A stretch of 64,000 nt of DNA from Cyanophora paradoxa CCMP329 (taxonomy: Eukaryota > Plantae > Glaucophyta), in NCBI GenBank assembly GCA_004431415.1, contig QPMI01000691.1, forward strand, positions 1 to 64,000. Direction: 5' to 3'. This document shows positions 1 through 64,000 of the stretch, piece after piece. Made by a program: the position numbers and the translations under genes. The notes below the pieces were generated by a model. That model searched no databases. It saw only the letters and a program-made list of their open reading frames with translations, and had not been told where the DNA came from. Positions within the stretch are counted from its first letter, which is position 1, and every line of letters begins with the position of its first letter.

Positions 1-2749
1 TTCGCATTAACACCCACTTTTACGGATGTGCTTGTGATTGTGATGTCATAGATTGTCCAAGAATCTACTTCGTCAATTGTGAGTGGAACCCTGAAAGTAG
101 ATTGGTCTAATTTACTGATGTTTCAAAACGAAACCATCACCCCATTGACCTTTGGAAATACTCCAAATTTGCCCATTACTACCAAGTGTAGAAGACCCAT
201 CAAACTGTAAAATAGGTTCAAGCGGTTCAGCATTTTCTTAACTTAATCAGCAAATGCGACAGTTATTCCCTCCACTGAAATCGATGGTTTCATAGCCTGC
301 TGAATTTGTAGAAGTGAAGGAATAACGGAAAGTAGAGAAGCTATTGGTGTCTGCTACATCATAGTAGGGTTGTTATTAGGACCTCCTGAGTTTCTGAATA
401 CTACACTTCCTGACTGTATCAGTTTTTTGAATAACATTAGCATTTGCTTTATTAACAAGCTCATAGACCAGTACATTATTTTCCCAAGCATCATCCAAAC
501 TCGCATTAAATTTCTAGAAGGCAATGAGACAAACCCCCAACATCGAAATTTAAGAAGTTTAAAGGGGCTCTTGAAATCTCATTGTTCCCTATAACAATCT
601 TATCTCTTTACCTCCAGTTCTCTATTGACTGTAAGATCACCTGTAATGGTGCCACCTGTCAATGGTAAATATTTAGCAAGTTCAGCATCAAGCTCAGTCT
701 CTGTCAACTAGGGTATTAATGCTGCTGCCAGTGTTTGGCATATTCAGTTTCTGTTACATAATCATTGAGTATAGTAGTTAATTCGGTTCCATCTATGTAA
801 TTCTTATTTTCTAAATAATCCTCTGTGACCACTCGTGATATATTTTCGTTGTGAATGTTTTTTGCTGCTGCTCTCTGATTTATTTCTAAAACACCTTGCT
901 TATCAACATCATTATAGTTCGTTTTCTTCCACCCTATCTCACATTGCTTGTAATCGTCTCGATCTCCAACTAAATCATCAGGTAAGAGCCGTTCTCGGCT
1001 AAATATTAGCTTTGGTCTTGATCCATCAAAAGCGCTAACATCAGTCACATTAATCTGAAGTCGCATCTTTGTCTACATAATTAATTGGATTGGCTGGAAG
1101 AGATGGTATAGGTGGTAATGTTGCTGTCATTGGGATGTCGTCAGGGTAGTAAACTTGTTAAATAGATACCTGGTTTGGTGTCTTTTATTTCAACACCTCC
1201 ACCAGCTGCCACTAAATTAACTCTTGTAGGTGGTCTAATATAGAGTTCGCCTTCCATTGTGGTTCCAGCATTAATTCGTGGCCATTGACATAATATGTAT
1301 CTAAAGTAATCGTTCTTCTGTGTCTATATTTTTATACAGACTCACACCATGTAGCCCATCATTCACAGCATTACCTGCTGATGCGAAAGTAGGTTGCTGG
1401 TCGATTTCATCCCAATCGTGTCTGTGGTCTTCTGGTGGGAACAATTCTGGTACATCAATTTCGTCCCAAGTGTGTCTATGGTCTGCTGGTGGAAATTCTT
1501 CTGGTATTCCATCGATTTCTCCCCAATCATGCCTATGATCCACAGGCGGAAATCTATCAGGTTTATTCTCGATTTCGTCCCAATCATGGCCATGGGGATC
1601 AGGTGGATATGTTTGTGGTTTATTTCGAATGTCCTCCCAATCCACTATGAAATCGAATAGATCAGGTGCGAAACCATCAGGTAAAAGCTGCTCATCAAAA
1701 GGCTCGTAGCGATCATAAGTTACAAGATTTGGGTCGAAACCATCTGGTAAGACATTATCCTCTTCAAATCGCCTATCTTCAAGAGGTATAACATTACATC
1801 TGGTGATAAAAGCTCTCAGCTGGTTGTTTGTAATCTGTAAATACTGGTTTGTTTCTGACTTTTTCCAGCTAACTATGTGCTGCCCAAAGGCTACATTTTT
1901 CCTCTGCTGTGTATTCCCTCCCAGGTTGCTTCTTTGGTGTAAGGTCAGGTGGATCCCACGGAAGCGGAAAGGGACAGGAACAGGACCGTAATGCTCAAGG
2001 ATTTCCCTTATAGTTTTCTCACTGACAAGCTTTTCACCATTGGCATACACATTGCTTCCATGGATATTTCGCCACTGCCTCGTCCTGATTCAAGGTTTTG
2101 TGTTTGTGACCAAAGGTAAAAGGTGCCTATCCATTTCGACAAGATCAGGGTGTAAATGGATTGCTACTGGTTGAGTGGGGCTGCTGTGATGGTAATTGAT
2201 GGCTTTTTCTGGTGGACATCATTTGGTAAAAAACCCAAACGGCTCATTCCTCGCAAAGTCATATGTAATATCCTTGGGGTATACATCATTAGTTGAACAG
2301 ACTTATTCGTGTTCTGGAAATGGCCACTTGTAATACTTGGGGAACTCTGTTTTTGTGGTGCGCCCTCATTATAAATTCTTAAACCTGTGTTCTGTTTGCC
2401 CTGCTCATCTTGTACATTGAAAATCAAACGGCCACTATCACACCTTGATGGTATGTCTGATGGGTTCCACTTGGTTTGAGTTTTCTCGGTCTCCTTCTGG
2501 TTGCCTTGATCTCTGCTACTTGATTGGCTTTCACATTGCCCAAACTAAAGCTATACTGACATCCTCCTTGTCTGGATCGGTCTGATTTAAGGACAGGGCA
2601 TGCTCCCTTGATTGAGTCTTTGAAGAACCGTCAGAGCTGTGGTCGATTGATATTGAACTTTAACTTTTATATTATCAAAGTTCACATGCTTGTGCTGCTG
2701 GAATTATCATCTTGAATGTTTCCAGATTAGGGGGGTAATTAAAGCTCAT
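1..2749 (-). CDS. Virion fibre / tail-fibre-like protein, broken by many frameshifts and running off the window
   Basis: ATG at 2749 (MSFNYPPNL). ORF 1301-2050 has four HxHxWxEI..P..FPP repeats typical of phage tail fibres. Segment ~620-705 reads ELAKYLPLTGGTITGDLTV, matching the YLPLxGGTxTG fibre motif. A single gene is inferred. Confidence 0.65.
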
Positions 2750-4299
2750 GGCTTTTACTATATGGATTTATAAAATTCCTTATAAGTATTAGATGCCTCA
2801 CAAAATAGTCCTTAGTTGTCAGTGGCGGGCAAGGGGCATTATCATTACCAGACTGCTCAAAGAAATCGAAAATCGAACTGGCAGCGAATCATTGACCTTG
2901 TGATCTTGTTAGTGGAACTTCCACGGGTGGATCATTGCCATTGGGTTGAACATCAGGCATCCAGATAGGGCAGGCGAACCCAAACTCACAGCCAGTGATT
3001 ACATAATTTACCTCACTCAGCTGCCCTTGATTTTCGCGATCCTCGAAATATAATCGAAAATGCCCTTTTTAACACCAAGTATGATGTGGCTCCTTTAGAA
3101 GCGCGATCAATTCTGTTACTGGCGAATCCCTCATTCAGGATTCTCTGAAGGACATTGTGATTACTTCGTTTGATACTCAGTACATGAAACCTATATTTAT
3201 CACAAACGATAACAACTACAACTTTCTGCCCTGTAAATAGCAGCAAGGGCTACCTCTGCTGCTCCCACCACTTTTCTCCTGTGAGTATAGTTGATTTTAA
3301 TCGAGGGTAACTGCTTGCCTTATTGATGGTGCTATTCAGAAACAATAACCCAAGTGGTGTGGCTATAGCCATGCGAGGAAGATTTACAGTGATGATGATG
3401 ACATTATAGTTATAAGCATCTCTTGTGTGAGGTAGACCCATATTTAGAGTCTGATTATTTCGGCTATGGTTATGAGACTGTGAACAGTTGGGCATTCTCT
3501 CATGGATTGCCTCAACAGATGGAAGCCCATTGATTACATCTCATGCAGCAAGTGAGCTGTCAGCTCTTGACAAGATGGAGGAGTTGCTGCTTACAACTAC
3601 GATCAGGATTATGGAGGTACTATAGGCTATCTGTTCCTCTTCCAAATCACATAGTCAAGTCCCTTGATGATACCTCTAAAATCCCCGACATGCTTTCGTT
3701 CACTGAGACATACATAGCAGCAAACAACACCATGATTAATAAGCTTTGCGATTGCTGTAGCAAACTATGAATTAAAGAACCCATCAAAAGCATACATCTC
3801 TTCCACTCTCACCCTTCACCACCTTTGATGCTAATTGGTACAAACTTGCTGATGATGCCTTACTGCCTCCTCCTCTGTGACAGGTAAAGAGCCCCACATG
3901 GCTCGACCTTCATCATTTGGCTGGGAAGCTGGGCATTGCTCCAGAGCAGATATGGGAGACCCCCACTGAGTACCTTCAAGTTGCGTTCCCATACACTTTT
4001 GAACTCTCTTCAGTGGTTGCCTATGGGTCAGGGACACCAATGCTTTTATAAAGACTTTCAATGTGGCTACATCAACTAATGGGTCAACTGGTCTTTTATC
4101 GAGCCGAAGGGCAGAACAAAACATTTGTTTGTGAGAATATAAACAATGCTAATAATTCCGGCGATGTAGCTTTATTAAATGGTTACCCTCTCACCATCAA
4201 GATGCTTTCTACATAGGTTCTCTTTGAGAATCAGTATGTTCGCATTTATCCCTTGTTTATGTCAATGCTCCACAATGAGAGTCGATTTTACAGGTGCGT

Positions 4300-5226
4300 T
4301 TATTCGATAAACTCGAGCTGAAAAGAATTGTCAATTCCATTCATGTCAATGATGTCACCAAAGTAGTCTTGAACTCAACTGTTAGTTCTCTCACCACCAG
4401 ATGTCGGTCATTAATTCGAATAAACTCCCCATGTTCACCATTATAGTAAACATAGCCTCCTATATCCTTGCTTAATTGGAGTCTCAGTATGGCGCCTTGG
4501 TTTTGTGGCTGTGATTTTGGACTATATTATGTCTGCTGGCAAAGGGAGCAAGTTCTTTGACATGTAAATAAAGGTACTGCTCAGCATTCATATCTGCATC
4601 TTATTCTGTAATAAACATATCTAAGAGTGTGGATGAAAGTCTGGATCCCGAAAAGTAGTTCCCCACAAGGGTGATTGAGTGTGATAGGTTTGCCATCATA
4701 CTTTAGAAAATTCTCAGGCGATATGGAGATTGAGAGGGCGAATTGTCATCCATAAATGAAGACTGGAACTCAGTTGAGCTTAACCCAGAAGCTTACCAAT
4801 ACGCTTATTGCTTGCTCTTATACGGAAAAATCGGTTACTGTAGAACTCCACTTTATAAGTGGTTGGATTGTAGAATAATTTGAATTCGAAAGCAACTGTT
4901 TTTCCTGCTATAGTTTCCTCATAGAACACATAGTTCAATCCATAGTTGTATGGTTGGGTGACCCCAAAATGACCCTGATTGATATAACCGGTTGGCAGAG
5001 GAGAGATGTTGTAAGTTACTGTTTCAGTGACAGAACTATCCTGATAGGTGAATTCCACTATTAAATGATCTGTTCCCACACTATTGTAAATGCTGTTTGG
5101 AATTTCTGCGTAAATGATCCTACACTCTCGAGGTCTCTCTACTGGTGTTGTGAGGGCAACCCTGTAAGAGTTTTCGGTTTCACCTTGGCTGCGATCCCTG
5201 CTATCAACATTGACAAGCCGGTTCAT
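4300..5226 (-). CDS. Minor capsid (penton) protein 1, frameshifted
   Basis: N-terminus VNVDSRDR...YRVAL...IIYAEIPNSIYN. Downstream frames give QYLYLHVKEL and DYFGDIIDMNGIDNSFQLEFIE* (stop 4300-4302), the typical PLV penton C-terminus. Confidence 0.75.
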
Positions 5227-5255
5227 TTTAATATATGAATATAGATAAAAGGAGA

Positions 5256-6280
5256 ATGCCCGTGGACTACATTGAGGTGAGCTCTTTTAATACAATCTCT
5301 GGTGACGGTCCTACTTCAAGCTTTGTAGCTCGACTTCCAAACATATATGAGAATGTGAGGGCTGTCAGGCTGGTCTCGGCCGAATTTATAATAGTATCCC
5401 TATGGTGAGTGGTGAAACGCAACCAGGGGATATTACAATTGATAATTCATTCAGCATTTTTTGGAGTGAAGAATTCGATGGTGCTGGCATTGATGGCATT
5501 CCAACTACTCGACCAGCGGCCGGCTTTGAACCTTGGAAGCAATTAATCATAAGTCGCAAAAAACCCATTCAAAGCCACCAGCAATTGGTAAATGTAATTA
5601 ATGCGAATTCGATGATAGAGAGCCGGAACCATCTATTCGCTGTAAATGGGATGAGTCACTAAAACGAATTATATTCCACTCAGAGAAACCTTTCTATCTA
5701 GCCTTCTCTGTTGCTGAAATCCAAACCAGAAAACGATCCAAAAGTTACTGAGCGCTGCCCGATTGCTTGGTCTTGATCCCGGAAGATATGGAAATTCCCC
5801 AATCCAATCACAGGTTTATAATGCTCTTACTGATGGCATCTTTACTGGTGAACGGGTGAATGGTATTATATCTTCGTTTGAGCCTGAAAAGACCAGGGAC
5901 AGTGTTTTATTTGTCAGAGTAAAAGAGTTGGTGATCTGGTTCAGTGTGGGGATGGTCTCCTGACTGGTTACTTCCATAAAATAGTGGTTCCTGACAAGGA
6001 CTACGGTGAGCATGTGGTTTACAATTCGACAGAATCCCACCCACTTTACAAATACTATAACAAAAAAATGAGTTTGTCTACATTCTCTGTGGATATAGTA
6101 AATGCTATAAACGAACCAATTGATTTTGAGGGTCAACCTGTCCACCTCACATTTGAAATTCGCTATGGGACGAGCCAGCAGGTGACCCTCTCTATGAATA
6201 CTTTAAGATGCGGATGTCGCAAAGTCATCCAACATATCCGGTCATTGCGAGTTTCGGGTAAACACAAGGATCATTCGTAA
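5256..6280 (+). CDS. Minor capsid (penton) protein 2, frameshifted
   Basis: MPVDYIEVSS...FVARLPNIYENVRAVRLVSAEF; later VLFVRVKEL and FSVDIVNAINEPIDFEGQPVHLTFEI. Same single-jelly-roll signature, immediately upstream of the MCP. Confidence 0.7.
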
Positions 6281-6314
6281 TTTTTTATGTTACAGTATAA
6301 TAAAAGCGAAAATC

Positions 6315-7685
6315 ATGGATATTACGTCGACCCTCCAGCGCCTTTCGTTGAAAGAAGCCCTAACAACCCCAGAGGAGGCCAAGGCCTTCTTTCTGGATAA
6401 CTCCCTTATGCTTGGTCTTGAATCCAAGTCTAAGCCCGTTCTTGTTGTTGTGAACCCGAGCAATACTTTTGAAAATAATGTTGGAAATCGCATTTCATTC
6501 AAACTCCCTCGCTACAATTTCTGTGGCAAACTCGAACTTGCCTTTGACCTTCCAGCTATCACTTTTGGTGATGCTGATCTTGTTCGAAATGGATACACTC
6601 GCCCAGTTGGTGCTTTGGTTCAGCGACTTGAAATTACCTATGGGTCATACACCTACCATATCCCTTCTGATTTCCTTGCTCATTTCCCTCTTGTCTATTA
6701 TAGTGAGGACCAACTTGCCAAAAAGAAGCGGTCAATGGGTATGCTTCACGGCATCCCCGCCCATGGAACCAACCGACTTGGTGGTTCTTTCTTCGTCGAA
6801 ATTCCTGTGCCTTGGCTAAACCACTACCTACCTCTTGGTGCTCTGTCTGGTGAAATGGTAGTAACTGTTTGGTTCAAGGATGTAGGGAAGGGTTATGTTG
6901 AGACTTCTTATGGTGGTCGTACTCTTCCTAAGGCTGGGGACACAGCCATTGATGGGGACAAGGACGATGGGCTTGGCGTCGCACCTGCTGAATCTGTGCT
7001 GGCACATGTTGGCCAAAACATCACCACTTTCAATCTTGGTGCGCCAAACGTTGAAATTAAAATTACTTCTCCTCGCCTTTATATGTATGCTGTTAATGTG
7101 TCTGATGAGCTTTTCGCTACTGTTATTGAGAAGGTAAAGACAACTGGCATGGCTATCCCTGCTCTGGATATTGGATTTGTGGATGTCAGTGATTTGAAAG
7201 CCAAGGGCGGCGCCCAGCCCAATCGAGTTAACCTCTCCCAAATCTCAGGTCTTGTTTATGCTCTGCTTGTTTCAGTTCGTGATAACGCTAATGTTGACAA
7301 AGCAAATGGTTCCCACAGTGTACTTAAGACCTACTCCAACTCCAAAGAGATCACATTCACAATTGAGATAAACGGCCAGCGACTTTTTGCCACTGAGCCA
7401 ATTTCGCTCCTCAAAGGTGCTGAGCTGATTGCTGATGTCTTCAAATGCTCTAATATGGATAAGGTTGCTGATCGCTATGTTCTTTCGGGTATGAGTTTCT
7501 GTCTTGATGGTGAGAAGGCAATTCGCAATATTGCCCAGTCTGGCTATGTTGACCTGACCAATTCTTCATCTTCATTCCTCACTCTCTACATGCCCACTGA
7601 CAAGGCAATTGATGTCAATGTTCGCGCTCTCATGCATAGTTTCATTATTGTGGACAAGGACGGCTTGAGGCGAATCAATCTATAA
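6315..7685 (+). CDS. Major capsid protein (double jelly-roll)
   Basis: Intact 456-aa ORF with ISFKLPR...LELAFDLP, VQRLEITYG and VEIPVPWL..YLPLGAL..EMVVTVWF motifs; located between penton and ATPase. Confidence 0.85.
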   Translation: MDITSTLQRLSLKEALTTPEEAKAFFLDNSLMLGLESKSKPVLVVVNPSNTFENNVGNRISFKLPRYNFCGKLELAFDLPAITFGDADLVRNGYTRPVGALVQRLEITYGSYTYHIPSDFLAHFPLVYYSEDQLAKKKRSMGMLHGIPAHGTNRLGGSFFVEIPVPWLNHYLPLGALSGEMVVTVWFKDVGKGYVETSYGGRTLPKAGDTAIDGDKDDGLGVAPAESVLAHVGQNITTFNLGAPNVEIKITSPRLYMYAVNVSDELFATVIEKVKTTGMAIPALDIGFVDVSDLKAKGGAQPNRVNLSQISGLVYALLVSVRDNANVDKANGSHSVLKTYSNSKEITFTIEINGQRLFATEPISLLKGAELIADVFKCSNMDKVADRYVLSGMSFCLDGEKAIRNIAQSGYVDLTNSSSSFLTLYMPTDKAIDVNVRALMHSFIIVDKDGLRRINL

Positions 7686-7738
7686 ACCATATTCAGTCAC
7701 ATCGTATTATTTTTATCTGGTTCTTTATAGAAGGAAGC

Positions 7739-8520
7739 ATGGGCGACTTGGACGAATTTAATGCTGGTGAGATGATAAATCCCCTTTCCGCGTTTTGGCA
7801 ATTGGCAAATCTGCTACTGGTAAATCAGAGGCTGTAAAGTACTGGCTCAAGCAGCTTCATGATGCCAAAAAGATTGATGTCGTTTTGGTGGTGAGTGGAA
7901 CAAGCTTTAATCATTTCTGGGATAAGGTGGCCACATTACAATTGGGGAAATGGGACGCCCCTTACATTGCTAAATTGCTGGATGAAAGGCAAGAGAAAAT
8001 AGAAAAAGGGGAACCTGTTAACCAATTATGTGTTGTTTTGGACGACCTTATTGACAACGAAATAGTAGATTTGACCCGAGATAAAATAATCGGAAGTCTT
8101 TACAGTCGTGGTAGACATTCGAAAATATCTATTATCTGTATCACACAAAAGCTAAGGAAAGTCTCATCAACAATTCGCGTCAACTCAGATTATGCTATGT
8201 TCCTAAGCGCTGCCAATAGAAAGGAGCTTGAAGCCATTGAGGAAGAATACAATATAATGCGGGACAAAGATGTTTTCTATAAAATGTTTGAAGAATATGT
8301 ACATTCCTATCAGTTTCTAATTTGGTCATCTGCCGATTATTCTGTGAAATATTTCGTAGATAAAGCGGATTTGGTCAAAGATTTCCCATTTCCACGGTTC
8401 CACAGGAAGCCAAAGAAGAAAGAAGATGAGCTTAAACCACCAGAGAAAGAAGAAGGGCGAAAAGAAGTGAGAAGCCAAGTTCATAGTAATAAGTTAATGC
8501 GATATAAACGCGGTCTATAA
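7739..8520 (+). CDS. A32/FtsK-like genome packaging ATPase
   Basis: PFRVLAIGKSATGKS (Walker A), VVLDD (Walker B), SRGRHSKISIICITQ, IRVNSDY. The likely ATG at 7739 needs one extra base near 7777-7781. Confidence 0.93.
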
Positions 8521-8548
8521 AAATATCTCTCACTTTAATAAAGACACA

Positions 8549-9281
8549 ATGCCCCCCAAACGCAAAATAGGCATCCCTGCTGGGGCTGTTGGTTATTCAG
8601 GCGGTGGTAACAATGGCTCCATTAACACAGACCCGCTTAAATTCAATGGAATGAATGAGGTTAAGCCATCACAGCAACAAGAGGATCCCTTAATGCCGCC
8701 TATGAGGAATCTTTTGATGACAAAGCCCCACAGACGTCCACCAGTGATCAGCTCAACATCTCCCCTGAAGCTTCTAAAATGAAGGCTGTGGGTGAGGGTG
8801 CCAGGCGAATTATAGGTGCTGCTGATGACAAAGGTCTTGGGCTCCAAGATCTATCACTCACTCGCAAAGGTGAGGGTCTCAGTAAAGAATCCGACAAGGT
8901 TATCCAGTCTATGGCGGGTGAAGTCACATACAAGACTGCTCCCACCCAGAATATTCATAGAGTTCCCAAGGCTCAATGGGACGAGATGACTGCCAAGCTT
9001 AAAGATCTGGAAGCCAAATCAAGTGCCTTAGAGCAATATGTAACTGAGAAGAGAGAGAGATCCAAACTCAAGGAGATGCTAAGAAAGGAGGTGTTCAAAA
9101 TGGGATCACTGGGATTCCAGATAAACAGTTTATTGCCAAGAAAGAGAACCAAATTGATGAGCAAGCTGTTGATGAAATGAAAACAAAGACCCAAAAGGGG
9201 ACTATTGAGCCAGGTGCTACAAAGGCTGAGGTGGACAAAGGTGTAGCCCCCACAGTGTATAAACGACGGGTTTGGCTTTGA
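8549..9281 (+). CDS. Hypothetical charged/coiled-coil protein (possible core protein), apparently one gene with two frameshifts
   Basis: ORFs 8549-8782 and 8779-9180 and a third frame join by single-base shifts near 8690 and 9097. Confidence 0.45.
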
Positions 9282-9309
9282 GAAAAAATAAACGTTTTTT
9301 CTATTATAA

Positions 9310-9540
9310 ATGGATGATACCATCAGTCTGGTTGAGTTCACCGTTGATAGTCCTGTTAGTGAGAGTTATATTAAGAGCGCTGTAGCAAACCAAAAACGAT
9401 ACAGGGAAGACCCAGAATATAGAGAGTTTAAGAAACAGCAAGCCTTGGCATCATATTATCGCCGAAGGGCACAAAAAGATGTTGTGAGGCCTATAGGGAG
9501 GCCAATTAAACATTATTTGACCACTGAGAGCAGCAACTGA
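9310..9540 (+). CDS. Small basic putative DNA-binding protein
   Basis: YREDPEYREFKK helix and IGRPIK AT-hook-like motif; TATAA immediately before the ATG. Confidence 0.6.
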   Translation: MDDTISLVEFTVDSPVSESYIKSAVANQKRYREDPEYREFKKQQALASYYRRRAQKDVVRPIGRPIKHYLTTESSN

Positions 9541-9541
9541 G

Positions 9542-10071
9542 TTATTTTGTCCTGTTACTTGTAAGATGTGGCAATGGCTCCAACAATTGCTGGATATGTT
9601 TCATATACATGTGACCAGCAATTATAAGTGTAGCTGTTGTGATACTACTATTGACGTCAGCATTGGATCTTCCTCCCAAGTGGATCCAGGAGTGGGTCTC
9701 CCTATGATGTGGTGCGCTCAACTGAGGGGCAAAGGGTAAGCTTGGAGAGCATTGAAGAGGTGACAGGGGAGCAATTTGCTCAGGCTGTAAGCAGCGCTTG
9801 GAATGAGTACCAAGGAAACCGTCTACATTGAACACATTATCTGCCATCAGGGAAGGGGCTAATCTCATTTCCAAGCATGAGGAGATCGTTTGATATTTTT
9901 GTAAAGCTGCTTTGATATGTGGAGACAGGGGGCTATTCGATGACCAAGGTTGTACAGTTCTATAGAGACGCGATGTATGGAGTCACTCAATTCAGGGCTT
10001 GGAGACGTCAGCGCCAAATATGAGAGTTCAAAGGAGACCTCTACAAGGCGAGTATGGATGGGAGTTGTCAT
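9542..10071 (-). CDS. Hypothetical protein (two overlapping ORFs, probably one frameshifted gene)
   Basis: ORFs 9865-10071 and 9542-9874 overlap by 10 nt; no recognised motif. Confidence 0.35.
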
Positions 10072-10267
10072 AATAATCTACTTTTAGGCAGCATAAAAAT
10101 GCGAAAGGGGCGGCTCTGCGTAGAGCTTGATGAGAGCTTCACAGGAAAAAAAAGAGCGCTCAAAACGGCCAATCTGGTGCCGAGATATTCGCGTTTGAAG
10201 TTCCTTAAGTGGCTCTAATTGAAAGTTTTAGAAACATTCTTATAGAGCTCTATAAGGAAATAGCTGC

Positions 10268-10444
10268 GCAATCTCAGCGTTGCGCGGCCATACAAGGAGC
10301 AATCTCAGGCTTGCGCAGCCACACACTGAGCAATCTCCGGCTTGCGCGGCCATACAAGGAGCAATCTCAGCGTTGCGCGGCCATACAAGGAGCAATCTCA
10401 GGCTTGCGCAGCCACACACTGAGCAATCTCAGGCTTGCGCAGCC
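10268..10444. repeat. Tandem array A, about 6 x 31 bp
   Basis: gcaatctc recurs at 10268, 10299, 10330, 10361, 10392 and 10423; unit like gcaatctcaggcttgcgcagccacacactga. Confidence 0.95.
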
Positions 10445-10450
10445 CGCGTG

Positions 10451-11100
10451 TATATGTATATGATATATATGAAAAAAAAAACAAGTTTTGGTAAAAACTA
10501 CAGCGCCGTGATCGCCATGACGCGGCGAGTCCGGAAAGCTATGATATATATATATGTCATGTGACATTATGATATATCATATACATATATCATTATGGTA
10601 TATACAAGTCGCTCAAATTGAAGTCTTATAAGGTCTTATAAGAGTTGTCTTATAGAATTCTTTTCTAAAATCTTATATGGTCTTATAAGATTTAATGTGC
10701 GTACCGTAGCGCAGTACGCAAGCCACTTTGCGTACCGTAGCGCCGTACGCAGCCCACTGTGCGTACCGTAGCGCAGTACGCAGGCCACTGTGCGTACCGT
10801 GGCTCAGTACGCAAGCCACTGTGCGTACCGTAGCGCAGTACGCAAGCCACTGTGCGTACCGTAGCGCAGTACGCAGGCCCCTGTGCGTACCGTAGCGCAG
10901 TACGCAGGCCCCTGTGCGTACCGTGGCTCAGTACGCGCGAACGTACATATGTATATGATATATATGAAAAAAAAACAAGTTTTGGTAAAAACTATAGCGC
11001 CGTGATCGCCATGACGCGGCGAGTCCGGAAAGCTATGTTATATATATATGTCATGTGACATCATAATATATCATATACATATATCATTATGGTATATACA
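10451..11100. repeat. ~155-bp AT-rich direct repeat (10451-10607 and 10946-11100)
   Basis: tatatgtatatgatatatatgaaaaaaa...cagcgccgtgatcgccatgacgcggcgagtccggaaagctatg...ggtatataca occurs twice with few differences. Confidence 0.95.
10698..10937. repeat. Tandem array B, about 8 x 31 bp, palindromic unit
   Basis: tgcgtacc recurs every 31 nt from 10698 to 10915; each unit contains the inverted repeat tgcgtac-N9-gtacgca. Confidence 0.95.
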
Positions 11101-11136
11101 TTTGGTATATGCGAAACTGAAAATATTCGTAGCTCG

Positions 11137-11490
11137 TCACCAGATCATCGTAAGGCTATGATGTTGGAGTCTATAAATATCTACTTTGTACGAGGAATCC
11201 AACGGTGATAGCGGCAAGGAGTGAATCGGTGATTTTAAGATGGGGTACTTACAATTTTCATGACTTTCTCCAGCTAAAATTTGCTTTGTGGAGTAGGGCA
11301 TACCCTCCATGCCATAGTTATCACATATGATGTTCTCATATGCCTCCATCAATCTGCGCAATTCTTTACTTTTCTGGGGTTGATGTCTTGGGGGACTTCC
11401 TATACTCATCATAATACTGCTGCCTGACTGCCTCCCACAGTTCAACCATGTCCTCAAGGGGATGTCATCATAGCTGCTATCTGAGTCCAT
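11137..11490 (-). CDS. Hypothetical protein
   Basis: 117-aa ATG-initiated ORF with no recognised motif. Confidence 0.35.
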   Translation of the reverse strand: MDSDSSYDDIPLRTWLNCGRQSGSSIMMSIGSPPRHQPQKSKELRRLMEAYENIICDNYGMEGMPYSTKQILAGESHENCKYPILKSPIHSLPLSPLDSSYKVDIYRLQHHSLTMIW

Positions 11491-11995
11491 GGTGGTACTG
11501 GTGGGCTTATGTAAGACTGTTTGGGGGTTGGGGTGTCAAGAATCAATTTTTGGTGGGCACTTGGGGGGCTTGGGCTCTTCACCATGCTATATGAAGATGT
11601 CCTTAAGTGCTGGTGGCCTACAAGCAAGTGGGGTAGATTTTGGGGGGGTTAGGGGACTCAAGGGGAAGTTAGGGGGGGTTTCTGCCAACTGACGTCTTGT
11701 TGTTTAGGTTACCATTCTCAGTCTGGAAGGTGGGGTTTAGGGGGGATTAGGGGGTTGTTGAGTGGGTAGGGGGGTATTCTCTCACAACTCTATATATTTC
11801 TGGCTTGTTGCTTAAAAATGAAAAAGAGTTGGAGGCTATAGGAGTTATATATCCCCCCCTAGGTCCCCTAACCCCCCCACATGTATACATTATTACCATT
11901 TCTGGTCATAAAACAACCAGAAAGTAAAAAATGAAGGTCCCCCAGAAGGTCCCCCAGACGTCTTGAACCCCCCCCAAAAACCTATCATGAGCCCC

Positions 11996-14269
11996 CTAAT
12001 CCTCCTCCTCTTCCAAAAATTCTATCAACAGCCCACAGCTCTTGAAGTAAGCCATCATCTCATCCCACTTGAAGACATAACACTCCCTTCCACAATACTT
12101 GGTAGGCCTCACATATTCCAGTCCAGCCATCTCAATGTAGAACTTCCTTGAGCTGAATTCATTCTTGAATTTATTAATTGTAATGAACTGCTGGAACCAC
12201 TCCCACACCTGTTGCCTGTTCTCAGTCCTTGGTGTATCCTTGGTAATCTTTTGGGTGTCTACCAAATCCTTGGTGAACAAGGCAGTGACAGGAACACTTG
12301 CTTGTTGGGCAAGGTAGTAGCTGTTGGTCATTGGCCTGTCAGCATACCAGTTCACATCTGTGACATCCACCTTGTTTTTCAAGTAAAGGAATACCATGTG
12401 CTGGTTTCTTGGCTCCTTCAGCCAATTACCCAGTGACTTGAAATATTTCATGTCACCCTTTTTCTTGTCACTCACCTCCACAATCACAAACCTTCTATCT
12501 CCAGCCTCCACTTTGATTGGTAGGGTGTTGTTGGTAGTAAATATGATCCTGGCAAAATTCCTCACCTCATGAGAATTGACATACTTAGCCTCAATTACAA
12601 TTTTCTCAGCAGTGATCATGTCCTTGAGGGCATCACTGTTTGTGAAGGTGTCTTTGCCACTTGCCTCATTCACAGTGATAAGTAGTTTGTGCTTTCGCTG
12701 GTGGGCAAAGTTTCCAAATAAGTCCTTCAGTGGGTTGGCTGTGCTGAAAGCCAAGTCCCCACCCAGTATTTCATTTTGAAACCAATCCAATATGATGTTC
12801 TTCCCCACTCCTTGCTTTCCCTTGAAGATGATTGAAATCCCATTCAACTCCCCAGGTCTCTGAATAATGTGGGCAAAGTACTTCAGTATGTAATTGAATG
12901 TAGAAGCATCTTCACCACTGAGAATCATCATGTGGTCAAGGAATGGGCTAACATCTTCCTCAGTTACATCAGGAGGAATATCCATTTCACTCACATCCAT
13001 AAGCTCACCTTTCATACCAGCATAGGCATTAAACACCTTGGCAGTGGTGGAAGCAGATTTTACAGGAGGTGGGAGGAAGTCCAAGTAATCATACCTTGTG
13101 GCAGTCTCATCTTTCGCCCACTTTTTGATGAAGTTATGAGGCTCCATCTTCATAGACATTAGGTCAAACTCTGTGTACTGAATGTGAGGGTATACATCCT
13201 CAGCCAAGCTTTTGAAGCTGGTTGTGTCATACTTCTTGGTATGATCATTCCAAGACAAGACAAACCCAGGCTTCATAATGTGAGCAAGTCTGGCATCCAT
13301 GTAGGGCTTGATCTCCATGTAATCACAGTTGGTAGGAATTGGAGCAGTCTTGTAATCAATGTTGGAAAGGGAAGCTTGACATTCAGGTACATCAAACCCA
13401 CTGGCCATAGGTTTTTCCACAAAAGTCACCCTGTAGCCAGTTTTCCCCTCCACATAATCACTAACCTCTTCCAAAGCACTCAATACTTTGGGGTCTTTCC
13501 TGATCATACATCCATCAAAGACCAAGACATCCACATGGAGCTTAAGAGCACTGAAGTACTCACAAGCAGCCATTAACACCTGATTCTCAAGGTCACATAG
13601 TACCATATTCATGGTGGAACCAAGTACATTGCTTTCTTTCTTGCGCTTAGCAATAGCATAGAAGCGCTGCTTCTCAATCCCACCAATGAATTGATGGACT
13701 TTGGCCATTTCCTCTTTGAGATCACTGAAGTACTTGTGATTGATAAGGAGGCTGGAGAGGTCAGCCCCTTGCCCACCATTGATGACTGCCAGAATGCTGC
13801 GCTTGACATCAGCCTTGGATTTCTGGGTGACCTCACAGAGATCATCAAGAATTTCATCCCTGCTCTGAACATATTTGTTCAGCTGAGGAGTGGCAATTGA
13901 ATGTTTCTCACAATACTGAACAAGCAGGACAGGGTGGCAGTTCACAATGTCAATGTCATAGTAGTAGTCCTTGGAAATGGTGTGGCGAATTTCCCTACAG
14001 ATGCTTTGAAGGCTGGGGGTTTTTCCATCCACAAAGTACCTACCAGTGTTGTGCTTCACCTGCTTATATTTACAGGTGTGGTAGCCCTCATGATCGACGA
14101 TAGAAAGTAATTTCTGGATGATGGCTCTCATTTGGGTCTTGTCAGTTTCAGGGCGAAACTGGAGATTATCAAAGTTCTCCACCACCCATTTGAGGTTACC
14201 TCTGTGGATGCGCTCAGTGAGAATGAAGGTGTTGCCATTGGGGTTGATTGAGCTGAATGAGGGAGCCAT
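11996..14269 (-). CDS. TVpol (PolA-family primase-polymerase) fused to SF3/D5-like helicase
   Basis: PolA-type motifs: GRYF..SLQSICREIR, YDIDIVNCHP (A), K.SILAVINGG (B), LVFDGCMI (C). SF3 motifs: GKQGVGKN, ITVNE, IFTTNN, DRRF. Confidence 0.9.
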   Translation of the reverse strand: MAPSFSSINPNGNTFILTERIHRGNLKWVVENFDNLQFRPETDKTQMRAIIQKLLSIVDHEGYHTCKYKQVKHNTGRYFVDGKTPSLQSICREIRHTISKDYYYDIDIVNCHPVLLVQYCEKHSIATPQLNKYVQSRDEILDDLCEVTQKSKADVKRSILAVINGGQGADLSSLLINHKYFSDLKEEMAKVHQFIGGIEKQRFYAIAKRKKESNVLGSTMNMVLCDLENQVLMAACEYFSALKLHVDVLVFDGCMIRKDPKVLSALEEVSDYVEGKTGYRVTFVEKPMASGFDVPECQASLSNIDYKTAPIPTNCDYMEIKPYMDARLAHIMKPGFVLSWNDHTKKYDTTSFKSLAEDVYPHIQYTEFDLMSMKMEPHNFIKKWAKDETATRYDYLDFLPPPVKSASTTAKVFNAYAGMKGELMDVSEMDIPPDVTEEDVSPFLDHMMILSGEDASTFNYILKYFAHIIQRPGELNGISIIFKGKQGVGKNIILDWFQNEILGGDLAFSTANPLKDLFGNFAHQRKHKLLITVNEASGKDTFTNSDALKDMITAEKIVIEAKYVNSHEVRNFARIIFTTNNTLPIKVEAGDRRFVIVEVSDKKKGDMKYFKSLGNWLKEPRNQHMVFLYLKNKVDVTDVNWYADRPMTNSYYLAQQASVPVTALFTKDLVDTQKITKDTPRTENRQQVWEWFQQFITINKFKNEFSSRKFYIEMAGLEYVRPTKYCGRECYVFKWDEMMAYFKSCGLLIEFLEEEED

Positions 14270-14367
14270 TCTATAATAGGGTGAGATAATTATTTCAGTG
14301 AACTATACCCTTAAGTACTTTTCAGAAAAAGGAGTAACTCCAATCAATTTTTTCGGACCCCCCACCC

Positions 14368-14559
14368 TCATACATAGGGATTTCGCTTCCTTGGCCGCCC
14401 CCTCCGGTCAGGAACAGCCTCTTCAAACAAATACCTGATACACAATAAAGCGCCTGCTCTGTACGTACTAACCCTTACATATTTCTTGTGAAGCTCTCGA
14501 AACTCTGGGTCATTTTGAATCCTGCGTTGGATGTATCTCATTTGCTTTGTGTATGCCAT
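14368..14559 (-). CDS. Small basic AT-hook protein
   Basis: NDPEFRELHKK and RRGRPRK; resembles the product of 9310-9540. Confidence 0.6.
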   Translation of the reverse strand: MAYTKQMRYIQRRIQNDPEFRELHKKYVRVSTYRAGALLCIRYLFEEAVPDRRGRPRKRNPYV

Positions 14560-14754
14560 TGCTTGATGCGTTTCCTCTTATAGTATAGTTGAGATTTCTT
14601 TTTAAGTAGATTTCACTCTTCAAAACGTTGGAGGGATAGCTTACATGCGCGTACTATTTTTTGGGTGGGCACCCAGTTACTCAGCCTCTTCTCAATCTTG
14701 CCACATTGAGTAATCATCTGATTAATCCAATGAACCTCCCCAAATCACAGAAAT

Positions 14755-15111
14755 TTATGTCCCAGAAGCATGTTTAAATAATGAGTTTCTGAGCTCTTTG
14801 CTCTTTTGAACAAAGATATTCTTGACATCACTCCACAAGAGTTTGATAATTGGATTTGACCCTTCACCATACTGCCATGTAGAGGAGTTACCAACCCGAA
14901 AATACCATAGTCCTTGTTTTTTACCTTCAGGGATTCTGTAAAGCACCTTGTGACTAAGAGCCAGACGGGCAACTTCAGCTATTGACTGGTCAGTGCCCTC
15001 CATGATACATCGTGAGACAGCTTGTTTAATAACCTCCTCATTCTTGGATTGGACAGCATCCACTTCAGTGGTGTCAATCGTGAGAATTCGAGCATCCATT
15101 GTGACAATCAT
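14755..15111 (-). CDS. D5 N-terminal-domain-like protein
   Basis: GTDQSIAEV...LY...LWYF...TW pattern resembles D5_N; the 3' end may be frameshifted. Confidence 0.45.
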   Translation of the reverse strand: MIVTMDARILTIDTTEVDAVQSKNEEVIKQAVSRCIMEGTDQSIAEVARLALSHKVLYRIPEGKKQGLWYFRVGNSSTWQYGEGSNPIIKLLWSDVKNIFVQKSKELRNSLFKHASGT

Positions 15112-15216
15112 CTTGATCTCCTTTGAATATAGTAGAGAAAATAATCTTTAAGTAGTAACTATACCAGCACTTAAAGAAATAAAATGTTCCCTATATAGAA
15201 TACAGCCCCCACAACC

Positions 15217-18200
15217 ATGCCCCGCCCCAGCCACTACCAAATTAAGGAGCTCCAGGACAAGATTCTCGGGAATCTGGCCTTCCTCCTTGCGAACCACTCC
15301 ATCAGTGAAAGCGAATATGAATCATACATAAGCCAAACCAACAAGAAGCTCAAGGGGCTTCAAGCTCTCAATCGAGAGCTATTAGGGAAAATTGACGCCC
15401 TTGATGAGACTGATCGCCTTGGCCAAATCCAAGTCGAACAAACAACCACAACTCAAGTCAGAGGAGATGAATACACTACCTTAATAAATGAGCATCGCGC
15501 TCTGAACAATAAATACATCGATTTCACAATCAGAGCTCAGCACCAGATCCTGACCACTCAAGAGTTTATAGACACCTACTCTGAGGAACTCCACACAAGG
15601 CTCCAAGATGCCATCAATTCACAGATGTCGATTAAAACTCGCTTTACATTTGTCTGTCGCTTTTCTAAGGCCAATAATTCGAGAGATTTTATTACCAAGC
15701 ACATTTACAGCACCTATGCTATCATGACAAGATCTCGAATCCTCACAAAAGAGACAGCTAAACTTGCCAAGGAATGCCAGTCGCAAATTAATGTCACAGA
15801 TAGCTACAGATTAGATAGCATCCAAGCCCTCAGGGTCATTGTTCTCTCCTTTAAGCCAATCTCAGGAGGAGCATTTATTCCATTGCCTGAGTGGCTAAAA
15901 AATAAACGCGCCATTGTCAATGTTAATAACAAGGACAATAGGTGCTTTGAATACTCCATCCTGAGCTATATTCACAAGGACGAAGTAAATAGCCACAAGC
16001 GCAATGAGACTTCCCAATACAGGAGGTGGTTCAAAAAAGAACTAAATTTCGAGGGCATTGAGTTTCCTGTGAAGGCGGATGCTGATACTATTGATCTCTT
16101 TGAAAATCTCAATCCAGCAATCTCTGTTAATATTTACGACCCCTCTAATTCTACAGAAGAAATTAATCTACTCCACAACAGCTCCTCAAGGAACAGGAAA
16201 CACCAAGTGGATCTGCTGCTAATTACAGACGAAAATGGTAACAGTCATTATACCACAATATTCAGCATGTCCAGAGTCTTAGCTAAAAATGATAAGCAGC
16301 GACTCCATTTCTGTAAAACCTGTTCCAACCACTTCAAGACTGAGGAGAAGCTTCAATCCCACATTCAAAGCAAACGTTGTGTGGATTGGAAGACAAGTGC
16401 TGGAGAGACCCCAAAACAACCCACATTCATTGAATATGGTCTTAAACATCTCTCAAAGACTGTATTCCTCCCAGTGATTGCCTATTGCTATTTCGATTTT
16501 GAAACAGATCAAGAAGGTATGTTCAAGATCAAATCAATCTCACTGACAGCTCTTCATAATAATAGAGTAGTACTCACTAAAACCCACTCCAGCATCTACG
16601 AGCTTTTATCTACACTCGACAAAGTAGCCCCAGAGCTATTCAAAGCCATATTTACCAACGTCCCAATGTCACTGACCAAAGAGCAGAAACGTACCCATTA
16701 CCTTGCTAAAACCTGCTACATCTGCCAAGGTGATTTCACCCAAGACAATTATAAAGTGAGGGATCATGACCATCAAACAGGCGATTTTGTAGGCACAGCA
16801 TGTCGCAAATGTAATCTCCACAGACGCACCAGCAATCTCACCAAGATTCCCATAGTGACCAATGATCTGTCCCTATCTGGAACGCAGATATTCAAGGCAG
16901 TCGCCTTAAATCCCGAAAAAAGGGTGGAAGTCCTCGCAAAATCGTTTGACAACTACATGTCGATCACCTGGGGCTGTTTCAAATTCATTGACATCAAAAA
17001 CTTTATTGATTATGGCGTCCAGAACGTGGAAGGATTAATGGAAAAGTTCCAGCTTTTCCGCCAGAAATCACACAAAACTTTTGGGATGGACGCTGCCCAC
17101 TATGTCTCAAGTCCAGGGCTTTCGTGGGACAGCATGCTATCGATTACCAAGCCCAAAATCGAACTCCTCTCCAACCTTGATATGTACAACATGGTTGAAG
17201 GCATGATCAGGGGAGGCCTTTCGATTATGAATCATAAATATGCCAAAAAGGAAAGGGACAGACACATTATATATTTGGATGCCAATAACCTATATGGATA
17301 TGCCCTGTCCCAAAAGCTACCCCTCTCGAATTTCCAATGGCACCCAGAACCCTCAAATTACGACCTGTCATCAGCAGAGGGGGCCATCTTAGAAGTTGAC
17401 ATCCATTATCCCCAGCACCTCCATCAACTCCACAAAGAACTGCCTCTTGTCATCAAGAGAACAGAAGATGGGCTACAAGCAGCCTGCCAAGACATATCCA
17501 ACTTTGTGGTGTCGAAACCTTTGCTCCAATTCATGGTAGCACAAGGCTTAAAGGTCACCAAAATCCACAGGGTGCTAACATTTACTGAGGCTGCCTTTAT
17601 GAAGCCCTACGTCGAATCCAATGCCCAAAACCGCAGAGAAGCCGCCTCCAAACCCGAAAAGGACTTCTTTAAGATCATGAACAACAGCCTATTCGGCAAA
17701 ACCATTGAGAAAGTGAGAGGAAGGTCGAATGTCAAGATTGCCACCAACGAAAAGCAATTTATGAAATACGCCAGATCGCCCCTACTCAAAGCAGAAACAA
17801 GACTAAGCGATTCAGCAGTAGCCTTCGAAATGCTACAGAAAGATGTCAAGTTAGATAAGCCCATAGCAATTGGTGCGTTTGTATTGGATCTTGCCAAGCT
17901 GCGCCTATTTGATTATTATTATAACACCATCAAGCGGAAATGGCCAGACTGTAAACTGCTTTTTACTGATACAGATTCGCTTTGCCTTCAAATAAATTCG
18001 AAAACTATAGCAAAAGACCTACAAGACATTGATACCCACCCCACAGAGCTTGGAAAGTTCAAAAATGAGTTTGAGGGCAGAACCATTATTGAATATGCTG
18101 GGGTAAGGCCGAAATGTTACAGCATTAAAACAGATGATGAGGAAATAAAAAAACTGGCAGGTGTTTGTAAGGAGACCATTCAAACAGATCTGTCTTTCCA

Positions 18201-18312
18201 AGATTATAAAGACTATGTGCTCCACCAAAAACCCAAGCAAATCGAAATGACTGTCCAAAAGAAGCTTGAAAATGAGACCTACAATGTGAAGATGTCAAAG
18301 ATTGCTTTCTAA
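15217..18312 (+). CDS. polB: Protein-primed family B DNA polymerase (pPolB) with C2H2 finger and endonuclease VII-like insert
   Basis: FIPLPEWL..K.AIVNV.NKDNRCF; CYIC...VRDHDHQTG...CRKCN; IRGG; YLDANNLYG; KIMNNSLFGKT; TDTDS. Intact 1031 aa. Confidence 0.96.
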   Translation: MPRPSHYQIKELQDKILGNLAFLLANHSISESEYESYISQTNKKLKGLQALNRELLGKIDALDETDRLGQIQVEQTTTTQVRGDEYTTLINEHRALNNKYIDFTIRAQHQILTTQEFIDTYSEELHTRLQDAINSQMSIKTRFTFVCRFSKANNSRDFITKHIYSTYAIMTRSRILTKETAKLAKECQSQINVTDSYRLDSIQALRVIVLSFKPISGGAFIPLPEWLKNKRAIVNVNNKDNRCFEYSILSYIHKDEVNSHKRNETSQYRRWFKKELNFEGIEFPVKADADTIDLFENLNPAISVNIYDPSNSTEEINLLHNSSSRNRKHQVDLLLITDENGNSHYTTIFSMSRVLAKNDKQRLHFCKTCSNHFKTEEKLQSHIQSKRCVDWKTSAGETPKQPTFIEYGLKHLSKTVFLPVIAYCYFDFETDQEGMFKIKSISLTALHNNRVVLTKTHSSIYELLSTLDKVAPELFKAIFTNVPMSLTKEQKRTHYLAKTCYICQGDFTQDNYKVRDHDHQTGDFVGTACRKCNLHRRTSNLTKIPIVTNDLSLSGTQIFKAVALNPEKRVEVLAKSFDNYMSITWGCFKFIDIKNFIDYGVQNVEGLMEKFQLFRQKSHKTFGMDAAHYVSSPGLSWDSMLSITKPKIELLSNLDMYNMVEGMIRGGLSIMNHKYAKKERDRHIIYLDANNLYGYALSQKLPLSNFQWHPEPSNYDLSSAEGAILEVDIHYPQHLHQLHKELPLVIKRTEDGLQAACQDISNFVVSKPLLQFMVAQGLKVTKIHRVLTFTEAAFMKPYVESNAQNRREAASKPEKDFFKIMNNSLFGKTIEKVRGRSNVKIATNEKQFMKYARSPLLKAETRLSDSAVAFEMLQKDVKLDKPIAIGAFVLDLAKLRLFDYYYNTIKRKWPDCKLLFTDTDSLCLQINSKTIAKDLQDIDTHPTELGKFKNEFEGRTIIEYAGVRPKCYSIKTDDEEIKKLAGVCKETIQTDLSFQDYKDYVLHQKPKQIEMTVQKKLENETYNVKMSKIAF

Positions 18313-18323
18313 TCCCAATATAG

Positions 18324-19694
18324 ATGTCATCAAAGATCACACGCAGACAAACAGAGTACGATGTGAGTATATTGCCAATCCCAATCCCTCAAGAGGAGAG
18401 AGGGGGTCGCATTCAGAAAAAGAGTGACCTGAAAGCTTTAGTTCCTGCGGATATCCCAACTGCCATTGCTGTGCCCCACTTGGATCCCTTAGCAAGGACA
18501 TTCTATGACACCAAGGTAGGATTTAAAGGCCTGGCTTCATTGGCCAAAGAGCTTCCAGATGTGCCAAGAAAGACAATCCGTAGATTCTATGATGCCCAAG
18601 AAATCAACCAGATAAATAAACCCCTCCCATCTGCCAAGAAGACTGCCTATATCCCAATAAGACAGCCACTCGACTGCTATGCCATAGACCTAATCTTTTA
18701 TCCCTCATATAGCAAACAGAATCAAGGCTATAACACATTCCTCACAGCTGTAGAAAATACCACAAGGCTCGGCTTTATTATTCCAATGAGGGGAAAGACA
18801 GCAGAAAGCACATTGAACGCATTTAAGGAGCTTGAGCAACAAGTCCCTCGTCCAATTGTGAAGATACAAAGTGATGCTGGGAGCGAATTCCTGAACAAAG
18901 TATTTAAAGACCATTTAGAAGCCCAGATGATTGAGCACCAAGTTTCGCAGGTTGGAGATCACAATAGCCAAGGCCGAATAGAAGCCTTTAATCGCACAAT
19001 AAAGAAGCTAATTAACTCGTATTGTATAGCGAATAATACTGTAAAGTTTTTCGACAAGCTCCAAGATTTTGCCTACAACTACAATAATACCATCCACTCA
19101 GCAACGGGGATGAAACCAGCAGAGACCACAGAGGTACATGTTCCTCTCATACTCGCAAAAGAAAACGAGAAATTCATGAAGTCAATTGAATATCTAAAAG
19201 ACTATCCAGCAGGGAGCCACGTGAGAACTAAAATAGAGAAAAGCCCATTTGCCAAGCAGGGCAATAATTGGAGCCGCGAAATATTCACAATAGAAGGAGT
19301 GGAGGGGTTCAAATTCAAACTAAGGGACATTTCTGGCAAACTAATAGATCGACTTTATGCCCACTACGAATTACAGAAAGTGGAAGCCGTGGAGTTCTTG
19401 GAAGCCCCATCAATTAATGTCATTGAAGAGGCAAAGAAAGAGGCCAGAACAGAGCGACTTTTGGCCAGAGAAGGGATTGAGAGGGCTCCAAATGTGCCAG
19501 ATAAACCATTATTGGAGGACAGAGCAGGGAAGAAGAAGAAACAAGGGAGAGAGTTGGAGAGATTGAGGGTGGCGGGAACAGAGAGATTAGCAGGGGGAGC
19601 AGAGGCAGTAAGGTGGTATAGAGATTTCTCAAATTCAAAGGAGACCTATGAAGCTCCAGCAATTTCCACGAGATCAAGGAGGAGGGCAGGATGA
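18324..19694 (+). CDS. int: Retroviral-like (rve) DDE integrase
   Basis: Catalytic D-D-E in AIDL / QSDAGSEF / RIEAFNRTIK; YNNTIHSATGMKP; Polinton-type C-terminus G..VR...K.PFAK...NWS.EIFTI...Y..ELQKV. Confidence 0.95.
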   Translation: MSSKITRRQTEYDVSILPIPIPQEERGGRIQKKSDLKALVPADIPTAIAVPHLDPLARTFYDTKVGFKGLASLAKELPDVPRKTIRRFYDAQEINQINKPLPSAKKTAYIPIRQPLDCYAIDLIFYPSYSKQNQGYNTFLTAVENTTRLGFIIPMRGKTAESTLNAFKELEQQVPRPIVKIQSDAGSEFLNKVFKDHLEAQMIEHQVSQVGDHNSQGRIEAFNRTIKKLINSYCIANNTVKFFDKLQDFAYNYNNTIHSATGMKPAETTEVHVPLILAKENEKFMKSIEYLKDYPAGSHVRTKIEKSPFAKQGNNWSREIFTIEGVEGFKFKLRDISGKLIDRLYAHYELQKVEAVEFLEAPSINVIEEAKKEARTERLLAREGIERAPNVPDKPLLEDRAGKKKKQGRELERLRVAGTERLAGGAEAVRWYRDFSNSKETYEAPAISTRSRRRAG

Positions 19695-19741
19695 GACATC
19701 TGTTACACATTATTGTTTTTTCTTAGCTATTGGTATTCAAA

Positions 19742-20140
19742 ATGCTTGCCAAAGGTTACCATGTGATGCTCGATTTCCAATTCAGCCAACCAATTAGCGA
19801 CCATGTGGGGCTCTCTAAATGGCTCATGAATGTCAGTGAAGACATCATCAAGAAATATGGAATACAGGTTGTCCACAAACATGCTGAGATTTTTGATGGC
19901 ACCAAATCACCCCCTGGATTTGCCCAAGTATTATTATTAGATGAAAGCCATTGCTCTGCTCATTGCTACAGTGATCAAGGCATGTTGGCAATAGATATAT
20001 TCAGCTGTGGAAAACAGGCAGAAAGGAATACAAGTTTAATTGCTTTTGAGCTGGAGGAGGAGATAAACAAATATGCTGTTGGATTTGGGGCAGTGATCAA
20101 AAAGAGATTACACCATGAGAAGAAGAGATTTGAAGTTTAA
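19742..20140 (+). CDS. speD: S-adenosylmethionine decarboxylase proenzyme, prokaryotic SpeD/SpeH type
   Basis: GYHVMLD...PPGFAQVLLLDESHCSAHCY...AIDIFSCG: the E|SH autocleavage site and DxFxCG motif; about 132 aa. Confidence 0.9.
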   Translation: MLAKGYHVMLDFQFSQPISDHVGLSKWLMNVSEDIIKKYGIQVVHKHAEIFDGTKSPPGFAQVLLLDESHCSAHCYSDQGMLAIDIFSCGKQAERNTSLIAFELEEEINKYAVGFGAVIKKRLHHEKKRFEV

Positions 20141-20164
20141 GAGAGGGGCAGGAGAGGCAAGAGA

Positions 20165-20256
20165 GGCAGGAGAGGCAGGAGGGTTATATGTAAAATCCCA
20201 CACAAGAGGGGATTCCTTAGGAAAGTTTACAAATAACCCTCCTGCCTCTCCTGCCT
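20165..20256. repeat. 30-bp inverted repeat (hairpin) just after the last PLV gene
   Basis: ggcaggagaggcaggagggttatatgtaaa pairs with tttacaaataaccctcctgcctctcctgcc (1 mismatch). Confidence 0.9.
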
Positions 20257-20378
20257 AATTGGTGCCGAATCCAAGCTTCTAATACCCCAGAGGCGGCCAA
20301 CATACTGGTGCCAAAAAGACATGATTAATACCCTAAGACCTGAAATAAATGCTTACTACCCTAGTACCTGAAACGCGC

Positions 20379-20453
20379 ACACATAGGGATACCCCTGATC
20401 CAAGCCTGTAGGCCGAAGGCCGGAGGGCTTGGATCAGGGGTATCCCTATGTGT
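20379..20453. repeat. Perfect 28-bp inverted repeat with an inner GGCC-GAA-GGCC hairpin
   Basis: acacatagggatacccctgatccaagcc (20379-20406) and ggcttggatcaggggtatccctatgtgt (20426-20453). Confidence 0.97.
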
Positions 20454-20777
20454 CAGGTGGGCGGCGGGAGCGAAGAGGCCGACGACGAGAATGGCGGCTG
20501 GACGGAGCGCGGTGAGATGATTCACACCACCATCAACATCAAGATGCCCCGATTCGTCGTCGAGGCCTTTTCGAAGCTCCCGCTCGAGGGGCGCTGGGAC
20601 CTTCAGAGGATACTCGACGAGGGCTTCATGAAGAGCACGAACAATGTGTGCAGGCAGTGCACGCCAAAGACGCCCCGCGCCACCCTCCGCGACTTGATAG
20701 CACACAAGACCCAGGCCGATTTCGACTCAATCACCCTCCCCGTAGTTAGCGAGTTCCTTGCCGAGTACGGGCTGTAG
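20448..20777 (+). CDS. Hypothetical protein (5' end overlaps the hairpin, so possibly truncated)
   Basis: 109-aa GC3-rich ORF containing a CxxC. Confidence 0.45.
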   Translation: MCQVGGGSEEADDENGGWTERGEMIHTTINIKMPRFVVEAFSKLPLEGRWDLQRILDEGFMKSTNNVCRQCTPKTPRATLRDLIAHKTQADFDSITLPVVSEFLAEYGL

Positions 20778-20806
20778 CTTTACGTCTCGATGTTTTCTGA
20801 GTTCTA

Positions 20807-21645
20807 TGCAGGTGATTATGAGTGCCTCTACGGATATCGATTGGGACCAGGTAGCATCCGATCTCGATGCCGTGTTAGATCAGGCAATTGGGGGGGATGA
20901 TGAGGCTTTGCACACGGTCGTTGAAATCCTTCATAGGGCTCTCATCATTGAGCGCCTTCCCCCCGAGCAGCACCTTCCCTTGGTGAACGCTATTCTCTTT
21001 ACGCTGCATCTTCTTAGGGCAGGCGACGAGCCGGTAGACTTCCAGGGCATGCTGCAACAGATAGGTTTGGAGACAATGACGGCAAGGCTCATCAATAGGG
21101 TATGGGAGAAGCTCCTGGAATCAAGGGGCCGCAAAGGGAAGGGGCCTCAGAGGCAGACATGGTGGCAGTGGTTCTGGAGGCAGGCCCCCGAAGGTGGAGC
21201 GAAGACCTCTGAAACCTCCGAGTCGCCGGAGTCCGGCGGCACACCGGGGGGCTCGGGTACGTCAACCGAAGCAGGAGGCAAAAAAGAAGAGAGCGAGAGC
21301 GAGCCCAAGCCTGATCCGGTGGCTGCGGCTAGTACCTCCAAGCCCGAAAGGTTCCTGTACAGGGGGCCCGCAGGGGGGAATCCGGAGCGTCCGCCTCCCC
21401 GGAACCCCCCCAAACCCGATCCGGTCGTTCGCATGCTGGCGGGCCTTCGCAACCGAATCTATTTCCCGCAGCTGCCCGTGCCGTACCCGGGCTACATCGC
21501 CCCCATGGAGCCAATCTACGTCCGCGCACCGGCGGCGCCCCCCATCCCGCTCCTCCCAGGGCTGCAGTACATGCCGCTCGATTCGGACGCGAGCGAACAC
21601 TGGGGGGGCCCTTCCACTTACCCGTGGTCGCCACACGCTTTCTAG
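20807..21645 (+). CDS. Hypothetical protein: helical N-terminus, Pro-rich disordered C-terminus
   Basis: Long intronless ORF collinear with its neighbours; the start codon is uncertain. Confidence 0.55.
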
Positions 21646-21698
21646 CTATCCCGGACCCAGGGAGAATCGATTTATTTGCACCCCCTCCCTTGTGAGCG

Positions 21699-22694
21699 AT
21701 GACCTCGGAATTCTTCCACGTCAAGCGGGAGTGGGGGATCGAAGCGGCCTCGTACGCCGCCGCATTCGTCCGAGCGCACCCGAAATGGGCGCAAATGTCC
21801 GGCGCCATCGGTTCGGGGTGCGACTGGGACGCCGACTGCATTGCCGAGCAGCTGGCCCGCGTGGCCCGGATGGCGTTCAGCCGCATCCCGAATTCGATCA
21901 TGCCGTTTTTTATGGACAGGGACAGCGCCGCGCTCGAGCCCTTCCGCGTCCTTTCGCTGGGCACGGGGAACGGGTTCGCGGAGGGGTTCCTGGTCTCGTG
22001 CTTCCTGCGCAGGTTCCCGAGGGTGCGGCTCATCACCGTGGACTGGTCGGAGCCCTGCGCGGAGTTTCGAGAGTTCATGGCGCGCTCGAGGGCCGAGCAC
22101 GTGCACTACTACTCCATCTCGCAGGCGATCGTGAGCGAGTTCTCGGTCGACGGGGAGCTGCGGCCCAACGTGCACTTCGTATTCTCGTTCAACCCCGTCT
22201 TCATCTCCAGCCCGGGATCGGCAATGGGCGCGCAGGATAGGATGTTCCTGCGCGCCTTTTACGATACAATGGAGGCGACGGGGTACACCCCGGGGCTGCT
22301 TGGGGTAAATGCGCACGGCAACAAGCAGCCGGTGGTGCCTTTCTCGGCATTCCACGCCCCCTTCTACCCCACGGACGAAGATCTCGATATCGCGCTGGGC
22401 CAGGTGAACTACAAGAACCCCGACAATCTAGCCACCCGCCGCCCGGGGGATTACGACCACCCATCCCTGCAGCCCCACCTCAGACGCGAGCGGCTCCAGG
22501 CGCTTTTTGACCCGCTGCTGCAGTCCGGGGCCCTAATTAAACTGCCGCAGGGGGCCTTTGACGGCCTTCTCCAGCTCGACCAGCAATCGCGGGAGCTCCC
22601 CGAGGGCCCGCGCACGTTCGAGCCCTTCGTGCGGCCACAGATAGACAGGGCGTCGCGGTACGGGATCGAGTCGGGGCCGTTCTATTCGGAGTGA
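21699..22694 (+). CDS. Putative class I SAM-dependent methyltransferase-fold protein
   Basis: FRVLSLGTGNGFAE (motif I) followed by RLITVD (acidic end of beta-2); 331 aa. Confidence 0.55.
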   Translation: MTSEFFHVKREWGIEAASYAAAFVRAHPKWAQMSGAIGSGCDWDADCIAEQLARVARMAFSRIPNSIMPFFMDRDSAALEPFRVLSLGTGNGFAEGFLVSCFLRRFPRVRLITVDWSEPCAEFREFMARSRAEHVHYYSISQAIVSEFSVDGELRPNVHFVFSFNPVFISSPGSAMGAQDRMFLRAFYDTMEATGYTPGLLGVNAHGNKQPVVPFSAFHAPFYPTDEDLDIALGQVNYKNPDNLATRRPGDYDHPSLQPHLRRERLQALFDPLLQSGALIKLPQGAFDGLLQLDQQSRELPEGPRTFEPFVRPQIDRASRYGIESGPFYSE

Positions 22695-22727
22695 GTTGGC
22701 CTTGGTTGGTTTACTATCGGTAAGCGT

Positions 22728-22968
22728 CTTAGGAGAACACAGGCTCGACGGTACAGTGTTTCACAGGCTGGGCGAAACAGTGTTTCGTGCAGACCGGCTG
22801 CGGAATACCGAGCCGGCTTAGGAAACACAGGCCTGACGATACAGTGTTTCACAGGCTGGGCGAAACAGTGTTTCGTGCAGACCGGCCGTGGAATACCGAG
22901 CCGGCTTAGGAAACACAGGCTCGGCGATACAGTGTTTCACGGGCTGGGCGAAACAGTGTTTTGTCGAG
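22728..22968. repeat. Tandem repeat, about 2.7 x 88 bp
   Basis: cttagg(a)aaacacaggc...acagtgtttcacaggctgggcgaaacagtgttt starts at 22728, 22817 and 22905. Confidence 0.9.
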
Positions 22969-23029
22969 TTCGATTGCGAAATTGTCGACCCCCGAGCCCT
23001 ATCGCGGTAGCACTCGACCGCCCCTCGAA

Positions 23030-23310
23030 TATCGCCAGTTCCATACGAACATAGCTTCAGGTCGGCCCCCCTTGACTTTAGTAGTCACGGGGTCGGGGGC
23101 GGACCCTATGTTCGTACGGAACTGGGGATACTCGAGCCGAGAAACACAGGCCGGAGAACACAGGCTTGGCGAAACACAGGCCGACCGTTGGCCGGCTCAA
23201 ATAGCGCCAGTTCCATACGAACATAGCTTTGGGGGCGCCCCCGTGACTTCTATAGTCATGGGGGCCAGCCTGTGTTCCTATGATCGTACGGAACTGGGGA
23301 TACTCGAGCG
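23030..23310 (-). repeat. Two diverged, inverted copies of the 154-bp palindromic unit
   Basis: cgccagttccatacgaacatagcttc...ttgactttagtagtcacggggtcggggg...ctatgttcgtacggaactgg is the reverse complement of the array unit at 29049-31350. Confidence 0.9.
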
Positions 23311-23353
23311 CGTTAAAAGCCCCCGAGATTTCGTGAGCGCCAGAATTGACGTA

Positions 23354-24382
23354 ATGGACGACAAAGCCGGCCTCGAGCTTCCAGACACCCGTACCCGGGA
23401 TGGCACGGGCAGGCGGTTGGCGAAGTACTTCTGCCCGGCCCCGGATTGCAAGTACGCGGGAGTGCCGAAAACGAACAAGGGCCTGTGCCGCACGTGCTCG
23501 ATGAAGGCGCGGTGGGGGGCCGACAAGAACTGGCGCGCCTTCCCCAAGCAGGCCAAGACCGTCGGGAGCTGCAGCGGGTGCTCACGTGAAATCAAGCGCA
23601 ACCGCAACCTGAAGTGGCTGGAAGATGGCAAGTTCCTGTGCTGGCGGTGCAAAAAGGGGGAAGAGGCAGCGGCCGGCCCGGGGGGCGCCAAGGCATGGCC
23701 CGAGAAGTGCGCGTTCTGGTTCTGCGGCGACAGGGATACCCCCAAGTACCTCGAAAAGGGCCAGATCACCGTCAGCTGGCACCCGATCCACAAGGCGCAT
23801 CTCTGCACACTTCACCACCACACGGACTACCGCTGGCCGTCGCTGGTCTGCAAGCTGCTGCAGGTCGTGAACAGGCGCCTGGGGGGTACATCGCTGACGT
23901 CCCTGCTCGAGAGCTCGCACGAGATCAGGGACGAGTGGCACAGGGACTTTTTCGTCGGCGACAACTGGCGCAGGTTCTTCGACAGCCCGCCGAACCAGGA
24001 GCCAATCTTCTGCGAGCCCTCCCCGTTCGATGGGGACCTATCGGAGCTCTCGGTGATCGAGAAAAAGCCGCTCGTACCCCTCTGCAACTTCAAGGCGCGC
24101 CTGCACGCCCAGTGGATGGTCCGGCCGCCAACGGATACGGATTTAGTGCAGGCCATCGCGGCGGCCGTCGACGGGTCCCTTTTTGAGCCTACAAAACCGA
24201 GCGAGAACCTCGTGGTTCGCGGGCTGCAGCGATTGGTCGAGTGGTGGAGGCCGGCGCCCCAAGCGGCACAGAGGCAGGGCGAGAGGAAGCAGAAGGAGTG
24301 GGAGGAGCGCCAGGCCAAGCGCAAGGCCAAGAGGGAGTCAAAGAAGGGGGAGGGGGCAAAAAGGCGGAAGGGGGGGTGCTAG
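23354..24382 (+). CDS. Multi-zinc-finger protein with basic (NLS-like) tail
   Basis: CPAPDC..CRTC, CSGC..CWRC and CAFWFC..CTLHH; KRKAKR..KRRK tail. The upstream part of the listed ORF is repeat read-through. Confidence 0.65.
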   Translation: MDDKAGLELPDTRTRDGTGRRLAKYFCPAPDCKYAGVPKTNKGLCRTCSMKARWGADKNWRAFPKQAKTVGSCSGCSREIKRNRNLKWLEDGKFLCWRCKKGEEAAAGPGGAKAWPEKCAFWFCGDRDTPKYLEKGQITVSWHPIHKAHLCTLHHHTDYRWPSLVCKLLQVVNRRLGGTSLTSLLESSHEIRDEWHRDFFVGDNWRRFFDSPPNQEPIFCEPSPFDGDLSELSVIEKKPLVPLCNFKARLHAQWMVRPPTDTDLVQAIAAAVDGSLFEPTKPSENLVVRGLQRLVEWWRPAPQAAQRQGERKQKEWEERQAKRKAKRESKKGEGAKRRKGGC

Positions 24383-24665
24383 GTACCCCAGAAGCCACCC
24401 CCTGTATGATCCCACGCTCAAGGGATGAATTAATTCTTCTCGATGATTTCATTTCCCCACCCTCCGCCACCCCCGAGGCCCAAGCCGGAGTACGCGTGGC
24501 TGGCACGACCCGTGGCCCGGAGCGTCTCCGAGTACCAGGCAACGACCCGCTGCTGCCCCAGAGGGCACCCCATGTACGACCCCGCGCTGGATTCGGATGA
24601 TTGATGTGGATCCGTAGGCCCGAGGGGTCCCGCGTTAAATTTTATGTGGGGAGGTTGACAATACG

Positions 24666-25112
24666 ATGGCAGGCTCGGCTGTTCTGATTCTCGTGATCCT
24701 GCTGCTGGTTGTGGGCGTGGGGGCGGCGGTCCTGTTGATGGGCAGCAGCGGGGGGAGCGCGGGTGGGTTTGCATTGAACGTTGACGATGAGGTGACACTT
24801 GAAATGAAGACGACGAACACAGCCCTTTGTGGCAGCGAGTCGACCCCCGCCAAGATCAAGGCGACGGGGGTCGTCGAAAAAACCAAGGAGGATGGTTCGT
24901 CTGTGATGGTCCGCTGGAATAAGCTGGACACCCTCGAGGGCAGAGCAGGCCTCGATATCGCCGGCCAGTGCAAATGGGCCCGAGGGGACAATGCTGAATG
25001 GAACAAGGTGTGGATGGGCGATGGCGAATTCAAGCCAACGGGGTGGGCACTGCCGGTGGTCCTGGAGTACAAGGACTTCAAGGACCGCCTGAAGAAATCA
25101 TCGGCCTTTTAG
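24666..25112 (+). CDS. N-terminally membrane-anchored protein
   Basis: AVLILVILLLVVGVGAAVLL transmembrane segment, Gly/Ser linker and a small beta-rich domain with two Cys. Confidence 0.65.
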   Translation: MAGSAVLILVILLLVVGVGAAVLLMGSSGGSAGGFALNVDDEVTLEMKTTNTALCGSESTPAKIKATGVVEKTKEDGSSVMVRWNKLDTLEGRAGLDIAGQCKWARGDNAEWNKVWMGDGEFKPTGWALPVVLEYKDFKDRLKKSSAF

Positions 25113-25138
25113 ATTTTCCTGGCCCATATAGATAACCC

Positions 25139-26231
25139 ATGTCTCTGAAATCTTCGGGGGCCCTCCGGGCCTCCGAGATCAGCCTCGCCTTTGCAATCGC
25201 GTCGTCGAAGTTCAGTATGTCGGAGTTCTACAGTAATGCATCAACCTACTACGGCTTTGATGTCGCAGGCCTCCCTGCAGAGGGGTCCAAGATTCGGTTC
25301 AAGAACTTTTTCGGAACAAAGCCGAAACCTATTCTGTTCAAGGTGAACTCGGCCCCTGTCGCGCCCACTCTCATTGCGGAAAACACGTACTGCATGCAGC
25401 TTGTTTCGACCACAGCCACGAACACGTTCGAGGTACGAAAGTTGCAGGAGTGCGACATCCTGATTGTTGGCGGGGGTGCAAGTGGGGGTGGTTGTATTGG
25501 AGGCGGTGGAGGCGCCGGTGGGGTGGTTTACATGGTGAAAAAGACCTTTACGCCTGGAAACACGTACACCGTTAAGGTGGGGGCTGGAGGGGAGGCAACT
25601 GTCAACGCTCAATACTCTCCTGGAAAAGCTGGCCAAGACAGTTACATTCAGGTATCTGGGGCGGATGTGGTTTTTGACGCCATCAACCTACGGGGCCGGG
25701 GAGGTGGGACTGGGGGGATATATAATTCCAGCTTTGGGCCATTCCCAGGTAATAGTGGGGGCAGTGGTGGGGGCGCAAGTTGCAGCAATGGCTCTCCGGG
25801 GTTCAATGGCGGAACCAAAACACAGGGACTGACCTACTGGAATGGGCTTCAGTATATATTGGGGGGGGCTGATGCTCAAAGGTCGCCCGCTGGGGGGTAT
25901 TTTACTTCCGGTGGCGGTGGTATGGGGACTGCCCCGGTGGCTGTCGTAGATGGATTCCCAGGTATACAAAACAGCATCACAGGCACAGCAGTATGGTATG
26001 CGGCTGGAGGGGGGGGGGGGGGCGATCGCAACCAACCCGTATGGTATTGGTGGAAACGGAATCGGTGGCAACGGTGGACGTTCAACATCAGAGCAAGCAA
26101 ACATATTATCCACAGCGGGACAGGACGGAACTGGGTCTGGAGGAGGGGGGGGTGGGTATGGGTACAACGGGTTCAACTTTGTGGGTGCCAAGGGTGGCAG
26201 CGGCGTGGTCATCGTACGCTACACCATCTGA
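25139..26231 (+). CDS. Glycine-rich virion fibre-like protein (frameshift in the poly-G at ~26008-26022)
   Basis: N-terminal SSGALRASEI..F..SMSEFY..LP.EG..I.FKNFFG motif of viral fibre proteins; ILIVGGGASGG..GGGGAGGVVY; YAAGGGG; ends GGSGVVIVRYTI* in the shifted frame. Confidence 0.8.
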
Positions 26232-26627
26232 GAAGACATCTCGATGATCGGGACCAACGGCGGATTCACTGCCACCCTGGTGTATCTTATGTATAGTGTG
26301 GTCGAGAATGAGGCTGCTTTCAGTTTCTCAGTGAACCTGAATTCAATACCCCCTGCTGTCTTCCTTTACCGCGCTGGAACAGCAGTGTATATTGCTTCAT
26401 ACGGAGGGGCCAACAATACAACCCTGCTGTATAATCACCCCGCCTTTGCATTCAATGGCACATGTACATGGCAGCAAAAGTCCGGTCGGACAGAACTATT
26501 GCCGGGCTTGGGTAGTTTGTCTTTGTTGTGCCTGTCCAGCAATCTACACTACCTGCTGAAACTTTGATTGTAATAACCTGCCATATATCGTCCAAGAGTA
26601 ACCATTTTTCTGCCATCCACCCAACAA

Positions 26628-27254
26628 ATGCGTACCCCCCTCAACCTTGCCCCCCTCATCGGCGCGGCATGGTGTGCACGCGGCGCAAAACGGGCCGCCC
26701 TTGTCCACGCACTGCGGCTCCTGTTCACTTCCGGTACCCCCACGGCGCCCCTCCCCCCCACCGCCGCCCATCGCCTACCCCTGCTCATGGCCGACGGGCT
26801 CGGCGACCTGCAGCTGTGGGTGCGCCAGAGCGGCATCGGGGGCCCCCTGTGGCGGGGCCGAACCGCGCGGTTCCTCCGCAGCATACCGCGCCTCTCGAAA
26901 CCGAGAAGGCGCGCGCTCACCCTGTACCGGGGGACAAAGGCCCCCGGGGTAGACGAGTCGGGGGAGAGAGAAATGGTGCCGCTACTGCGACCCCTATCGG
27001 CCACGCGCTCACGGGAGGTTGCCGCTACTTTCGCGAACGAAGCGGGCCCCGAGGGGTACATGCACATCATCCGCGTGCCCGCAGGGGTACCCCTGCTGGA
27101 CGTCGCATTACACTCGAAGAACTTTGCGAGCGTGCCGGGGTCCGACGAGCGGTCGGTCGCACTGCGCGAAAAGGAGGTGATCCTCTACAGGCACGTGCTC
27201 GTCCTCAAAAAGAGGGAGGGGCGCGTGTCGCACTGGGAGGCGCGCGCACGGTAG
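26628..27254 (+). CDS. R-S-E class ADP-ribosyltransferase (VIP2/Alt-like)
   Basis: LTLYRG, PLSATRSREVAATF, HIIRVPAG..LLDV and EKEVIL in canonical order and spacing. Confidence 0.8.
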   Translation: MRTPLNLAPLIGAAWCARGAKRAALVHALRLLFTSGTPTAPLPPTAAHRLPLLMADGLGDLQLWVRQSGIGGPLWRGRTARFLRSIPRLSKPRRRALTLYRGTKAPGVDESGEREMVPLLRPLSATRSREVAATFANEAGPEGYMHIIRVPAGVPLLDVALHSKNFASVPGSDERSVALREKEVILYRHVLVLKKREGRVSHWEARAR

Positions 27255-27258
27255 CGGC

Positions 27259-27630
27259 TCAAATCGAGTCGTTCCTGAGGATCTGCATCTGGTTGCACTT
27301 GGCGACTCGCAGCTGGTCGGAGCGTGTCTGGAGCCCCGTCGTGCCGTACCCGTACGCGTTCCCGCACCACTGAGCGTAGGCCTTTTGCGCCTCCTCGTCC
27401 CACTTGGTGTACCCGGAGCCCTCCAGCCAGCGCGCGAGGTTCGGATCGGTCGCGATCGGGTCCGGGATTGCGCCGCCTGTACCCCCTGCCGTGACCGAGG
27501 GGGCCGAAGCGCTCGGCCCCGAACGGCGCATCATAAAGTAAGCGAGCACGATCGCCCCACCGATCGCGATCATTGTCCACGGGATCTCCCGGCGAGGAGG
27601 GGCGGGGCGGGGGGCGTACTGGAAGTCCAT
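27259..27630 (-). CDS. Small single-pass membrane protein
   Basis: WTMIAIGGAIVLAYFMM transmembrane segment; 123 aa with two Cys. Confidence 0.6.
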   Translation of the reverse strand: MDFQYAPRPAPPRREIPWTMIAIGGAIVLAYFMMRRSGPSASAPSVTAGGTGGAIPDPIATDPNLARWLEGSGYTKWDEEAQKAYAQWCGNAYGYGTTGLQTRSDQLRVAKCNQMQILRNDSI

Positions 27631-27673
27631 TTGCTGTTACTCCCACAAGATAAATGATGTACCCCTTTCAGCC

Positions 27674-27943
27674 ATGAATCTGTCCCGCTACCGTGACTCG
27701 CTGGGCCGGCCGGGCGAAGGGGTGCACTTTCACTTAGGGGGCGTAGCGATCGTTGACGTCATCGCATCCGTCGCGGCCGCTCACGTCATTGGGGCCGGAG
27801 GGCGCAAGTTTTCTGCTTGGAGGAGGACTCTGCCACATGCAGAATATAGTCCGGCCTTCGTTGCCCTAGGAATCCAGCAGATGGTCGGCAGTGGTAGGAG
27901 TAAAACCCATGGGGGAACTTCTATTCGTGTTTCTTTTCTCTAG
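27674..27943 (+). CDS. Small NCLDV-like membrane protein (C-terminus possibly disrupted)
   Basis: YRDSLGRPGEGVH..LGGVAIVDV resembles the Y....G.P..G.H.....A+VD motif I recall from small giant-virus proteins. Confidence 0.45.
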   Translation: MNLSRYRDSLGRPGEGVHFHLGGVAIVDVIASVAAAHVIGAGGRKFSAWRRTLPHAEYSPAFVALGIQQMVGSGRSKTHGGTSIRVSFL

Positions 27944-28294
27944 TTCAGAGTATATGCTCCCTTGTGGGGCGAGTTGACGTTATAGGCCTCATCCTTGGAT
28001 GTTGTGCCGTGTCGGCTCAGTACTTTTGTCTTAGTGATTATGAACTGAATAGATTACTGCGTAACATAAAAAAAAAAGGCCTCGGACTTTGCAAAAATTT
28101 GCAGGGCTCTCAGCGTTTGAAGAGTTCACCGTCAGAGTCTGGGGGGCCGTCCACCTATCACCTGAAGGCCGGCAACGGTTCGCTGCTCACCTGAGGTAGG
28201 CTGATTGCTGTACCCCTTACCCAAGCCCCAATCCCTCAGCCACCCCAGCCCAGTTGCCACGTGATTCAAGGGCGAAGGGAGAAAATGGTTATAT

Positions 28295-28757
28295 TCAGAA
28301 CCGAACGCGGCGCAGGGCAAGGGAGGACTGCGAACGGCTATGAAGGTTGCACATGCCAAGGAAGTCGCACGTGCAGGGGGGGATTTTGATAGCTGGCTTA
28401 AGAATGGTTCTACGGATAGGGATGGCCCTGGGGGCCAAAGAGGTGGGCCCCGGCTCCCCGGGCTCGAGCTTGACAACCGGCGCCGGTTCGTCCTCCGAGG
28501 CGCCCTCCGAATCGGCTTCAATGATTGTCTCCAGGGGGGTCCCAAACGACACCCTACGCCGAGGAGGCTGAGGGGTAGGCTCGTATTCGTCGTCCGAGTC
28601 CGAGAGCTCAATATAATCTATGACGCGGGGCTCGGCGGGCTGAGGGGCAGGCTGCGATGAAAAAAGAGAGGTAAGCAAAAGGCAGGAAAAACAGGCAAAG
28701 GCAGCGGCATACCTTGGCGTCGTTTGTGAAGTCGAAAACGTCGAGGATAGCGGCCAT
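28295..28757 (-). CDS. Spliced SIM-rich, PP1-docking disordered protein (gene A)
   Basis: Exon 1 MAAILDVFDFTNDAK, then a phase-0 GTATGC...TCGCAG intron. Exon 2 has VIDYIELSDSDDE, RRRVSF, VKLE, TILK, CxCx5Cx2H and terminal RRVRF. Confidence 0.7.
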
Positions 28758-28825
28758 GATTGCAAGGGCTTAGAGGGAATTTCGCGGACTAGAGCTTAAA
28801 GTGTGTGCAGGACTGAGCCAGAACC

Positions 28826-28965
28826 GCCTTTATAGGTTGGGCTATGCGGAAAGAGGTACTTCCCATTATGTGGAAAGTACCTCTTTCCGCATAGAATTGG
28901 GGGTACTGTATCCTCGATCATTGGGAAAAACAAATAATGGATTCCACATAGAATCAGGGGTACAG
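28826..28965 (-). promoter_or_regulatory. Shared promoter module, copy 1 (upstream of gene A)
   Basis: CTATAAAG on the minus strand, preceded by repeated TTCCGCATAG and GTACCTCTTTCC motifs. Confidence 0.65.
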
Positions 28966-29048
28966 GAGTTAATCAATAATAAGAGAGAAAGGGAACTGCT
29001 GGGATTCAAACCTGTCAATGTTTGGACTCTGTCGAGTTCAGAGAGCAT

Positions 29049-31350
29049 TCCCGTGTCGCGTATCGCCAGTTCCGTACGAACATAGGGTAGCCCCCCGACC
29101 CCGTGACTACTAAAGTCAAGGGGGGCCGGACCGAAGCTATGTTCGTATGGAACTGGCGCTATTCGAGCCGGCCAACGGTCAGCCTGTGTTTTTCGCGTGC
29201 ATCCCGTGTCGCGTATTGCCAGTTCCGTACGAACATAGGGTAGCCCCCCGACCCCATGACTACTAAAGTCAAGGGGGGCCGGACCGAAGCTATGTTCGTA
29301 TGGAACTGGCGCTATTCGAGCCGGCCAACGGTCAGCCTGTGTTTTTTCGCGTGCATCCCGTGTCGCGTATCGCCAGTTCCGTACGAACATAGGGTAGCCC
29401 CCCGACCCCGTGACTACTAAAGTCAAGGGGGGCCGGACGGAAGCTATGTTCGTATGGAACTGGCGCTATTCGAGCCGGCCAACGGTCAGCCTGTGTTTTT
29501 CGCGTGCATCCCGTGTCGCGTATCGCCAGTTCCGTACGAACATAGGGTAGCCCCCCGACCCCGTGACTACTAAAGTCAAGGGGGGCCGGACCGAAGCTAT
29601 GTTCGTATGGAACTGGCGCTATTCGAGCCGGCCAACGGTCAGCCTGTGTTTTTTCGCGTGCATCCCGTGTCGCGTATCGCCAGTTCCGTACGAACATAGG
29701 GTAGCCCCCCGACCCCGTGACTACTAAAGTCAAGGGGGGCCGGACGGAAGCTATGTTCGTATGGAACTGGCGCTATTCGAGCCGGCCAACGGTCAGCCTG
29801 TGTTTTTTCGCGTGCATCCCGTGTCGCGTATCGCCAGTTCCGTACGAACATAGGGTAGCCCCCCGACCCCGTGACTACTAAAGTCAAGGGGGGCCGGACC
29901 GAAGCTATGTTCGTATGGAACTGGCGCTATTCGAGCCGGCCAACGGTCAGCCTGTGTTTTTTCGCGTGCATCCCGTGTCGCGTATCGCCAGTTCCGTACG
30001 AACATAGGGTAGCCCCCCGACCCCGTGACTACTAAAGTCAAGGGGGGCCGGACGGAAGCTATGTTCGTATGGAACTGGCGCTATTCGAGCCGGCCAACGG
30101 TCAGCCTGTGTTTTTTCGCGTGCATCCCGTGTTGCGTATCGCCAGTTCCGTACGAACATAGGGTAGCCCCCCGACCCCGTGACTACTAAAGTCAAGGGGG
30201 GCCGGACGGAAGCTATGTTCGTATGGAACTGGCGCTATTCGAGCCGGCCAACGGTCAGCCTGTGTTTTTTCGCGTGCATCCCGTGTCGCGTATCGCCAGT
30301 TCCGTACGAACATAGGGTAGCCCCCCGACCCCGTGACTACTAAAGTCAAGGGGGGCCGGACGGAAGCTATGTTCGTATGGAACTGGCGCTATTCGAGCCG
30401 GCCAACGGTCAGCCTGTGTTTTTCCCCTGCATCCCGTGTCGCGTATCGCCAGTTCCGTACGAACATAGGGTAGCCCCCGACCCCGTGACTACTAAAGTCA
30501 AGGGGGGCCGGACGGAAGCTATGTTCGTATGGAACTGGCGCTATTCGAGCCGGCCAACGGTCAGCCTGTGTTTTTCGCGTGCATCCCGTGTCGCGTATCG
30601 CCAGTTCCGTACGAACATAGGGTAGCCCCCCGACCCCGTGACTACTAAAGTCAAGGGGGGCCGGACGGAAGCTATGTTCGTATGGAACTGGCGCTATTCA
30701 AGCCGGCCAACGGTCAGCCTGTGTTTTTTCGTGTGCATCCCGTGTCGCGTATCGCCAGTTCCGTACGAACATAGGGTAGCCCCCCGACCCCGTGACTACT
30801 AAAGTCAAGGGGGGCCGGACCGAAGCTATGTTCGTATGGAACTGGCGCTATTCGAGCCGGCCAACGGTCAGCCTGTGTTTTTTCGCGTGCATCCCGTGTC
30901 GCGTATCGCCAGTTCCGTACGAACATAGGGTAGCCCCCCGACCCCGTGACTACTAAAGTCAAGGGGGGCCGGACGGAAGCTATGTTCGTATGGAACTGGC
31001 GCTATTCGAGCCGGCCAACGGTCAGCCTGTGTTTTTTCGCGTGCATCCCGTGTCGCGTATCGCCAGTTCCGTACGAACATAGGGTAGCCCCCCGACCCCG
31101 TGACTACTAAAGTCAAGGGGGGCCGGACCGAAGCTATGTTCGTATGGAACTGGCGCTATTCGAGCCGGCCAACGGTCAGCCTGTGTTTTTTCGCGTGCAT
31201 CCCGTGTCGCGTATCGCCAGTTCCGTACAAACATAGGGTAGCCCCCCGACCCCGTGACTACTAAAGTCAAGGGGGGCCGGACCGAAGCTATGTTCGTATG
31301 GAACTGGCGCTATTCGAGCCGGCCAACGGTCAGCCTGTGTTTTTTCGCCT
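29049..31350. repeat. Tandem array, about 15 x 153-154 bp, near-identical palindromic units
   Basis: Each unit has cgccagttccgtacgaacatag ... ctatgttcgtatggaactggcg arms around an inner hairpin; copies differ by about 1-2 nt. Confidence 0.98.
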
Positions 31351-31492
31351 GTGTCCGGTGTCGCGTTTCTAGCTGCTCGAGATTCGAGAAACTTTTTTGG
31401 ACCCCATACAAGCCCGGAGCCATACTTAAAGCGTCATTGGAGTGATGCAAAGGCCTGTTACAATGTTCGAAAAACACTCAAGTTTACAAATC

Positions 31493-32195
31493 CTATTCAG
31501 GTAACATAGCCCTAATGCGATCTGACCGGCGCTTGACTATGGTCTTCTGAACAGGCACTGAAACTACAGAACGCACAGGGGGCTCGGAGGTTTTGAAGGG
31601 CTCCAAGGATACAGGAGATAGCATTTTAACTACGATAACTCTATCAGGGATCTCATTATCAAGGCTGCCAACGGGGGCAAGTGACTGCGAATCAATCGGG
31701 ACGCCGGCTGACGTAGAAAAAGAAAATTGCTCCGGATAGGGATAGCGACGGCGGATCATCTTGTTTATTGAGTCCGTCTTGATGACAAAAATGTTTGAAT
31801 CGTAGACAAAAAAGCCAGCGTCATGAATAGATTCTCTTTTCAACACAATCTGCCTGCGTTGAGTGGGTATGGTCTCCGGATCGATTGTTTGGTTGACTCT
31901 GCGGCAAACAATGAGAGGCTGCACAGAACACAAAAACAACAAAAAAGGCTCACTGGGTGATCTCGTCACCGTTCTGAATGCCAAAGTCCGCATAGGTAAG
32001 GCAAAAGTCAATGTGAGCAATCTTCGCAATGAGAACACCCGCCCGCTCTACTCGAAGGTGAAGGCCAGCCGTCCATAGATCCCAAGTCCCGTGACGATCA
32101 CGGAAAAAGGTGCTGAAAGTGATTGAATCGCTAAGTCGGACTTCGAAAAGCCCCTGGCGCTCCTTGCCGTTGAAAATGACGTAGGTGCTATCCAT
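31493..32195 (-). CDS. Ubiquitin-like domain protein, spliced (gene B)
   Basis: Exon 1 FEVRLSDSI...LTYADFGIQNGDEI parallels ubiquitin LEVEPSDTI...RTLSDYNIQKESTL. A GTGAGC..GCCGCAG intron at 31899-31953 joins it in frame to exon 2, which ends KRRSDRIR. Confidence 0.7.
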
Positions 32196-32237
32196 TACGT
32201 TGTCCGGAAGCACTGAGACTACGACGACTTGAGCTGG

Positions 32238-32400
32238 AAAGTGTGAGCAAGAATGAGGCGGATCGGGCCTTTATAGATCCGGCTATGTGGAAAGAGGTAC
32301 TTTCCGCTGTGGGGAAAGAGGTACTTCCGCATAGAATTTCGGGGTGTACCCCCAATTCTATGCGGAATCCATCATTTGTTTTTCCCTAATGATTGCCGAT
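32238..32400 (-). promoter_or_regulatory. Shared promoter module, copy 2 (upstream of gene B)
   Basis: Same TATA plus TTCCGCATAG module; ~120 bp is the reverse complement of 33696-33812. Confidence 0.7.
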
Positions 32401-32765
32401 GCCGTACCCCGTAATAGGAAAAGGACACTGCTGGGATTCGAGCCTGTCATTGTTTGGACTCTGTTTTGAGAGTTGAGTTGAGTTCCACGTCGAACCAGGG
32501 GTATGGCATCGGCAATTATGCGCTCACCTGAACCGATGCTTGCCGTTGGGTACGCTATTGCTGTCGACCAGGGGGTACGGCAAAGGCGACAGGGGTACAG
32601 GATATAGGTGCCGATTCGATCCTGCCATCGGCCTGCGTCTGCCCGAGACTCGAGGAACGCCGTTTGAACACGCCAGCCCATCGATGCCCCCCTCCCTTAT
32701 GCGTTTGCCAGCGGAACAACGCAAAAGTCTGTTACAGCATTCAAAAACGCTCAAGTTTACATATC

Positions 32766-33463
32766 CTATTTAGCCAACCTAGCCCTAATGCGTTCTGACC
32801 TGCGCTTAACTATGGTTTTCTGAACGGGCGCTGAAACTACAGAAGGCACGGGGGGCTCGGAGGTTTTGGAAGGCATCTTTGTAACTTTGATAACTCCATC
32901 AGGGAGCTCCTTATCTAGGCTGCCAATAGTTTCGAGAAATCGCCAGCAAATAGGAAAGTTTCCTGTTGAAAAAAACATGTATGGCTCGGGGCAAGGAAAC
33001 TGACGGTGAATAATCTTGCTAATTGAGTCTGTCTGGATTGCATAAAAGCCCGGATAGTATGTTATAAAGCGCTTGCCGTCAACGAAAGAATCCTCCACGA
33101 ACTGAATGCGCCTGCTTTGAGTGGGTATGGCCTCCTGTACAAATGGATTGTTGATTCTGCGGCCCAAGAATTAGAAAAGGATGTGCGAAACAGGAAAAAC
33201 AAAAAGGCTCACTGGATAAGTACGTCATCCTTTTGAATGCCAAAGTCCGCAAAGGTAAGGCAGAAGTCTTCGGGAACTATTTTTGCTACAAGAACACCCT
33301 TCCGCTCTACTCTAATATGGAGACCATCCATCCAAAGATTCCAGAATCCACTATGATCGCGGAAAAACGGGCTGGAATGGAGGGTATTGCTGGGCTTGAC
33401 ACGGTAAAATCCCTGTCGCTCCTTGCCGTTAAAGGTAATCCAAAAATAGTCGCAAGCCGCCAT
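32766..33463 (-). CDS. Ubiquitin-like domain protein, spliced (gene C, paralogue of B)
   Basis: YRVKPSNTL...LTFADFGIQKDDVL; intron 33157-33212 at the same position and phase as in B; shared tail KTSEPPV.SVVS.PVQKTIVKRRS.RIRA and shared 3' flank. Confidence 0.7.
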
Positions 33464-33529
33464 TACGCTATCGGGGTACGCTGAGATAACGACGACTGGA
33501 GCTGGAGAATGTGAGCCAGAATGCCGCAG

Positions 33530-33812
33530 GACGGCCCTTTATAGGTCCGGCTATGCGGAAAGATTCCGCATAAAATGGGGGGTACGGCATCGGCAATCAT
33601 TAGGGAAAAACAAATGATGGATTCCGCATAGAATCAGGGGTACGGCAGCTGCAATCATTAGGGAAAAACAAATGATGGAATCCGCATAGAATCAGGGGTA
33701 CACCCCGAAATTCTATGCGGAAAGTACCTCTTTCCACATAGCGGAAAGTACCTCTTTCCGCATAGCCGGATCTATAAAGCCCGGATCCGCCTCATTCTTG
33801 CTCACACTTTTC
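33530..33812. promoter_or_regulatory. Bidirectional promoter module, copies 3 and 4 (genes C and D)
   Basis: Outward-facing CTATAAAG boxes at ~33537 and ~33772; about seven TTCCGCATAG-like motifs; duplicated caatcattagggaaaaacaaatgatgga. Confidence 0.7.
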
Positions 33813-33852
33813 AGCCTCAGCCAGCAAAATCCCAGCATTCCCCGGTAGCATA

Positions 33853-34395
33853 ATGGCCGCCCCGATTGACGTCATTGATTTTACCCAGGAGGCCGATGAG
33901 GTAAGCGTTTGCCTTAGCCTGGCGCGTTTGCCTTAGCCTGGCGCGTTTGCCTTTGCTGATTTCTCGAAAGCCGCAGCGCCCTTTCCCGATTGAGGTGATT
34001 GTCCTTGACGATTCGGAGGACGAGCGCGATACCCCCGCGGCCCCCCCCCCCCCCGCCCGCGTCCCTCAGCGCCGGCGCCGGCCCCCGAACCGGCGCCGGT
34101 ACCGGCCCCGAAGCGGCTCACGGCCGCTGACATCGATGAGCTCTTCGGAGCCGACGATGACGCGGAGGATGACGCGCCGGCCCCATCCGATATCGGTGAC
34201 GCCTTTGATGAGTCCGATCGTGAGGACTTTTTTACGGTAGCCCCCGCCCGCGATCTCGAGCCCGAGGAGCCTACCCCGGAGCCGGCCCCTCAGCGCGATT
34301 CCCCCACCAAGACCATAGCTAAGCGCAAGCCCTCTAAGGCAGTTAGCAAGGCGCCCTCGCGTGCCTCTTCCCGTCTTAGCGCGAAGAAGATATAG
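33853..34395 (+). CDS. Spliced SIM-rich acidic disordered protein (gene D, related to A); frameshift in the poly-C at ~34042-34054
   Basis: Exon 1 MAAPIDVIDFTQEADE, GTAAGC donor at 33901, then IEVIVLDDSEDE. After the C-run, the shifted frame reads DIDELFGADDD...RASSRLSAKKI*. Confidence 0.65.
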
Positions 34396-34645
34396 CTTGT
34401 TTTGAGCAGCTTTTTGAATCGTAAAAACCTCCCTTTTGGCTGCGATTCCCCTCGCATATCGGCGGCAGCAGGGGGTGGGCAGGCGGTGAGCAGGGGGGTG
34501 GGCAGGGGGGTATGGGGGCCTCAAGGGTCTAGGGGGATACCGCTGATACCGCTGGCCTTGGAGTCATCCCCCCCCTCCCAGCCCGCCCTGCCCCCGCTGC
34601 CCACCGAGGCCGCGCGCGGGGTACGGTGGCACCGGCCCGGCTCCC

Positions 34646-34750
34646 CAGCGAGGCCGTACGCCGGCCCGCGTGCCCAGCGAGGCCCTACCCCGGCCCACGT
34701 GCTCAGCGAGGCCCTACCCCGGCCCACGTGCCCAGCGAGGCCCGCGCGTG
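34646..34750. repeat. Tandem repeat, about 3.5 x 29 bp, near the island's right edge
   Basis: cagcgaggcc at 34646, 34675, 34704 and 34733. Confidence 0.9.
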
Positions 34751-35104
34751 ACTCACGGGCGGCCCCTGTCCGCCGCAATTTTGGGTACCCCCCCCTCCCT
34801 TCGGGTCTGCACGGGCCCCATTTGGCGGTGGGAGGCGCGTACCCATGGCCCCGAATGGGTGCCGGGGGGGGTCTAGAGGGGGGGTGGGGTACACGCAAAG
34901 TGAGGACCGCCGCAGGCGAGAAATCTAGACAGCTGCAGAGGTGCAGACGGGCAGGGAGACACACGAACCAAGATCGAGCCGGAGGCTCGGGTGGAATCCG
35001 AAGCCGATGGCGCGCTCGCCGCGGGTGCAAGAGAGCTGGCGTCGTGCGGCTGATCGCCGCCTCCAGCTGTAGATATAGATGGCGCCGAAGGCCTAGGGCT
35101 GGAG

Positions 35105-35720
35105 ATTGAGTCAGCGCGTTAACGTTGCAATTGGCAGCGTCGGCGCTGCACAACCGACGCCGTCACGTGCACGCACCTGAGGAGGTGGCAGAGCGCCGCG
35201 CGGACGGCCTCCGGGCTCTGCGCATGCGCGCGTACGCGTTATGCGGGCTTCGGCGCGGCGCGGGTAATCGCCAGGCCCGGGCTCGATGTGCGCATGCGGC
35301 GGCCGGCGGCCGGAGCACCTGCGCGAATTCGCGAAGCGCCTCCGTCGTGGCGCCGGCGCCCGCCGTACGAGTAGCGAGCGATGAGTGCCGACGCAGCAGT
35401 TCTCGGGCGTACTGAGCCGCGTCCGAGACGAGGAACTCGGACCATCGCATGTCCGGAGCCTCGGGCGGGCTGGAGCGCGCGTTGCGATTGGGTCAGCGCG
35501 TTGGCAGCGTTAACGTTGGCGCTGTACATATGCATCCGACGCCGTCACGCACTTGAGGAGGCTGCAGAGCGCCAACCGTACCGCCTTTGGGCTCTGCGCA
35601 CGTAATGCGTTTGCAATTGGCGCGCGGGCTTCGGCGCGGCGCGGGAAATCGCGCGGCCCGGGCTCGACGGCGGGATCGGAGCACCTGCGAGAAGGCGCGA
35701 CGCGCCTCATTCGTGAGCGC
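35105..35720. repeat. Diverged ~240-bp direct duplication in host DNA
   Basis: gattg.gtcagcgcgtt...ccgacgccgtcacg...gcgggcttcggcgcggcgcggg.aatcgc...ggagcacctgcg at ~35105-35345 and ~35487-35715. Confidence 0.75.
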
Positions 35721-36240
35721 GCCAAGTGATGGTTGCCGGCGCCGCAGTTCGAAGGCGCCATCAGTCGACTCCGAGATGACGAACGCGGACCAGTCCGCGG
35801 GCGCGCTGTGCTCCATCGATCTAGCGTCGAGAAGGAGCGAACTCGAGAAGGCCGTCGATGCTGCTCGGCGGCCTCGGCGGCCTCGGTGACTCGGTCTCTC
35901 AGGCGGGTACACAGTTGCGGGCGGTTGCGTACCCCTCTTCTGAACTGAAAAACGCGTTCAGCTTTCCAAGCGCCTCTAGCGGCCACGCTCACATAGCCGA
36001 TGCTCGGCTCTTAGCGCGGAGCACCGCCCGTTCCTAGCCGAGCCCGCTGCGTCGAGAAGACCGCCACATTGCTTTGCTGCTTAGCTATAGGCTTCTGGCG
36101 GTGAGCCTCGGAGGGCACGCGGCGGCCGCAGCACGATGCGAGCGTTGGGCCGCCCAACAGCTCGCGAGCCGCTGTACACCCCGCAGCAGGTTCTTCGCTT
36201 CTCCGCCCGCGCCCTGGGAGCCGCTGCCGCTCGCTGATCG

Positions 36241-38849
36241 ATGTGTTGCCGGCAGTACAAGCCGCCTGCGACTGCGCGTGACAGCACCTGGCGGCGCAAG
36301 TGCCCCGGGACCGTGCAGGAGCAGATCGACCTGTACAGCGTGCGTCGAGACGCGCCACAGCCCGGCCCTCGAGCTCGCCGTCTGAGGTAGGCGCACGCGC
36401 AGACGAAGGGGGCCGGGAAATGGAGCGCGAGGCGGCTGGGCCCCCTGAGCTGGGAGACGACGGAGCCCGCCGGGCGGGGCGAGGCGCGGAGCTTCCGGCA
36501 GGCGCTGGGGAACACGCACTCGTGCACGTGCGCGCAGGGGCGGAAGGACGTCTGCGCGCACCTCGTCTTCGTCATGGTGCAGCACCTCGGCCTCGAGCCC
36601 GGCGACGAGCTTGTCTGGCAGGTCGGCGCCGCCCGCGGCCGCGCCTGGCGGCGACCCGGCTGACCTTTCCCGCAGCGCGGCTGGCTCGATCGCGAGGTCG
36701 AGGAGATCCTCGCCCGCGCCCCCGCCGCCCCCGTGCGCGCCCGCGCGCCCCGGCCCGCCTCTGCGTCTGCCCGCCCGCGTGAACGAAGCCCGCGCGCAGC
36801 CGCCGAAGCCCGCGGAGCCGTCTACAGAGGCAGAGGCGGCCGCCCCCCGCCCGAGGCGGCGGCGGCCGCCGCCGCGGGGCGGAGCGCCCGGCGGGGCGGA
36901 CGGGGCGTTCGAGGCGGCGGCCCCGGGCGAGGAGGAGGGGAACGGTCGGCGCCGCCGGGCGACGCGGAGGAGCTGCTGCAGACCGCCCCGTCCGCGCTGG
37001 ACTTCCCCGTCCACGACGTACCCCCGGCGGCCTCAGCCCCGCCCCTCCGCGCCCCCGGGCCAGGCCCGGGCCGCCGCCGCCGCCGCCCCTCCAGCCCGCC
37101 CTCACGGCACACGGCGCGCTCGGGCGCGGTGGCGGCGGCGCAGCAGCCGAAGGGGAAGCAGGAGGCGCCCGGCAAGGCCGCGAGCGGCGTGCGGTGGACG
37201 GGGAGGCTGTACCCCGGGCGCCGCGGCCCGGCTCGGCGGGGGCGGCCCCTGCGGGGCCGAGCCCCTTTCTGGAGCGCCTGAAGGCGGCGAAGGCGGACGG
37301 GGCCGGCCTGCAGGCGCCCGAGGAGCGGCTGGCTGCGCTGGAGCGGCTGGCGGCGGAGGCGGAGCGGGCGGGGGACGTGGAGGCTGCCGTCCGCGTCCGG
37401 GCGGAGGCGGTGCCGCTGGCGCGGCTCGTCGGCTCGCGGGCGGCGCTGGCGGCGGCGCACGCGCGGCTCTCGGAGGCGTACCTGTGCCTGGAGGCGCGGG
37501 CGCGGCAGTACAGCCCCGCCGACGCCGCCGCCGACGTATGCGAGAAGGTGCCTGGGGTTTCGAGACTCCTTCTTCCTCTTCCTCTGCTTTCTGATTTCGG
37601 CGCAGGCGGTGCAGCACGCGCGGGCGGCGTGCGAGGCGGCGGCGTGGGCGGACGTGGGGCCCGAGCTGGGCCAGGACGCGGCCCGCTGCCTCGCCCTCGC
37701 CCTCTCCCGCCGCGGCCAGTGCGCGCCCCGCCCCGCCCCGCCCCGGCCCGACCGCCCTACGCCGTTTTAGGCCCCCCCCCGCAGGCACGAGCTGGCGGGG
37801 GCGGAGGCGGCGAGGGCGCTGCAGGCGGCGGAGAAGCGGAACGGGCGCAAGTCGCCCCTCAACGCCCCCCTCCACCTCGTACGCCGGCCCAGGGCTCAGC
37901 TGAGCTGAGCTGAGCTGGGCTGAGGGGGGCCGTCCGCCCGCAGACGCTGGGGAAGGTGCTGGCGGCGGGGGGCCAGCCGGGCCCCGCCCTGGAGTCGCTG
38001 GCGCGGGCCTGGGAGCTGGCTGCGGACTTGAAGGACGGGGCGCTGGAGGCGAAGGTTTTTCTGGAGATGGCGCGCGTCTACGAGGCGCAGGGGCGGCTCG
38101 AGCAGGCCGACGACGCCTGCGAGCGCGCCAAGGCGGTACGCGGGTCTCTTCAACTGAGGCTGCGCCTCAGCTTAAGCGTGGCGCAGGCGCTGTGCGGGGC
38201 GGGGGCGGAGGGCGGGCCGGCGATGGCGGAGGCGTGCCTGCTGGCGGGGCGCGTCTGCGCCAAGCGGGGGGACCTGCCCGAGGCGGCGCGGAACGTGAAG
38301 ACCGCGCGGGCCCTCTTCGAGGCGGCGGGGGGCGGCCCGCTCGACCGCCGCGCCGTCGCCGCCGAGCGCGAGGGCGCCACCCTGCTCGTGCGTGCACGTA
38401 CCCCCCCGCGCCCCCAGGCGGCCCCTGAGTGAGCCTCCCTTCGCCCGCCCGCCCGCCCGCAGATCGCTGCGCGGAGCTACAGGGACGCCGGTGCGCCCCT
38501 ACCCCCCTCCTTTCCTCTACCCCCCCCGCCCACGCCCACGCCGGGGGGGGTAGAGGCGGTACTGCAAGAGGTGCTGGCGAAGGAGGCGGCGATCTTCGGG
38601 GCGCTCTCGGCGCACGTGGCGGAGACGGAGCGGCTCCTAGGAGCCGTCTGCACGGCCCTCAAGCGGCGGCGGGAGGCGCGGGCGCACTACGCGCGGGCGC
38701 TGCGCATCTTCGAGGGCCTCTTCGGGGCGGGGCACGCGCGGGCGGTCGAGCTCAGAGTGCTACTCGAGGTGCAGGCCGCCGCGAAGCCGGAGGCTGAGGC
38801 CAGTGCGGAGGCCGGGGCCGAGGAGGCGGAGGGCGGGGGGTCCACGTAG
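36241..38849 (+). CDS. Host multi-exon gene: SWIM zinc finger plus TPR repeats
   Basis: Spliced reading gives WRRKCP...HSCTCAQGRKDVCAHLVFVM...LVWQ (ZSWIM2/MAP3K1-type SWIM). Later exons are TPR-like (ALESLARAWELA; ARAHYARALRIFE..FG.GH). Confidence 0.65.
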
Positions 38850-41604
38850 GCCGGAGGCCGCCCGTCCGGCGCCCCGGCAGCACTTCCAGCGCGACACGAG
38901 ACGAAGAAGAGGAGCCTTTATCGCGGACGGCGCCCCCGCCGAGCGGGGAGCGAGCAAGCGAGGGTGTGCGTCCATGGATTCGGAGCGAGGCCGGACGGCC
39001 GCCGAGGAGGCGGAGGGCCCCCGAGGACGAGCCCGTCGCCGGCTGCGAGCCCCGCTTGGACCCTTGGACTTCGCGCCGCGGGCCCGCCCCTTCGACACCT
39101 CCGATGCCCCTTCGAATTCGAATTCCGCGCTCAAGGCAGACTATAGCTAGCAAAGGCAGACTAAAGCAGAGTCGACGTCGACTATAGCCAGAATGAAGTG
39201 GGTTTCGCGACTATAGCAGAGGCAGATTAAAGCAGACTATATAGACTGCACGTGCACCTGCACTCTCTGCAGCTGCTGCATTAAAAATATTGCATATTGA
39301 ACGATCATGGACTCCGATGCTCGGTGACTCAGTGACTGCGAGAACTTGCTGCATGCTCAAATTAAAGGAGCGACGCGTGGCACCGCTAATCCGGCCGCGG
39401 AAGAATTTTTAATTGAATATAACCGCTACTGCGAGGCTTTGCATCACGGCAGAGATACCGATTGCTGCAGCTGGCCGGACATCTTTCGCGGCCCTGGGAG
39501 GCTGGGACCGAGTATTGGAACATGAACGATGGTTCACTGCCGCCTACGTATACATGATCGTTTGTGAGAGCGTCATCGCGCCTATCCTTCACTCCTCTGC
39601 ACGTGTCACGGAGTCGAGTTTGAGCTAAGTTTGAAGTGCGTGTTTCCTTTGTCTGCTGGAAAAGTGGGATCCTGAGCGGTATGTACCCCCCCTCTGCTGC
39701 CGCATCGATATAGATATCGGCCACCCACTGGCCAGCCCGTCGAGATATATACTCGGCCCGTCACCCCTCAGCCGGGTCTCAGGGCCCATATTCAAGCGAG
39801 TCCCTGCGGAGCAGGAGCTCAAGTGGCCTTACATAATTAGGTCTTAATTGGGGCTTCAAGGCGTGAGGGTGACTGCTCTTCGCGGTTACCCAGGGGAGGG
39901 GGGAGGAGAAATAGCTAGGAGGGGGGGGGGGGGGGGGGGGGGGGCGGGGGCACTCGGCGAGGGCTGACGCTCAAGATCTAGAGCCACGGTGCTCAAGTGC
40001 TTAAGGCCTGGGGCACACCGGCTGATTCATGCACTTCACAGAAAAACTACGCATACCGAAAAATGGGTAATAAAAGGGCCACTGACTTGCCGTGCGCGTC
40101 AGTTGGGTCCGGGGAAGGGAATTTAACCTCGGCGAATCCAAAGATGTAGATCTAGATGCTAGAGAGCAGATCTAGATCTAGAGACTTCGGCCGGCGGGCC
40201 GGAAGAGGAACAAAGCCGCTGAGCCTCGGAGCTGGAGGAAGAAACTTGAAATGCAGAATTTAAGGCGGCCATGCCAGGCGAGCTGTCTTCGAGGCCTACG
40301 CGAGCTCGAGCTCGAGGCTAGGCCAGATCTAGAGGTAGGTCGCGGGCCCCGGGGGATGGCCGCTCGAGCTCATGCATGCGCATATGATCACAAATCGAAC
40401 CTTATATGCCTGCACGTGCACGTGCACTTGACTCGGGGAGGCGCGCGGCCGCGGCTTGCAATTGCCTTGGAGGCTGGCCTCCGCGCGCGCGCGATCTGCA
40501 TGCGCATGCGCGGGCAAAGCGCGCGCGCGCGATCTGCATGCGCGCGCGCGCGCGGTTGGAGCGGCTGCAGCGTGCGCGGCTGGCGCGCGCGGCTAGCGAG
40601 TCGTAGCGACATGTACAGCTGCAGCAGACTGCCAAGCGCTGAGAGCGCTATCCGATCATCGGATCGCGAGCTGTGCGGGAGTGAGCTCGAGAACTTCGGA
40701 AAGCGGCCGGCCGCGGGCGGGACCGGCGGCGCGGGTGTAGGAAGTGGCAGGGGGGCGCGGGCATCGACCGTCGGACTTGTTGACCATGAGCGCACGGCCG
40801 GCGTGGCCCGCTTGCGCGCGTGGCCGGTGTGCGCGGCTGGCGCGGCTAGCTAGAGCAAACTGCCACGCGCGCGAGAGAGGCGCGACAGTTGAAGCCGCGG
40901 CCGGCCGGCGCCGAGCTGAAGAGGAAGCGCTGGGCGGAGGGAGAAAGCGGCCGGGGGGTACTCTAAGAGGTTTTGCAGGGTAAGTTAACGCACTCTCCAA
41001 TGTGATTGGCTAGCGCACGCGGCGTCCTCCTACGCGACCGCGCACGCGCCCGGCCTCGCTCCCGCAGAACGGAATGTCGGGCATGATACGGGCAACGACC
41101 TCGAACTGGTCTGACCCGTACATCTGCTCCCTGTGCGTTGCTGGACCCGTTTTTGTCCCGGGTGTTGGTGCCTGTTCCTGGATCACCCTTTGGTCGGACG
41201 GGACCGGGAGACATGGTTTCGGGATCCCCTTGTGATGGGCTTTCAGGATATACCGCGCGGCCCGGGTTTTGCAGAGGTCGGGGAAATGGGATTTGGGGTA
41301 GGGTTGGGCCCGAGGGACAGGGACAGGGGAAGTGATTTTCCCTTCCCCAAAAAGAAGGGGCCTCACTTAAGCTTCAACACGCAAATTTACACGTGCACAA
41401 TGCGCCGGCCCTCGCGATTGCAAAGAGATGCGAAACCTAGATCTACAGAAAAAGCCCAGCCCGCTACTCGAAACCTACACACGCACACGCCTGCGCTGAA
41501 GGCGCCTTCTATATATAAAAGCGCTGCCGCGGTGTTTCGGGCCCGCGGCCGCGGGCGCCGGCAGCGGCGATAAAGAACCAGAGAGGGGGTACGTAAATAT
41601 ACGG

Positions 41605-44600
41605 CTAGACGACCATGCGGGTCTTGGCGGCGAAGGCGTCCAGTATCCCGGGCCCGGGGCCCCCCGCGCGGGGGTACGCGTACGCCGGGGCCGGCGCGGG
41701 GGCGGCGGGGGCGAAGAGGCGCTCCGGGGGCGGCGGGGGGGCGAAGGCCGAGGCGCAGGGGAGGGCGTGGGCGAGGGGCGGGGCGGAGGGCGCGTGGGGC
41801 GCGGGGAAGGCCTGCAGCTGCGGAACGAACGCATGAGAAACGAATCGATTTGTATTAGAAGGTTTTATAAGAATATTAGAAGATTCTATAAGAAGATTGC
41901 AAACAGAAAGCACCGGAGAGGAGAACTCGGCGGAGGCGTTCAGGTTCGCCGTGTTGCCCTTCTCGTCCGCCAGGGAGGCCTGCAGGGCGCTTCTATGAGA
42001 ATCTATCCAAGAATCTCATAAGGCTCTATAAGATTTTAAGCTTTAGCACCTGGAAGGCGTCGGAGGCGCGCTCGTCGGCGATGCGGCCGGCGGCCTCGTG
42101 CAGGGCGCAGAGCCCCGCGTCCAGCTCCGCCTGTCCGTTGCCCGCACGGGGCTCCCTCAGATCGGGCGCCGGGCGGGGGGAAGGGTTAAAGGGGGGTTAA
42201 AGGGGAATGGGGGTACAGCGCACGCGGAGGTCGCGGGGGAGCTCAGGGCCGTTCTCGAGGTCGGCGCGCAGGGCCTTGTACCCGTCCGAGCGCAGGATCT
42301 CCCCCCGGTGCGAGCGCCGCTGCGGGGGGCTTCAGCCAAGGCTAAGGCTCGAGCTCCGCTAGATCAAATTCGAGATCAAATTCGAGATCAAATTCGGGCG
42401 GGCGGGCGGGCCTGGGCGATGCGGAGGAGGGAGAGGATGGCGGCGCGGCGGAGCTCGCCCCGCAGCTCCGGCTCCGGCGGGTCGGGGCCCGCCGTCGCCA
42501 GCTGCGAGGCGGCGCCGTCAGATCAGATCAGATCAGATCCAGCGCTAGAGCTCTCGGCGGAGATGGGGGGCGATGGGAGCCGCCACGGAAGACGGCAATA
42601 GGGTGACGGAGGCGCTCTTAGCGGAGATTTGAACCGCTTAGTCGATTGGGGGCGTGAGATCAGATCAGATCAGACCCAGCGCATTAAGCGGAGATGCGGG
42701 GCGTTGGGTCGACGGCGTTAGGGCTTCAAGCCTCGGCACTTCTAATTAAGAGATCTATCCAAGGAGATCTAATTAAGCGATTCGAGAGAAACAAAGCAGA
42801 GGGCGGACGGAGGTGAGGCAGGCGACGAGGAAGCGGACGCCGCCGGCGGCCACGAACGCGTCCACCAGCTCCTCCACGTGCCTGGAGGGGGGGGGGAGTC
42901 AGGGGGGGTAGAGGATGACGGGGACGTGGGCGGGGGCGGAAAGGGAGAGACGGGGCTAGACTTGCAGACGCGGCTAGGCTTGGATCGAACTAGGCTCAGG
43001 GGGGCCGGGCGGGGGGCAGAGCCAGGAGGGGGCGGGCGCGTAGGCTAGACACCTAGACTAGACGGGGAGGAGGGAGAGGAGGGGGCGGAGCGCGGGGCGA
43101 GGCCGGACGAGTAACGCTCGGCTGGCCGTGGGCTCCATTCGAATTGAAGGGGCGGGGGGCGGGGAGCGGGGGGAAAGGGGGCGCACCCGTCGTCGGCCTG
43201 GGCGGCCTGGGCGCGGGTGCGGGAGCGGTTGAAGAGGCCCGAGAGGCTGCGCGGGGAGCGGCTCAGAATCAGAACTAGAGCTGTAAGCTCTGAGCTTGCA
43301 GAAGCTTGAAGCTTAAGCGTAGAGAAGCTCGGCTGGAGCTTGGCTAGAGAGGGGCGCGCGCGGGGGTGGGACCTGCGGGAGGAGGAGGAGCGGGCGTCCT
43401 CGTCGTCCTCCGGGGCGAAGTGGGCGGGGCCCGCGCCGCGCGACACCAGCGCGAACGAGGCCTGCGGGGGGCGTGGTGAGAGGGCGGCCGCAGTGAGGGG
43501 GCGTGGTGAGGGTCCGTGGTGAGGGAAGGGGCGGCGCCCATGAATAGGATGAAGATAGGGGGAGGGGCGGTGCGGGGCGACCGCGCATTGACAGGCTGAA
43601 GATAGGGCGGTGAAGGGGCGGCGCGGTGAAGGGGCGGGGCGGGGCGGGGCGCGGATGCTGAACGGCCGAGCGCTGCTGACGCTGTAGACGCTGTAGAGCC
43701 TTCTAATATTCTTATGGAACCTTATAAAATTCTTATAGAACCTTCTATCATGAAAAGGGGCCCAGCATGAGGGCGGGGGCGGCGCACGGCGACGTGGGAG
43801 CAGGCGCGGAGGGCGGGGCGCGCCGGCGCCGCGCCCCGCGCGATGAGCTGCGGCAGGTACCGCGACGCCGCCGGCACCATCTGCGCGGGGCGGGGCCCTG
43901 TCAGATTTCTATGGGATCGAACTCCAACGCGATTAGATGATTCCATGAGAGCGATCTATATTAGACGCGCGCCGCGCATGCGCGTCGGGGCCATCAGGAG
44001 AAGCGGCCATCTCCTACTACTAGTTGTTGTTGTGTCCTAATGCAAATCGTTTCTATCGCGGGGCGGGGGCTGGGGCGGGGCGGGGCGCGCCTTGGCGGGG
44101 CCCTTGGCGGCCACGAGGTGCTTCGCGACCTGCCGAGCGAGGCGAGCGGGCAGGCGAACAGGCGTCAGCGGCCCCGTGATCAGTCTCAGAGGCCTTCAGA
44201 GGCCTCTGAGGCTTCTTGGGCCTCGGCCTCAACCTCAGTGGAGCGGGTGGGAGGCCCCGCACCTTGCGGCGGAGGCCGGCGGCGGGCCCGGCCTCGGCGG
44301 CGGCGCGCGCGAGGCCGCAGACGAGCGCCAGCACCGACGCCGCCGTCACCTGCCCGGAGATGTGAGGGGGCGCGCAGGGTCAGGCTCAAGCCGCCGAGGG
44401 CGCCGCCGAGGGCGCCGCCGAAGGCGCCGCCGACGGAGAAGCTAGAAGCTACACAGCTAGAAGCCATCTAGAAAAGAAGATTTAGAAGCTAGAAGCTAGA
44501 AGCCGTCTAAAAAATCTCCCAAAGAATTCGGAGCCAGTAAGGAAGCTACCTCGTCGTGGCCGGTGAAGAACTAGAAGCCGTCTATCTAAGCTAGCAAAGA

Positions 44601-47600
44601 AGCCAAGGAGGGGGCGGACCTCGTCGGCGGCGGGGAGGAGGTCGAGGGCGGCGGAGAAGCTAGCTGTATAGAAGCCATATAACTAGAAGCCTTCTAGAAT
44701 AAAATATCTAAACCATCTAGAACAGCCCCCAAAGAATTCGGAGCCAGCTAAGAAGCTAACTCGGACCTCGTCGTCGGCGGGGAGGAGGTCGAGGGCGGCG
44801 GCGAGGAGGTGCGCCTCGAGCATCTGCCGCGCCCCGGCCTCGCCCGCCCCCGGCGCCGCGTGCGCCAGCGCCAGGCACGCCAGCCCCGCCGCCGCCACGC
44901 CCTGCCCGCAGGTGAGAAGGCGAGTCGGCGAGGCTATATAGCTAGGATATTAGGACAGGATAGGCGGCGGTGGGCTAGGACAGGATGGCGTATATATCCT
45001 ACGTCAGGCGGCGGCGGGGCTAGGATAGGAAACGCCGCTTGGATAGACTGTTGGGCGGAGCGGCGGCGTCCCCCTATCCTTAGGCCTCCCCGGGGCGAGA
45101 GGGGCGAGGGCGGCTGCGGGCACCTGGGCGCCCGAGGCGGCCTTGATCATCGTGTCCAGCAGCCCGCACTCGGCGAGCGCCGCCTGCCGAACCATAGCGT
45201 TAGAGAGCTCGAGGCGGACGGGGGGGCCCGGGAGCCTGCCTAGTTCGCGGCGCGGCGCACGGGCGCGCATTTTACTTTTACATGAAACGAAATCTTATGA
45301 TAAGAGCTTATCCAGAGCGCGCCTCGGCTCGGATCGGTTCCCCGGCTCGGCTAAAGAAAGAGAGAGAGAAAGCTTACAAGATCTTATTTAGAGCGCGCGG
45401 CTCGGCTAAGCTTCGCGGAGGGGCGGGGGCCGGGCGGGGTGGCGCACGGGGGCTTGGGGGGCCTGGGCGGCGTAGCCGAGGAGCTTGAGGACGCCGCGCC
45501 GCGCCTCCTCGAAAGGCGCAGCCTGCCCGAGCCGGGGGCGGAGGCGGGGCGGGCGAGTTAGCGAAGCTCAGGTAGGGCTCAAAGCTAGGAAAAAGCTAAG
45601 CGGGGAGCCTGCATGGCGGGAGGGGGTCGGGCGGACCTTGTAGAGGCGGGCGAGGTCGCCGAGCAGGGGCCCCTCCTGCGCCCCCGGGCCCCGCCCCTCA
45701 GCGGAGCGGGGCGGAGCGAACGAGGGAGGCGCCGGTCTTAGGCGCAAGCGAGAGAACGGGGCACGCCGCCGCTTCTAGAACGGGGGCACGCCTAGCGCCC
45801 CCGCCACACCCCGCTTCGCGAAGCGAGGGAGGGAGGCGACGGTCTTTAGGGCGCCGCGCCCGAGACTCAGATCGCAGGCGCAAGCGGAGCGAGGGAGGCG
45901 CCGGTCTTAGGAGCTCCGCGCGCGGGTCCGCGCTCGAGCGATCTGAATCTAGATGAAGACCCCCGAGCGTGTGCCTGCGCCCTGCCCCGCCCCGCCCCGC
46001 CCCGGCGCGGCGCGGGGCGCTCACCAGGAGGGCGCGCTGGCAGGCGGGGTTGCGCCGGGCGAGGCGGCAGAGCGCCAGGAGGGCCGCCGAGCGCGCCTCG
46101 GGGGGCAGCGGCGCCGGCCCCGCCGAGCCGGACGCCGTCCCCGCCAGCAGCGGCACCGCCCCCTGCCGTCCACCCGGGCGCGTCAGCTCACTTCTTCTAT
46201 GAAGCGCTGAAGCGAGCCGAGAGGTTTCTCGGCGCCTGAAGAACATGCTTTATGAGAAGCTGAGATGAGCTCATATGAGAAGCTCCGTGAGCTCGCGTCG
46301 GCGTCCGATAAGTTCTTCGATCTCATGGCGTATTTAAAGGGCGCACGGCGGCGCGGGCGGCGTCCTGGAAGCCGGCGTCCCCCTCCGCCAGCGCCGCGAT
46401 CGTCCGCCCCGCCTGCGCGCCACGCCCGGTCAGCCGTGGAGGGGAGGGCTGGGCGGGGATCGTCGAGAATAGAGGCGGGGCGGGGCGGGGCGCCCGAGGC
46501 GAGAGAGCAGGCGGGCTTGGACTATCGGTGAGGTGGGGAGGGGCGGGGCGGGGCGGGGCATGGCCCGGGCGGATCGTCGAGAAGAGAGGCGAGGCGGCGG
46601 AGGCGAGCGAGCCGGCGGGCTTGGACTTAGGCTTGGACTAATTACGAGGGGCGGGCGGGCGGGCGCCTAGCCGGGAGGGGGGAGGCGAGCGGGCTTGAAG
46701 CGCGGACTGTCGGTTCGGCTCAGACGGCTCGGACGGACCTGGGCGGCGATGGCGGGGCCGCCGGAGCGGACTGCGTCGAGGAGGGCCCGCACCACCTGCG
46801 GCCGCACGCGGGTGATCATGATTACGAGCCGCTCCCTCGCACGACGAGAAGCAAGCGCGAGTCTGCGATAGAGGGGCCGACCTGCGGGTCGCGCAGGCGG
46901 GCGGGGGGCGCCGTGCCCCGCCGCCGGATCTCCTCCAGTCCCCGCATCGCCTCCAGCCGGGCCTGCCGGGGCCCGGAGTGAGCGCGCAATGTAAGGCTTA
47001 GAGGGCTCGAAGCTTATAAATAAAAATAAGAGTAATTAAGAGTAAGGTAGAAGCTTATAATCAAGAGTAAGAGTACTTAGAGAGGCCTGCCATGGCCAGA
47101 GTAAGCTATGCGTACGCTCAGGGCACATATAATTAGGCTTAGAGGGCTCGAAGGCCCTAATCGACGGCGGGCGCACGACGAAGGTGTCGCCGGTGAGGTC
47201 CCGTATGCACGCCTTCACCTCGTCCGTCTCCACCCGCCGCTGCGAATGCCCGCCGCCTTAGTGACCAGAAAAGTCGAGGAAGGAAGAAGCGAAGGGGGGG
47301 GAGCGGAGGAGGAAACTTCGTACCCGGATGGCGCGGGAGGCCTGGAAGCGCTCGAAGGCCTCCTCGACGCCCCCGCGGAAGAAGGCGTCGAACTCCAGCT
47401 GCGAGATCTGCGTAGCCCCGGTGGGTGGGCGGGCGGGTACCGGAACCGGAGGTCTAGGTCGGCGCCCCGAGGCGGGAGCTATGGGGCGTGGGGGGAAGGG
47501 GGGGCGGATCTTGACGCCCGAGAGGGGGTGGGGGGGGTTGAAGGGGGGGTACCGGACCTTGCCGTCGCCGGAGCGGTCGAGGGCGGCGAGGAGGGCGGCC

Positions 47601-49028
47601 AGCGGCTCCGGGTCCCGCCAGAGCCCCAGGCGCGTCCCGTAGTCCTCCAGGAACCTGTCGGGGGGAGAGGGGAGGGGGGGCGAGGGCGAATCAGAGCGAG
47701 CGAGGGCAAGCTATAAGGCTTACAGCCCCCCGAGCGCTGTCTCGGCGGGCGCAGGGCGGTATAGATAAGAAGACAGAGCTCAGGCGGGAAGGCAGGAGAC
47801 GGGAGGCTTAGATAAGAGAGCAGGAGAGAGGGAGGGAGGGGCGGCGGCGGGCGACGGGGGGACGGGGGGCGGGGGAGGAGGTGGGGGGGGGGGGGGGGTG
47901 TTCAGATTGGCCGGGGGAGGGGTAGCAAAAGACGGAGCTAAGGCGGGGAGGAGCGCATAGCCTAAAGAAGTAGTATTGCTCTAGCCTAGTCTGATCTGTT
48001 CTGATCTGATCTGATCTGATCTAGTCTGATCTAATCTAAGGGGCGCGCACGACTCGCGGAAGATGCCGACGTCGACCGCGATGGCCTGCTTGAACCTGAG
48101 GCAAGGAGGGTCGGCGAGGGGTGGGCGGCGCGTGGGGCGGGGAGGGGCGGGGGCGGGTGGGGGCGCGGGGGGGGGGGGGGGGGGGGGGGGGGGGGCGCGT
48201 GGGGAGCGCGGGGAGGCGGAGGCGGAGCGAGACGGAGTGGGTACGGGGCGGATGGGATCGCACCGGCGGAACCAGAACTGCTTCGCCTCGGATCCCTGCG
48301 CGGGTGAACGGGTCAGACGCGGGGCGAAGGACGAGGGGCGTCCCCGCGCGCGGGCGGGCGCGGGCGCGGGCGGGCCTGGATGTTGACGTGCTTGCAGGCG
48401 GCCAGGATCTCGTTGCCCGTCTCCGCGATCAGCGCGATCGAGTGGCTTCGCGGGCGGGCGCGCGGGCGGGCGCGTCAGGGCGGCCGGGCGCGCGCGGGCG
48501 CGGCGCCGCGCGGCGGCGGTGCGGCGGCCGGAGCGAGGGACCTGCCTGTCAATCACGCGCAGGACCGCATCGAGTTGCTGCGGGCGGGCACGCAGGGCGC
48601 TGTGAGCGGGGGCGCGAGCATTTGGATGCGTGCATGCGCACCTCGTCCAGAGAGTTCGCCTCGAGAAACTGCATGAACCTACGGCCGCGGCGGCCAGCCG
48701 GTCAGCATGAACGCGCGAGCCCGGAGCGACGCGTCGAGGTCTGCAGCGGCTGCGGCGCACTTGTGCTTGCGCCCGAACTTCTGCCCCAGCTCCACCGCTC
48801 GCTCGAACGCGTCCCTGCGCGACGCGACCGGCGCCTGAGCGGCGGCGCGGCTGCTGCGGCGGATCCGAAGGCGCCGCACTTGAGAGCCGAGAGCGCCCCG
48901 AGCTGCTTCCCCTCGTAGTTCAGGCTCGCGAGGCCGGCGATGGTCGGCTCGAGCTGCCGCGCCCGCCCGAGGACCTCCGCGCACTTCCCGGACGCCTCCT
49001 GCATCGTCTCGTACTGCGCTTTCACCAT
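41605..49028 (-). CDS. Host multi-exon gene(s): EF-hand-like region followed by ARM-like helical repeats
   Basis: Exon fragments AKQFWFRR|FKQAIAV, LDRSGDGK|ISQLEF and ALLALCRLARRNPACQRAL separated by short introns; could be more than one gene. Confidence 0.35.
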
Positions 49029-50016
49029 CTTGCGGCGGGACGCCCGTAAGCGGATCGTCGCACGAAGCAGGGGCGCCGGCGGACCTGCACAACGCCCAGC
49101 AGAGCCTTGGCGACGCTGAGGATCGGCATCGCTACCGCCGCTTGCTGTCCCTGCTCTCTCGTCTGGTCCTCCTAGGCCAGGCCTGCGTCTACCTGCGAAC
49201 TGCTCGGCCTATTCGACGCTGCGCTGCTGTACGGAGCAAGGGAGAGCGTGGAAAGCGCAAAGACGCTTCGCGGCGAGAGAGCAAAACAGACCAGGCGCGG
49301 CCGGCCGCGCCTCGAAACCGAAGCGCCGCCGTGCAACCTGTACCCCCCGGACCCGATCAAATTTGCGTGCCGCAGTCGACGTCCTAGGCGCAGCGGCGCG
49401 GTACCGGTACACTACTTAGTACTGCATCCTCGCATGCGCAGCCTGCAGCTAGGCTAGCACTTGCTAGCGCTGCAGCCGCGGCCGGCGCCGGCCTGCGCGC
49501 CGGCCCCAGCGCCGGCGCGGCGCGCGCGCGCGGGGCTCATGATCATGATCAGCGCGCGGCTGCAGCTGCGCGTGCACAGCTCCAGCTGTAGCTGGCAGCG
49601 GCCGGTCCCCACTGGGCCAGTCCCCGGCCATCGATATCCAGTCCCCGACCCAGCCCACCTAATCATAAGCCTGGATTCGGGGGCCCAGAGCCCTCGGGCC
49701 TCGCATTTGCAGGGAGCTCGAGCCTGCCCAGGCCTAGGCCCGGCCCTGATCATGAAGCGGCACAATATCTATTTCTGAAAAACGATCGTGTAAGATATTG
49801 CGAAGACGGCGACAGAAAATGCGAAAAGTGAATGAGAGAAGAATCACATCCGTATACCTCGCAGAATAATATACATACGCATTAACTAGCTGCTTAACAT
49901 GTACATGTGCAGCTGCAGCATCCGAATCCACATTGCACTAGCTAGGCAAATCTTCGAGATACTCTGAATTACTAGAGGAAGGGAGAGCAGGGGATTAAGC
50001 GAGCGTAATAAATATT

Positions 50017-53000
50017 TCAAGAGCAGAATCGACGCCACGCAGGCTGCTGGCTCCAGCGAGAGGGCCGCTCCCGCCGCCGCCGCCACCGCCTCCTCCTCCT
50101 CCTCCTCCCTTGCTCATCTGCCCCCTCCGACCCCGGCCCCGACGCCGACCCCGCCGCCGCAGTCGGGCTCCGGATCCGGGACGACCCGATGGACGCCCCG
50201 CTTGGAGAAGCTGGGGAGGCCGACGAGGCTGCGCCACGTCTGCGGCGAGGGCGGCTGCTCCGCCCACAGCGCCGCGATGCCCGCCTCCACCCGCTGCACA
50301 AAGATTCGATCCAGATCAAATTCGAAATTCGCGATCAAATTTGTACGCACGCGGACGCGGGGGTGGTCCTCGGGAAAAGCGTGCGGGAACTTGGAGCGGT
50401 ACGAGGCCAGCGCCGCCTCGAGGAGCGGAAGGGCCGCCCTCGGCTTGCCTGCCCGATTCGCGTTCGCGCACGTGAGCGGAAACGCGAAGGAGCGCGCGTG
50501 GGAATCGAAACATATATCTTAAGGTCCTAAGCTCAAGCAACGGCACGCGAGCGGCGATCGGAGTCGGAGTCGGGGGCGCACCGGCGGCACGGAGGGCCTC
50601 GGCGCGGCGCACGAGCACGTGGGCCAGCATCGGCGTCCGCTCCTCCGGGTCCGCCATCTGTCCCCGTACCCCTGTCAGTTCGAAATAGGGGGGTACGAGG
50701 CCGCGCCTTCGCACGCACCTTGGTGACCATTATGACGACGGCGTGGATGCGGGCGCGCACCGCCGGCTTCGTCCTCGCCAGCGCCGACGCCACCTGCGAG
50801 CGAGGGCGCAGCAAAGCTCAGCTCAGATCAGATCAGATCAGATCAGATCAGATCTGGTCTGATCTGATCTAGACCCCGATAGTTCCAAAATCAATCAGCG
50901 GGCACCAGTCGAGGTCGGGGAGGGCGGGGTCGTCCAGGGACGCCAGCAACCGAAGCGCCTCCAGTCGGATCTTGCGCGCCGCCAGCAGCCGCCCTGCCCG
51001 GCCCGGCCCCCGCGGCGCCCGTCGGCGCCCGTCGGCCTCCTAGGAGGCAAGGAGGGGGGCACGCGGGGGGTACCGGCGACGAGGAGGTCCATGGCGTGGA
51101 CGTGGAGGATGCGGGCCAGCAGGGGCCTGCGCGACAGCGGATCAAATGTTTGAATTCGATGGGAGAAGGGGGGGTACACGAACTCGTGGCCGGGCCCGAG
51201 GCGGCGGGCGACCTCGACGGCGCGCGTGGAGAGGGCGATGGATCCCTCTGCGTCCAGCGCCGTCCGGCACGCCCCCACTGGGGGCGGAAGGGTTCGACTC
51301 CGGGTCGGGCGGGATAACGTTAAACCAAAGATTGGGCGCGTACCCTGGGAGTGGAGGACGAGGAACTGCGATACCCCGGCCTCGACGCTGTCCCCCGCCA
51401 GTACGTACGACTTCTCCGTGACGTAGAACCCCATCTTCACCCGCCCGATCGAGTCTGCAGGCGGCGTCGGATGTAGCTGTACGGGGGGGGAGGGAGGGAA
51501 GGGGGGTACACTGGAGGTCGGCGAGGGCGGGTATGAGCGCCGCCTCCATCGGCGAGGGCGTCATCTGCCGCTTCACCAGCTCCGACCACGCCTGCCGGGG
51601 TACACGCTCGATCCGGGCGCACAGGCTCCGACGACGAAGGGCGAGGGCAGGGGTACAGGCCGACCTCGAAGTAGAATCCTATGGCCTCCTCCTTCTTCTC
51701 GAACTGTGGCCGATCGCGACGGCGTCGTCACCAGCGGGAACGGGGGTACGCCGCCATCTGTCAAGCTTGCAGAAAAGCGTACCCTGTCTAGCGCGGACGC
51801 GTGGAAGAGGATGGCCTTCGGGCGTAGCGGCCCCTCGGACCCCGCGTGCTCGTTCGCCAGCTGCAGTACCCTCCCCAGGAGCTGCGCGGCGACTGTGGCC
51901 GATCGCGACGGCGTCGTCACCAGCGGGAACGGGGGTACGCCGCCATCTGTCAAGCTTGCAGAAAAGCGTACCCTGTCTAGCGCGGACGCGTGGAAGAGGA
52001 TGGCCTTCGGGCGTAGCGGCCCCTCGGACCCCGCGTGCTCGTTCGCCAGCTGCAGTACCCTCCCCAGGAGCTGCGCGGCGGGCTCGTTTGGGCGGGTAGG
52101 GAGGGGTGTGTTCAGGAGGGGGGTACGGTGCGCACGCGAGACGTGAGCTCGCAGTCGAGAGCGAAGAGATCCTCGCTGGCGCGCGGCATCTCAACGGTAC
52201 CCGCCTGGGGGGTGGGGGGGGTACGGTTTCGGCGGGAATCTGGGGGGTGGGTTGGAATGGAAGGGGCTACCAGGAGGAGCGCGGTAGCGCTGTCGACCAG
52301 GAGCTCGGCCTCCTCGACGGAGAGGGGCGCCTGGCCGGCCCGCTGCAGCGCGCTCGCCAGCGCCGCCAGCGTACCCCGGGCCTGCGCGATCGCAAGGGCC
52401 GTCAGGAGCGGGGGGATGGAGTCGGGGGGGGTACGCTTACGAGGCCGGGGTTGTGGGAGGCGCGGAGGGCGGCGAGGGCGCGGCGCACGGCCATTCGGCC
52501 CGCGATCGTTTGGAACAGGCTCGAGTTCAGCAGGCGCGCGTCCGAGAGGGCCTGGGGCGGGGGGCGAGGGGGTTAGCCGGTGAAGGGGGGGGGGCTTGGG
52601 GGGGGGGTACCAGGGCGAGCTGGTCGGCGAGGAGTTTGCGGCCCGCGGTCGCGCCCCTCAGCGCCTCGGTTAGGCTGAGGACGCTCGTGACCAGCGCCTC
52701 GCCCTGCGGGCCCCCCGGCAGCCGGTACGGCGGGTCGCTCTGCGCAGGATCCGAGTCGGAGGAGTCGAGGGGTGGAGGCGTGGGGAGTACGATGGATTCC
52801 GCGCACCGGCTGGCGGAAGAGAGGTCCCACGACGGGGGCCGAGTGAGGAGCGGCGGGCGCGGGGCCGCGGGGCTCGGTCTCCGGCTCGGCCAGCTTGGAG
52901 CCGACCGCGGCTGCATCCAAGTCCGAATCGGCCTCCTCTCCCGAGGACGCGACCAGGTCGCCCGCCGCGCGTCCCGCCGAGGTGATGAAATCTGCGCCCT

Positions 53001-53219
53001 CGCTCGAGCTCGCTCGTCCGGCGCGCGGCGGGGCGCTGGCCCGAGCGACGCGCAAGCTGACGAACGAACCGTTATCCCACTCCCACGAGCCGCGCTCCCA
53101 CGCCTCTATGGCCCGCTTCTTGTCCGCGTCCACGAGCCAGCTGGTCACCTGTGGCCGCGGCGGCGCCGGCGCCCACTGCGCGGGCTGAGAGAAGGTGCTC
53201 GCTGCCGGCAGTTGCATGT
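50017..53219 (-). CDS. Host multi-exon gene of unknown function
   Basis: GC3-rich exon-like segments (WLVDADKKRAIEAW; KMGFYVTEKSYVLAGD) bounded by GT..AG introns. Confidence 0.4.
51702..52078. repeat. Tandem duplication of ~190 bp
   Basis: actgtggccgatcgcgacggcgtcg...ccccaggagctgcgcggcg occurs twice back to back, apparently identical. Confidence 0.92.
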
Positions 53220-53984
53220 CTGACGCTCCCCTCGGGAGCGCTTTCAGTCGCAAGTTGGGAAGTGCCGCGCGGCCGCGGGCCCCGCGCGTTCACGCCGCGC
53301 GGGGGCGCGTTGGAAAAGGGCCCAGCAATGCCGCAGCTTTTCAGCTACACGCCTCGCCTGCTCCGGGATCCCGCTTTCGACTTCGGGTGCCGCCAGCAGG
53401 GCCGGGGTGCAACTGCTGATGACTTCCCCCACTGCAGCTGCTGCGCTCAGTAGCTACTGCCCCACTGCAGCCCCCGCCGCGTTGAGGTGGAGCCCGCAGC
53501 TAGCAAGCAAAGGCGCGCTATACTATGATAGCGCTTTCGAGGGCGGCTCAGCGGCTCAGCGGCTGCGCGGCCTGCCGGCGTGCTCGTGCTCCCGGAGTCC
53601 CAGGCAGAACGCGGCTAACTGCTGCTTCAAGGCTAAAACTGCAGCAGCTGGCATGCGCAGCCTCTGCATGCAACGGCAGCCCTAGCCTACTACCGGTAGG
53701 CTAGCCCTAGTAGTAGGCCCAGAAGCCTAGCCGCAGTGCTGCCGCACTGACTGCCTCTGCATCATGATCGACCTCGAGGATGCCGGTCGCTCCCTCCCAC
53801 GTGCGCTCGCGGCCCCGAAGATGAAGTGCCGGTACCCCTCGCGCGGTACGTTCCGCCGGTACAGTGCACACCGGTACTACGGTACTTGTAATGAAATTTT
53901 CCAGCGCTAGCCCTGCAGCTGCCAGACTGCTGGCCTGCCGCCGGCCGGGCTGCCGGCCGCGGGCCGCGGCGGGCGTGGCGGGCG

Positions 53985-56900
53985 TCACATGCCGGGGTCG
54001 GAGCGGGCGTACGCCTGGGGGAAGACGTAGTAGAATATGTTGGCGTAGCGAAAGAGGGAGAGGCAGGCCATCGCGCCGCACGCCGCGAAGAGGCAGCAAA
54101 GCAGCGCCGCGCGCTCCCGCAGCAGGCGCCACGCCGGGCCGAAGGCCAGCCGCTCCCGCAGGGACGGGAAGGCGGCCCCGGCGGCCGCTAGGGCCGCCAC
54201 CACCGCCGCGTGCACCCCCGCCGTGATTCCCGCGAACTGAAGCGCAAGGGTGCAGTCCTGCGATGCATCGAGTCACGATCAGATCAGCGACGGCCGCTTC
54301 ACATTCGAGGCCCTAGGCTCGCCTCTGCGGGGAAGACGGAAGGGTCGAAGGGCCATATGTGGCTCGCTGGCCCCCACCGGGCCACGCTGCGCATGCGGGG
54401 ATCGCGTCAGCGGGGCGAGAAAGGGAAGGGTTCCAAGGTTGAGCTAAAGCGGGCGCGCGCCTCAGAGCGACAGCGAAAACGAGGCAGCTGGTCCAGGCGA
54501 CGACCGCCTGCAGCAGGATCACCGCCCTGCTCCTCGCTCAGGTGAGCTCAGGTGATCATGAGCGGGCGCGGGGGCGGGGGCCCGGCTGACCGGACGCCCT
54601 TCTGGAGCGAGTAGAGCTCCCGATCCTCGGCGGAGGCATACCCCCCCGCGCGGACACGGTCCGAGCCGGTGGGGAACAGAGGCGGGCCGGGCGTGCCGGG
54701 GCCGGGGCCGGGACCCGTACCCCCTCCGGGGCCGTACACCATAACCACGCGGACGCTGCCCGCGCCCGGACCGCTGGCGCCGCCGGCGGAGGGCCGGGGT
54801 CCCAGTACGGGCGAGGGCGCCAGCGGGCGAGGGCCGTCGCGCCCGAGCTCGAGCGATCGCGAGAGCTCGCCGGCCGAGCGGAGCAGGGGCCGGGGGGAGC
54901 AGCCGGCGCCGGCGAGGCCCGCGGAGAGAGATGGGCCCGAGGTCGAGCGCGGCGCGAGCGGCGAGGCGTCTTCTCCGTACGGCCCTAGGCCTAGGCCTAG
55001 GCCTCCCGCGCCGGCGCCGCCGACGGACCGCCGCCGGACGACCGGCGGCGTCGCCCGCGGCTGCGGCTGCTGAACGAGGACGGCGCTCGGGCTGAGAGGC
55101 TGCAGCTCGCCCGACGCCGGCGCCGGCGGGCTCGCGATCGACTGCGCCGAAAGGGTGGGTGAGCAGGGCCGGGGTGGGAGAGGGGGAGGCGAGGGTAGGG
55201 CGCCCACCGAAAGCCCCGGGGACGAGGTGAGGCGCCGCCAGCCGCGGGGCCCGGGCCCGGGCCCCAGGCCCAGCCCCATGGGCGAGCCCGGCGAGAGCTT
55301 ACCCCCCGCCCCCTCGCGATCGCGATCGGGATCGCGATCGCCCCCGCCCCCCGGGGCCGGCACGAGCCACGAGAGGCGCCCCTTCGCGATCGCCGCGAGG
55401 TACCTGTACATAAAATTAGCATCGGTGCGGAATCTGTTCGGAATCAGCATCTACCCGCGCTTTAGCGCAGTGGTATAAGGTCGTGCTACGACCTCCCGGA
55501 TTCCCGGGTTCGGTACCTGCTGTTTCCGCTACGTTGTACTTCGAATCCTTGTGATTCCCGATACCGTGACTTGTATCCTCGTTGTGTACTACGAGTGGGC
55601 ACGCCCACCGTAGATCTTTAAAAAAAATCTATATAAAAAAATATAATATATCTATATAATCTTTGGAATCTATATAAATTAGCATCGGCGCGGAATCTTT
55701 GAGATCTAGCAGGGCCTCACCGCATGCGGGCGAGGGCGGGGCGCCCGAGGCGGTCGACGAGCATGGAGGCGGGGAAGAGCAGCGAGGCCAGCTCGAAGGC
55801 CTGTACGAGAGCTTCTGTGAGCCTCGCGGGGTTGTAAGAGTTGATGTAGATAAGGGGCGTCCGCACGAGGGAGACGACGTAGACGATGGGGCTCTTGACC
55901 TGCGAGCGGGCGCCGGCGGAGCAAGCCTCGAGAAGTCAGGCGGACGGCGGACGGCGCAGCGGCGCCGGCGGGCGGCGGGGCGGGGCGCGGCTCGCCTGGA
56001 AGTAGCAGAGCTGGCGGAAGATGCGCTGGTTCAGCCTGCGCGCGCGCGGTCCGACGGTCCGCCCCGTGAGCTCGAGGCGAGCCGTCGGACCCGGCCGGCG
56101 GTCCGCAAAATGTAGCGCACAGGTTGCCGAGGATATGAAGGTCTAGCTCAGAACTTATGATTAGAGAGCTTAGCTGAGCCATAGCTGTAAGCTGTATATG
56201 TAGCTTAAGAGCTAGTTATAAAAGAGGGGCGGGCGCACAGGTTGCCGAGGATGTAGAGGACGACGGCGTCGCCGTGGGGCATCACGTCGTACATCTCCCG
56301 CCCGTAGTACCGCACCTGCGGGGGAGGGGGTACAGGCTCGGCGGAGGGAAGAGAGAGGGGGTAGGGGGACGGGATTGGGGGTTGGAAGGGGGGCGGGGAA
56401 GGGAAGGGAGAAAAGACAGACCTGTAACCACAGAATCGCGAGGGAGAGGAAAGTCGCGGCGAAGTTTATCGCAATCTGGCGGTACGGGTTCGGTTCGGGG
56501 AGGGAGGGGGGGAGATAAAGGGAGGGGCCAAAGTCGCCAGCGCGCCTGGCCGAGCGGCGACTTGACGAGCTACGAGCCGAGTTCAGAATGGGGAGGGGGG
56601 AGGGGGGGGGAGGAGGGGGGGCGGAAGAGGGGCGGGGGGGGGGGGGGGAGGGCGAGGGGGAAGTGGGCACGCACGCCGAACATGAAAAGGTACCTGCGGG
56701 GACGGTACGTGAGATCTAGAGGGGAGGGGTAACGCTAAGGAGCAGGGGGGGGGGGGCGCACAGGAGGGGTAGCTGGTCGAGGGCGTGCTTGGCCCGCGCG
56801 TACCGGTTCCAGAGGCGGGGGATACCCCTCTCGTCGAACTTGGGGGTTAGGGGCGGCTCCGGCGACGTGGGGAGGTCGACCGCGACCAGCAGGCCGGAGG

Positions 56901-58334
56901 CGGAGGCGGGCGCCGCGGCCCGGGGCGCGGGGTCCGAGGGGTGCGCCCGCGCCCGCCGCCTCCGCAGGAAGGCGGCGTGCACGCGCGTGTTGACCTGCGA
57001 ACGAAGCGCCCTTCAGGGCCCGGCCAGCAGCTATTCCAATCATGATGTATATCCGCCCGGTCCGGACTCGAACCTGCATCGCGACGATGGCGCAGCCGAC
57101 CCCCACGACGTAACCGAACGGCAGCGTGCTCACTGAGCGAGTGGGTCGCCGAGGTCAGCGGGGGCTCCAGGCCAGGGCACGCCGGGGCTGATTTGTTCTA
57201 GATCCAAATTCAAGACGAAGAGGCGGCGCGCACTGTCGACGCCGGCGTTTACGATCGCGAAGAGGGCGGTGGACAGGCCGGCGTAGACGAGGACCCAGGA
57301 GGGCATCAGGGCGAAGACGGGCACCTGCGAACGAAGCTAAGTCAGTGAAATTTGAAATTTTGAATTTGAATTTGAATTTGGATTTGAATCAGTGAAAAAT
57401 TATATGAAGCTGGCGGGACTCGCGCGCGCGCGCCTCCGAGGTGACGGAGAACCAGACGCCGGCGTTGGTCCCCACGCCGGCCGTGACGAGGAAGACGAAG
57501 AGGGAGGCGCGGGCCACGTGGCTGCGTTTGAACGTTGCGTTAGCTTAAGCTTCTTCTCCCAGGCGCGCGGCTCTGATCTGGTCTAGAAGAGAGCGCGCGC
57601 CTTCGGATCTCGTCGAACGGGATCGCGAATATGGGCACGATGGCGGCGACGGGCCCGGCCATGATGAGGAGCAGGGCGGCGAGGTTGCGCCAGCCCTGCC
57701 GCGCTGCCGCCGGCGCGGCGGCCGCCGCCGCGCGCACCGTCCGCGCGGGCGTCGAGAGGGCCTCGCGGAGGTAGGCCCGGGCCTCCAGGGCGAGAAGGGC
57801 GGCGCGGGTCCGCAGCGCGCCGCCGCCCTGGCTCGCGCTGCCCAGCGAGGCGCGCGAGTCCGGGACTCGGAGGGACACGCCGAAGGAGCGTCCGGAGGCG
57901 GCGGCGCCGGCGGCGGCGGCGGCGGCGGCGGTGCAGGAGGAGGAGGCGGCGGAGAGGGAGGAGAGGCGCCGGGCGCCGGCGGCCTCTTCATCGCCCGCGG
58001 CCGGGGGCGGCTCCAGCGGCTCGTCCTCGAGCTCCGCCGGGTCGGGCAGCACCAGCCGCACGCGGCTCGAGCCGTGCAGCTGCAGCGCGGCGGCCGGCGC
58101 CGCCGCTGCAGCTAGCGCTGGCGGGCATGCGGCGTTCAGCGGGGGCGGGGCGGGCCGCGGCGGGGCGTCGTCGCCGTCGTCCATGTCCTCTAGTTCGGCC
58201 TCCCCCGCGGCCGCCAGCGCCAGCCCTGGCGCCGGCGGGTCCTCCCGAAAGCTCTGGAGTGCGAGCGCCGGCGTCTGCAGCTGGCCGCCATCCGCCGCGC
58301 CCACGGTGGTCGCGGCCGCGGGAACCATTTGCAT
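53985..58334 (-). CDS. Host multi-pass membrane protein, multi-exon
   Basis: Disordered N-terminus, then hydrophobic exons (LAALLLIMAGPVAAIVPIF; WVLVYAGLSTALFAIV; INFAATFLSLAILWL; ALLCCLFAACGAMACLSL). Confidence 0.55.
55436..55675 (+). mobile_element. tRNA-derived SINE-like insertion
   Basis: A-box TAGCGCAGTGG and B-box-like GGTTCGGTACC; A/T-rich tail; flanked by 23-bp direct repeats (55413-55435 and 55676-55698, 1 mismatch). Confidence 0.65.
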
Positions 58335-58899
58335 ATACTCCGCGAAGCCTAGCAGCGGTGCAATGCACGCCAAGCCTCGCGACGTCGTCCCTGCTGCACG
58401 CTAACTACCCAAGAGGCTCATGATCAGCGAGCCGGGCTCATGCTCTTCTAGCCGACCTCACTGCTGATCGTGATGCTGCAGAGCATGCTGCTGCTCAGCT
58501 GCGTCGGACCCGGAACGCGTCAGACGGTCGGCATGCAACGCGCGGCTGCGCAGCGAGGCGCCGGGCGTCTGCAACTGACAGGTGCAGCTGCACTGCTGCT
58601 GCAGGCATCCGATGATCGCATCCCTGGCCAGGCGCCGATTCCCAGGCCTAGGGGCCCATGGGCCATGGTCAGACCCCCGTACCGAAATTTTCGAGCAAGA
58701 TACCGGTAAATGCCGGCTGCGGTTGGATCAAAAGTCAATCGTCAGTCTGGTGACGCCAATCCTGACGATGCGCGCACGAGAAAAAAACGCGGTCTCAGCA
58801 AGCGCCGGCCCGGGTACACTCCTTGGCCTCGAGTTCTTGTACCCCTGCAAGCCGGGCCCAGCTTCAGCCCAGCTTTTGCTCTCCGAGCCGCTCGTTCCG

Positions 58900-61800
58900 A
58901 TGACGAGAGGCCGGCGCGGCTATCTAGGCAGGCCCGTCCGCCTCCTCGTTGTGGGCGTCGGGCAGCGCGGCGAGAACTACGCGCTGTACGCAGCCGAGAG
59001 ACCCGGAAGAGCGCTCCTCGTCGGCATCGCGGTGCGCTCTCATTGCCTGCGCTGGCGAGAGCGCCAGCAGCGCTTCTCCTCAGGCGCGCCCCGCAGGATC
59101 CGCGGGCCTTCCGCAGGGAGCGCGTGCTGCGAGAGTTTGCAAACCAGGACCCGCCTGTGGACCCCGATCAGGTCTTCACGGTCCGCAGCAGCTGAGGCGC
59201 CCGCGTACGCGGCCCGCGGCGCCGAGTTCCGATCTGGATTCGCAGGACTGGAGGGAGGCAGCGGCGAGGCCGAAGTTTGCGGACGCTGTGATCATCGCCA
59301 CTCAAGACAGCGACCACGTGGAGCCCGCTGTCGCGTTCGCGAGGCTCGGGTGCGCGCCCGCCTCTGAGTTCATATGTATGTGCGGATCGAATTCGATCCC
59401 CGCGGCCCTGCGCAGCTATGACATCTTCCTTGAGAAGCCGGTGCGCGCCCGCGCGGCCGAGCGTCGCGCCACTGAGACCCGCGCCGCGCCGCCGGCCCCG
59501 CGCCGCAGATGGCTCTCACCGAATCGGACTGCGGCCGTATAGTCGATGCGGTGCATACGTTCGTCGCCCGCCGCGCTGCGCCCTTCGTTCTCAGTCGCCG
59601 AGGTGCAGGTGAAGGAGGCGGGGGTATTCCTCTCCGTGGCGCACGTGATGCGGTACACCCCCTACAGCCGCGAGCTCCGCGACCTCGCACAGAACGCCAT
59701 TGGCGAGGTGCGCCCCGGCGCAGAACGGAGAGCGCAGTACCCCCGTCTGATCCCCCCCCCCCCTAGGTCGTCTCGGTGCAGCATCTCGAGCCGATCGGCC
59801 ACTGGCACTACGCCCACTCGTCCGGCCGGCCCCGGCCCCGCACCACCACCCCCGCCTTATCTGTACCCCCAGCTATGTGCGCGGCAACTGGCGGCGCTCA
59901 GCTGACACCACGTGCGCCCTCCTTGCCAAGTCCTGCCACGACCTCGACTACATCCGGTACCCCTCCCCCTCCCCCTTCCGCCCCCCCCCCCCTTCTAACC
60001 CGTACCCAGGTACATCGTCGGCAAGCGCTGCCGCTCCGTGAGCCTTCTCCTCCCCTCCGACTCCCCTTGTCCCCCCCCCTCCCCCTCCCCCTCCGAATTT
60101 TCCCAGGTTTCGTCCTTCGGCAGCCTGAGGCATTTCCGTGCGGATAACAAGCCGGAGGGTACCTTGTTTTTCGGCCTCCGCCTGGCCGGCTGCTCCCGCC
60201 GCCTTTTAACCTCTTTCGGCGCAGGCGCCGCCGATCGCTGCGCCGACTGCCCGCCCCACGTTGAGGGACCATGCCCCTACTCGGCCAGGAAGGCACGCTA
60301 CCCCCCCCTCCCCCCCCTCCCGATTTCGTTTTCGGTACCCTCCGAGCCGGCGCCCCCCGCCCCGCAGGTATACATGGACCCCCTGAAGGGGGGGTACGAC
60401 CGCTGGCCCGTCAGCGTCGCCCTCGAGTCGGGCGCCGTTGCGGAGCTCGAGCCCGTGCGACTCAGTCGTACCCCTGCCCAGCTCCATCCCCCTTGACTCC
60501 CGGAGACCGCAGGCATCCGAGCCAGTCGAGCGGCTCCAGGCGGCACTGAGGGACGGTCCCTACGGCCGCTGCGTCTACGCGTGCGCTGTCCCCCCCCCCC
60601 CGGCCCGACGTACCCCCCTCCCTCCCCCTGAGGCCGCCCCGCCCCCGACCCGCAGCTGCGACAACGACGTCGTCGATAACCAGGTACCCCGAGAGCTCCG
60701 TACCCCCCTTGGCTCTCCTGTACCCCCCGGGATCCCAATGAGCGCAGGTCGTGAACTGCGAGTTCGAGGACGGCTCCACGGCCTCCTTCTCGATGGTCCC
60801 CCCCCTTTTCCTCCGAGCCCGGTTGGTCGCGAGTGTACCCCCTGATTCCCCCCCCCCCTCAGATCGCGTTCACGGAGGAAGTCTGCGTGCGGAAGACGCG
60901 GGTGTGCGGTACCCGGGGCGAGCTGGTGGGGGACGGCCGGTTCGCTCGCTTCGACGGCGTACCCGTGAACCTCTTCACCTGAGCCGGCGCAGGACGATCC
61001 GGCACTACGACTTCTCGTCGGGGCAGAGCAGGGCGCGCCCCTTTGAATTCCCTCTCCCCCTTCCCCCTGCCCGCCCGCCCTCCTGCCCGCCCTCCCCCCT
61101 AGACTCAAGCTTTAGCTTGCTAAGTGACGCCGCCTCAAACTCGACCTCGCCCCGCGCGCAGACGCTGGCGCCCGAGAGCGACCCGACCCTCCGCACCCGG
61201 CTCACAGGCGCCCCCGCCCCTCCCCTACCCCCCCTGGGCAACGCCCGCCCCCCGACGGCCTCCCCGGCCCCCCCCCGCAGGGCACGACATGGCGGACTAC
61301 TACATCGTGCACGCATTCATCGAGGCGTGCCTCACGGGGGACCCCTCCCACGTGCGCAGCATATCTATCTTATATATATCTATCATAGATCTATCGACTG
61401 CCATCATCATATCTAGCACAATTCGGGCGGTCTGCACACGTAGGCGGCTGCGGCCTGCGCATGCGCGCGCGCGTTCGTAGTCCATCGACACATAGGCGGC
61501 CTGCGCGCCTTCTTGCAACCCCCCCCCCCACCCCCTCCCCTTCCCCTCCCCTCCCCTCCCTCCCCCGCCCCGGCCCCCGGCCCGGCACGCATACAGCCAG
61601 CCAGCTTGTGCCCCGGGCTCAGATTTGATTTCATCTGATCTGATCTGATCTGATCTGATCTTCAGATCCTGAGCAGCGCCGACGAGGCCCTCGAGGCGCA
61701 CCGCATGGTCCGGCCCCGCCCCCCCCCTCCCCCCCCCTCCCCCCCTCGGGAGAGTTTCAAGGCTCGCTGCTTCTAGAAAGCTTCTGAGCAAATCAGAGCA

Positions 61801-62070
61801 AATTAGAGCTTAGAGCCCGCCCGCCCGCCCGCCCGCCCGCCCGCCCGCCGCCGTCCGCCCGCCTGCCCGCCTGCCCGCCCGGCGCCACTTGCTCGGCCCG
61901 GCCTGACGCGGGCGGCCCGGCAGGTGTTCGCGGCGGAGCGGGCGCGGCTCGAGCGGCGCGTCGTCGACCTCGCCGAGGGGGAGGGGCAGGGGCAGGGGCC
62001 GAAGCCCAAGGCGGGCGGCGCGGCAGTGGCGGGCCCGGCCGCCCCTTCGCGCACGCAGGACCTCTTCTGA
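58900..62070 (+). CDS. Host Gfo/Idh/MocA-family oxidoreductase, many short introns
   Basis: VVGVGQRG; [11 protein letters not shown]; IFLEKP; [10 protein letters not shown]; [14 protein letters not shown]|YVRGNWR; [10 protein letters not shown]; GPYGRCVY; CDNDVVDNQ. Confidence 0.92.
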
Positions 62071-62596
62071 TCCGGCGCGCGGAGCCGGGGCCGGGGCCGG
62101 GGCCGGGGCCGGCGCGGGGCCGGGGCCGGGACGCCCTCCTCCTCGTTGTTGTCGTCGTTCACTGAACCACACCAATGCGCTGGCGCTCGCACGCGTCTGC
62201 TCACCGGCGAGAAAGGTCTAGAGAGAGCAGAGCTCGAGATCTGTAGAGAGTCGACGTACGCGTCGCGGCGTAGGTAGTGACATGCATATGCATACGCATG
62301 GCGCTAGCCGGCGCCGCGCCTGCAGCTGCTTGCTGCCATGGCTCGCCGTACAGGCAGGTACATGCACGTGCTGGTTGTCGGTTGAGCGACCGAAGGGCTG
62401 AGCTCACTCCGAGGCCCCGGGTACCGGGAAACAGCGGCTCCAGCCGCAGCTGTGACGCACTTACTGCCCTTGCATACCCGCCCCGCCGATCATGAGCGTC
62501 GGCGCCGGCCGCATCTTGTGCAGGTAGTCCTGTCCGGGGGCCGGGCGCGTACGTGGGCGTGGCGCCGGCGTCAGGGCACCGGCGCGCGCATTGGCC

Positions 62597-64000
62597 ATGG
62601 CCAGCGGCCCGATGGCCCTTGAGGCCGGCTTCGCGGGTCCAGCTGCAGCTCCTGGGCCCAGATGGAGCAGCGGAGAGCCGAAGACCCGCGCGAATCCGCG
62701 CCCGAGCAGCGCCGCGGCCGCGGTTGCGGGATCCATGGCCAAAGCTGTGCTTCGTCCCGAGCGGGCGGATCGGGGCGGAAAGACCCGAAGCGGTTCCGCA
62801 CTCCTCAACGTGCTGGCGGAGCCGGACGCGGCCGGACGGGCGGAGGGCCCGCGGTCCCCGCGGCCGAGCTCCTTCGCGCTGTCAATGACTAGCAGCAGCA
62901 GCTCAGCCGCGCTCCTCGCCCCGAAACCGCCCCCTGCGCTGCCCCGCCGCGTCTCGGCCGCCGGCGCCGGGCGCCGCATCTCCGCCGTTGGGCGCACGCG
63001 CAGCGGCTCGTGGCTGCCCACGGTACGCGCGCATGCGGGTCGCCCCCGGCGCCGCGCGCGCCGGCCTACAGCTGACGCTCGAGCACTCGTCAACAGCCGG
63101 TACCCTCCGCGGGCCGCTTCGCCGCATCCTGCGCGGTCGTGCTCCTCGCCCCGTCCCTCGTCTCTGCCCTTCTCTGGATCGTGCCTTACGGCCAGTGCGC
63201 CCGCCCGCGCCCGCACCCGCACCCGCCCCGCCGCCCTGCGCCCCCCGCCTCCTAAGCCTCTTCTGCACCGTACCTCAGGATCTGGCCCCCCGCCCGCTGG
63301 AGCGTGACCTTCCTCGTCGCGCTGACCGTGCCCACCTGTACCCCCACCGCGCTTCGGTTTCCGCCGCCCCCTGATCGCTCCCCCCCGCCCCCTTCCCCCC
63401 CCTAGATGTACTTTCCCTGCGGCATCCTCACATGCTGGTGGTTCGCTCGCCCGCCCCGCAATCCATCTTAGCCCCCGCGCTCTCGCCTTCCCACCCCCTC
63501 GGGCCTCGAATACCGTACCCCCCCACCAGGCTCAACACGTACGCGGTCCTTCCGTTCTGCGTGGCGGCGTACACGCTGCTCGTCGTACCCCTCTTCCTCC
63601 TCATCGGCCAGATCCCCGGAGTCATCAACTTCCGGGGGGCCTTCGTGCGCACCCAGCTCGAAACGGGCCCCGCCGGGACCCGAACCGGACCCGCAGGTGC
63701 CGTACATCTGCACGTGGTTCGCCGTCGTGGGCCTCGTCTCGCGGGGCGCCCCCTCCTTCCTCTCGTTCCTCGAGCGCCGCGCCGCCCGCTGGGGGCGCCC
63801 GCCCCCGGCCCCCATCCGGCCCTCCCACGTGCGGCCGCCTCCTTCTCTGCCCGCCGGGGCCCGCGGGCGTCGGGGGTACAATCGCAAGCGACCGTGCGCG
63901 ACAGGTGGATCGGCTGGGGTACTGGAGCTTCGTTCTCCGCATGTCCCTCGTCTCCATCCTCGTCCTCTGCTGCCCCGGGTACAACTTTCGCCCTCGAAAC
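62597..64000 (+). CDS. Host multi-pass membrane protein (runs off the window)
   Basis: Disordered N-terminus, then hydrophobic exons (AVVLLAPSLVSALLWIV; AVLPFCVAAYTLLVVPLFLLIG; YICTWFAVVGLV). Confidence 0.5.

What the first reader, a model, noticed from the sequence alone, without database searches (positions are those of the whole stretch)
19742..20140. SAM decarboxylase directly downstream of the integrase
Seen: an intact SpeD-type gene with its cleavage motif. Established: AdoMetDC converts SAM to dcSAM for polyamine synthesis; dcSAM is not a methyl donor; some homologues decarboxylate arginine or ornithine instead. Inference: either polyamine supply for packaging, or SAM depletion to blunt host methylation silencing of the provirus (cf. 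T3 SAM lyase). Metabolic genes are unusual in elements this small.
Basis: partly seen in the sequence, partly recalled or inferred. Interest (0 to 1): 0.7.

Follow-up and report, generated by a model that had tools for sequence, protein, structure and literature searches.

The report
Polinton virus carrying arginine decarboxylase
A small virus integrated in many copies in a microbial eukaryote's genome carries an intact enzyme gene that looks like SAM decarboxylase but likely turns arginine into the polyamine precursor agmatine, and was likely picked up from giant viruses.

Summary
The gene is real: an intact 132-aa class 1b SpeD-fold protein with Ser69/His74/Cys89, 47 nt after the integrase at the right end of a multicopy Polinton-type element. 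The substrate call is probably wrong. It nests (100/99) in a clade with Poseidoniales proteins, apart from 3 phage enzymes validated on SAM. Those archaea carry one SpeD (40 of 41 genomes), no spermidine synthase (0 of 41), and SpeY beside it (74 of 80 loci), the arrangement Li et al. 2023 showed to encode arginine decarboxylase (SpeDA). So SAM depletion is unlikely; polyamine supply is plausible but via agmatine. Its sister group includes giant-virus genes; SpeD genes of Polinton-like contigs fall in three places beside giant-virus genes (single clade rejected, p=0.0004). The gene is rare, swappable cargo (4 of 80 related loci). SpeD in virophages/PLVs already stands in supplementary tables (PMC7805220, PMC12220804), undiscussed in the passages searched. 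No enzyme assay exists for this protein. The scan earlier noted a bacterial speDA-speY pair, not a viral one.

The parts
19742..20140 (+). Class 1b SpeD-fold pyruvoyl proenzyme, 132 aa; likely arginine decarboxylase (SpeDA)
19940..19963 (+). Asp67-Glu68|Ser69...His74: self-cleavage site, with an acidic residue two before the Ser
20006..20008 (+). Catalytic Cys89 (T. maritima C83)
18324..19694 (+). rve-family integrase, 456 aa
   Evidence: Pfam rve E=1.1e-5, below cut-off; IS481-type DDE E=7e-21; 5 relatives
15217..18312 (+). Protein-primed family B DNA polymerase with endonuclease VII insert, 1031 aa
   Evidence: Endonuclease_7; Atlas look-alikes with DNA_pol_B_2 at 0.95; no direct polymerase HMM hit; catalytic motifs recognised from recall
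11996..14269 (-). Second replicase: SF3 helicase with a PolA-like (TVpol) N-terminal part, 757 aa
   Evidence: DUF5906/VapE, PHROG primases; PolA label from recalled motifs only
6315..7685 (+). Major capsid protein candidate, 456 aa
   Evidence: Atlas clusters with Capsid_N/Capsid_NCLDV at 0.98, recognition value low; one relative at 58%; fold model failed
7771..8520 (+). A32-type packaging ATPase (stop-to-stop frame)
   Evidence: Pox_A32 E=7.9e-10
20164..20256 (.). Hairpin 23 nt after the speD stop, 31-nt arms, 97% complementary; possible 3' end signal
   Evidence: (z=-11 for 20140-20470)
20379..20455 (.). Terminal hairpin (28-nt perfect arms) ending in CA; inferred right end of the element
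   Evidence: single-copy flank contig starts at 20426 and depth drops to 57/37; GC step
10237..11100 (.). 31-nt tandem repeats and a 134-nt direct repeat between capsid and replication modules
1..20455 (.). Endogenous Polinton-type element, about 42% GC in 60-75% GC flanks; no matching left end in the window

Best explanation
The gene is an intact SpeD-fold proenzyme at the right end of a multicopy integrated Polinton-type virus, and it likely self-cleaves into a pyruvoyl enzyme that likely decarboxylates arginine to agmatine rather than SAM. Shown: ORF, fold, catalytic residues, clade, copy depth. Inferred from family knowledge: cleavage at Glu68|Ser69 and a dimer. Inferred from placement and neighbours: arginine specificity, with Asp67 a candidate substrate contact. 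Inferred, untested: it is accessory cargo exchanged with giant viruses, expressed when the element replicates, and host enzymes convert agmatine to putrescine and spermidine, which support viral translation and DNA packaging.
For: Tree of 96 rows: the protein lies in an 87-row clade (100/99) and a 61-row subclade (99/95) with 11 of 11 Poseidoniales-type rows, excluding S-PM2, phiYS40 and P2559S enzymes, which PMC9992855 validated on SAM. Poseidoniales order: one PF02675 match in 40 of 41 genomes, spermidine synthase in 0 of 41; SpeY within 4 kb in 74 of 80 loci, agmatinase in 45 of 80. PMC10407285 assayed two marine group II/III proteins from speB-speD-speY clusters: active on Arg only, no speD complementation. 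SpeY uses agmatine (PMC13625781). Of 39 long homologues scanned, fusions were to SpeY (5), agmatinase (1), PQ-loop (4), SET (1), NNMT-like (4), none to spermidine synthase. Acidic residue two before the Ser: Asp here; Glu in validated HTVC201P ADC and both functional SpeDC domains; Ala/Gly/Ser in 8 of 8 SAM-type sequences seen. Sister group (99/85) holds giant-virus genes L095, L096. dN/dS about 0.08-0.12 in 3 of 6 PLV gene pairs, the other 3 saturated.
Against: No assay of this protein or any viral member of the clade. The validated SpeDA sequences themselves were not available; the link is by orthology and gene order. The two eukaryote-virus SpeDs validated on SAM (HaV01, YLPV2) were not in my tree; only the paper's text places them elsewhere. 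The paper's diagnostic Pro is in a figure I could not see: the window lacks the Pro after the second His but keeps Pro57, and validated phiYS40 also lacks the former. Few outgroups, long branches, bootstrap not settled. No agmatinase or SpeY in 17 viral loci or the window; none of 4 giant-virus records had arginase-family, agmatine deiminase, ODC or SpeE genes, so downstream steps depend on an unexamined host. Expression not shown.
Confidence: 0.68

Rival explanations
1. True AdoMetDC: makes dcSAM for spermidine or drains SAM to blunt methylation silencing.
For: Same fold and catalytic triad; eukaryotic viruses do encode validated class 1b AdoMetDCs; element is CpG-depleted, speD has 2 CpG against 16.7 expected; 4 of 39 long homologues are fused to an NNMT-like methyltransferase.
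Against: Below TIGR03330 cut-off; clade's archaea lack SpeE and sit with SpeY/SpeB; Asp at the S-2 position; 3 of the 4 NNMT fusions' context aside, two also carry SpeY; no SpeE in 4 giant-virus records. The same clade occurs in giant-virus and free PLV-like contigs that are mostly not CpG-poor.
Confidence: 0.1
2. Arginine decarboxylase used as a weapon, not a supply line: draining arginine or piling up agmatine hampers the helper giant virus or resets host polyamine control.
For: Single gene with no downstream enzyme in the element; cultured PLVs are reported to inhibit giant viruses (abstracts); agmatine effects on ODC control are recalled, not tested here.
Against: Giant viruses carry the same gene family, which fits a pro-viral use; clade enzymes are slow, kcat/Km 20-180 per M per s.
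Confidence: 0.1
3. Ornithine or dual Arg/Orn decarboxylase giving putrescine directly.
For: Would need no host agmatinase; phage SpeD homologues with ODC or dual activity exist; a virophage SpeD in PMC7805220's supplement has SpeDC-like motifs.
Against: Glu not Thr before the Ser, Cys not Phe after the second His, no Tyr before the DIFSC motif, judged against Fig. S5 text; all 6 assayed members of the Poseidoniales-containing clade were inactive on Orn.
Confidence: 0.07
4. Neutral hitch-hiker captured at the element end and amplified with it.
For: Sporadic across PLV-like contigs; a clean presence/absence between contigs with 98% identical capsids; absent or diverged in much of the larger capsid family.
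Against: All invariant residues kept; GC and CpG match the element, so long residence; low dN/dS in related PLV genes.
Confidence: 0.05

Closest known systems
SpeDA pyruvoyl arginine decarboxylases, Poseidoniales/Gimesia/Nannochloropsis/Tribonema clade (Li et al. 2023, PMC10407285)
   Same: Fold, Ser/His/Cys, clade with Poseidoniales and Planctomycete proteins, up to about 55% local identity to Poseidoniales proteins
   Different: Encoded alone by an integrated small eukaryotic virus, without speB or speY; not assayed
Class 1b AdoMetDC (T. maritima 1tlu/1vr7; phage S-PM2, phiYS40, P2559S; HaV01, YLPV2)
   Same: Fold and cleavage motif
   Different: About 23% identity, separate branch, below TIGR03330 cut-off, Asp at S-2, no Pro after the second His
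Pelagiphage HTVC201P SpeDA and chlorovirus PBCV-1 ADC (PMC9992855)
   Same: Viral arginine decarboxylase feeding host or viral agmatine-to-putrescine steps
   Different: HTVC201P enzyme is on a distant branch; PBCV-1 enzyme is PLP-dependent and comes with its pathway
Polintons/Polinton-like viruses with pPolB and RVE; PC_0120 of Bellas and Sommaruga 2021 (PMC7805220 supplement)
   Same: pPolB, RVE, A32 ATPase, capsid candidate; SpeD homologues already tabulated in 22 virophage/PLV proteins
   Different: Divergent capsid with one relative found; second replicase; PC_0120 is labelled DNA methyltransferase or AdoMetDC with no substrate analysis in the rows seen

Membership tests
Class 1b SpeD-fold pyruvoyl decarboxylases (PF02675) | Profile score over cut-off and AdoMetDC fold | tested here: met
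Class 1b SpeD-fold pyruvoyl decarboxylases (PF02675) | Ser, His, Cys for processing and catalysis | tested here: met
   S69, H74, C89
Class 1b SpeD-fold pyruvoyl decarboxylases (PF02675) | Actual self-cleavage | not testable with these tools
   needs protein
Bona fide AdoMetDC (TIGR03330) | Equivalog cut-off 75.65 bits | tested here: not met
   48.5 bits; two Planctomycete clade members pass narrowly, so the cut-off is not clean
Bona fide AdoMetDC (TIGR03330) | Groups with validated SAM enzymes | tested here: not met
   only 3 validated phage enzymes included
Bona fide AdoMetDC (TIGR03330) | Diagnostic proline of Li et al. Fig. 8 | tested here: inconclusive
   figure not seen; one candidate Pro absent, one present; phiYS40 exception
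SpeDA arginine decarboxylase, Poseidoniales clade | Placement with Poseidoniales speB-speD-speY proteins | tested here: met
   by orthology, assayed sequences not in hand
SpeDA arginine decarboxylase, Poseidoniales clade | Activity on L-Arg only | not testable with these tools
   needs assay
SpeDC ornithine decarboxylase | Diagnostic Gln, Thr, Phe, Tyr | tested here: not met
   mapped from Fig. S5 text
Polinton-type element | pPolB plus RVE integrase plus A32 ATPase plus capsid | tested here: met
   capsid and polymerase rest on Atlas look-alikes
Polinton-type element | Terminal inverted repeats and target-site duplication | tested here: inconclusive
   right end seen; no matching copy in the window
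Polinton-type element | Maturation protease | not tested
   left-arm frames are broken in this assembly

The most novel reading that the evidence does not exclude
Polinton-like viruses have repeatedly taken a pyruvoyl arginine decarboxylase from the giant viruses they share cells with, and use it to steer the arginine-polyamine pool during co-infection, possibly against the helper virus: a first metabolic lever in the virophage-giant virus-host triangle.
Probability: 0.2. Interest if true: 0.75.

Novelty: new member of a known kind. Interest (0 to 1): 0.42.

Why it matters
It corrects a common mis-annotation (AdoMetDC or methyltransferase) of a gene family in small and giant eukaryotic viruses, extends the SpeDA clade to them, and gives a 132-aa enzyme with a ready E. 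coli test of whether 20-kb viruses invest in polyamine supply. It also marks repeated gene exchange between giant viruses and Polinton-like viruses.

Tried and rejected
No whole genome is held, so host polyamine genes and the element's left end could not be examined. IMG/VR scans with the window's SpeD, close alignment A2, capsid and pPolB gave no loci. Capsid fold from 2 sequences failed, pLDDT 34.7; its profile did not match the L008/L010/L014 capsids. Expression: no RNA holder listed; two runs guessed to be RNA gave a few low-depth contigs on rve, speD and the end and elsewhere: no evidence either way. No hairpins after other genes, so no general hairpin rule. Counts of Asp67 in pattern-fetched loci (79 of 79) are circular because the scan pattern held that residue; 283 of 284 stored proteins are also ranked by likeness to the query. 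A paper on T. maritima substrate contacts was not found. Literature searches without a paper discussing SpeD in Polintons/PLVs; bioRxiv supplements were closed and may bear on this.

Full report
Observation. Window 19742-20140 (+) encodes an open 132-aa protein, 47 nt behind the rve integrase ORF. It matches Pfam AdoMet_dc over cut-off, keeps the residues equivalent to T. maritima S63, H68 and C83, folds confidently (pLDDT 95.6) and its five best structural matches are class 1b AdoMetDC proenzymes.

The element. Bases 1 to about 20,450 are about 42% GC, the flank 60-75%. The low-GC part holds a capsid candidate, an A32 ATPase, an SF3-helicase replicase, a pPolB-like polymerase, the integrase and speD. 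Two strong hairpins follow speD; the second ends in CA at 20455. In two DNA runs of one coded organism the speD contig has depth 919 and 650 against 57 and 37 for the flank, a ratio of about 16-18 (a rough figure, the tool warns that depth is no copy number). Single contigs on the left arm reach depths of several thousand, so speD seems confined to a subfamily of a larger family, or is too diverged elsewhere to be laid. No matching left end lies in the window. The broken frames in the left arm differ from Illumina contigs mainly by single-base gaps with few or no substitutions, which suggests assembly error. The only capsid relative found (58%) is a EukProt gene model of a glaucophyte alga; the host of this window is not identified.

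Substrate. The word-seeded search gave 109 homologues, best 66% (P0002, 800-nt contig, context unknown), then a group at 45-63%. A GTDB scan found 266 relatives and kept the best 80: 79 titled as marine Euryarchaeota/Thermoplasmatota/Methanobacteriota archaea, many named Poseidoniales or Thalassarchaeaceae, and one titled Yoonia (the scan pattern selects this motif). SpeY lies within the fetched 4 kb in 74 of 80 and agmatinase in 45 of 80. In 41 genomes of that order there is one SpeD match in 40 and no spermidine synthase in any. Li et al. 2023 (PMC10407285; parts 1-4 of 7, passages and supplement text read, figures not seen) assayed two marine group II/III proteins from speB-speD-speY clusters and four more of their clade: arginine only. 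SpeY couples agmatine (PMC13625781, passages). In my 96-row tree the window protein sits in that clade (100/99; subclade 99/95), apart from three phage enzymes validated on SAM in PMC9992855 (parts 1-4 of 7 and supplement passages read). Fusions in 39 of the longer representatives from a 1.8-billion-protein search include SpeY, agmatinase and PQ-loop domains (cationic amino-acid transport is recalled for PQ-loop proteins), never spermidine synthase. One residue tracks substrate in the sequences I could see: two before the Ser it is small in 8 SAM-type sequences, Glu in 3 validated Arg/Orn enzymes and Asp here; the sample is small. Against: no assay; the paper's proline marker is ambiguous; validated eukaryote-virus AdoMetDCs were not in the tree.

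Distribution in viruses. A pattern scan of IMG/VR gave 14 loci: by gene content six are PLV-like (L002, L007, L008, L010, L011, L014; A32 hits in L007, L010, L014, weak in L002; L011 has no capsid or ATPase identified), six giant-virus-like and two phage-like (labels partly my inference). A metagenome scan gave 4 loci, three giant-virus-like with the closest full-length matches (48-50%; L095 has an NCLDV capsid). The window protein with P0002 is sister to that group (99/85). PLV-like rows need three changes in all 200 bootstrap trees, each beside giant-virus rows, and a single clade is rejected (p-AU 0.0004). Direction is not proven; giant virus to PLV is my inference. Among 80 loci picked by capsid, 4 carry SpeD, three of which seeded the capsid alignment and one was known before; 0 of the other 76, 2 of 34 loci of 12 kb or more. 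The four are scattered on the capsid tree, and L111 and L114 (98% capsid identity) differ by a clean insertion of the gene. dN/dS is about 0.08-0.12 where computable.

Mechanism. Most likely the proenzyme cleaves at Glu68|Ser69, forms a pyruvoyl group and makes agmatine from arginine (inferred). The element has no downstream enzyme, nor did 4 giant-virus records, two of them 91% complete, so the host would finish the route to putrescine and spermidine, or agmatine itself is the product. SAM depletion is unlikely. The element's CpG deficit fits methylation pressure, but it is met by CpG loss and the gene family also occurs in contigs without such a deficit.

Novelty. SpeDA is known. SpeD homologues in virophages and PLVs are tabulated as cluster PC_0120, 22 proteins, in the supplement of PMC7805220 and as a PF02675 column in PMC12220804's supplement (header only seen); 'decarboxylase' does not occur in the main texts of those two or of four other papers searched, and the supplement of PMC9952930 had no hit. 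What appears new is the assignment to the arginine clade and the repeated giant-virus/PLV pairing. Verdict: real, substrate re-assigned, new member of a known kind, interest 0.42.

Noticed in passing
window 11996-14269 and 15217-18312: Two replicases in one element; depth between them (370-440 in X2) is lower than on pPolB-rve-speD (about 900+), and other copies have different DNA upstream of pPolB, suggesting modular swapping.
   Followed up: partly
window 1-20455: CpG o/e 0.20-0.53 in the element against 0.94-1.07 in flanks and 0.72-1.06 in six free PLV-like contigs.
   Followed up: partly
window 1-6300: Several frames, including a patatin-like gene (label from recalled motifs), are broken by single-base gaps that Illumina contigs do not share; likely assembly errors.
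   Followed up: partly
window 6315-7685: Very divergent capsid candidate: one relative among 7997 scored candidates, none in IMG/VR.
   Followed up: partly
L046:4001-5293, L050:4001-5296; P0175, P0177, P0244: SpeDA-SpeY and agmatinase-SpeDA fusion proteins in marine archaea and other records.
   Followed up: no
P0155, P0157, P0180, P0186; P0178, P0204, P0223, P0226; P0163: SpeDA-clade domains fused to PQ-loop, to NNMT-like methyltransferase (two also with SpeY) and to SET domains.
   Followed up: no
window 23024-23311 and 29035-30000+: A 154-nt palindromic repeat array in the flank with inverted copies about 6 kb upstream, enclosing short ORFs including a glycine-rich gene; possibly another mobile element.
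   Followed up: no
L011:12574-13176; L002:9502-10092: Other metabolic cargo in small PLV-like contigs: deoxynucleoside kinase and LicD.
   Followed up: no
L099:1-746: The validated AdoMetDC of phage P2559S overlaps a methyltransferase-domain gene.
   Followed up: no

Follow-up and report, generated by a model that had tools for sequence, protein, structure and literature searches.

A four-gene block with SUMO- and PP1-type motifs beside virus-like DNA in Cyanophora paradoxa, a candidate anti-silencing module

ICP0 and IE2 are SIM-bearing regulators that counter SUMO-dependent repressors. The RENi proteins Rad60, Esc2 and NIP45 carry tandem SUMO-like domains, and the homologous regions of baculoviruses are palindromic repeats comparable to the array units described below. 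In punuivirus, a giant endogenous virus of Chlamydomonas reinhardtii, intron-bearing latency genes transcribed by the host include an anti-silencing candidate (10.64898/2026.10.09.758095). Here we describe four genes, A to D, in a 64,000-nucleotide stretch of the C. paradoxa CCMP329 contig QPMI01000691.1 (the window).

Like the punuivirus latency module, the block consists of intron-bearing, host-type genes located in or next to viral DNA and separate from the compact viral genes. In punuivirus the candidate is a TET dioxygenase, the promoter motif described is that of virulence genes, and neither "SUMO" nor "ubiquitin" occurs in the main text, whereas the block encodes orphan adaptor-like proteins behind a shared TATA cassette, with no nucleocytovirus hallmark in view. 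A and D resemble SIM-bearing regulators of nuclear DNA viruses (PMC8430037, PMC3136452) in their hydrophobic core, acidic or Ser flank, two motifs per protein and early-type promoters. Unlike ICP0-type regulators, the block has no RING or other ligase domain that we could find, and PML-type bodies are not established for the host. A is small and contains RVxF, as do HSV-1 gamma34.5 and ASFV DP71L, and its final RVRF equals the gamma34.5 motif given in PMC10807198. Since A ends at RVRF, the downstream eIF2-alpha-binding segment of viral PP1 recruiters is absent; A also differs from gamma34.5 and DP71L in its SIM-type motifs, a second RVxF and the lack of a GADD34-type Pfam match. B and C may resemble RENi proteins in linking a pair of non-conjugatable ubiquitin-fold domains to SUMO biology. 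Unlike RENi proteins, they have no Pfam Rad60-SLD match, and the SIMs reside on separate proteins, A and D.

All four genes are ATG-led one-intron models with GT..CGCAG introns (Table 1), and the translations of A (133 aa), B (215 aa) and C (213 aa) each contain a single, terminal stop. The cassette TTCC(A/G)CATAG-N7-TATAAAG occurs four times in the window, once before each gene, and its TATA is located 77-80 nt upstream of the ATG in all of them. An earlier note on this DNA, which had proposed four one-intron genes each behind the same TATA module, is largely borne out. TTCCGCATAG at no more than one mismatch yields 16 matches against 4.2 expected, with all 8 exact ones within 28842-33765. 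The region around the B promoter (32233-32410, about 179 nt) is 93% identical, in inverted orientation, to that of D, and the divergent C/D promoter contains the palindrome CTATGCGGAAAG-N5-CTTTCCACATAG at 33713. Of the proposed co-regulation, the shared promoter sequence stands; shared regulation itself is what this sequence would predict. Three or more additional contigs of the DNA-type run X15 also carry the cassette; in this run the block has a single-copy-like depth of about 30-45.

Table 1 Features of the four-gene block and its surroundings in the window
Feature	Position	Strand	Description
AT-rich PLV/Polinton-type element	1..20454	.	43% GC, CpG o/e 0.48; 76-nt hairpin end 20379-20454
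GC-richer segment	20455..27788	.	61% GC, CpG o/e 0.95; compact, apparently intronless virus-like ORFs
88-bp tandem repeat	22728..22961	.	2.6 copies; also carries ACACAGGC box
Two diverged array-unit copies, inverted	23024..23309	-	first 90% over 120 nt; whole 79% over 288 nt
Poly(A)-ended insert	27789..28077	+	multicopy, highly covered sequence; truncates ORF at 27674; parts segment from gene A
Gene A exon 2	28295..28651	-	acidic SIM-type motif aa 28-36; RVxF aa 47-51 and 129-133; SILK-like TILK 97-100; CxC-x5-C-x2-H 108-119
Gene A intron	28652..28712	-	61 nt, phase 0, predicted; donor placed as in D
Gene A exon 1	28713..28757	-	15 aa, SIM-type VFDFT
Promoter of A	28828..28980	-	cassette 28828-28851; palindromic and 58-bp elements upstream
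Tandem array	29049..31366	.	15.1 x 154 bp, 98% matches
Gene B exon 2	31493..31898	-	possible beta-grasp domain, Pro/Ser linker, C-terminal RRSDRI aa 204-209
Gene B intron	31899..31953	-	55 nt, phase 2; spliced in one X18 contig, depth 2
Gene B exon 1	31954..32195	-	N-domain; X18 and X20 contigs cover it
Promoter of B	32269..32464	-	cassette 32269-32292
Gene C exon 2	32766..33156	-	paralogue of B exon 2; C-terminal RRSERI aa 202-207; partly covered by one X19 contig
Gene C intron	33157..33212	-	56 nt, phase 2, predicted; place and ends as in B
Gene C exon 1	33213..33463	-	N-domain
Divergent promoter C/D	33537..33779	.	cassettes 33537-33560 (-, C) and 33756-33779 (+, D); 58-bp and 24-bp repeats
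Gene D exon 1	33853..33900	+	16 aa, SIM-type VIDFT
Gene D intron	33901..33976	+	76 nt, phase 0, predicted; alternative acceptor 33970
Gene D exon 2	33977..34395	+	acidic SIM-type VIVLDDSED, then frame switch in C14 run (34041-34054)

Splicing of B was observed in one of the three RNA-type runs (skip 55, ends CT..AC), while the DNA-type run X15 reads through the intron. The C intron stands as a prediction, like those of A and D, and is supported by its position, phase and ends, which resemble those of the B intron. RNA-type contigs over B and C have a depth of 2-3. The GC content of B and C is 46-49%, compared to 68-75% in the host flank, and the CpG o/e of A-D is 0.81-1.19. Two rounds of duplication underlie the block, in tandem for B/C and inverted for A/D. 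We regard A-D as real genes with high confidence. A host TPR gene follows downstream of the block at about 36-38.8 kb, and host introns in the flank, read by eye, also end in CGCAG. With the E cut-off at 1, an Rfam scan found 21 generic hairpins, each far below the gathering score, and indicates no structured RNA family.

B and C are paralogues, as previously claimed, with 111 of 209 aligned residues identical. Their dN/dS of 0.46 indicates purifying selection (bootstrap 0.33-0.63, 0/300 resamples >=1), with values of 0.27 for the N-domain, 0.32 for the tail and 0.67 for the exon-2 domain. A six-frame search of the window (127,996 residues) finds RRSxR[IL] twice, once at the end of B and once at the end of C. 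As in HMGN, tardigrade Dsup and yeast Dot5, this RRSxRI keeps the three arginines, at positions 1, 2 and 5, that are essential in the acidic-patch motifs RRSARLSA and RRSARIAT; overexpression of Dot5 is reported to cause loss of silencing (PMC13347269). The tail of D, RASSRLSA, shares 6 of 8 positions with RRSARLSA and lacks the second arginine. Unlike in HMGN-type binders, the motif of B and C is C-terminal, behind possible ubiquitin-fold domains, and nucleosome binding is predicted from it. This HMGN-like anchor was absent from the earlier note and strengthens a chromatin role. No Gly-Gly follows either domain in spliced B or C, so that both lack the C-terminal mark of a conjugatable type I Ubl.

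No homologue of A-D and no viral relatives were found in the databases searched. None of the four proteins matches a Pfam family, including Rad60-SLD, GADD34-type, VANC and recognisable DNA-binding domains. The N-domain of B/C has no match in Pfam, PDB sequences or Atlas, and a search of 1.84 billion cluster representatives yielded no relative. Its AF2 model is all-strand (pLDDT 47), and Foldseek gave no significant row and no ubiquitin-sized chain among the 47 rows listed. The ubiquitin-like N-domain proposed earlier could not be demonstrated in this way; its last 15 residues resemble ubiquitin-like proteins. The exon-2 domain model has the order strand-helix-strand-strand-helix-strand (pLDDT 49 overall, 58-68 at residues 41-70). 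Ubiquitin-fold proteins make up 35 of the 44 PDB rows and 10 of the 50 BFVD rows listed, none at E 0.001; the best E values, 0.72 (PDB) and 0.094 (BFVD), are both non-significant. The PDB contains a disproportionate number of ubiquitin chains. The best VIA Z values, 4.0 and 3.8, are to non-ubiquitin chains for models with pLDDT of 47-49, and UFM1 aligns to the exon-2 model at a level with unrelated chains (Z 3.6, rmsd 5.3, 76 aligned). A ubiquitin-like fold is weakly supported in the exon-2 domain and no more than possible in the N-domain.

The proposed likeness of A and D holds: they have exon 1 in common, an intron in phase 0 and one further hydrophobic-acidic motif each. Apart from RVRF, the motif labels on exon 2 of A are putative. 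Each protein has two SUMO-interacting motifs by the definition of a hydrophobic core with an acidic or Ser/Thr flank (PMC8430037). The motifs recur in 16/3000 and 30/3000 shuffles for A and in 2/3000 and 62/3000 for D, counts that flatter the motifs because the patterns were picked after the sequences had been read. A also has two strict RVxF matches, RRVSF and RRVRF (0/3000 shuffles, again for a pattern picked afterwards), and TILK, giving it the sequence features of a PP1 regulator (RIPPO; RVxF with or without SILK). No RVxF was found in D, so that the SIM/PP1 claim made for A and D applies in full to A and in its SIM part to D. The single RVxF-type match in C is weak and lies within the folded part (124/3000 shuffles). 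A search with A exon 2 among proteins of 64-207 aa at E 0.1 found no homologue. In the assembly, D is terminated at 34240 (103 aa), and the frame that extends to 34395, the end of the earlier model, begins only past the C14 run. This frame encodes acidic sequence followed by a basic tail, which terminates in RASSRLSAKKI, and the frame end has a 3' signal in common with B and C. The gene at 25139 has a similar frame switch, at a G run of 14 nt, and the two cases together suggest assembly slip at long G/C runs.

The 154-bp array reported between A and B was recovered. Each unit contains a long imperfect palindrome and a ACACAGGC box, and the array folds as a hairpin (z -5.0) that is kept in the diverged units at 23024-23309 (z -9.4 and -6.3). 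These units tie the block to the GC-richer virus-like segment. Self-comparison gave no match between array and promoter, and this, together with the lack of a recognisable DNA-binding domain, leaves the array unsupported as a binding site of A-D. In its description it has in common with the pithovirus M1/M2 repeats (PMC10664404) and the baculovirus repeats that palindromic units of about 140-154 nt are clustered and dispersed in non-coding DNA; unlike these, it is GC-rich, arranged head-to-tail at 98% and part of a eukaryotic chromosome. VANDAL/VANC of Arabidopsis (PMC5735166) also combines element-linked small genes with tandem repeats; in contrast to the block, VANC binds its repeats, and the block has neither a recognisable DNA-binding domain nor a match to VANC or Mutator transposase.

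The GC-richer segment is likely the element that owns the four genes. Its family matches are Gly_rich_2 and phrog_2295; no hallmark replication or capsid genes, which would mark a giant endogenous viral element or a mirusvirus insert, were found among the segment ORFs scanned. The segment is interrupted by the PLV, which carries an rve integrase, a DUF5906 helicase, an A32 ATPase piece, and putative pPolB-like and capsid-like ORFs that gave no family match. GC and CpG o/e step sharply near 20.2-20.5 kb, at the 76-nt hairpin, a comparison of 20000-35500 with 1-19999 at E 1e-3 found no common sequence, and no full cassette is present in the PLV. For these reasons the block is probably not joined to the PLV: the element origin suggested earlier is plausible, but the GC-richer segment is indicated as its source. 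The right edge shows no terminal repeat, with no inverted match of 34396-35100 to 1-34395; the left end of the PLV is outside the window, which bears on this search.

Our tentative reading, to which we give somewhat less than an even chance, is that A-D are host-transcribed early or latency genes of an endogenous DNA element that would weaken SUMO-linked chromatin silencing, with all functions assigned at motif level. Host RNA polymerase II would transcribe them early from the one TATA cassette. RRSxRI would anchor B and C to the acidic patch of the nucleosome, where their ubiquitin-like domains, one or two per protein and non-conjugatable, would serve as decoys or scaffolds. The two SIMs of A would grip SUMO chains, and its RVxF, SILK-like and second RVxF motifs would bring PP1 there, while D would compete as an acidic two-SIM protein whose HMGN-like tail is weaker. 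The array may be an origin- or enhancer-like palindromic cis element of the element DNA and not a docking place for A-D. The net effect would be weakened silencing of the virus-like element. This reading is backed by the cassette, B splicing, the overall B/C dN/dS, RRSxRI, the SIM and RVxF motifs, the strand order and ubiquitin-fold rows of the exon-2 model, B/C GC content, the shared units and the punuivirus precedent. It is weakened by the lack of a significant fold match, a homologue, a hallmark viral gene or a terminal repeat at the right edge, and by the poly(A) insert, the exon-2 dN/dS and the D frameshift as assembled. That the block is element-encoded is probable, and nuclear SUMO, PP1 and nucleosome partners are, from their motifs, slightly more so; given such partners, an anti-silencing direction is reasonably likely. 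Of the chromatin kit first proposed, the real genes, shared promoter and SUMO/PP1-type motifs are supported, and the ubiquitin-like N-domain is possible.

The single-copy-like depth and the cassette on other contigs fit equally well a lineage-specific host gene family with a reusable stress or stage promoter, perhaps of silencing or antiviral effectors, to which the viral insertions are merely adjacent. The spliceosomal introns ending in CGCAG like those of the flank, the neighbouring TPR gene and the lack of viral relatives agree with this, as does the treatment of endogenous PLV-type viruses as intronless in PMC10120064. Yet the base composition of B/C is far from that of the host flank, the array has units in common with the virus-like segment, and the N-domain has no relative among the cluster representatives; we consider such a family a serious but unlikely alternative. 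The block could instead be carried by a non-autonomous DNA transposon (foldback, MULE- or Helitron-like), which would make the 154-bp unit an amplified MITE-like hairpin, the cassette a small mobile piece and common regulation a by-product. The units are palindromic, dispersed and inverted relative to 23024-23309, B and D are alike around their promoters while unrelated in coding sequence, and published work describes pithovirus 140-nt palindromic repeats as MITE-derived (PMC10664404) and tandem repeats as VANDAL anti-silencing targets (PMC5735166). This origin is nevertheless improbable: the inverted copies fail to align over their full length as terminal repeats would, inspection by eye showed no target-site duplication, ORFs scanned in 20-28 kb gave no transposase or Rep-helicase family match, and the TATA-to-ATG distance is fixed in all four genes.

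That A-D and the array form an accessory arm of the AT-rich PLV to the left is quite improbable. PLV-type genes are 8 kb away, B/C GC content is near that of the PLV, and PLV-type insertions span 15-30 kb (PMC10120064); against this stand the composition step at the hairpin, the CpG o/e of the PLV, well below that of A-D, and the lack of common sequence or a full cassette. Decaying duplicates, whose motifs arose by chance from acidic, Pro- and Arg-rich sequence with no working module, would fit the D frameshift, the low RNA-type depth and the ease with which short motifs arise. They are very improbable in view of the purifying selection, the correct splicing of B, the likely assembly slip at long G/C runs, as at 25139, and the 3' signal shared by the long D frame.

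Under the preferred reading of host-transcribed anti-silencing genes, a bolder version, which we think rather unlikely, is an undescribed class of endogenous nuclear element. A single palindromic TATA cassette would drive its regulon of at least 7 early genes of intron type, including a self-contained set of nucleosome-anchored ubiquitin-fold decoys (B, C) and SUMO readers delivering PP1 (A, D) that opens chromatin around the hairpin array as an origin or enhancer. If true, a protist element would have assembled from unrelated proteins a counterpart to the immediate-early functions of herpesviruses.

The block formed by genes A–D and the 154-bp palindromic array is real, orphan and anatomically coherent. 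Gene models were obtained by enumerating splice models and translating them directly, and all four introns start with GT and end in CGCAG. It was proposed earlier that the block contains four one-intron genes. We could model all four, while splicing was seen for the intron of B alone and D ends early as assembled. A contig of depth 2 from X18, an RNA-type sequencing run, skips the B intron (31899-31953) exactly, and the DNA-type run X15 crosses the same stretch. Additional RNA-type contigs cover exon 1 of B and exon 2 of C. In the three of seven RNA-type runs that were examined ("RNA-type" being a label guessed by the tool), gene A has no RNA-type contig and the coverage of D is limited to low-complexity 31-mers, which speaks neither for nor against their expression. 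Longer splice models with GC donors were rejected because the paralogue gives them no support.

As assembled, D reaches a stop at 34240. A 112-codon acidic stop-free frame runs from past a C14 run (34041-34054) to 34395, followed by a TTGAG..TTTTT.GAA signal that is also present past the stops of B and C. Contigs of the sequencing runs break at this C run. The glycine-rich fibre-like gene at 25139 switches frame in the same way at a G14 run (26009-26022), so an assembly slip in D is likely. A word search of sequencing runs returned 17 of 24 rows with at least 0.97 of the window's words, 16 of them flagged as a possible source, and no RNA holder among the rows listed. The matches all fall under one species label and thus give no evidence of spread.

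Features of the window and cassette-bearing contigs from other loci
Feature	Position	Strand	Details
Gene A	28757-28295	minus	intron 61 nt, 133 aa
Gene B	32195-31493	minus	intron 55 nt, 215 aa
Gene C	33463-32766	minus	intron 56 nt, 213 aa
Gene D	from 33853	plus	intron 76 nt
AT-rich zone	1 to ~20450		43% GC, CpG o/e 0.48
Middle segment	20455-27788		61% GC, CpG o/e 0.95; compact ORFs
Host DNA	beyond ~35 kb		GC-rich; carries TPR gene
Tandem arrays and direct repeat	10268-11100		non-coding middle of AT-rich element: a pair of 31-bp tandem arrays, one 134-bp direct repeat
S-adenosylmethionine decarboxylase gene	19742-20140		PF02675, E 1.8e-11; last gene of AT-rich element
Second palindrome	20164-20256		near the 76-nt hairpin
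76-nt hairpin	20379-20454		near-perfect, z -11.9; AT-rich element steps to GC-richer segment
Cassette contig, X15			3291 nt, depth 36
Cassette contig, X15			207 nt, depth 41
Cassette contig, X15			1913 nt, depth 38

B and C are indeed paralogues, as had been claimed, with 111 of 209 residues identical. A search for homologues of their exon 2 gave 77 candidates (lengths 70-235 only), none at E 0.001. Exon 1 gave three matches among 1.84 billion representatives, which were rejected as internally repetitive proteins covering 27-32 profile positions, and has no match in the viral contig collection. The Atlas has no usable match for exon 1 of C, and its best match for exon 2 of B (0.77) is unnamed; sequence searches of the PDB gave no match. 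A profile comparison of exon 1 with exon 2 yields a probability of 0.3% and therefore does not support an internal repeat.

The model of the N-domain, encoded by exon 1, has a pLDDT of 47 and no structure, Atlas or Pfam match, so the ubiquitin-like fold proposed earlier for this domain stays a candidate. The second domain, encoded by exon 2, is modelled with an overall pLDDT of 49 and a ubiquitin-like order of elements. Ubiquitin-fold proteins occupy 35 of its 44 PDB rows and 10 of its 50 BFVD rows in Foldseek, none significant; three of the PDB rows (ZK652.3, parkin and an RA domain) are ones we take to have this fold. By VIA, unrelated chains are level with ubiquitin-fold chains, with Z up to 4.0. 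No Gly-Gly follows either domain. B ends in RRSDRI and C in RRSERI, the sole two RRSxR[IL] sequences among 127,996 six-frame residues. According to PMC13347269, the sequences RRSARLSA, RRSARIAT and RRSSRLTS bind the acidic patch; the paper also describes disruption of silencing by Dot5 overexpression via the motif. The long frame of D ends in RASSRLSA, in which the second arginine is absent.

The description of A and D as proteins with SIM (SUMO-interacting) and PP1 motifs stands in part: each carries two SIM-type motifs, and the PP1 motif RVxF is present in A and absent from D. The RVxF motif occurs twice in A (0 of 3000 shuffles, a count to be read knowing that the A/D patterns were picked after reading the sequence). 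The two copies flank a SILK-like TILK, and A further carries a CxC-x5-C-x2-H stretch. Its terminal RVRF is identical to the HSV-1 gamma34.5 motif in the accessible text of PMC10807198. Homologue searches with exon 2 of A gave 31 candidates, none at E 0.1.

The TTCCGCATAG sequence of the earlier note corresponds to a single arm of the palindrome CTATGCGGAAAG-N5-CTTTCC(A/G)CATAG, which is repeated, whole or partial, upstream of A–D. The last arm is followed by 7 nt and TATAAAG, 77-80 nt 5' of the ATG. This cassette occurs at exactly four places in the window, confirming a common TATA + TTCCGCATAG module ahead of each gene, from which we infer common regulation. X15 contains at least three cassette-bearing contigs from other loci, so the regulon probably exceeds four genes; two of the three listed continue past the TATA box into different sequence. 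The promoter has no match in the viral or metagenome contig collections.

The palindromic array of the earlier note is confirmed: its 154-bp unit recurs 15.1 times at 98%, and each copy gives a long hairpin on folding (z -5.0; 0 of 200 shuffles). Rfam offers no fitting family, with sub-threshold hairpins only, and the array arm has no match in the metagenome contig collection. Two diverged, inverted copies of the unit, with the hairpin kept, lie at 23024-23309, and the ACACAGGC box recurs in an 88-bp repeat at 22728. In sequence, only this recurrence connects the block with the DNA around it, and the connection is with the middle segment. The inverted units were rejected as terminal repeats because their outer ends do not correspond. 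Similar palindromic repeats are found in baculovirus origin/enhancer regions. Like the pithovirus repeats in the available part of PMC10664404, the array belongs to a dispersed palindromic repeat family. Immediately past the diverged units lies a 342-aa orphan with several CxxC pairs (23354-24382), which may bind the repeats.

By composition, the window falls into three zones. Up to the 76-nt hairpin, which is possibly its end, the AT-rich zone is a Polinton-like (PLV) or Polinton-type element, with Pfam matches to rve integrase, DUF5906 helicase, an A32 ATPase piece and AdoMet decarboxylase. A 1031-aa ORF is presumably pPolB-like and a 456-aa ORF presumably capsid-like, neither with a family match. 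The left of the element (1-9500) has many frame breaks, the ATPase included; long uninterrupted ORFs encode the helicase, the polymerase-like protein and the integrase.

One middle-segment ORF has a Gly_rich_2 / phrog_2295 match and the others are orphans. ORF 25139 has no match in the phage collection, and ORFs 23354, 26628, 25139 and 27674, together with ORF 6315 of the AT-rich element, have none in the viral contig collection; the homologue search with ORF 21699 returned a self-match only. The 208-aa orphan at 26628-27254, with no family match in Pfam, PHROGs or NCBIfam, presumably resembles ADP-ribosyltransferases. Between the middle segment and gene A lies a poly(A)-ended multicopy insert (27789-28077), whose matching sequence reaches a depth of 370-720 in RNA-type contigs and ~3x single-copy depth in X15. 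It probably represents a retroelement 3' end or an abundant transcript, and truncates the small ORF at 27674, which we take to resemble a conserved small giant-virus protein. Tracts rich in G or in C, together with a 29-bp repeat, lie to the right of gene D (34468-34743) and may mark the right edge of the element; no partner was found within the window.

We favour, at somewhat under even chances, a reading in which the four genes belong to an endogenous DNA element, act early or during latency, and would weaken the silencing of that element. The host would transcribe and splice A–D, B and C would sit on nucleosomes, A and D would read SUMO, and A would deliver PP1; jointly this would weaken silencing, with the array acting as a cis element of the element's DNA. 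Least secure in this reading is which way the effect runs, because a host silencing adaptor could use the same motifs. A host orphan gene family has perhaps one chance in a handful or slightly better. Cargo of a transposon with a mobile promoter is unlikely. The promoter regions of B and D have 179 nt in common at 93% and their coding sequences are unrelated, so the cassette has been copied between genes. The likeness of the block to VANDAL/VANC, as PMC5735166 describes it, is loose and does not establish membership.

That the block is an arm of the AT-rich PLV, next to which it had earlier been placed, is improbable: 20000-35500 has no match to the PLV at E 1e-3, and the array link lies with the middle segment. 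Decaying duplicates are more doubtful still; dN/dS between B and C is 0.46 (bootstrap 0.33-0.63), with 0.27 for the N-domain, 0.67 for the second domain and 0.32 for the tail.

Read as early or latency genes, the block would work like the intron-bearing latency module of the punuivirus in the accessible part of 10.64898/2026.10.09.758095, and the A/D motifs resemble the SIM and RVxF motifs carried by nuclear DNA virus regulators in the portions available of PMC8430037, PMC10807198 and PMC3136452; neither likeness establishes membership. PMC12768974 takes up the introns that large viruses carry in early genes. In a literature consisting mostly of papers outside subscription, we found no description of a comparable SUMO/SIM and PP1-motif kit in viral or endogenous elements, and the accessible parts of PMC12220804 and PMC6431247 describe no such module.

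How integrated protist DNA viruses reactivate under host silencing is an open question, for which the available part of 10.64898/2026.10.09.758095 names a viral TET enzyme as candidate mechanism. The present block suggests another mechanism, compact and open to testing, in which the motifs of four short proteins are directed toward the acidic patch, SUMO and PP1, three conserved hubs. Should the genes be a host family instead, they would still form an orphan chromatin adaptor set, of narrower interest. The 24-bp promoter tag can be used to find the remaining regulon. Gene calling for endogenous viruses, as described in the accessible part of PMC10120064, is intron-blind; such calling misses genes of this type, and similar kits may therefore be widely overlooked.

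Follow-up and report, generated by a model that had tools for sequence, protein, structure and literature searches.

Several described systems border on the locus reported here. In the RENi family, as the domain layout is set out in PMC549199, an N-terminal low-complexity region is followed by C-terminal SUMO-like domains. A short arginine-rich motif recurs in the HMGN core (RRSARLSA), tardigrade Dsup (RRSSRLTS), and yeast Dot5 (RRSARIAT), and, according to the passages of PMC12487698 and PMC13347269 that treat it, arginines 1, 2, and 5 are required for binding to the acidic patch; for Dot5, the latter source reports in the same context that the three arginines of RRSARIAT are required for nucleosome binding. 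Among SIM-bearing proteins, VIDLT is the SIMb core of PIAS1 in the portion of PMC3901395 concerned with these motifs. Finally, protist Polinton-like viruses (PLVs) carry nested insertions, and the word ubiquitin is absent from the passages of PMC12220804 that describe them.

Here, we describe a group of genes in the glaucophyte Cyanophora paradoxa and compare it with these systems. The window, that is, the whole stretch of DNA analysed, comprises 64,000 nucleotides of contig QPMI01000691.1. Our preferred reading, to which we assign a probability of about 0.4, is that two tandem genes, B and C, encode non-conjugatable proteins of the ubiquitin fold that are tethered to nucleosomes and, together with the SIM-bearing products of the neighbouring genes A and D, modulate ubiquitin- and SUMO-dependent control of host chromatin on behalf of a foreign element.

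Genes B and C: structure, putative ubiquitin register, and tail

The tandem paralogues reported in the preliminary description are borne out: positions 31493-33463 hold two minus-strand genes, delimited by the stop of B (31493) and the ATG of C (33463), whose proteins are identical at 111 of 214 aligned residues (52%; BLASTP E 3e-74). Each gene consists of two exons separated by a single phase-2 GT-AG intron of 55 or 56 nt, the position of which is common to both (Table 1). The evidence of splicing in B is a single contig of depth 2 from sequencing run X18 that skips 31899-31953 exactly, and the DNA run X1 contains no such joint; X18, X19, and X20 are taken as RNA by guess, and the sequencing-run search, in which 17 of 24 rows contained 97-98% of the words and 16 carried a flag as possible source, named no RNA run on record. 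The dN/dS ratio between B and C is 0.44 (NG86, bootstrap CI 0.31-0.63, 209 codons) and, hence, is not about 1, the value that the preliminary description had put forward as telling against its reading. Constraint is stronger over residues 1-81 (0.24, 0.10-0.44) than in the second half (residues 92-174; 0.61, 0.37-1.0). At the 3' ends, dS drops to 0.30, compared with 0.7-1.2 elsewhere, so that these ends look homogenised, and the likeness of the two tails may have come about by 3' gene conversion. GC3 is 0.53 in B and 0.50 in C. The dipeptide GG occurs nowhere in either protein, and the reported lack of a di-Gly tail holds as well. B and C are, in short, real spliced coding paralogues under purifying selection.

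Table 1. Coordinates of the cassette genes, their motifs, and the surrounding elements in the window
Feature	Position	Strand	Basis or remark
Polinton-like virus, multi-copy, outside the cassette	1..20454	.	rve integrase, A32 ATPase, primase-helicase, AdoMetDC
Single-copy island; besides the cassette, densely packed orphan ORFs that apparently lack introns	20455..34450	.	49-61% GC by zone
Gene A (predicted), 133 aa	28295..28757	-	exon 1 28713-28757, intron 28652-28712
Promoter core of A	28828..28849	-
Tandem array of 15 x 154-bp units, palindromic internally, separating B from A	29049..31366	.	related inverted copies at 23024-23308
Gene B, 215 aa	31493..32195	-	ATG 32195, intron 31953-31899, stop end 31493
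Exon 2 of gene B, encoding a possible second beta-grasp, a Pro/Ser linker, and the basic tail	31493..31898	-
HMGN-like RRSxR[LI] motif of B, RRSDRI, residues 204-209	31514..31531	-	pattern search; definition as in the passages of PMC13347269 and PMC12487698 on the motif
Alternative register of B for ubiquitin, the highest-scoring one, across the intron (about residues 57-130)	31751..32027	-	profile scans
Gene B GT-AG intron, 55 nt	31899..31953	-	absent from an X18 contig of depth 2
Gene B exon 1, residues 1-81; first putative ubiquitin-like register	31954..32195	-	covered by X18 and X20 contigs
Promoter core of B	32269..32290	-
Gene C, 213 aa	32766..33463	-	ATG 33463, intron 33212-33157, stop end 32766
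Gene C exon 2	32766..33156	-	X19 contig over 32933-33089
HMGN-like motif of C, RRSERI, residues 202-207	32787..32804	-	pattern search
Predicted 56-nt GT-AG intron of gene C, matching that of B in position and phase	33157..33212	-	prediction from sequence
Gene C exon 1, residues 1-84	33213..33463	-
Promoter core of C	33537..33558	-
Promoter core of D, divergent from C	33758..33779	+
Gene D (predicted)	33853..34395	+	exon 1 33853-33900, intron to about 33976

The aligned proteins were compared with a profile of viral ubiquitins (105 of 122 fetched matches retained, all unique and open upstream) and a SUMO profile assembled in the same way (61 of 120 retained); four of the profile sequences were checked by Pfam, and the two SUMO ones among them match Rad60-SLD (E 3e-17 and 2e-22). 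Over alignment columns 1-178, with no window picked, the ubiquitin profile scored z 5.10 in glocal mode (0/1000 shuffles) and 3.95 in local mode (6/1000). The reversed profile was not significant over the same columns (reached by 112 and 352 of 1000 shuffles), and of 48 real decoy windows per gene, none attained the local and two attained the glocal score. Exon 1 taken alone (columns 1-84) yielded z values of 2.65 and 3.80 (5 and 2 of 500 shuffles), the reversed profile again being not significant, and exon 2 (columns 86-176) yielded -1.33 and 1.41. We consider this likeness weak but above chance. The initial assignment of exon 1 to the ubiquitin type survives as a similarity of that kind, although no B or C exon matches any Ubl family in Pfam at E up to 1, ubiquitin and Rad60-SLD included.

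The register that scores best lies across the intron, at columns 55-132 (z 4.76 and 3.57, in a window picked after the hhalign result had been seen), and residue 130 is also where the scan of the whole region stops. Accordingly, equating exons with domains is unsafe and the domain boundaries are unsettled; since the registers 1-82 and 57-130 overlap, at most one of them can be a complete domain. It is conceivable, if rather doubtful, that B and C contain one ubiquitin-derived domain that spans the intron (about residues 57-130), or else a rearranged polyubiquitin relic employed in an unrelated job, with the basic tail serving as a plain NLS. The AF2 models, which cover single exons, were each built from a 2-sequence alignment and are of low confidence, bear on this point: in that of exon 1 (pLDDT 47), residues 14-49 form a beta-meander, not a beta-grasp, and residues 50-81 are unfolded, the latter in favour of the intron-spanning reading; modelling by exon may have cut a domain in two. 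Against a single intron-spanning domain, residues 82-91, which would have to form a helix, contain a proline and show poor conservation, with identity at 3 of 10 positions, exon 1 is ubiquitin-like on its own, and the tail conforms to the HMGN pattern more closely than would be needed for a generic NLS.

The tail had been described as a terminal KRRS(D/E)RIRA. That motif is present, but the true ends are RIRAMLPE in B and RIRARLAK in C, the quoted motif standing 4 and 3 residues, respectively, short of the end of the protein. A six-frame search of the 64 kb for the strict pattern RRSxR[LI] gave two matches, one in the tail of each of the two proteins, and shuffles place the pattern within the last 20 residues in 3/20000 and 1/20000 cases for the two genes, these regular expressions having been picked after the sequence was viewed. 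A related motif without the second arginine, RASSRLSA, forms the tail of gene D, a partial fit. The tails of B and C thus seem better described as candidate nucleosome-binding motifs of the HMGN type than as ends without GG, and are predicted to dock on the acidic patch.

Promoter, neighbouring genes, and the island

Each of A, B, C, and D is preceded by a promoter core, CCRCATAGC..CTATAAAG, ending TATAAAG, and these four copies are the only ones in the window. The four genes are likely co-regulated, and the common motif suggests that they would be co-expressed. Loose ends of run X1 at 33765 and 33782 indicate that the cassette promoter has at least two more copies in the genome.

Genes A and D are alike at the start, share a short first exon, and encode acidic, proline-rich products; their GC3 is 0.71-0.72. 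By the customary motif definitions, A contains the SIM-like VFDFT and IELSDSD, a psiKxE site (VKLE), and two RVxF motifs, and D contains the SIM-like VIDFT and IEVIVLDDSEDE. A six-frame search of the window for SIM patterns gave five matches, four of them in A and D, with a shuffle P of 0.001-0.004 for each motif; the patterns were partly picked after viewing, and IELSDSD of A lies outside both prior SIMa patterns. The fifth match, IVDLT at 8062, is located in the PLV A32 ATPase, 7771-8520 (+). Through these SIM-like motifs, A and D may bind SUMO. The apparent frameshift in D coincides with a run of C near 34031 in which an X1 contig has one more C and, therefore, is likely an assembly error. 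In the three guessed-RNA runs, no contig covers A and D is represented by 31-letter low-complexity pieces only, which is not evidence of silence.

Read depth separates the cassette from the adjacent PLV. The latter is covered at 570-1080, about 20-fold over single copy, with loose ends at 20454, and hence is multi-copy. Most bins of the island have a depth of 30-45, with 18-25 over D and larger values over repeats, and a contig running into the host flank has a depth of 29, close to that of the island. With B and C at 34-39, the cassette belongs to the single-copy island and not to the PLV, which probably inserted into the island. The left part of the island may be situated on the far side of the PLV and not within the window. 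The PLV labels for polymerase B and capsid were given by eye, and a homologue search with the capsid returned 0/8. At the right end of the PLV, there is a terminal 28-bp hairpin (20379-20453), AdoMetDC being the last gene; a few low-depth guessed-RNA contigs fall on the integrase, AdoMetDC, and this end. The integrase, 18324-19694 (+), has an arginine-rich tail, TRSRRRAG, possibly another chromatin tether. At the other boundary of the island, an X1 loose end at 34451 reveals a second locus with common sequence from 34451 on, a possible terminal repeat of the island.

The island is likely of viral or mobile origin. One ORF, 25139-26296 (+), matches Gly_rich_2 (E 1e-14) and phrog_2295 (E 1e-24), a Gly-rich domain common in phages, and is the one match of this sort in the island within the window, where no capsid, polymerase, or integrase hallmark was found; a run of G near 26010-26025 seems to shift its frame, a possible assembly error. 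Three further ORFs, none with a family match, were noted by eye: 26628-27254 (+), of 208 aa, with an ADP-ribosyltransferase-like R / S-x-T / E-x-E pattern; 21699-22694 (+), an orphan with a methyltransferase motif-I-like stretch; and 23108-24382 (+), an orphan with several CxxC pairs. The 154-bp array and the 88-bp and inverted repeats related to it at 22728-23308 presumably resemble viral origin or enhancer arrays. At 27789-28064 (+), a poly(A)-ended insert present in about 3 copies, with no Rfam match, splits a small ORF at 27674 that we take to be giant-virus-like, and a relative of the insert is abundant in the guessed-RNA runs X19 and X20 (depth 370-720); a search with the small ORF at 27659 found no homologue. 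Rfam on 27600-35200 returned sub-threshold hairpin matches only. The three guessed-RNA runs have no contig over 20.6-27.5 kb, which, again, is not evidence of silence. Far from the island, an exact 189-bp tandem duplication, possibly an assembly artefact, occupies 51703-52080 in a host gene region.

The alternative to a foreign island is a cluster of co-regulated nuclear genes that arose in the host lineage and is specific to it, such as a locus for stress or antiviral responses, as opposed to viral or mobile cargo. The spliceosomal introns, the TATA-type promoters and their additional copies elsewhere in the genome, the single copy number, the GC3 of A and D, and the failure to find either a viral hallmark in the island within the window or a viral homologue among viral contigs would all suit such a cluster. 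We nevertheless deem it unlikely, given that GC is 49% in the B/C region and 49-61% by zone in the island, against 69% in the host flank (43% in the PLV), that the neighbours are dense, intronless orphans, one with a Gly-rich domain of phage or virus type, and that the 154-bp repeat links the cassette to these neighbours. Were the cluster host-born, A-D would still make up an orphan, likely co-regulated gene set concerned with ubiquitin and SUMO in chromatin.

Relatives of B and C were sought widely. The word-index searches gave 0/32 candidates for B exon 1 against longer proteins and 0/77 for the exon-2 alignment; pattern stretches found 0/51 and 0/63 among viral contigs, metagenome contigs 0/200, and the promoter 20-mer had no match in viral contigs. 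Three HMMER matches among 1.84 billion representatives were all repeat proteins that hit short pieces several times and were rejected. PHROGs and NCBIfam held nothing useful for B or C. A narrow literature search, going by its listings, retrieved no description of such a cassette.

The fold and the SUMO question

With respect to the fold, several lines of evidence point to the beta-grasp, which we consider likely for B and C on sequence and model grounds. The ESM Atlas features of B exon 1 are closest to YukD (0.91), EsaB/YukD (0.90), and TmoB (0.90), and all 10 of the 10 best family matches belong to one family or clan; YukD, EsaB/YukD, and TmoB are beta-grasp folds. Because a score of 0.91 (153 shared features) is also reached by 4-10 per 100 shuffled proteins, we treat this match as a lead. 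For C exon 2, residues 1-95, the ESM Atlas gave no usable match. The AF2 model of exon 2 (pLDDT 49, about 50-68 in the core) shows the order E-H-E-H-E, that of the beta-grasp. The domain-by-domain Foldseek check envisaged in the preliminary description divided accordingly: among the rows listed for exon 2, 35 of 44 in PDB (E 0.7-1.5; ubiquitin is over-represented in this database) and 10 of 50 in the viral set (E 0.17-2.0) are of the Ubl fold by title, none significant, and the rows for the exon-1 meander had no Ubl enrichment. VIA-align of the exon-2 model reached at best Z 4.0, with none at or above 5 and with 9 of the 50 listed rows beta-grasp by title amid unrelated folds. A PDB sequence search with B and C produced no match to a Ubl; in hhalign comparisons, the best probability reached by the exons with the ubiquitin and SUMO profiles was 14%, and that of exon 1 against exon 2 was 0.3%, an internal duplication being not detectable.

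Could these genes be real but their ubiquitin likeness a product of chance, the actual fold being another? The want of a significant family, structure, or homologue match and the two of 48 decoy windows at the glocal score would agree with this, but three partly independent signals (ESM features, exon-2 Foldseek rows, and ubiquitin profile) point to the beta-grasp and no matching signal comes from the reversed-ubiquitin and SUMO controls, which makes chance likeness quite improbable.

The SUMO profile scored z -0.80 (glocal) and -0.92 over columns 1-178 and 0.15 and 0.88 over columns 86-176 (exon 2), that is, at most 0.9 per region and 1.5 or less overall. Thus, the weak SUMO likeness once attributed to exon 2 finds no backing in the profile or in Pfam, where Rad60-SLD is absent at E up to 1; exon 2 may, all the same, be a beta-grasp, to judge from its model. 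With the ubiquitin profile above chance and the SUMO profile null, the ancestry of B and C looks to be of the ubiquitin and not the SUMO type. The analogy with Rad60, Esc2, and NIP45, under which tandem non-conjugatable SUMO-like domains would bind Ubc9 and Smc5/6, is accordingly very improbable: the lack of GG, a possible two-domain layout, the SUMO chains among the weak exon-2 Foldseek rows (2 of the 44 listed in PDB), the SIM-like neighbours A and D that tie the locus to SUMO, and the difficulty of detecting even the first SUMO-like domain of RENi itself (PMC549199, in its treatment of that domain) speak for it, but the SUMO profile is null in every region and the domain order is the reverse of that in RENi.

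A putative nucleosome-tethered cassette and the systems closest to it

Under our preferred reading of B and C as nucleosome-tethered, non-conjugatable proteins of the ubiquitin fold, each would carry at least one beta-grasp domain of the ubiquitin rather than the SUMO type, without di-Gly, and would dock through its C-terminal RRSxR[LI] on the H2A-H2B acidic patch of the nucleosome. Nucleosomes would then display a permanent, non-cleavable ubiquitin-like surface, and B and C could compete for acidic-patch readers or for ubiquitin ligases and DUBs. A and D would, in parallel, soak up SUMOylated chromatin factors, and A possibly would also recruit PP1 via RVxF. A more elaborate version, which we offer as a speculation with the odds well against it, is that an integrated protist virus deploys the four genes, under one promoter type, as a chromatin counter-silencing module of two ubiquitin-derived decoys anchored permanently on nucleosomes, together with two SUMO sponges of the poly-SIM kind, one of which carries PP1-docking motifs. 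How integrated protist DNA viruses avoid or manage silencing is a largely open question, and a cassette in which ubiquitin mimics are combined with SUMO-binding motifs and a nucleosome anchor would identify the host pathways at issue, namely, the acidic patch, SUMO, and PP1. The proposal is directly testable with peptides and recombinant nucleosomes and, if true, would widen the range of the HMGN-like motif, which so far takes in vertebrates, tardigrades, and yeast.

What B and C share with HMGN, Dsup, and Dot5 is RRSxR[LI], including its three key arginines, within a tail that is likely disordered (PMC12487698 and PMC13347269, where the motif is treated). They differ from these proteins at position 4 of the motif, which is D or E instead of A or S, and in that the motif is fused to putative ubiquitin-like domains and encoded within a likely foreign island. 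The ubiquitin-domain proteins, such as the giant-virus ubiquitin-like proteins and bacterial YukD/EsaB, resemble B and C in beta-grasp-like features, predicted for the latter, and in the absence of a C-terminal di-Gly; as in non-conjugatable Ubls, the candidate domain of B and C forms part of a larger polypeptide that lacks a terminal di-Gly. In contrast to the ubiquitin-domain proteins, B and C have no sequence homologue found in our searches, possess a putative chromatin-anchor motif, and sit beside genes with SIM motifs. The poly-SIM proteins RNF4 and PIAS1 have clustered VIDLT-like and hydrophobic-plus-acidic motifs in disordered N-termini, as do A and D (PMC3901395, in its account of these motifs), each of which has at least two motifs of the SIM consensus with acidic flanks. 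Unlike RNF4 and PIAS1, A and D contain no RING or other catalytic domain and, consequently, would be adaptors or decoys, not ligases.

RENi proteins (Rad60, Esc2, and NIP45/NFATC2IP) and B/C are alike in the Ubl fold, predicted for the latter, the lack of a C-terminal di-Gly, a likely nuclear location, and, possibly, two domains (PMC549199 and PMC10497417, in the parts dealing with the family). RENi, however, has two C-terminal SUMO-like domains, the second of which is easily detected according to the same part of PMC549199, whereas the putative domains of B and C are N-terminal, ubiquitin-type, and barely detectable, with no Rad60-SLD match at E up to 1. In B and C, the globular part is N-terminal and the basic tail C-terminal, an order opposite to that of RENi, and the acidic low-complexity part, which RENi proteins contain within the same polypeptide, corresponds here to the acidic, low-complexity, SIM-bearing products of separate genes. 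If the counter-silencing module exists, it would amount to a split and inverted analogue of a RENi or STUbL system in which an HMGN-like motif has been put to use by a virus.
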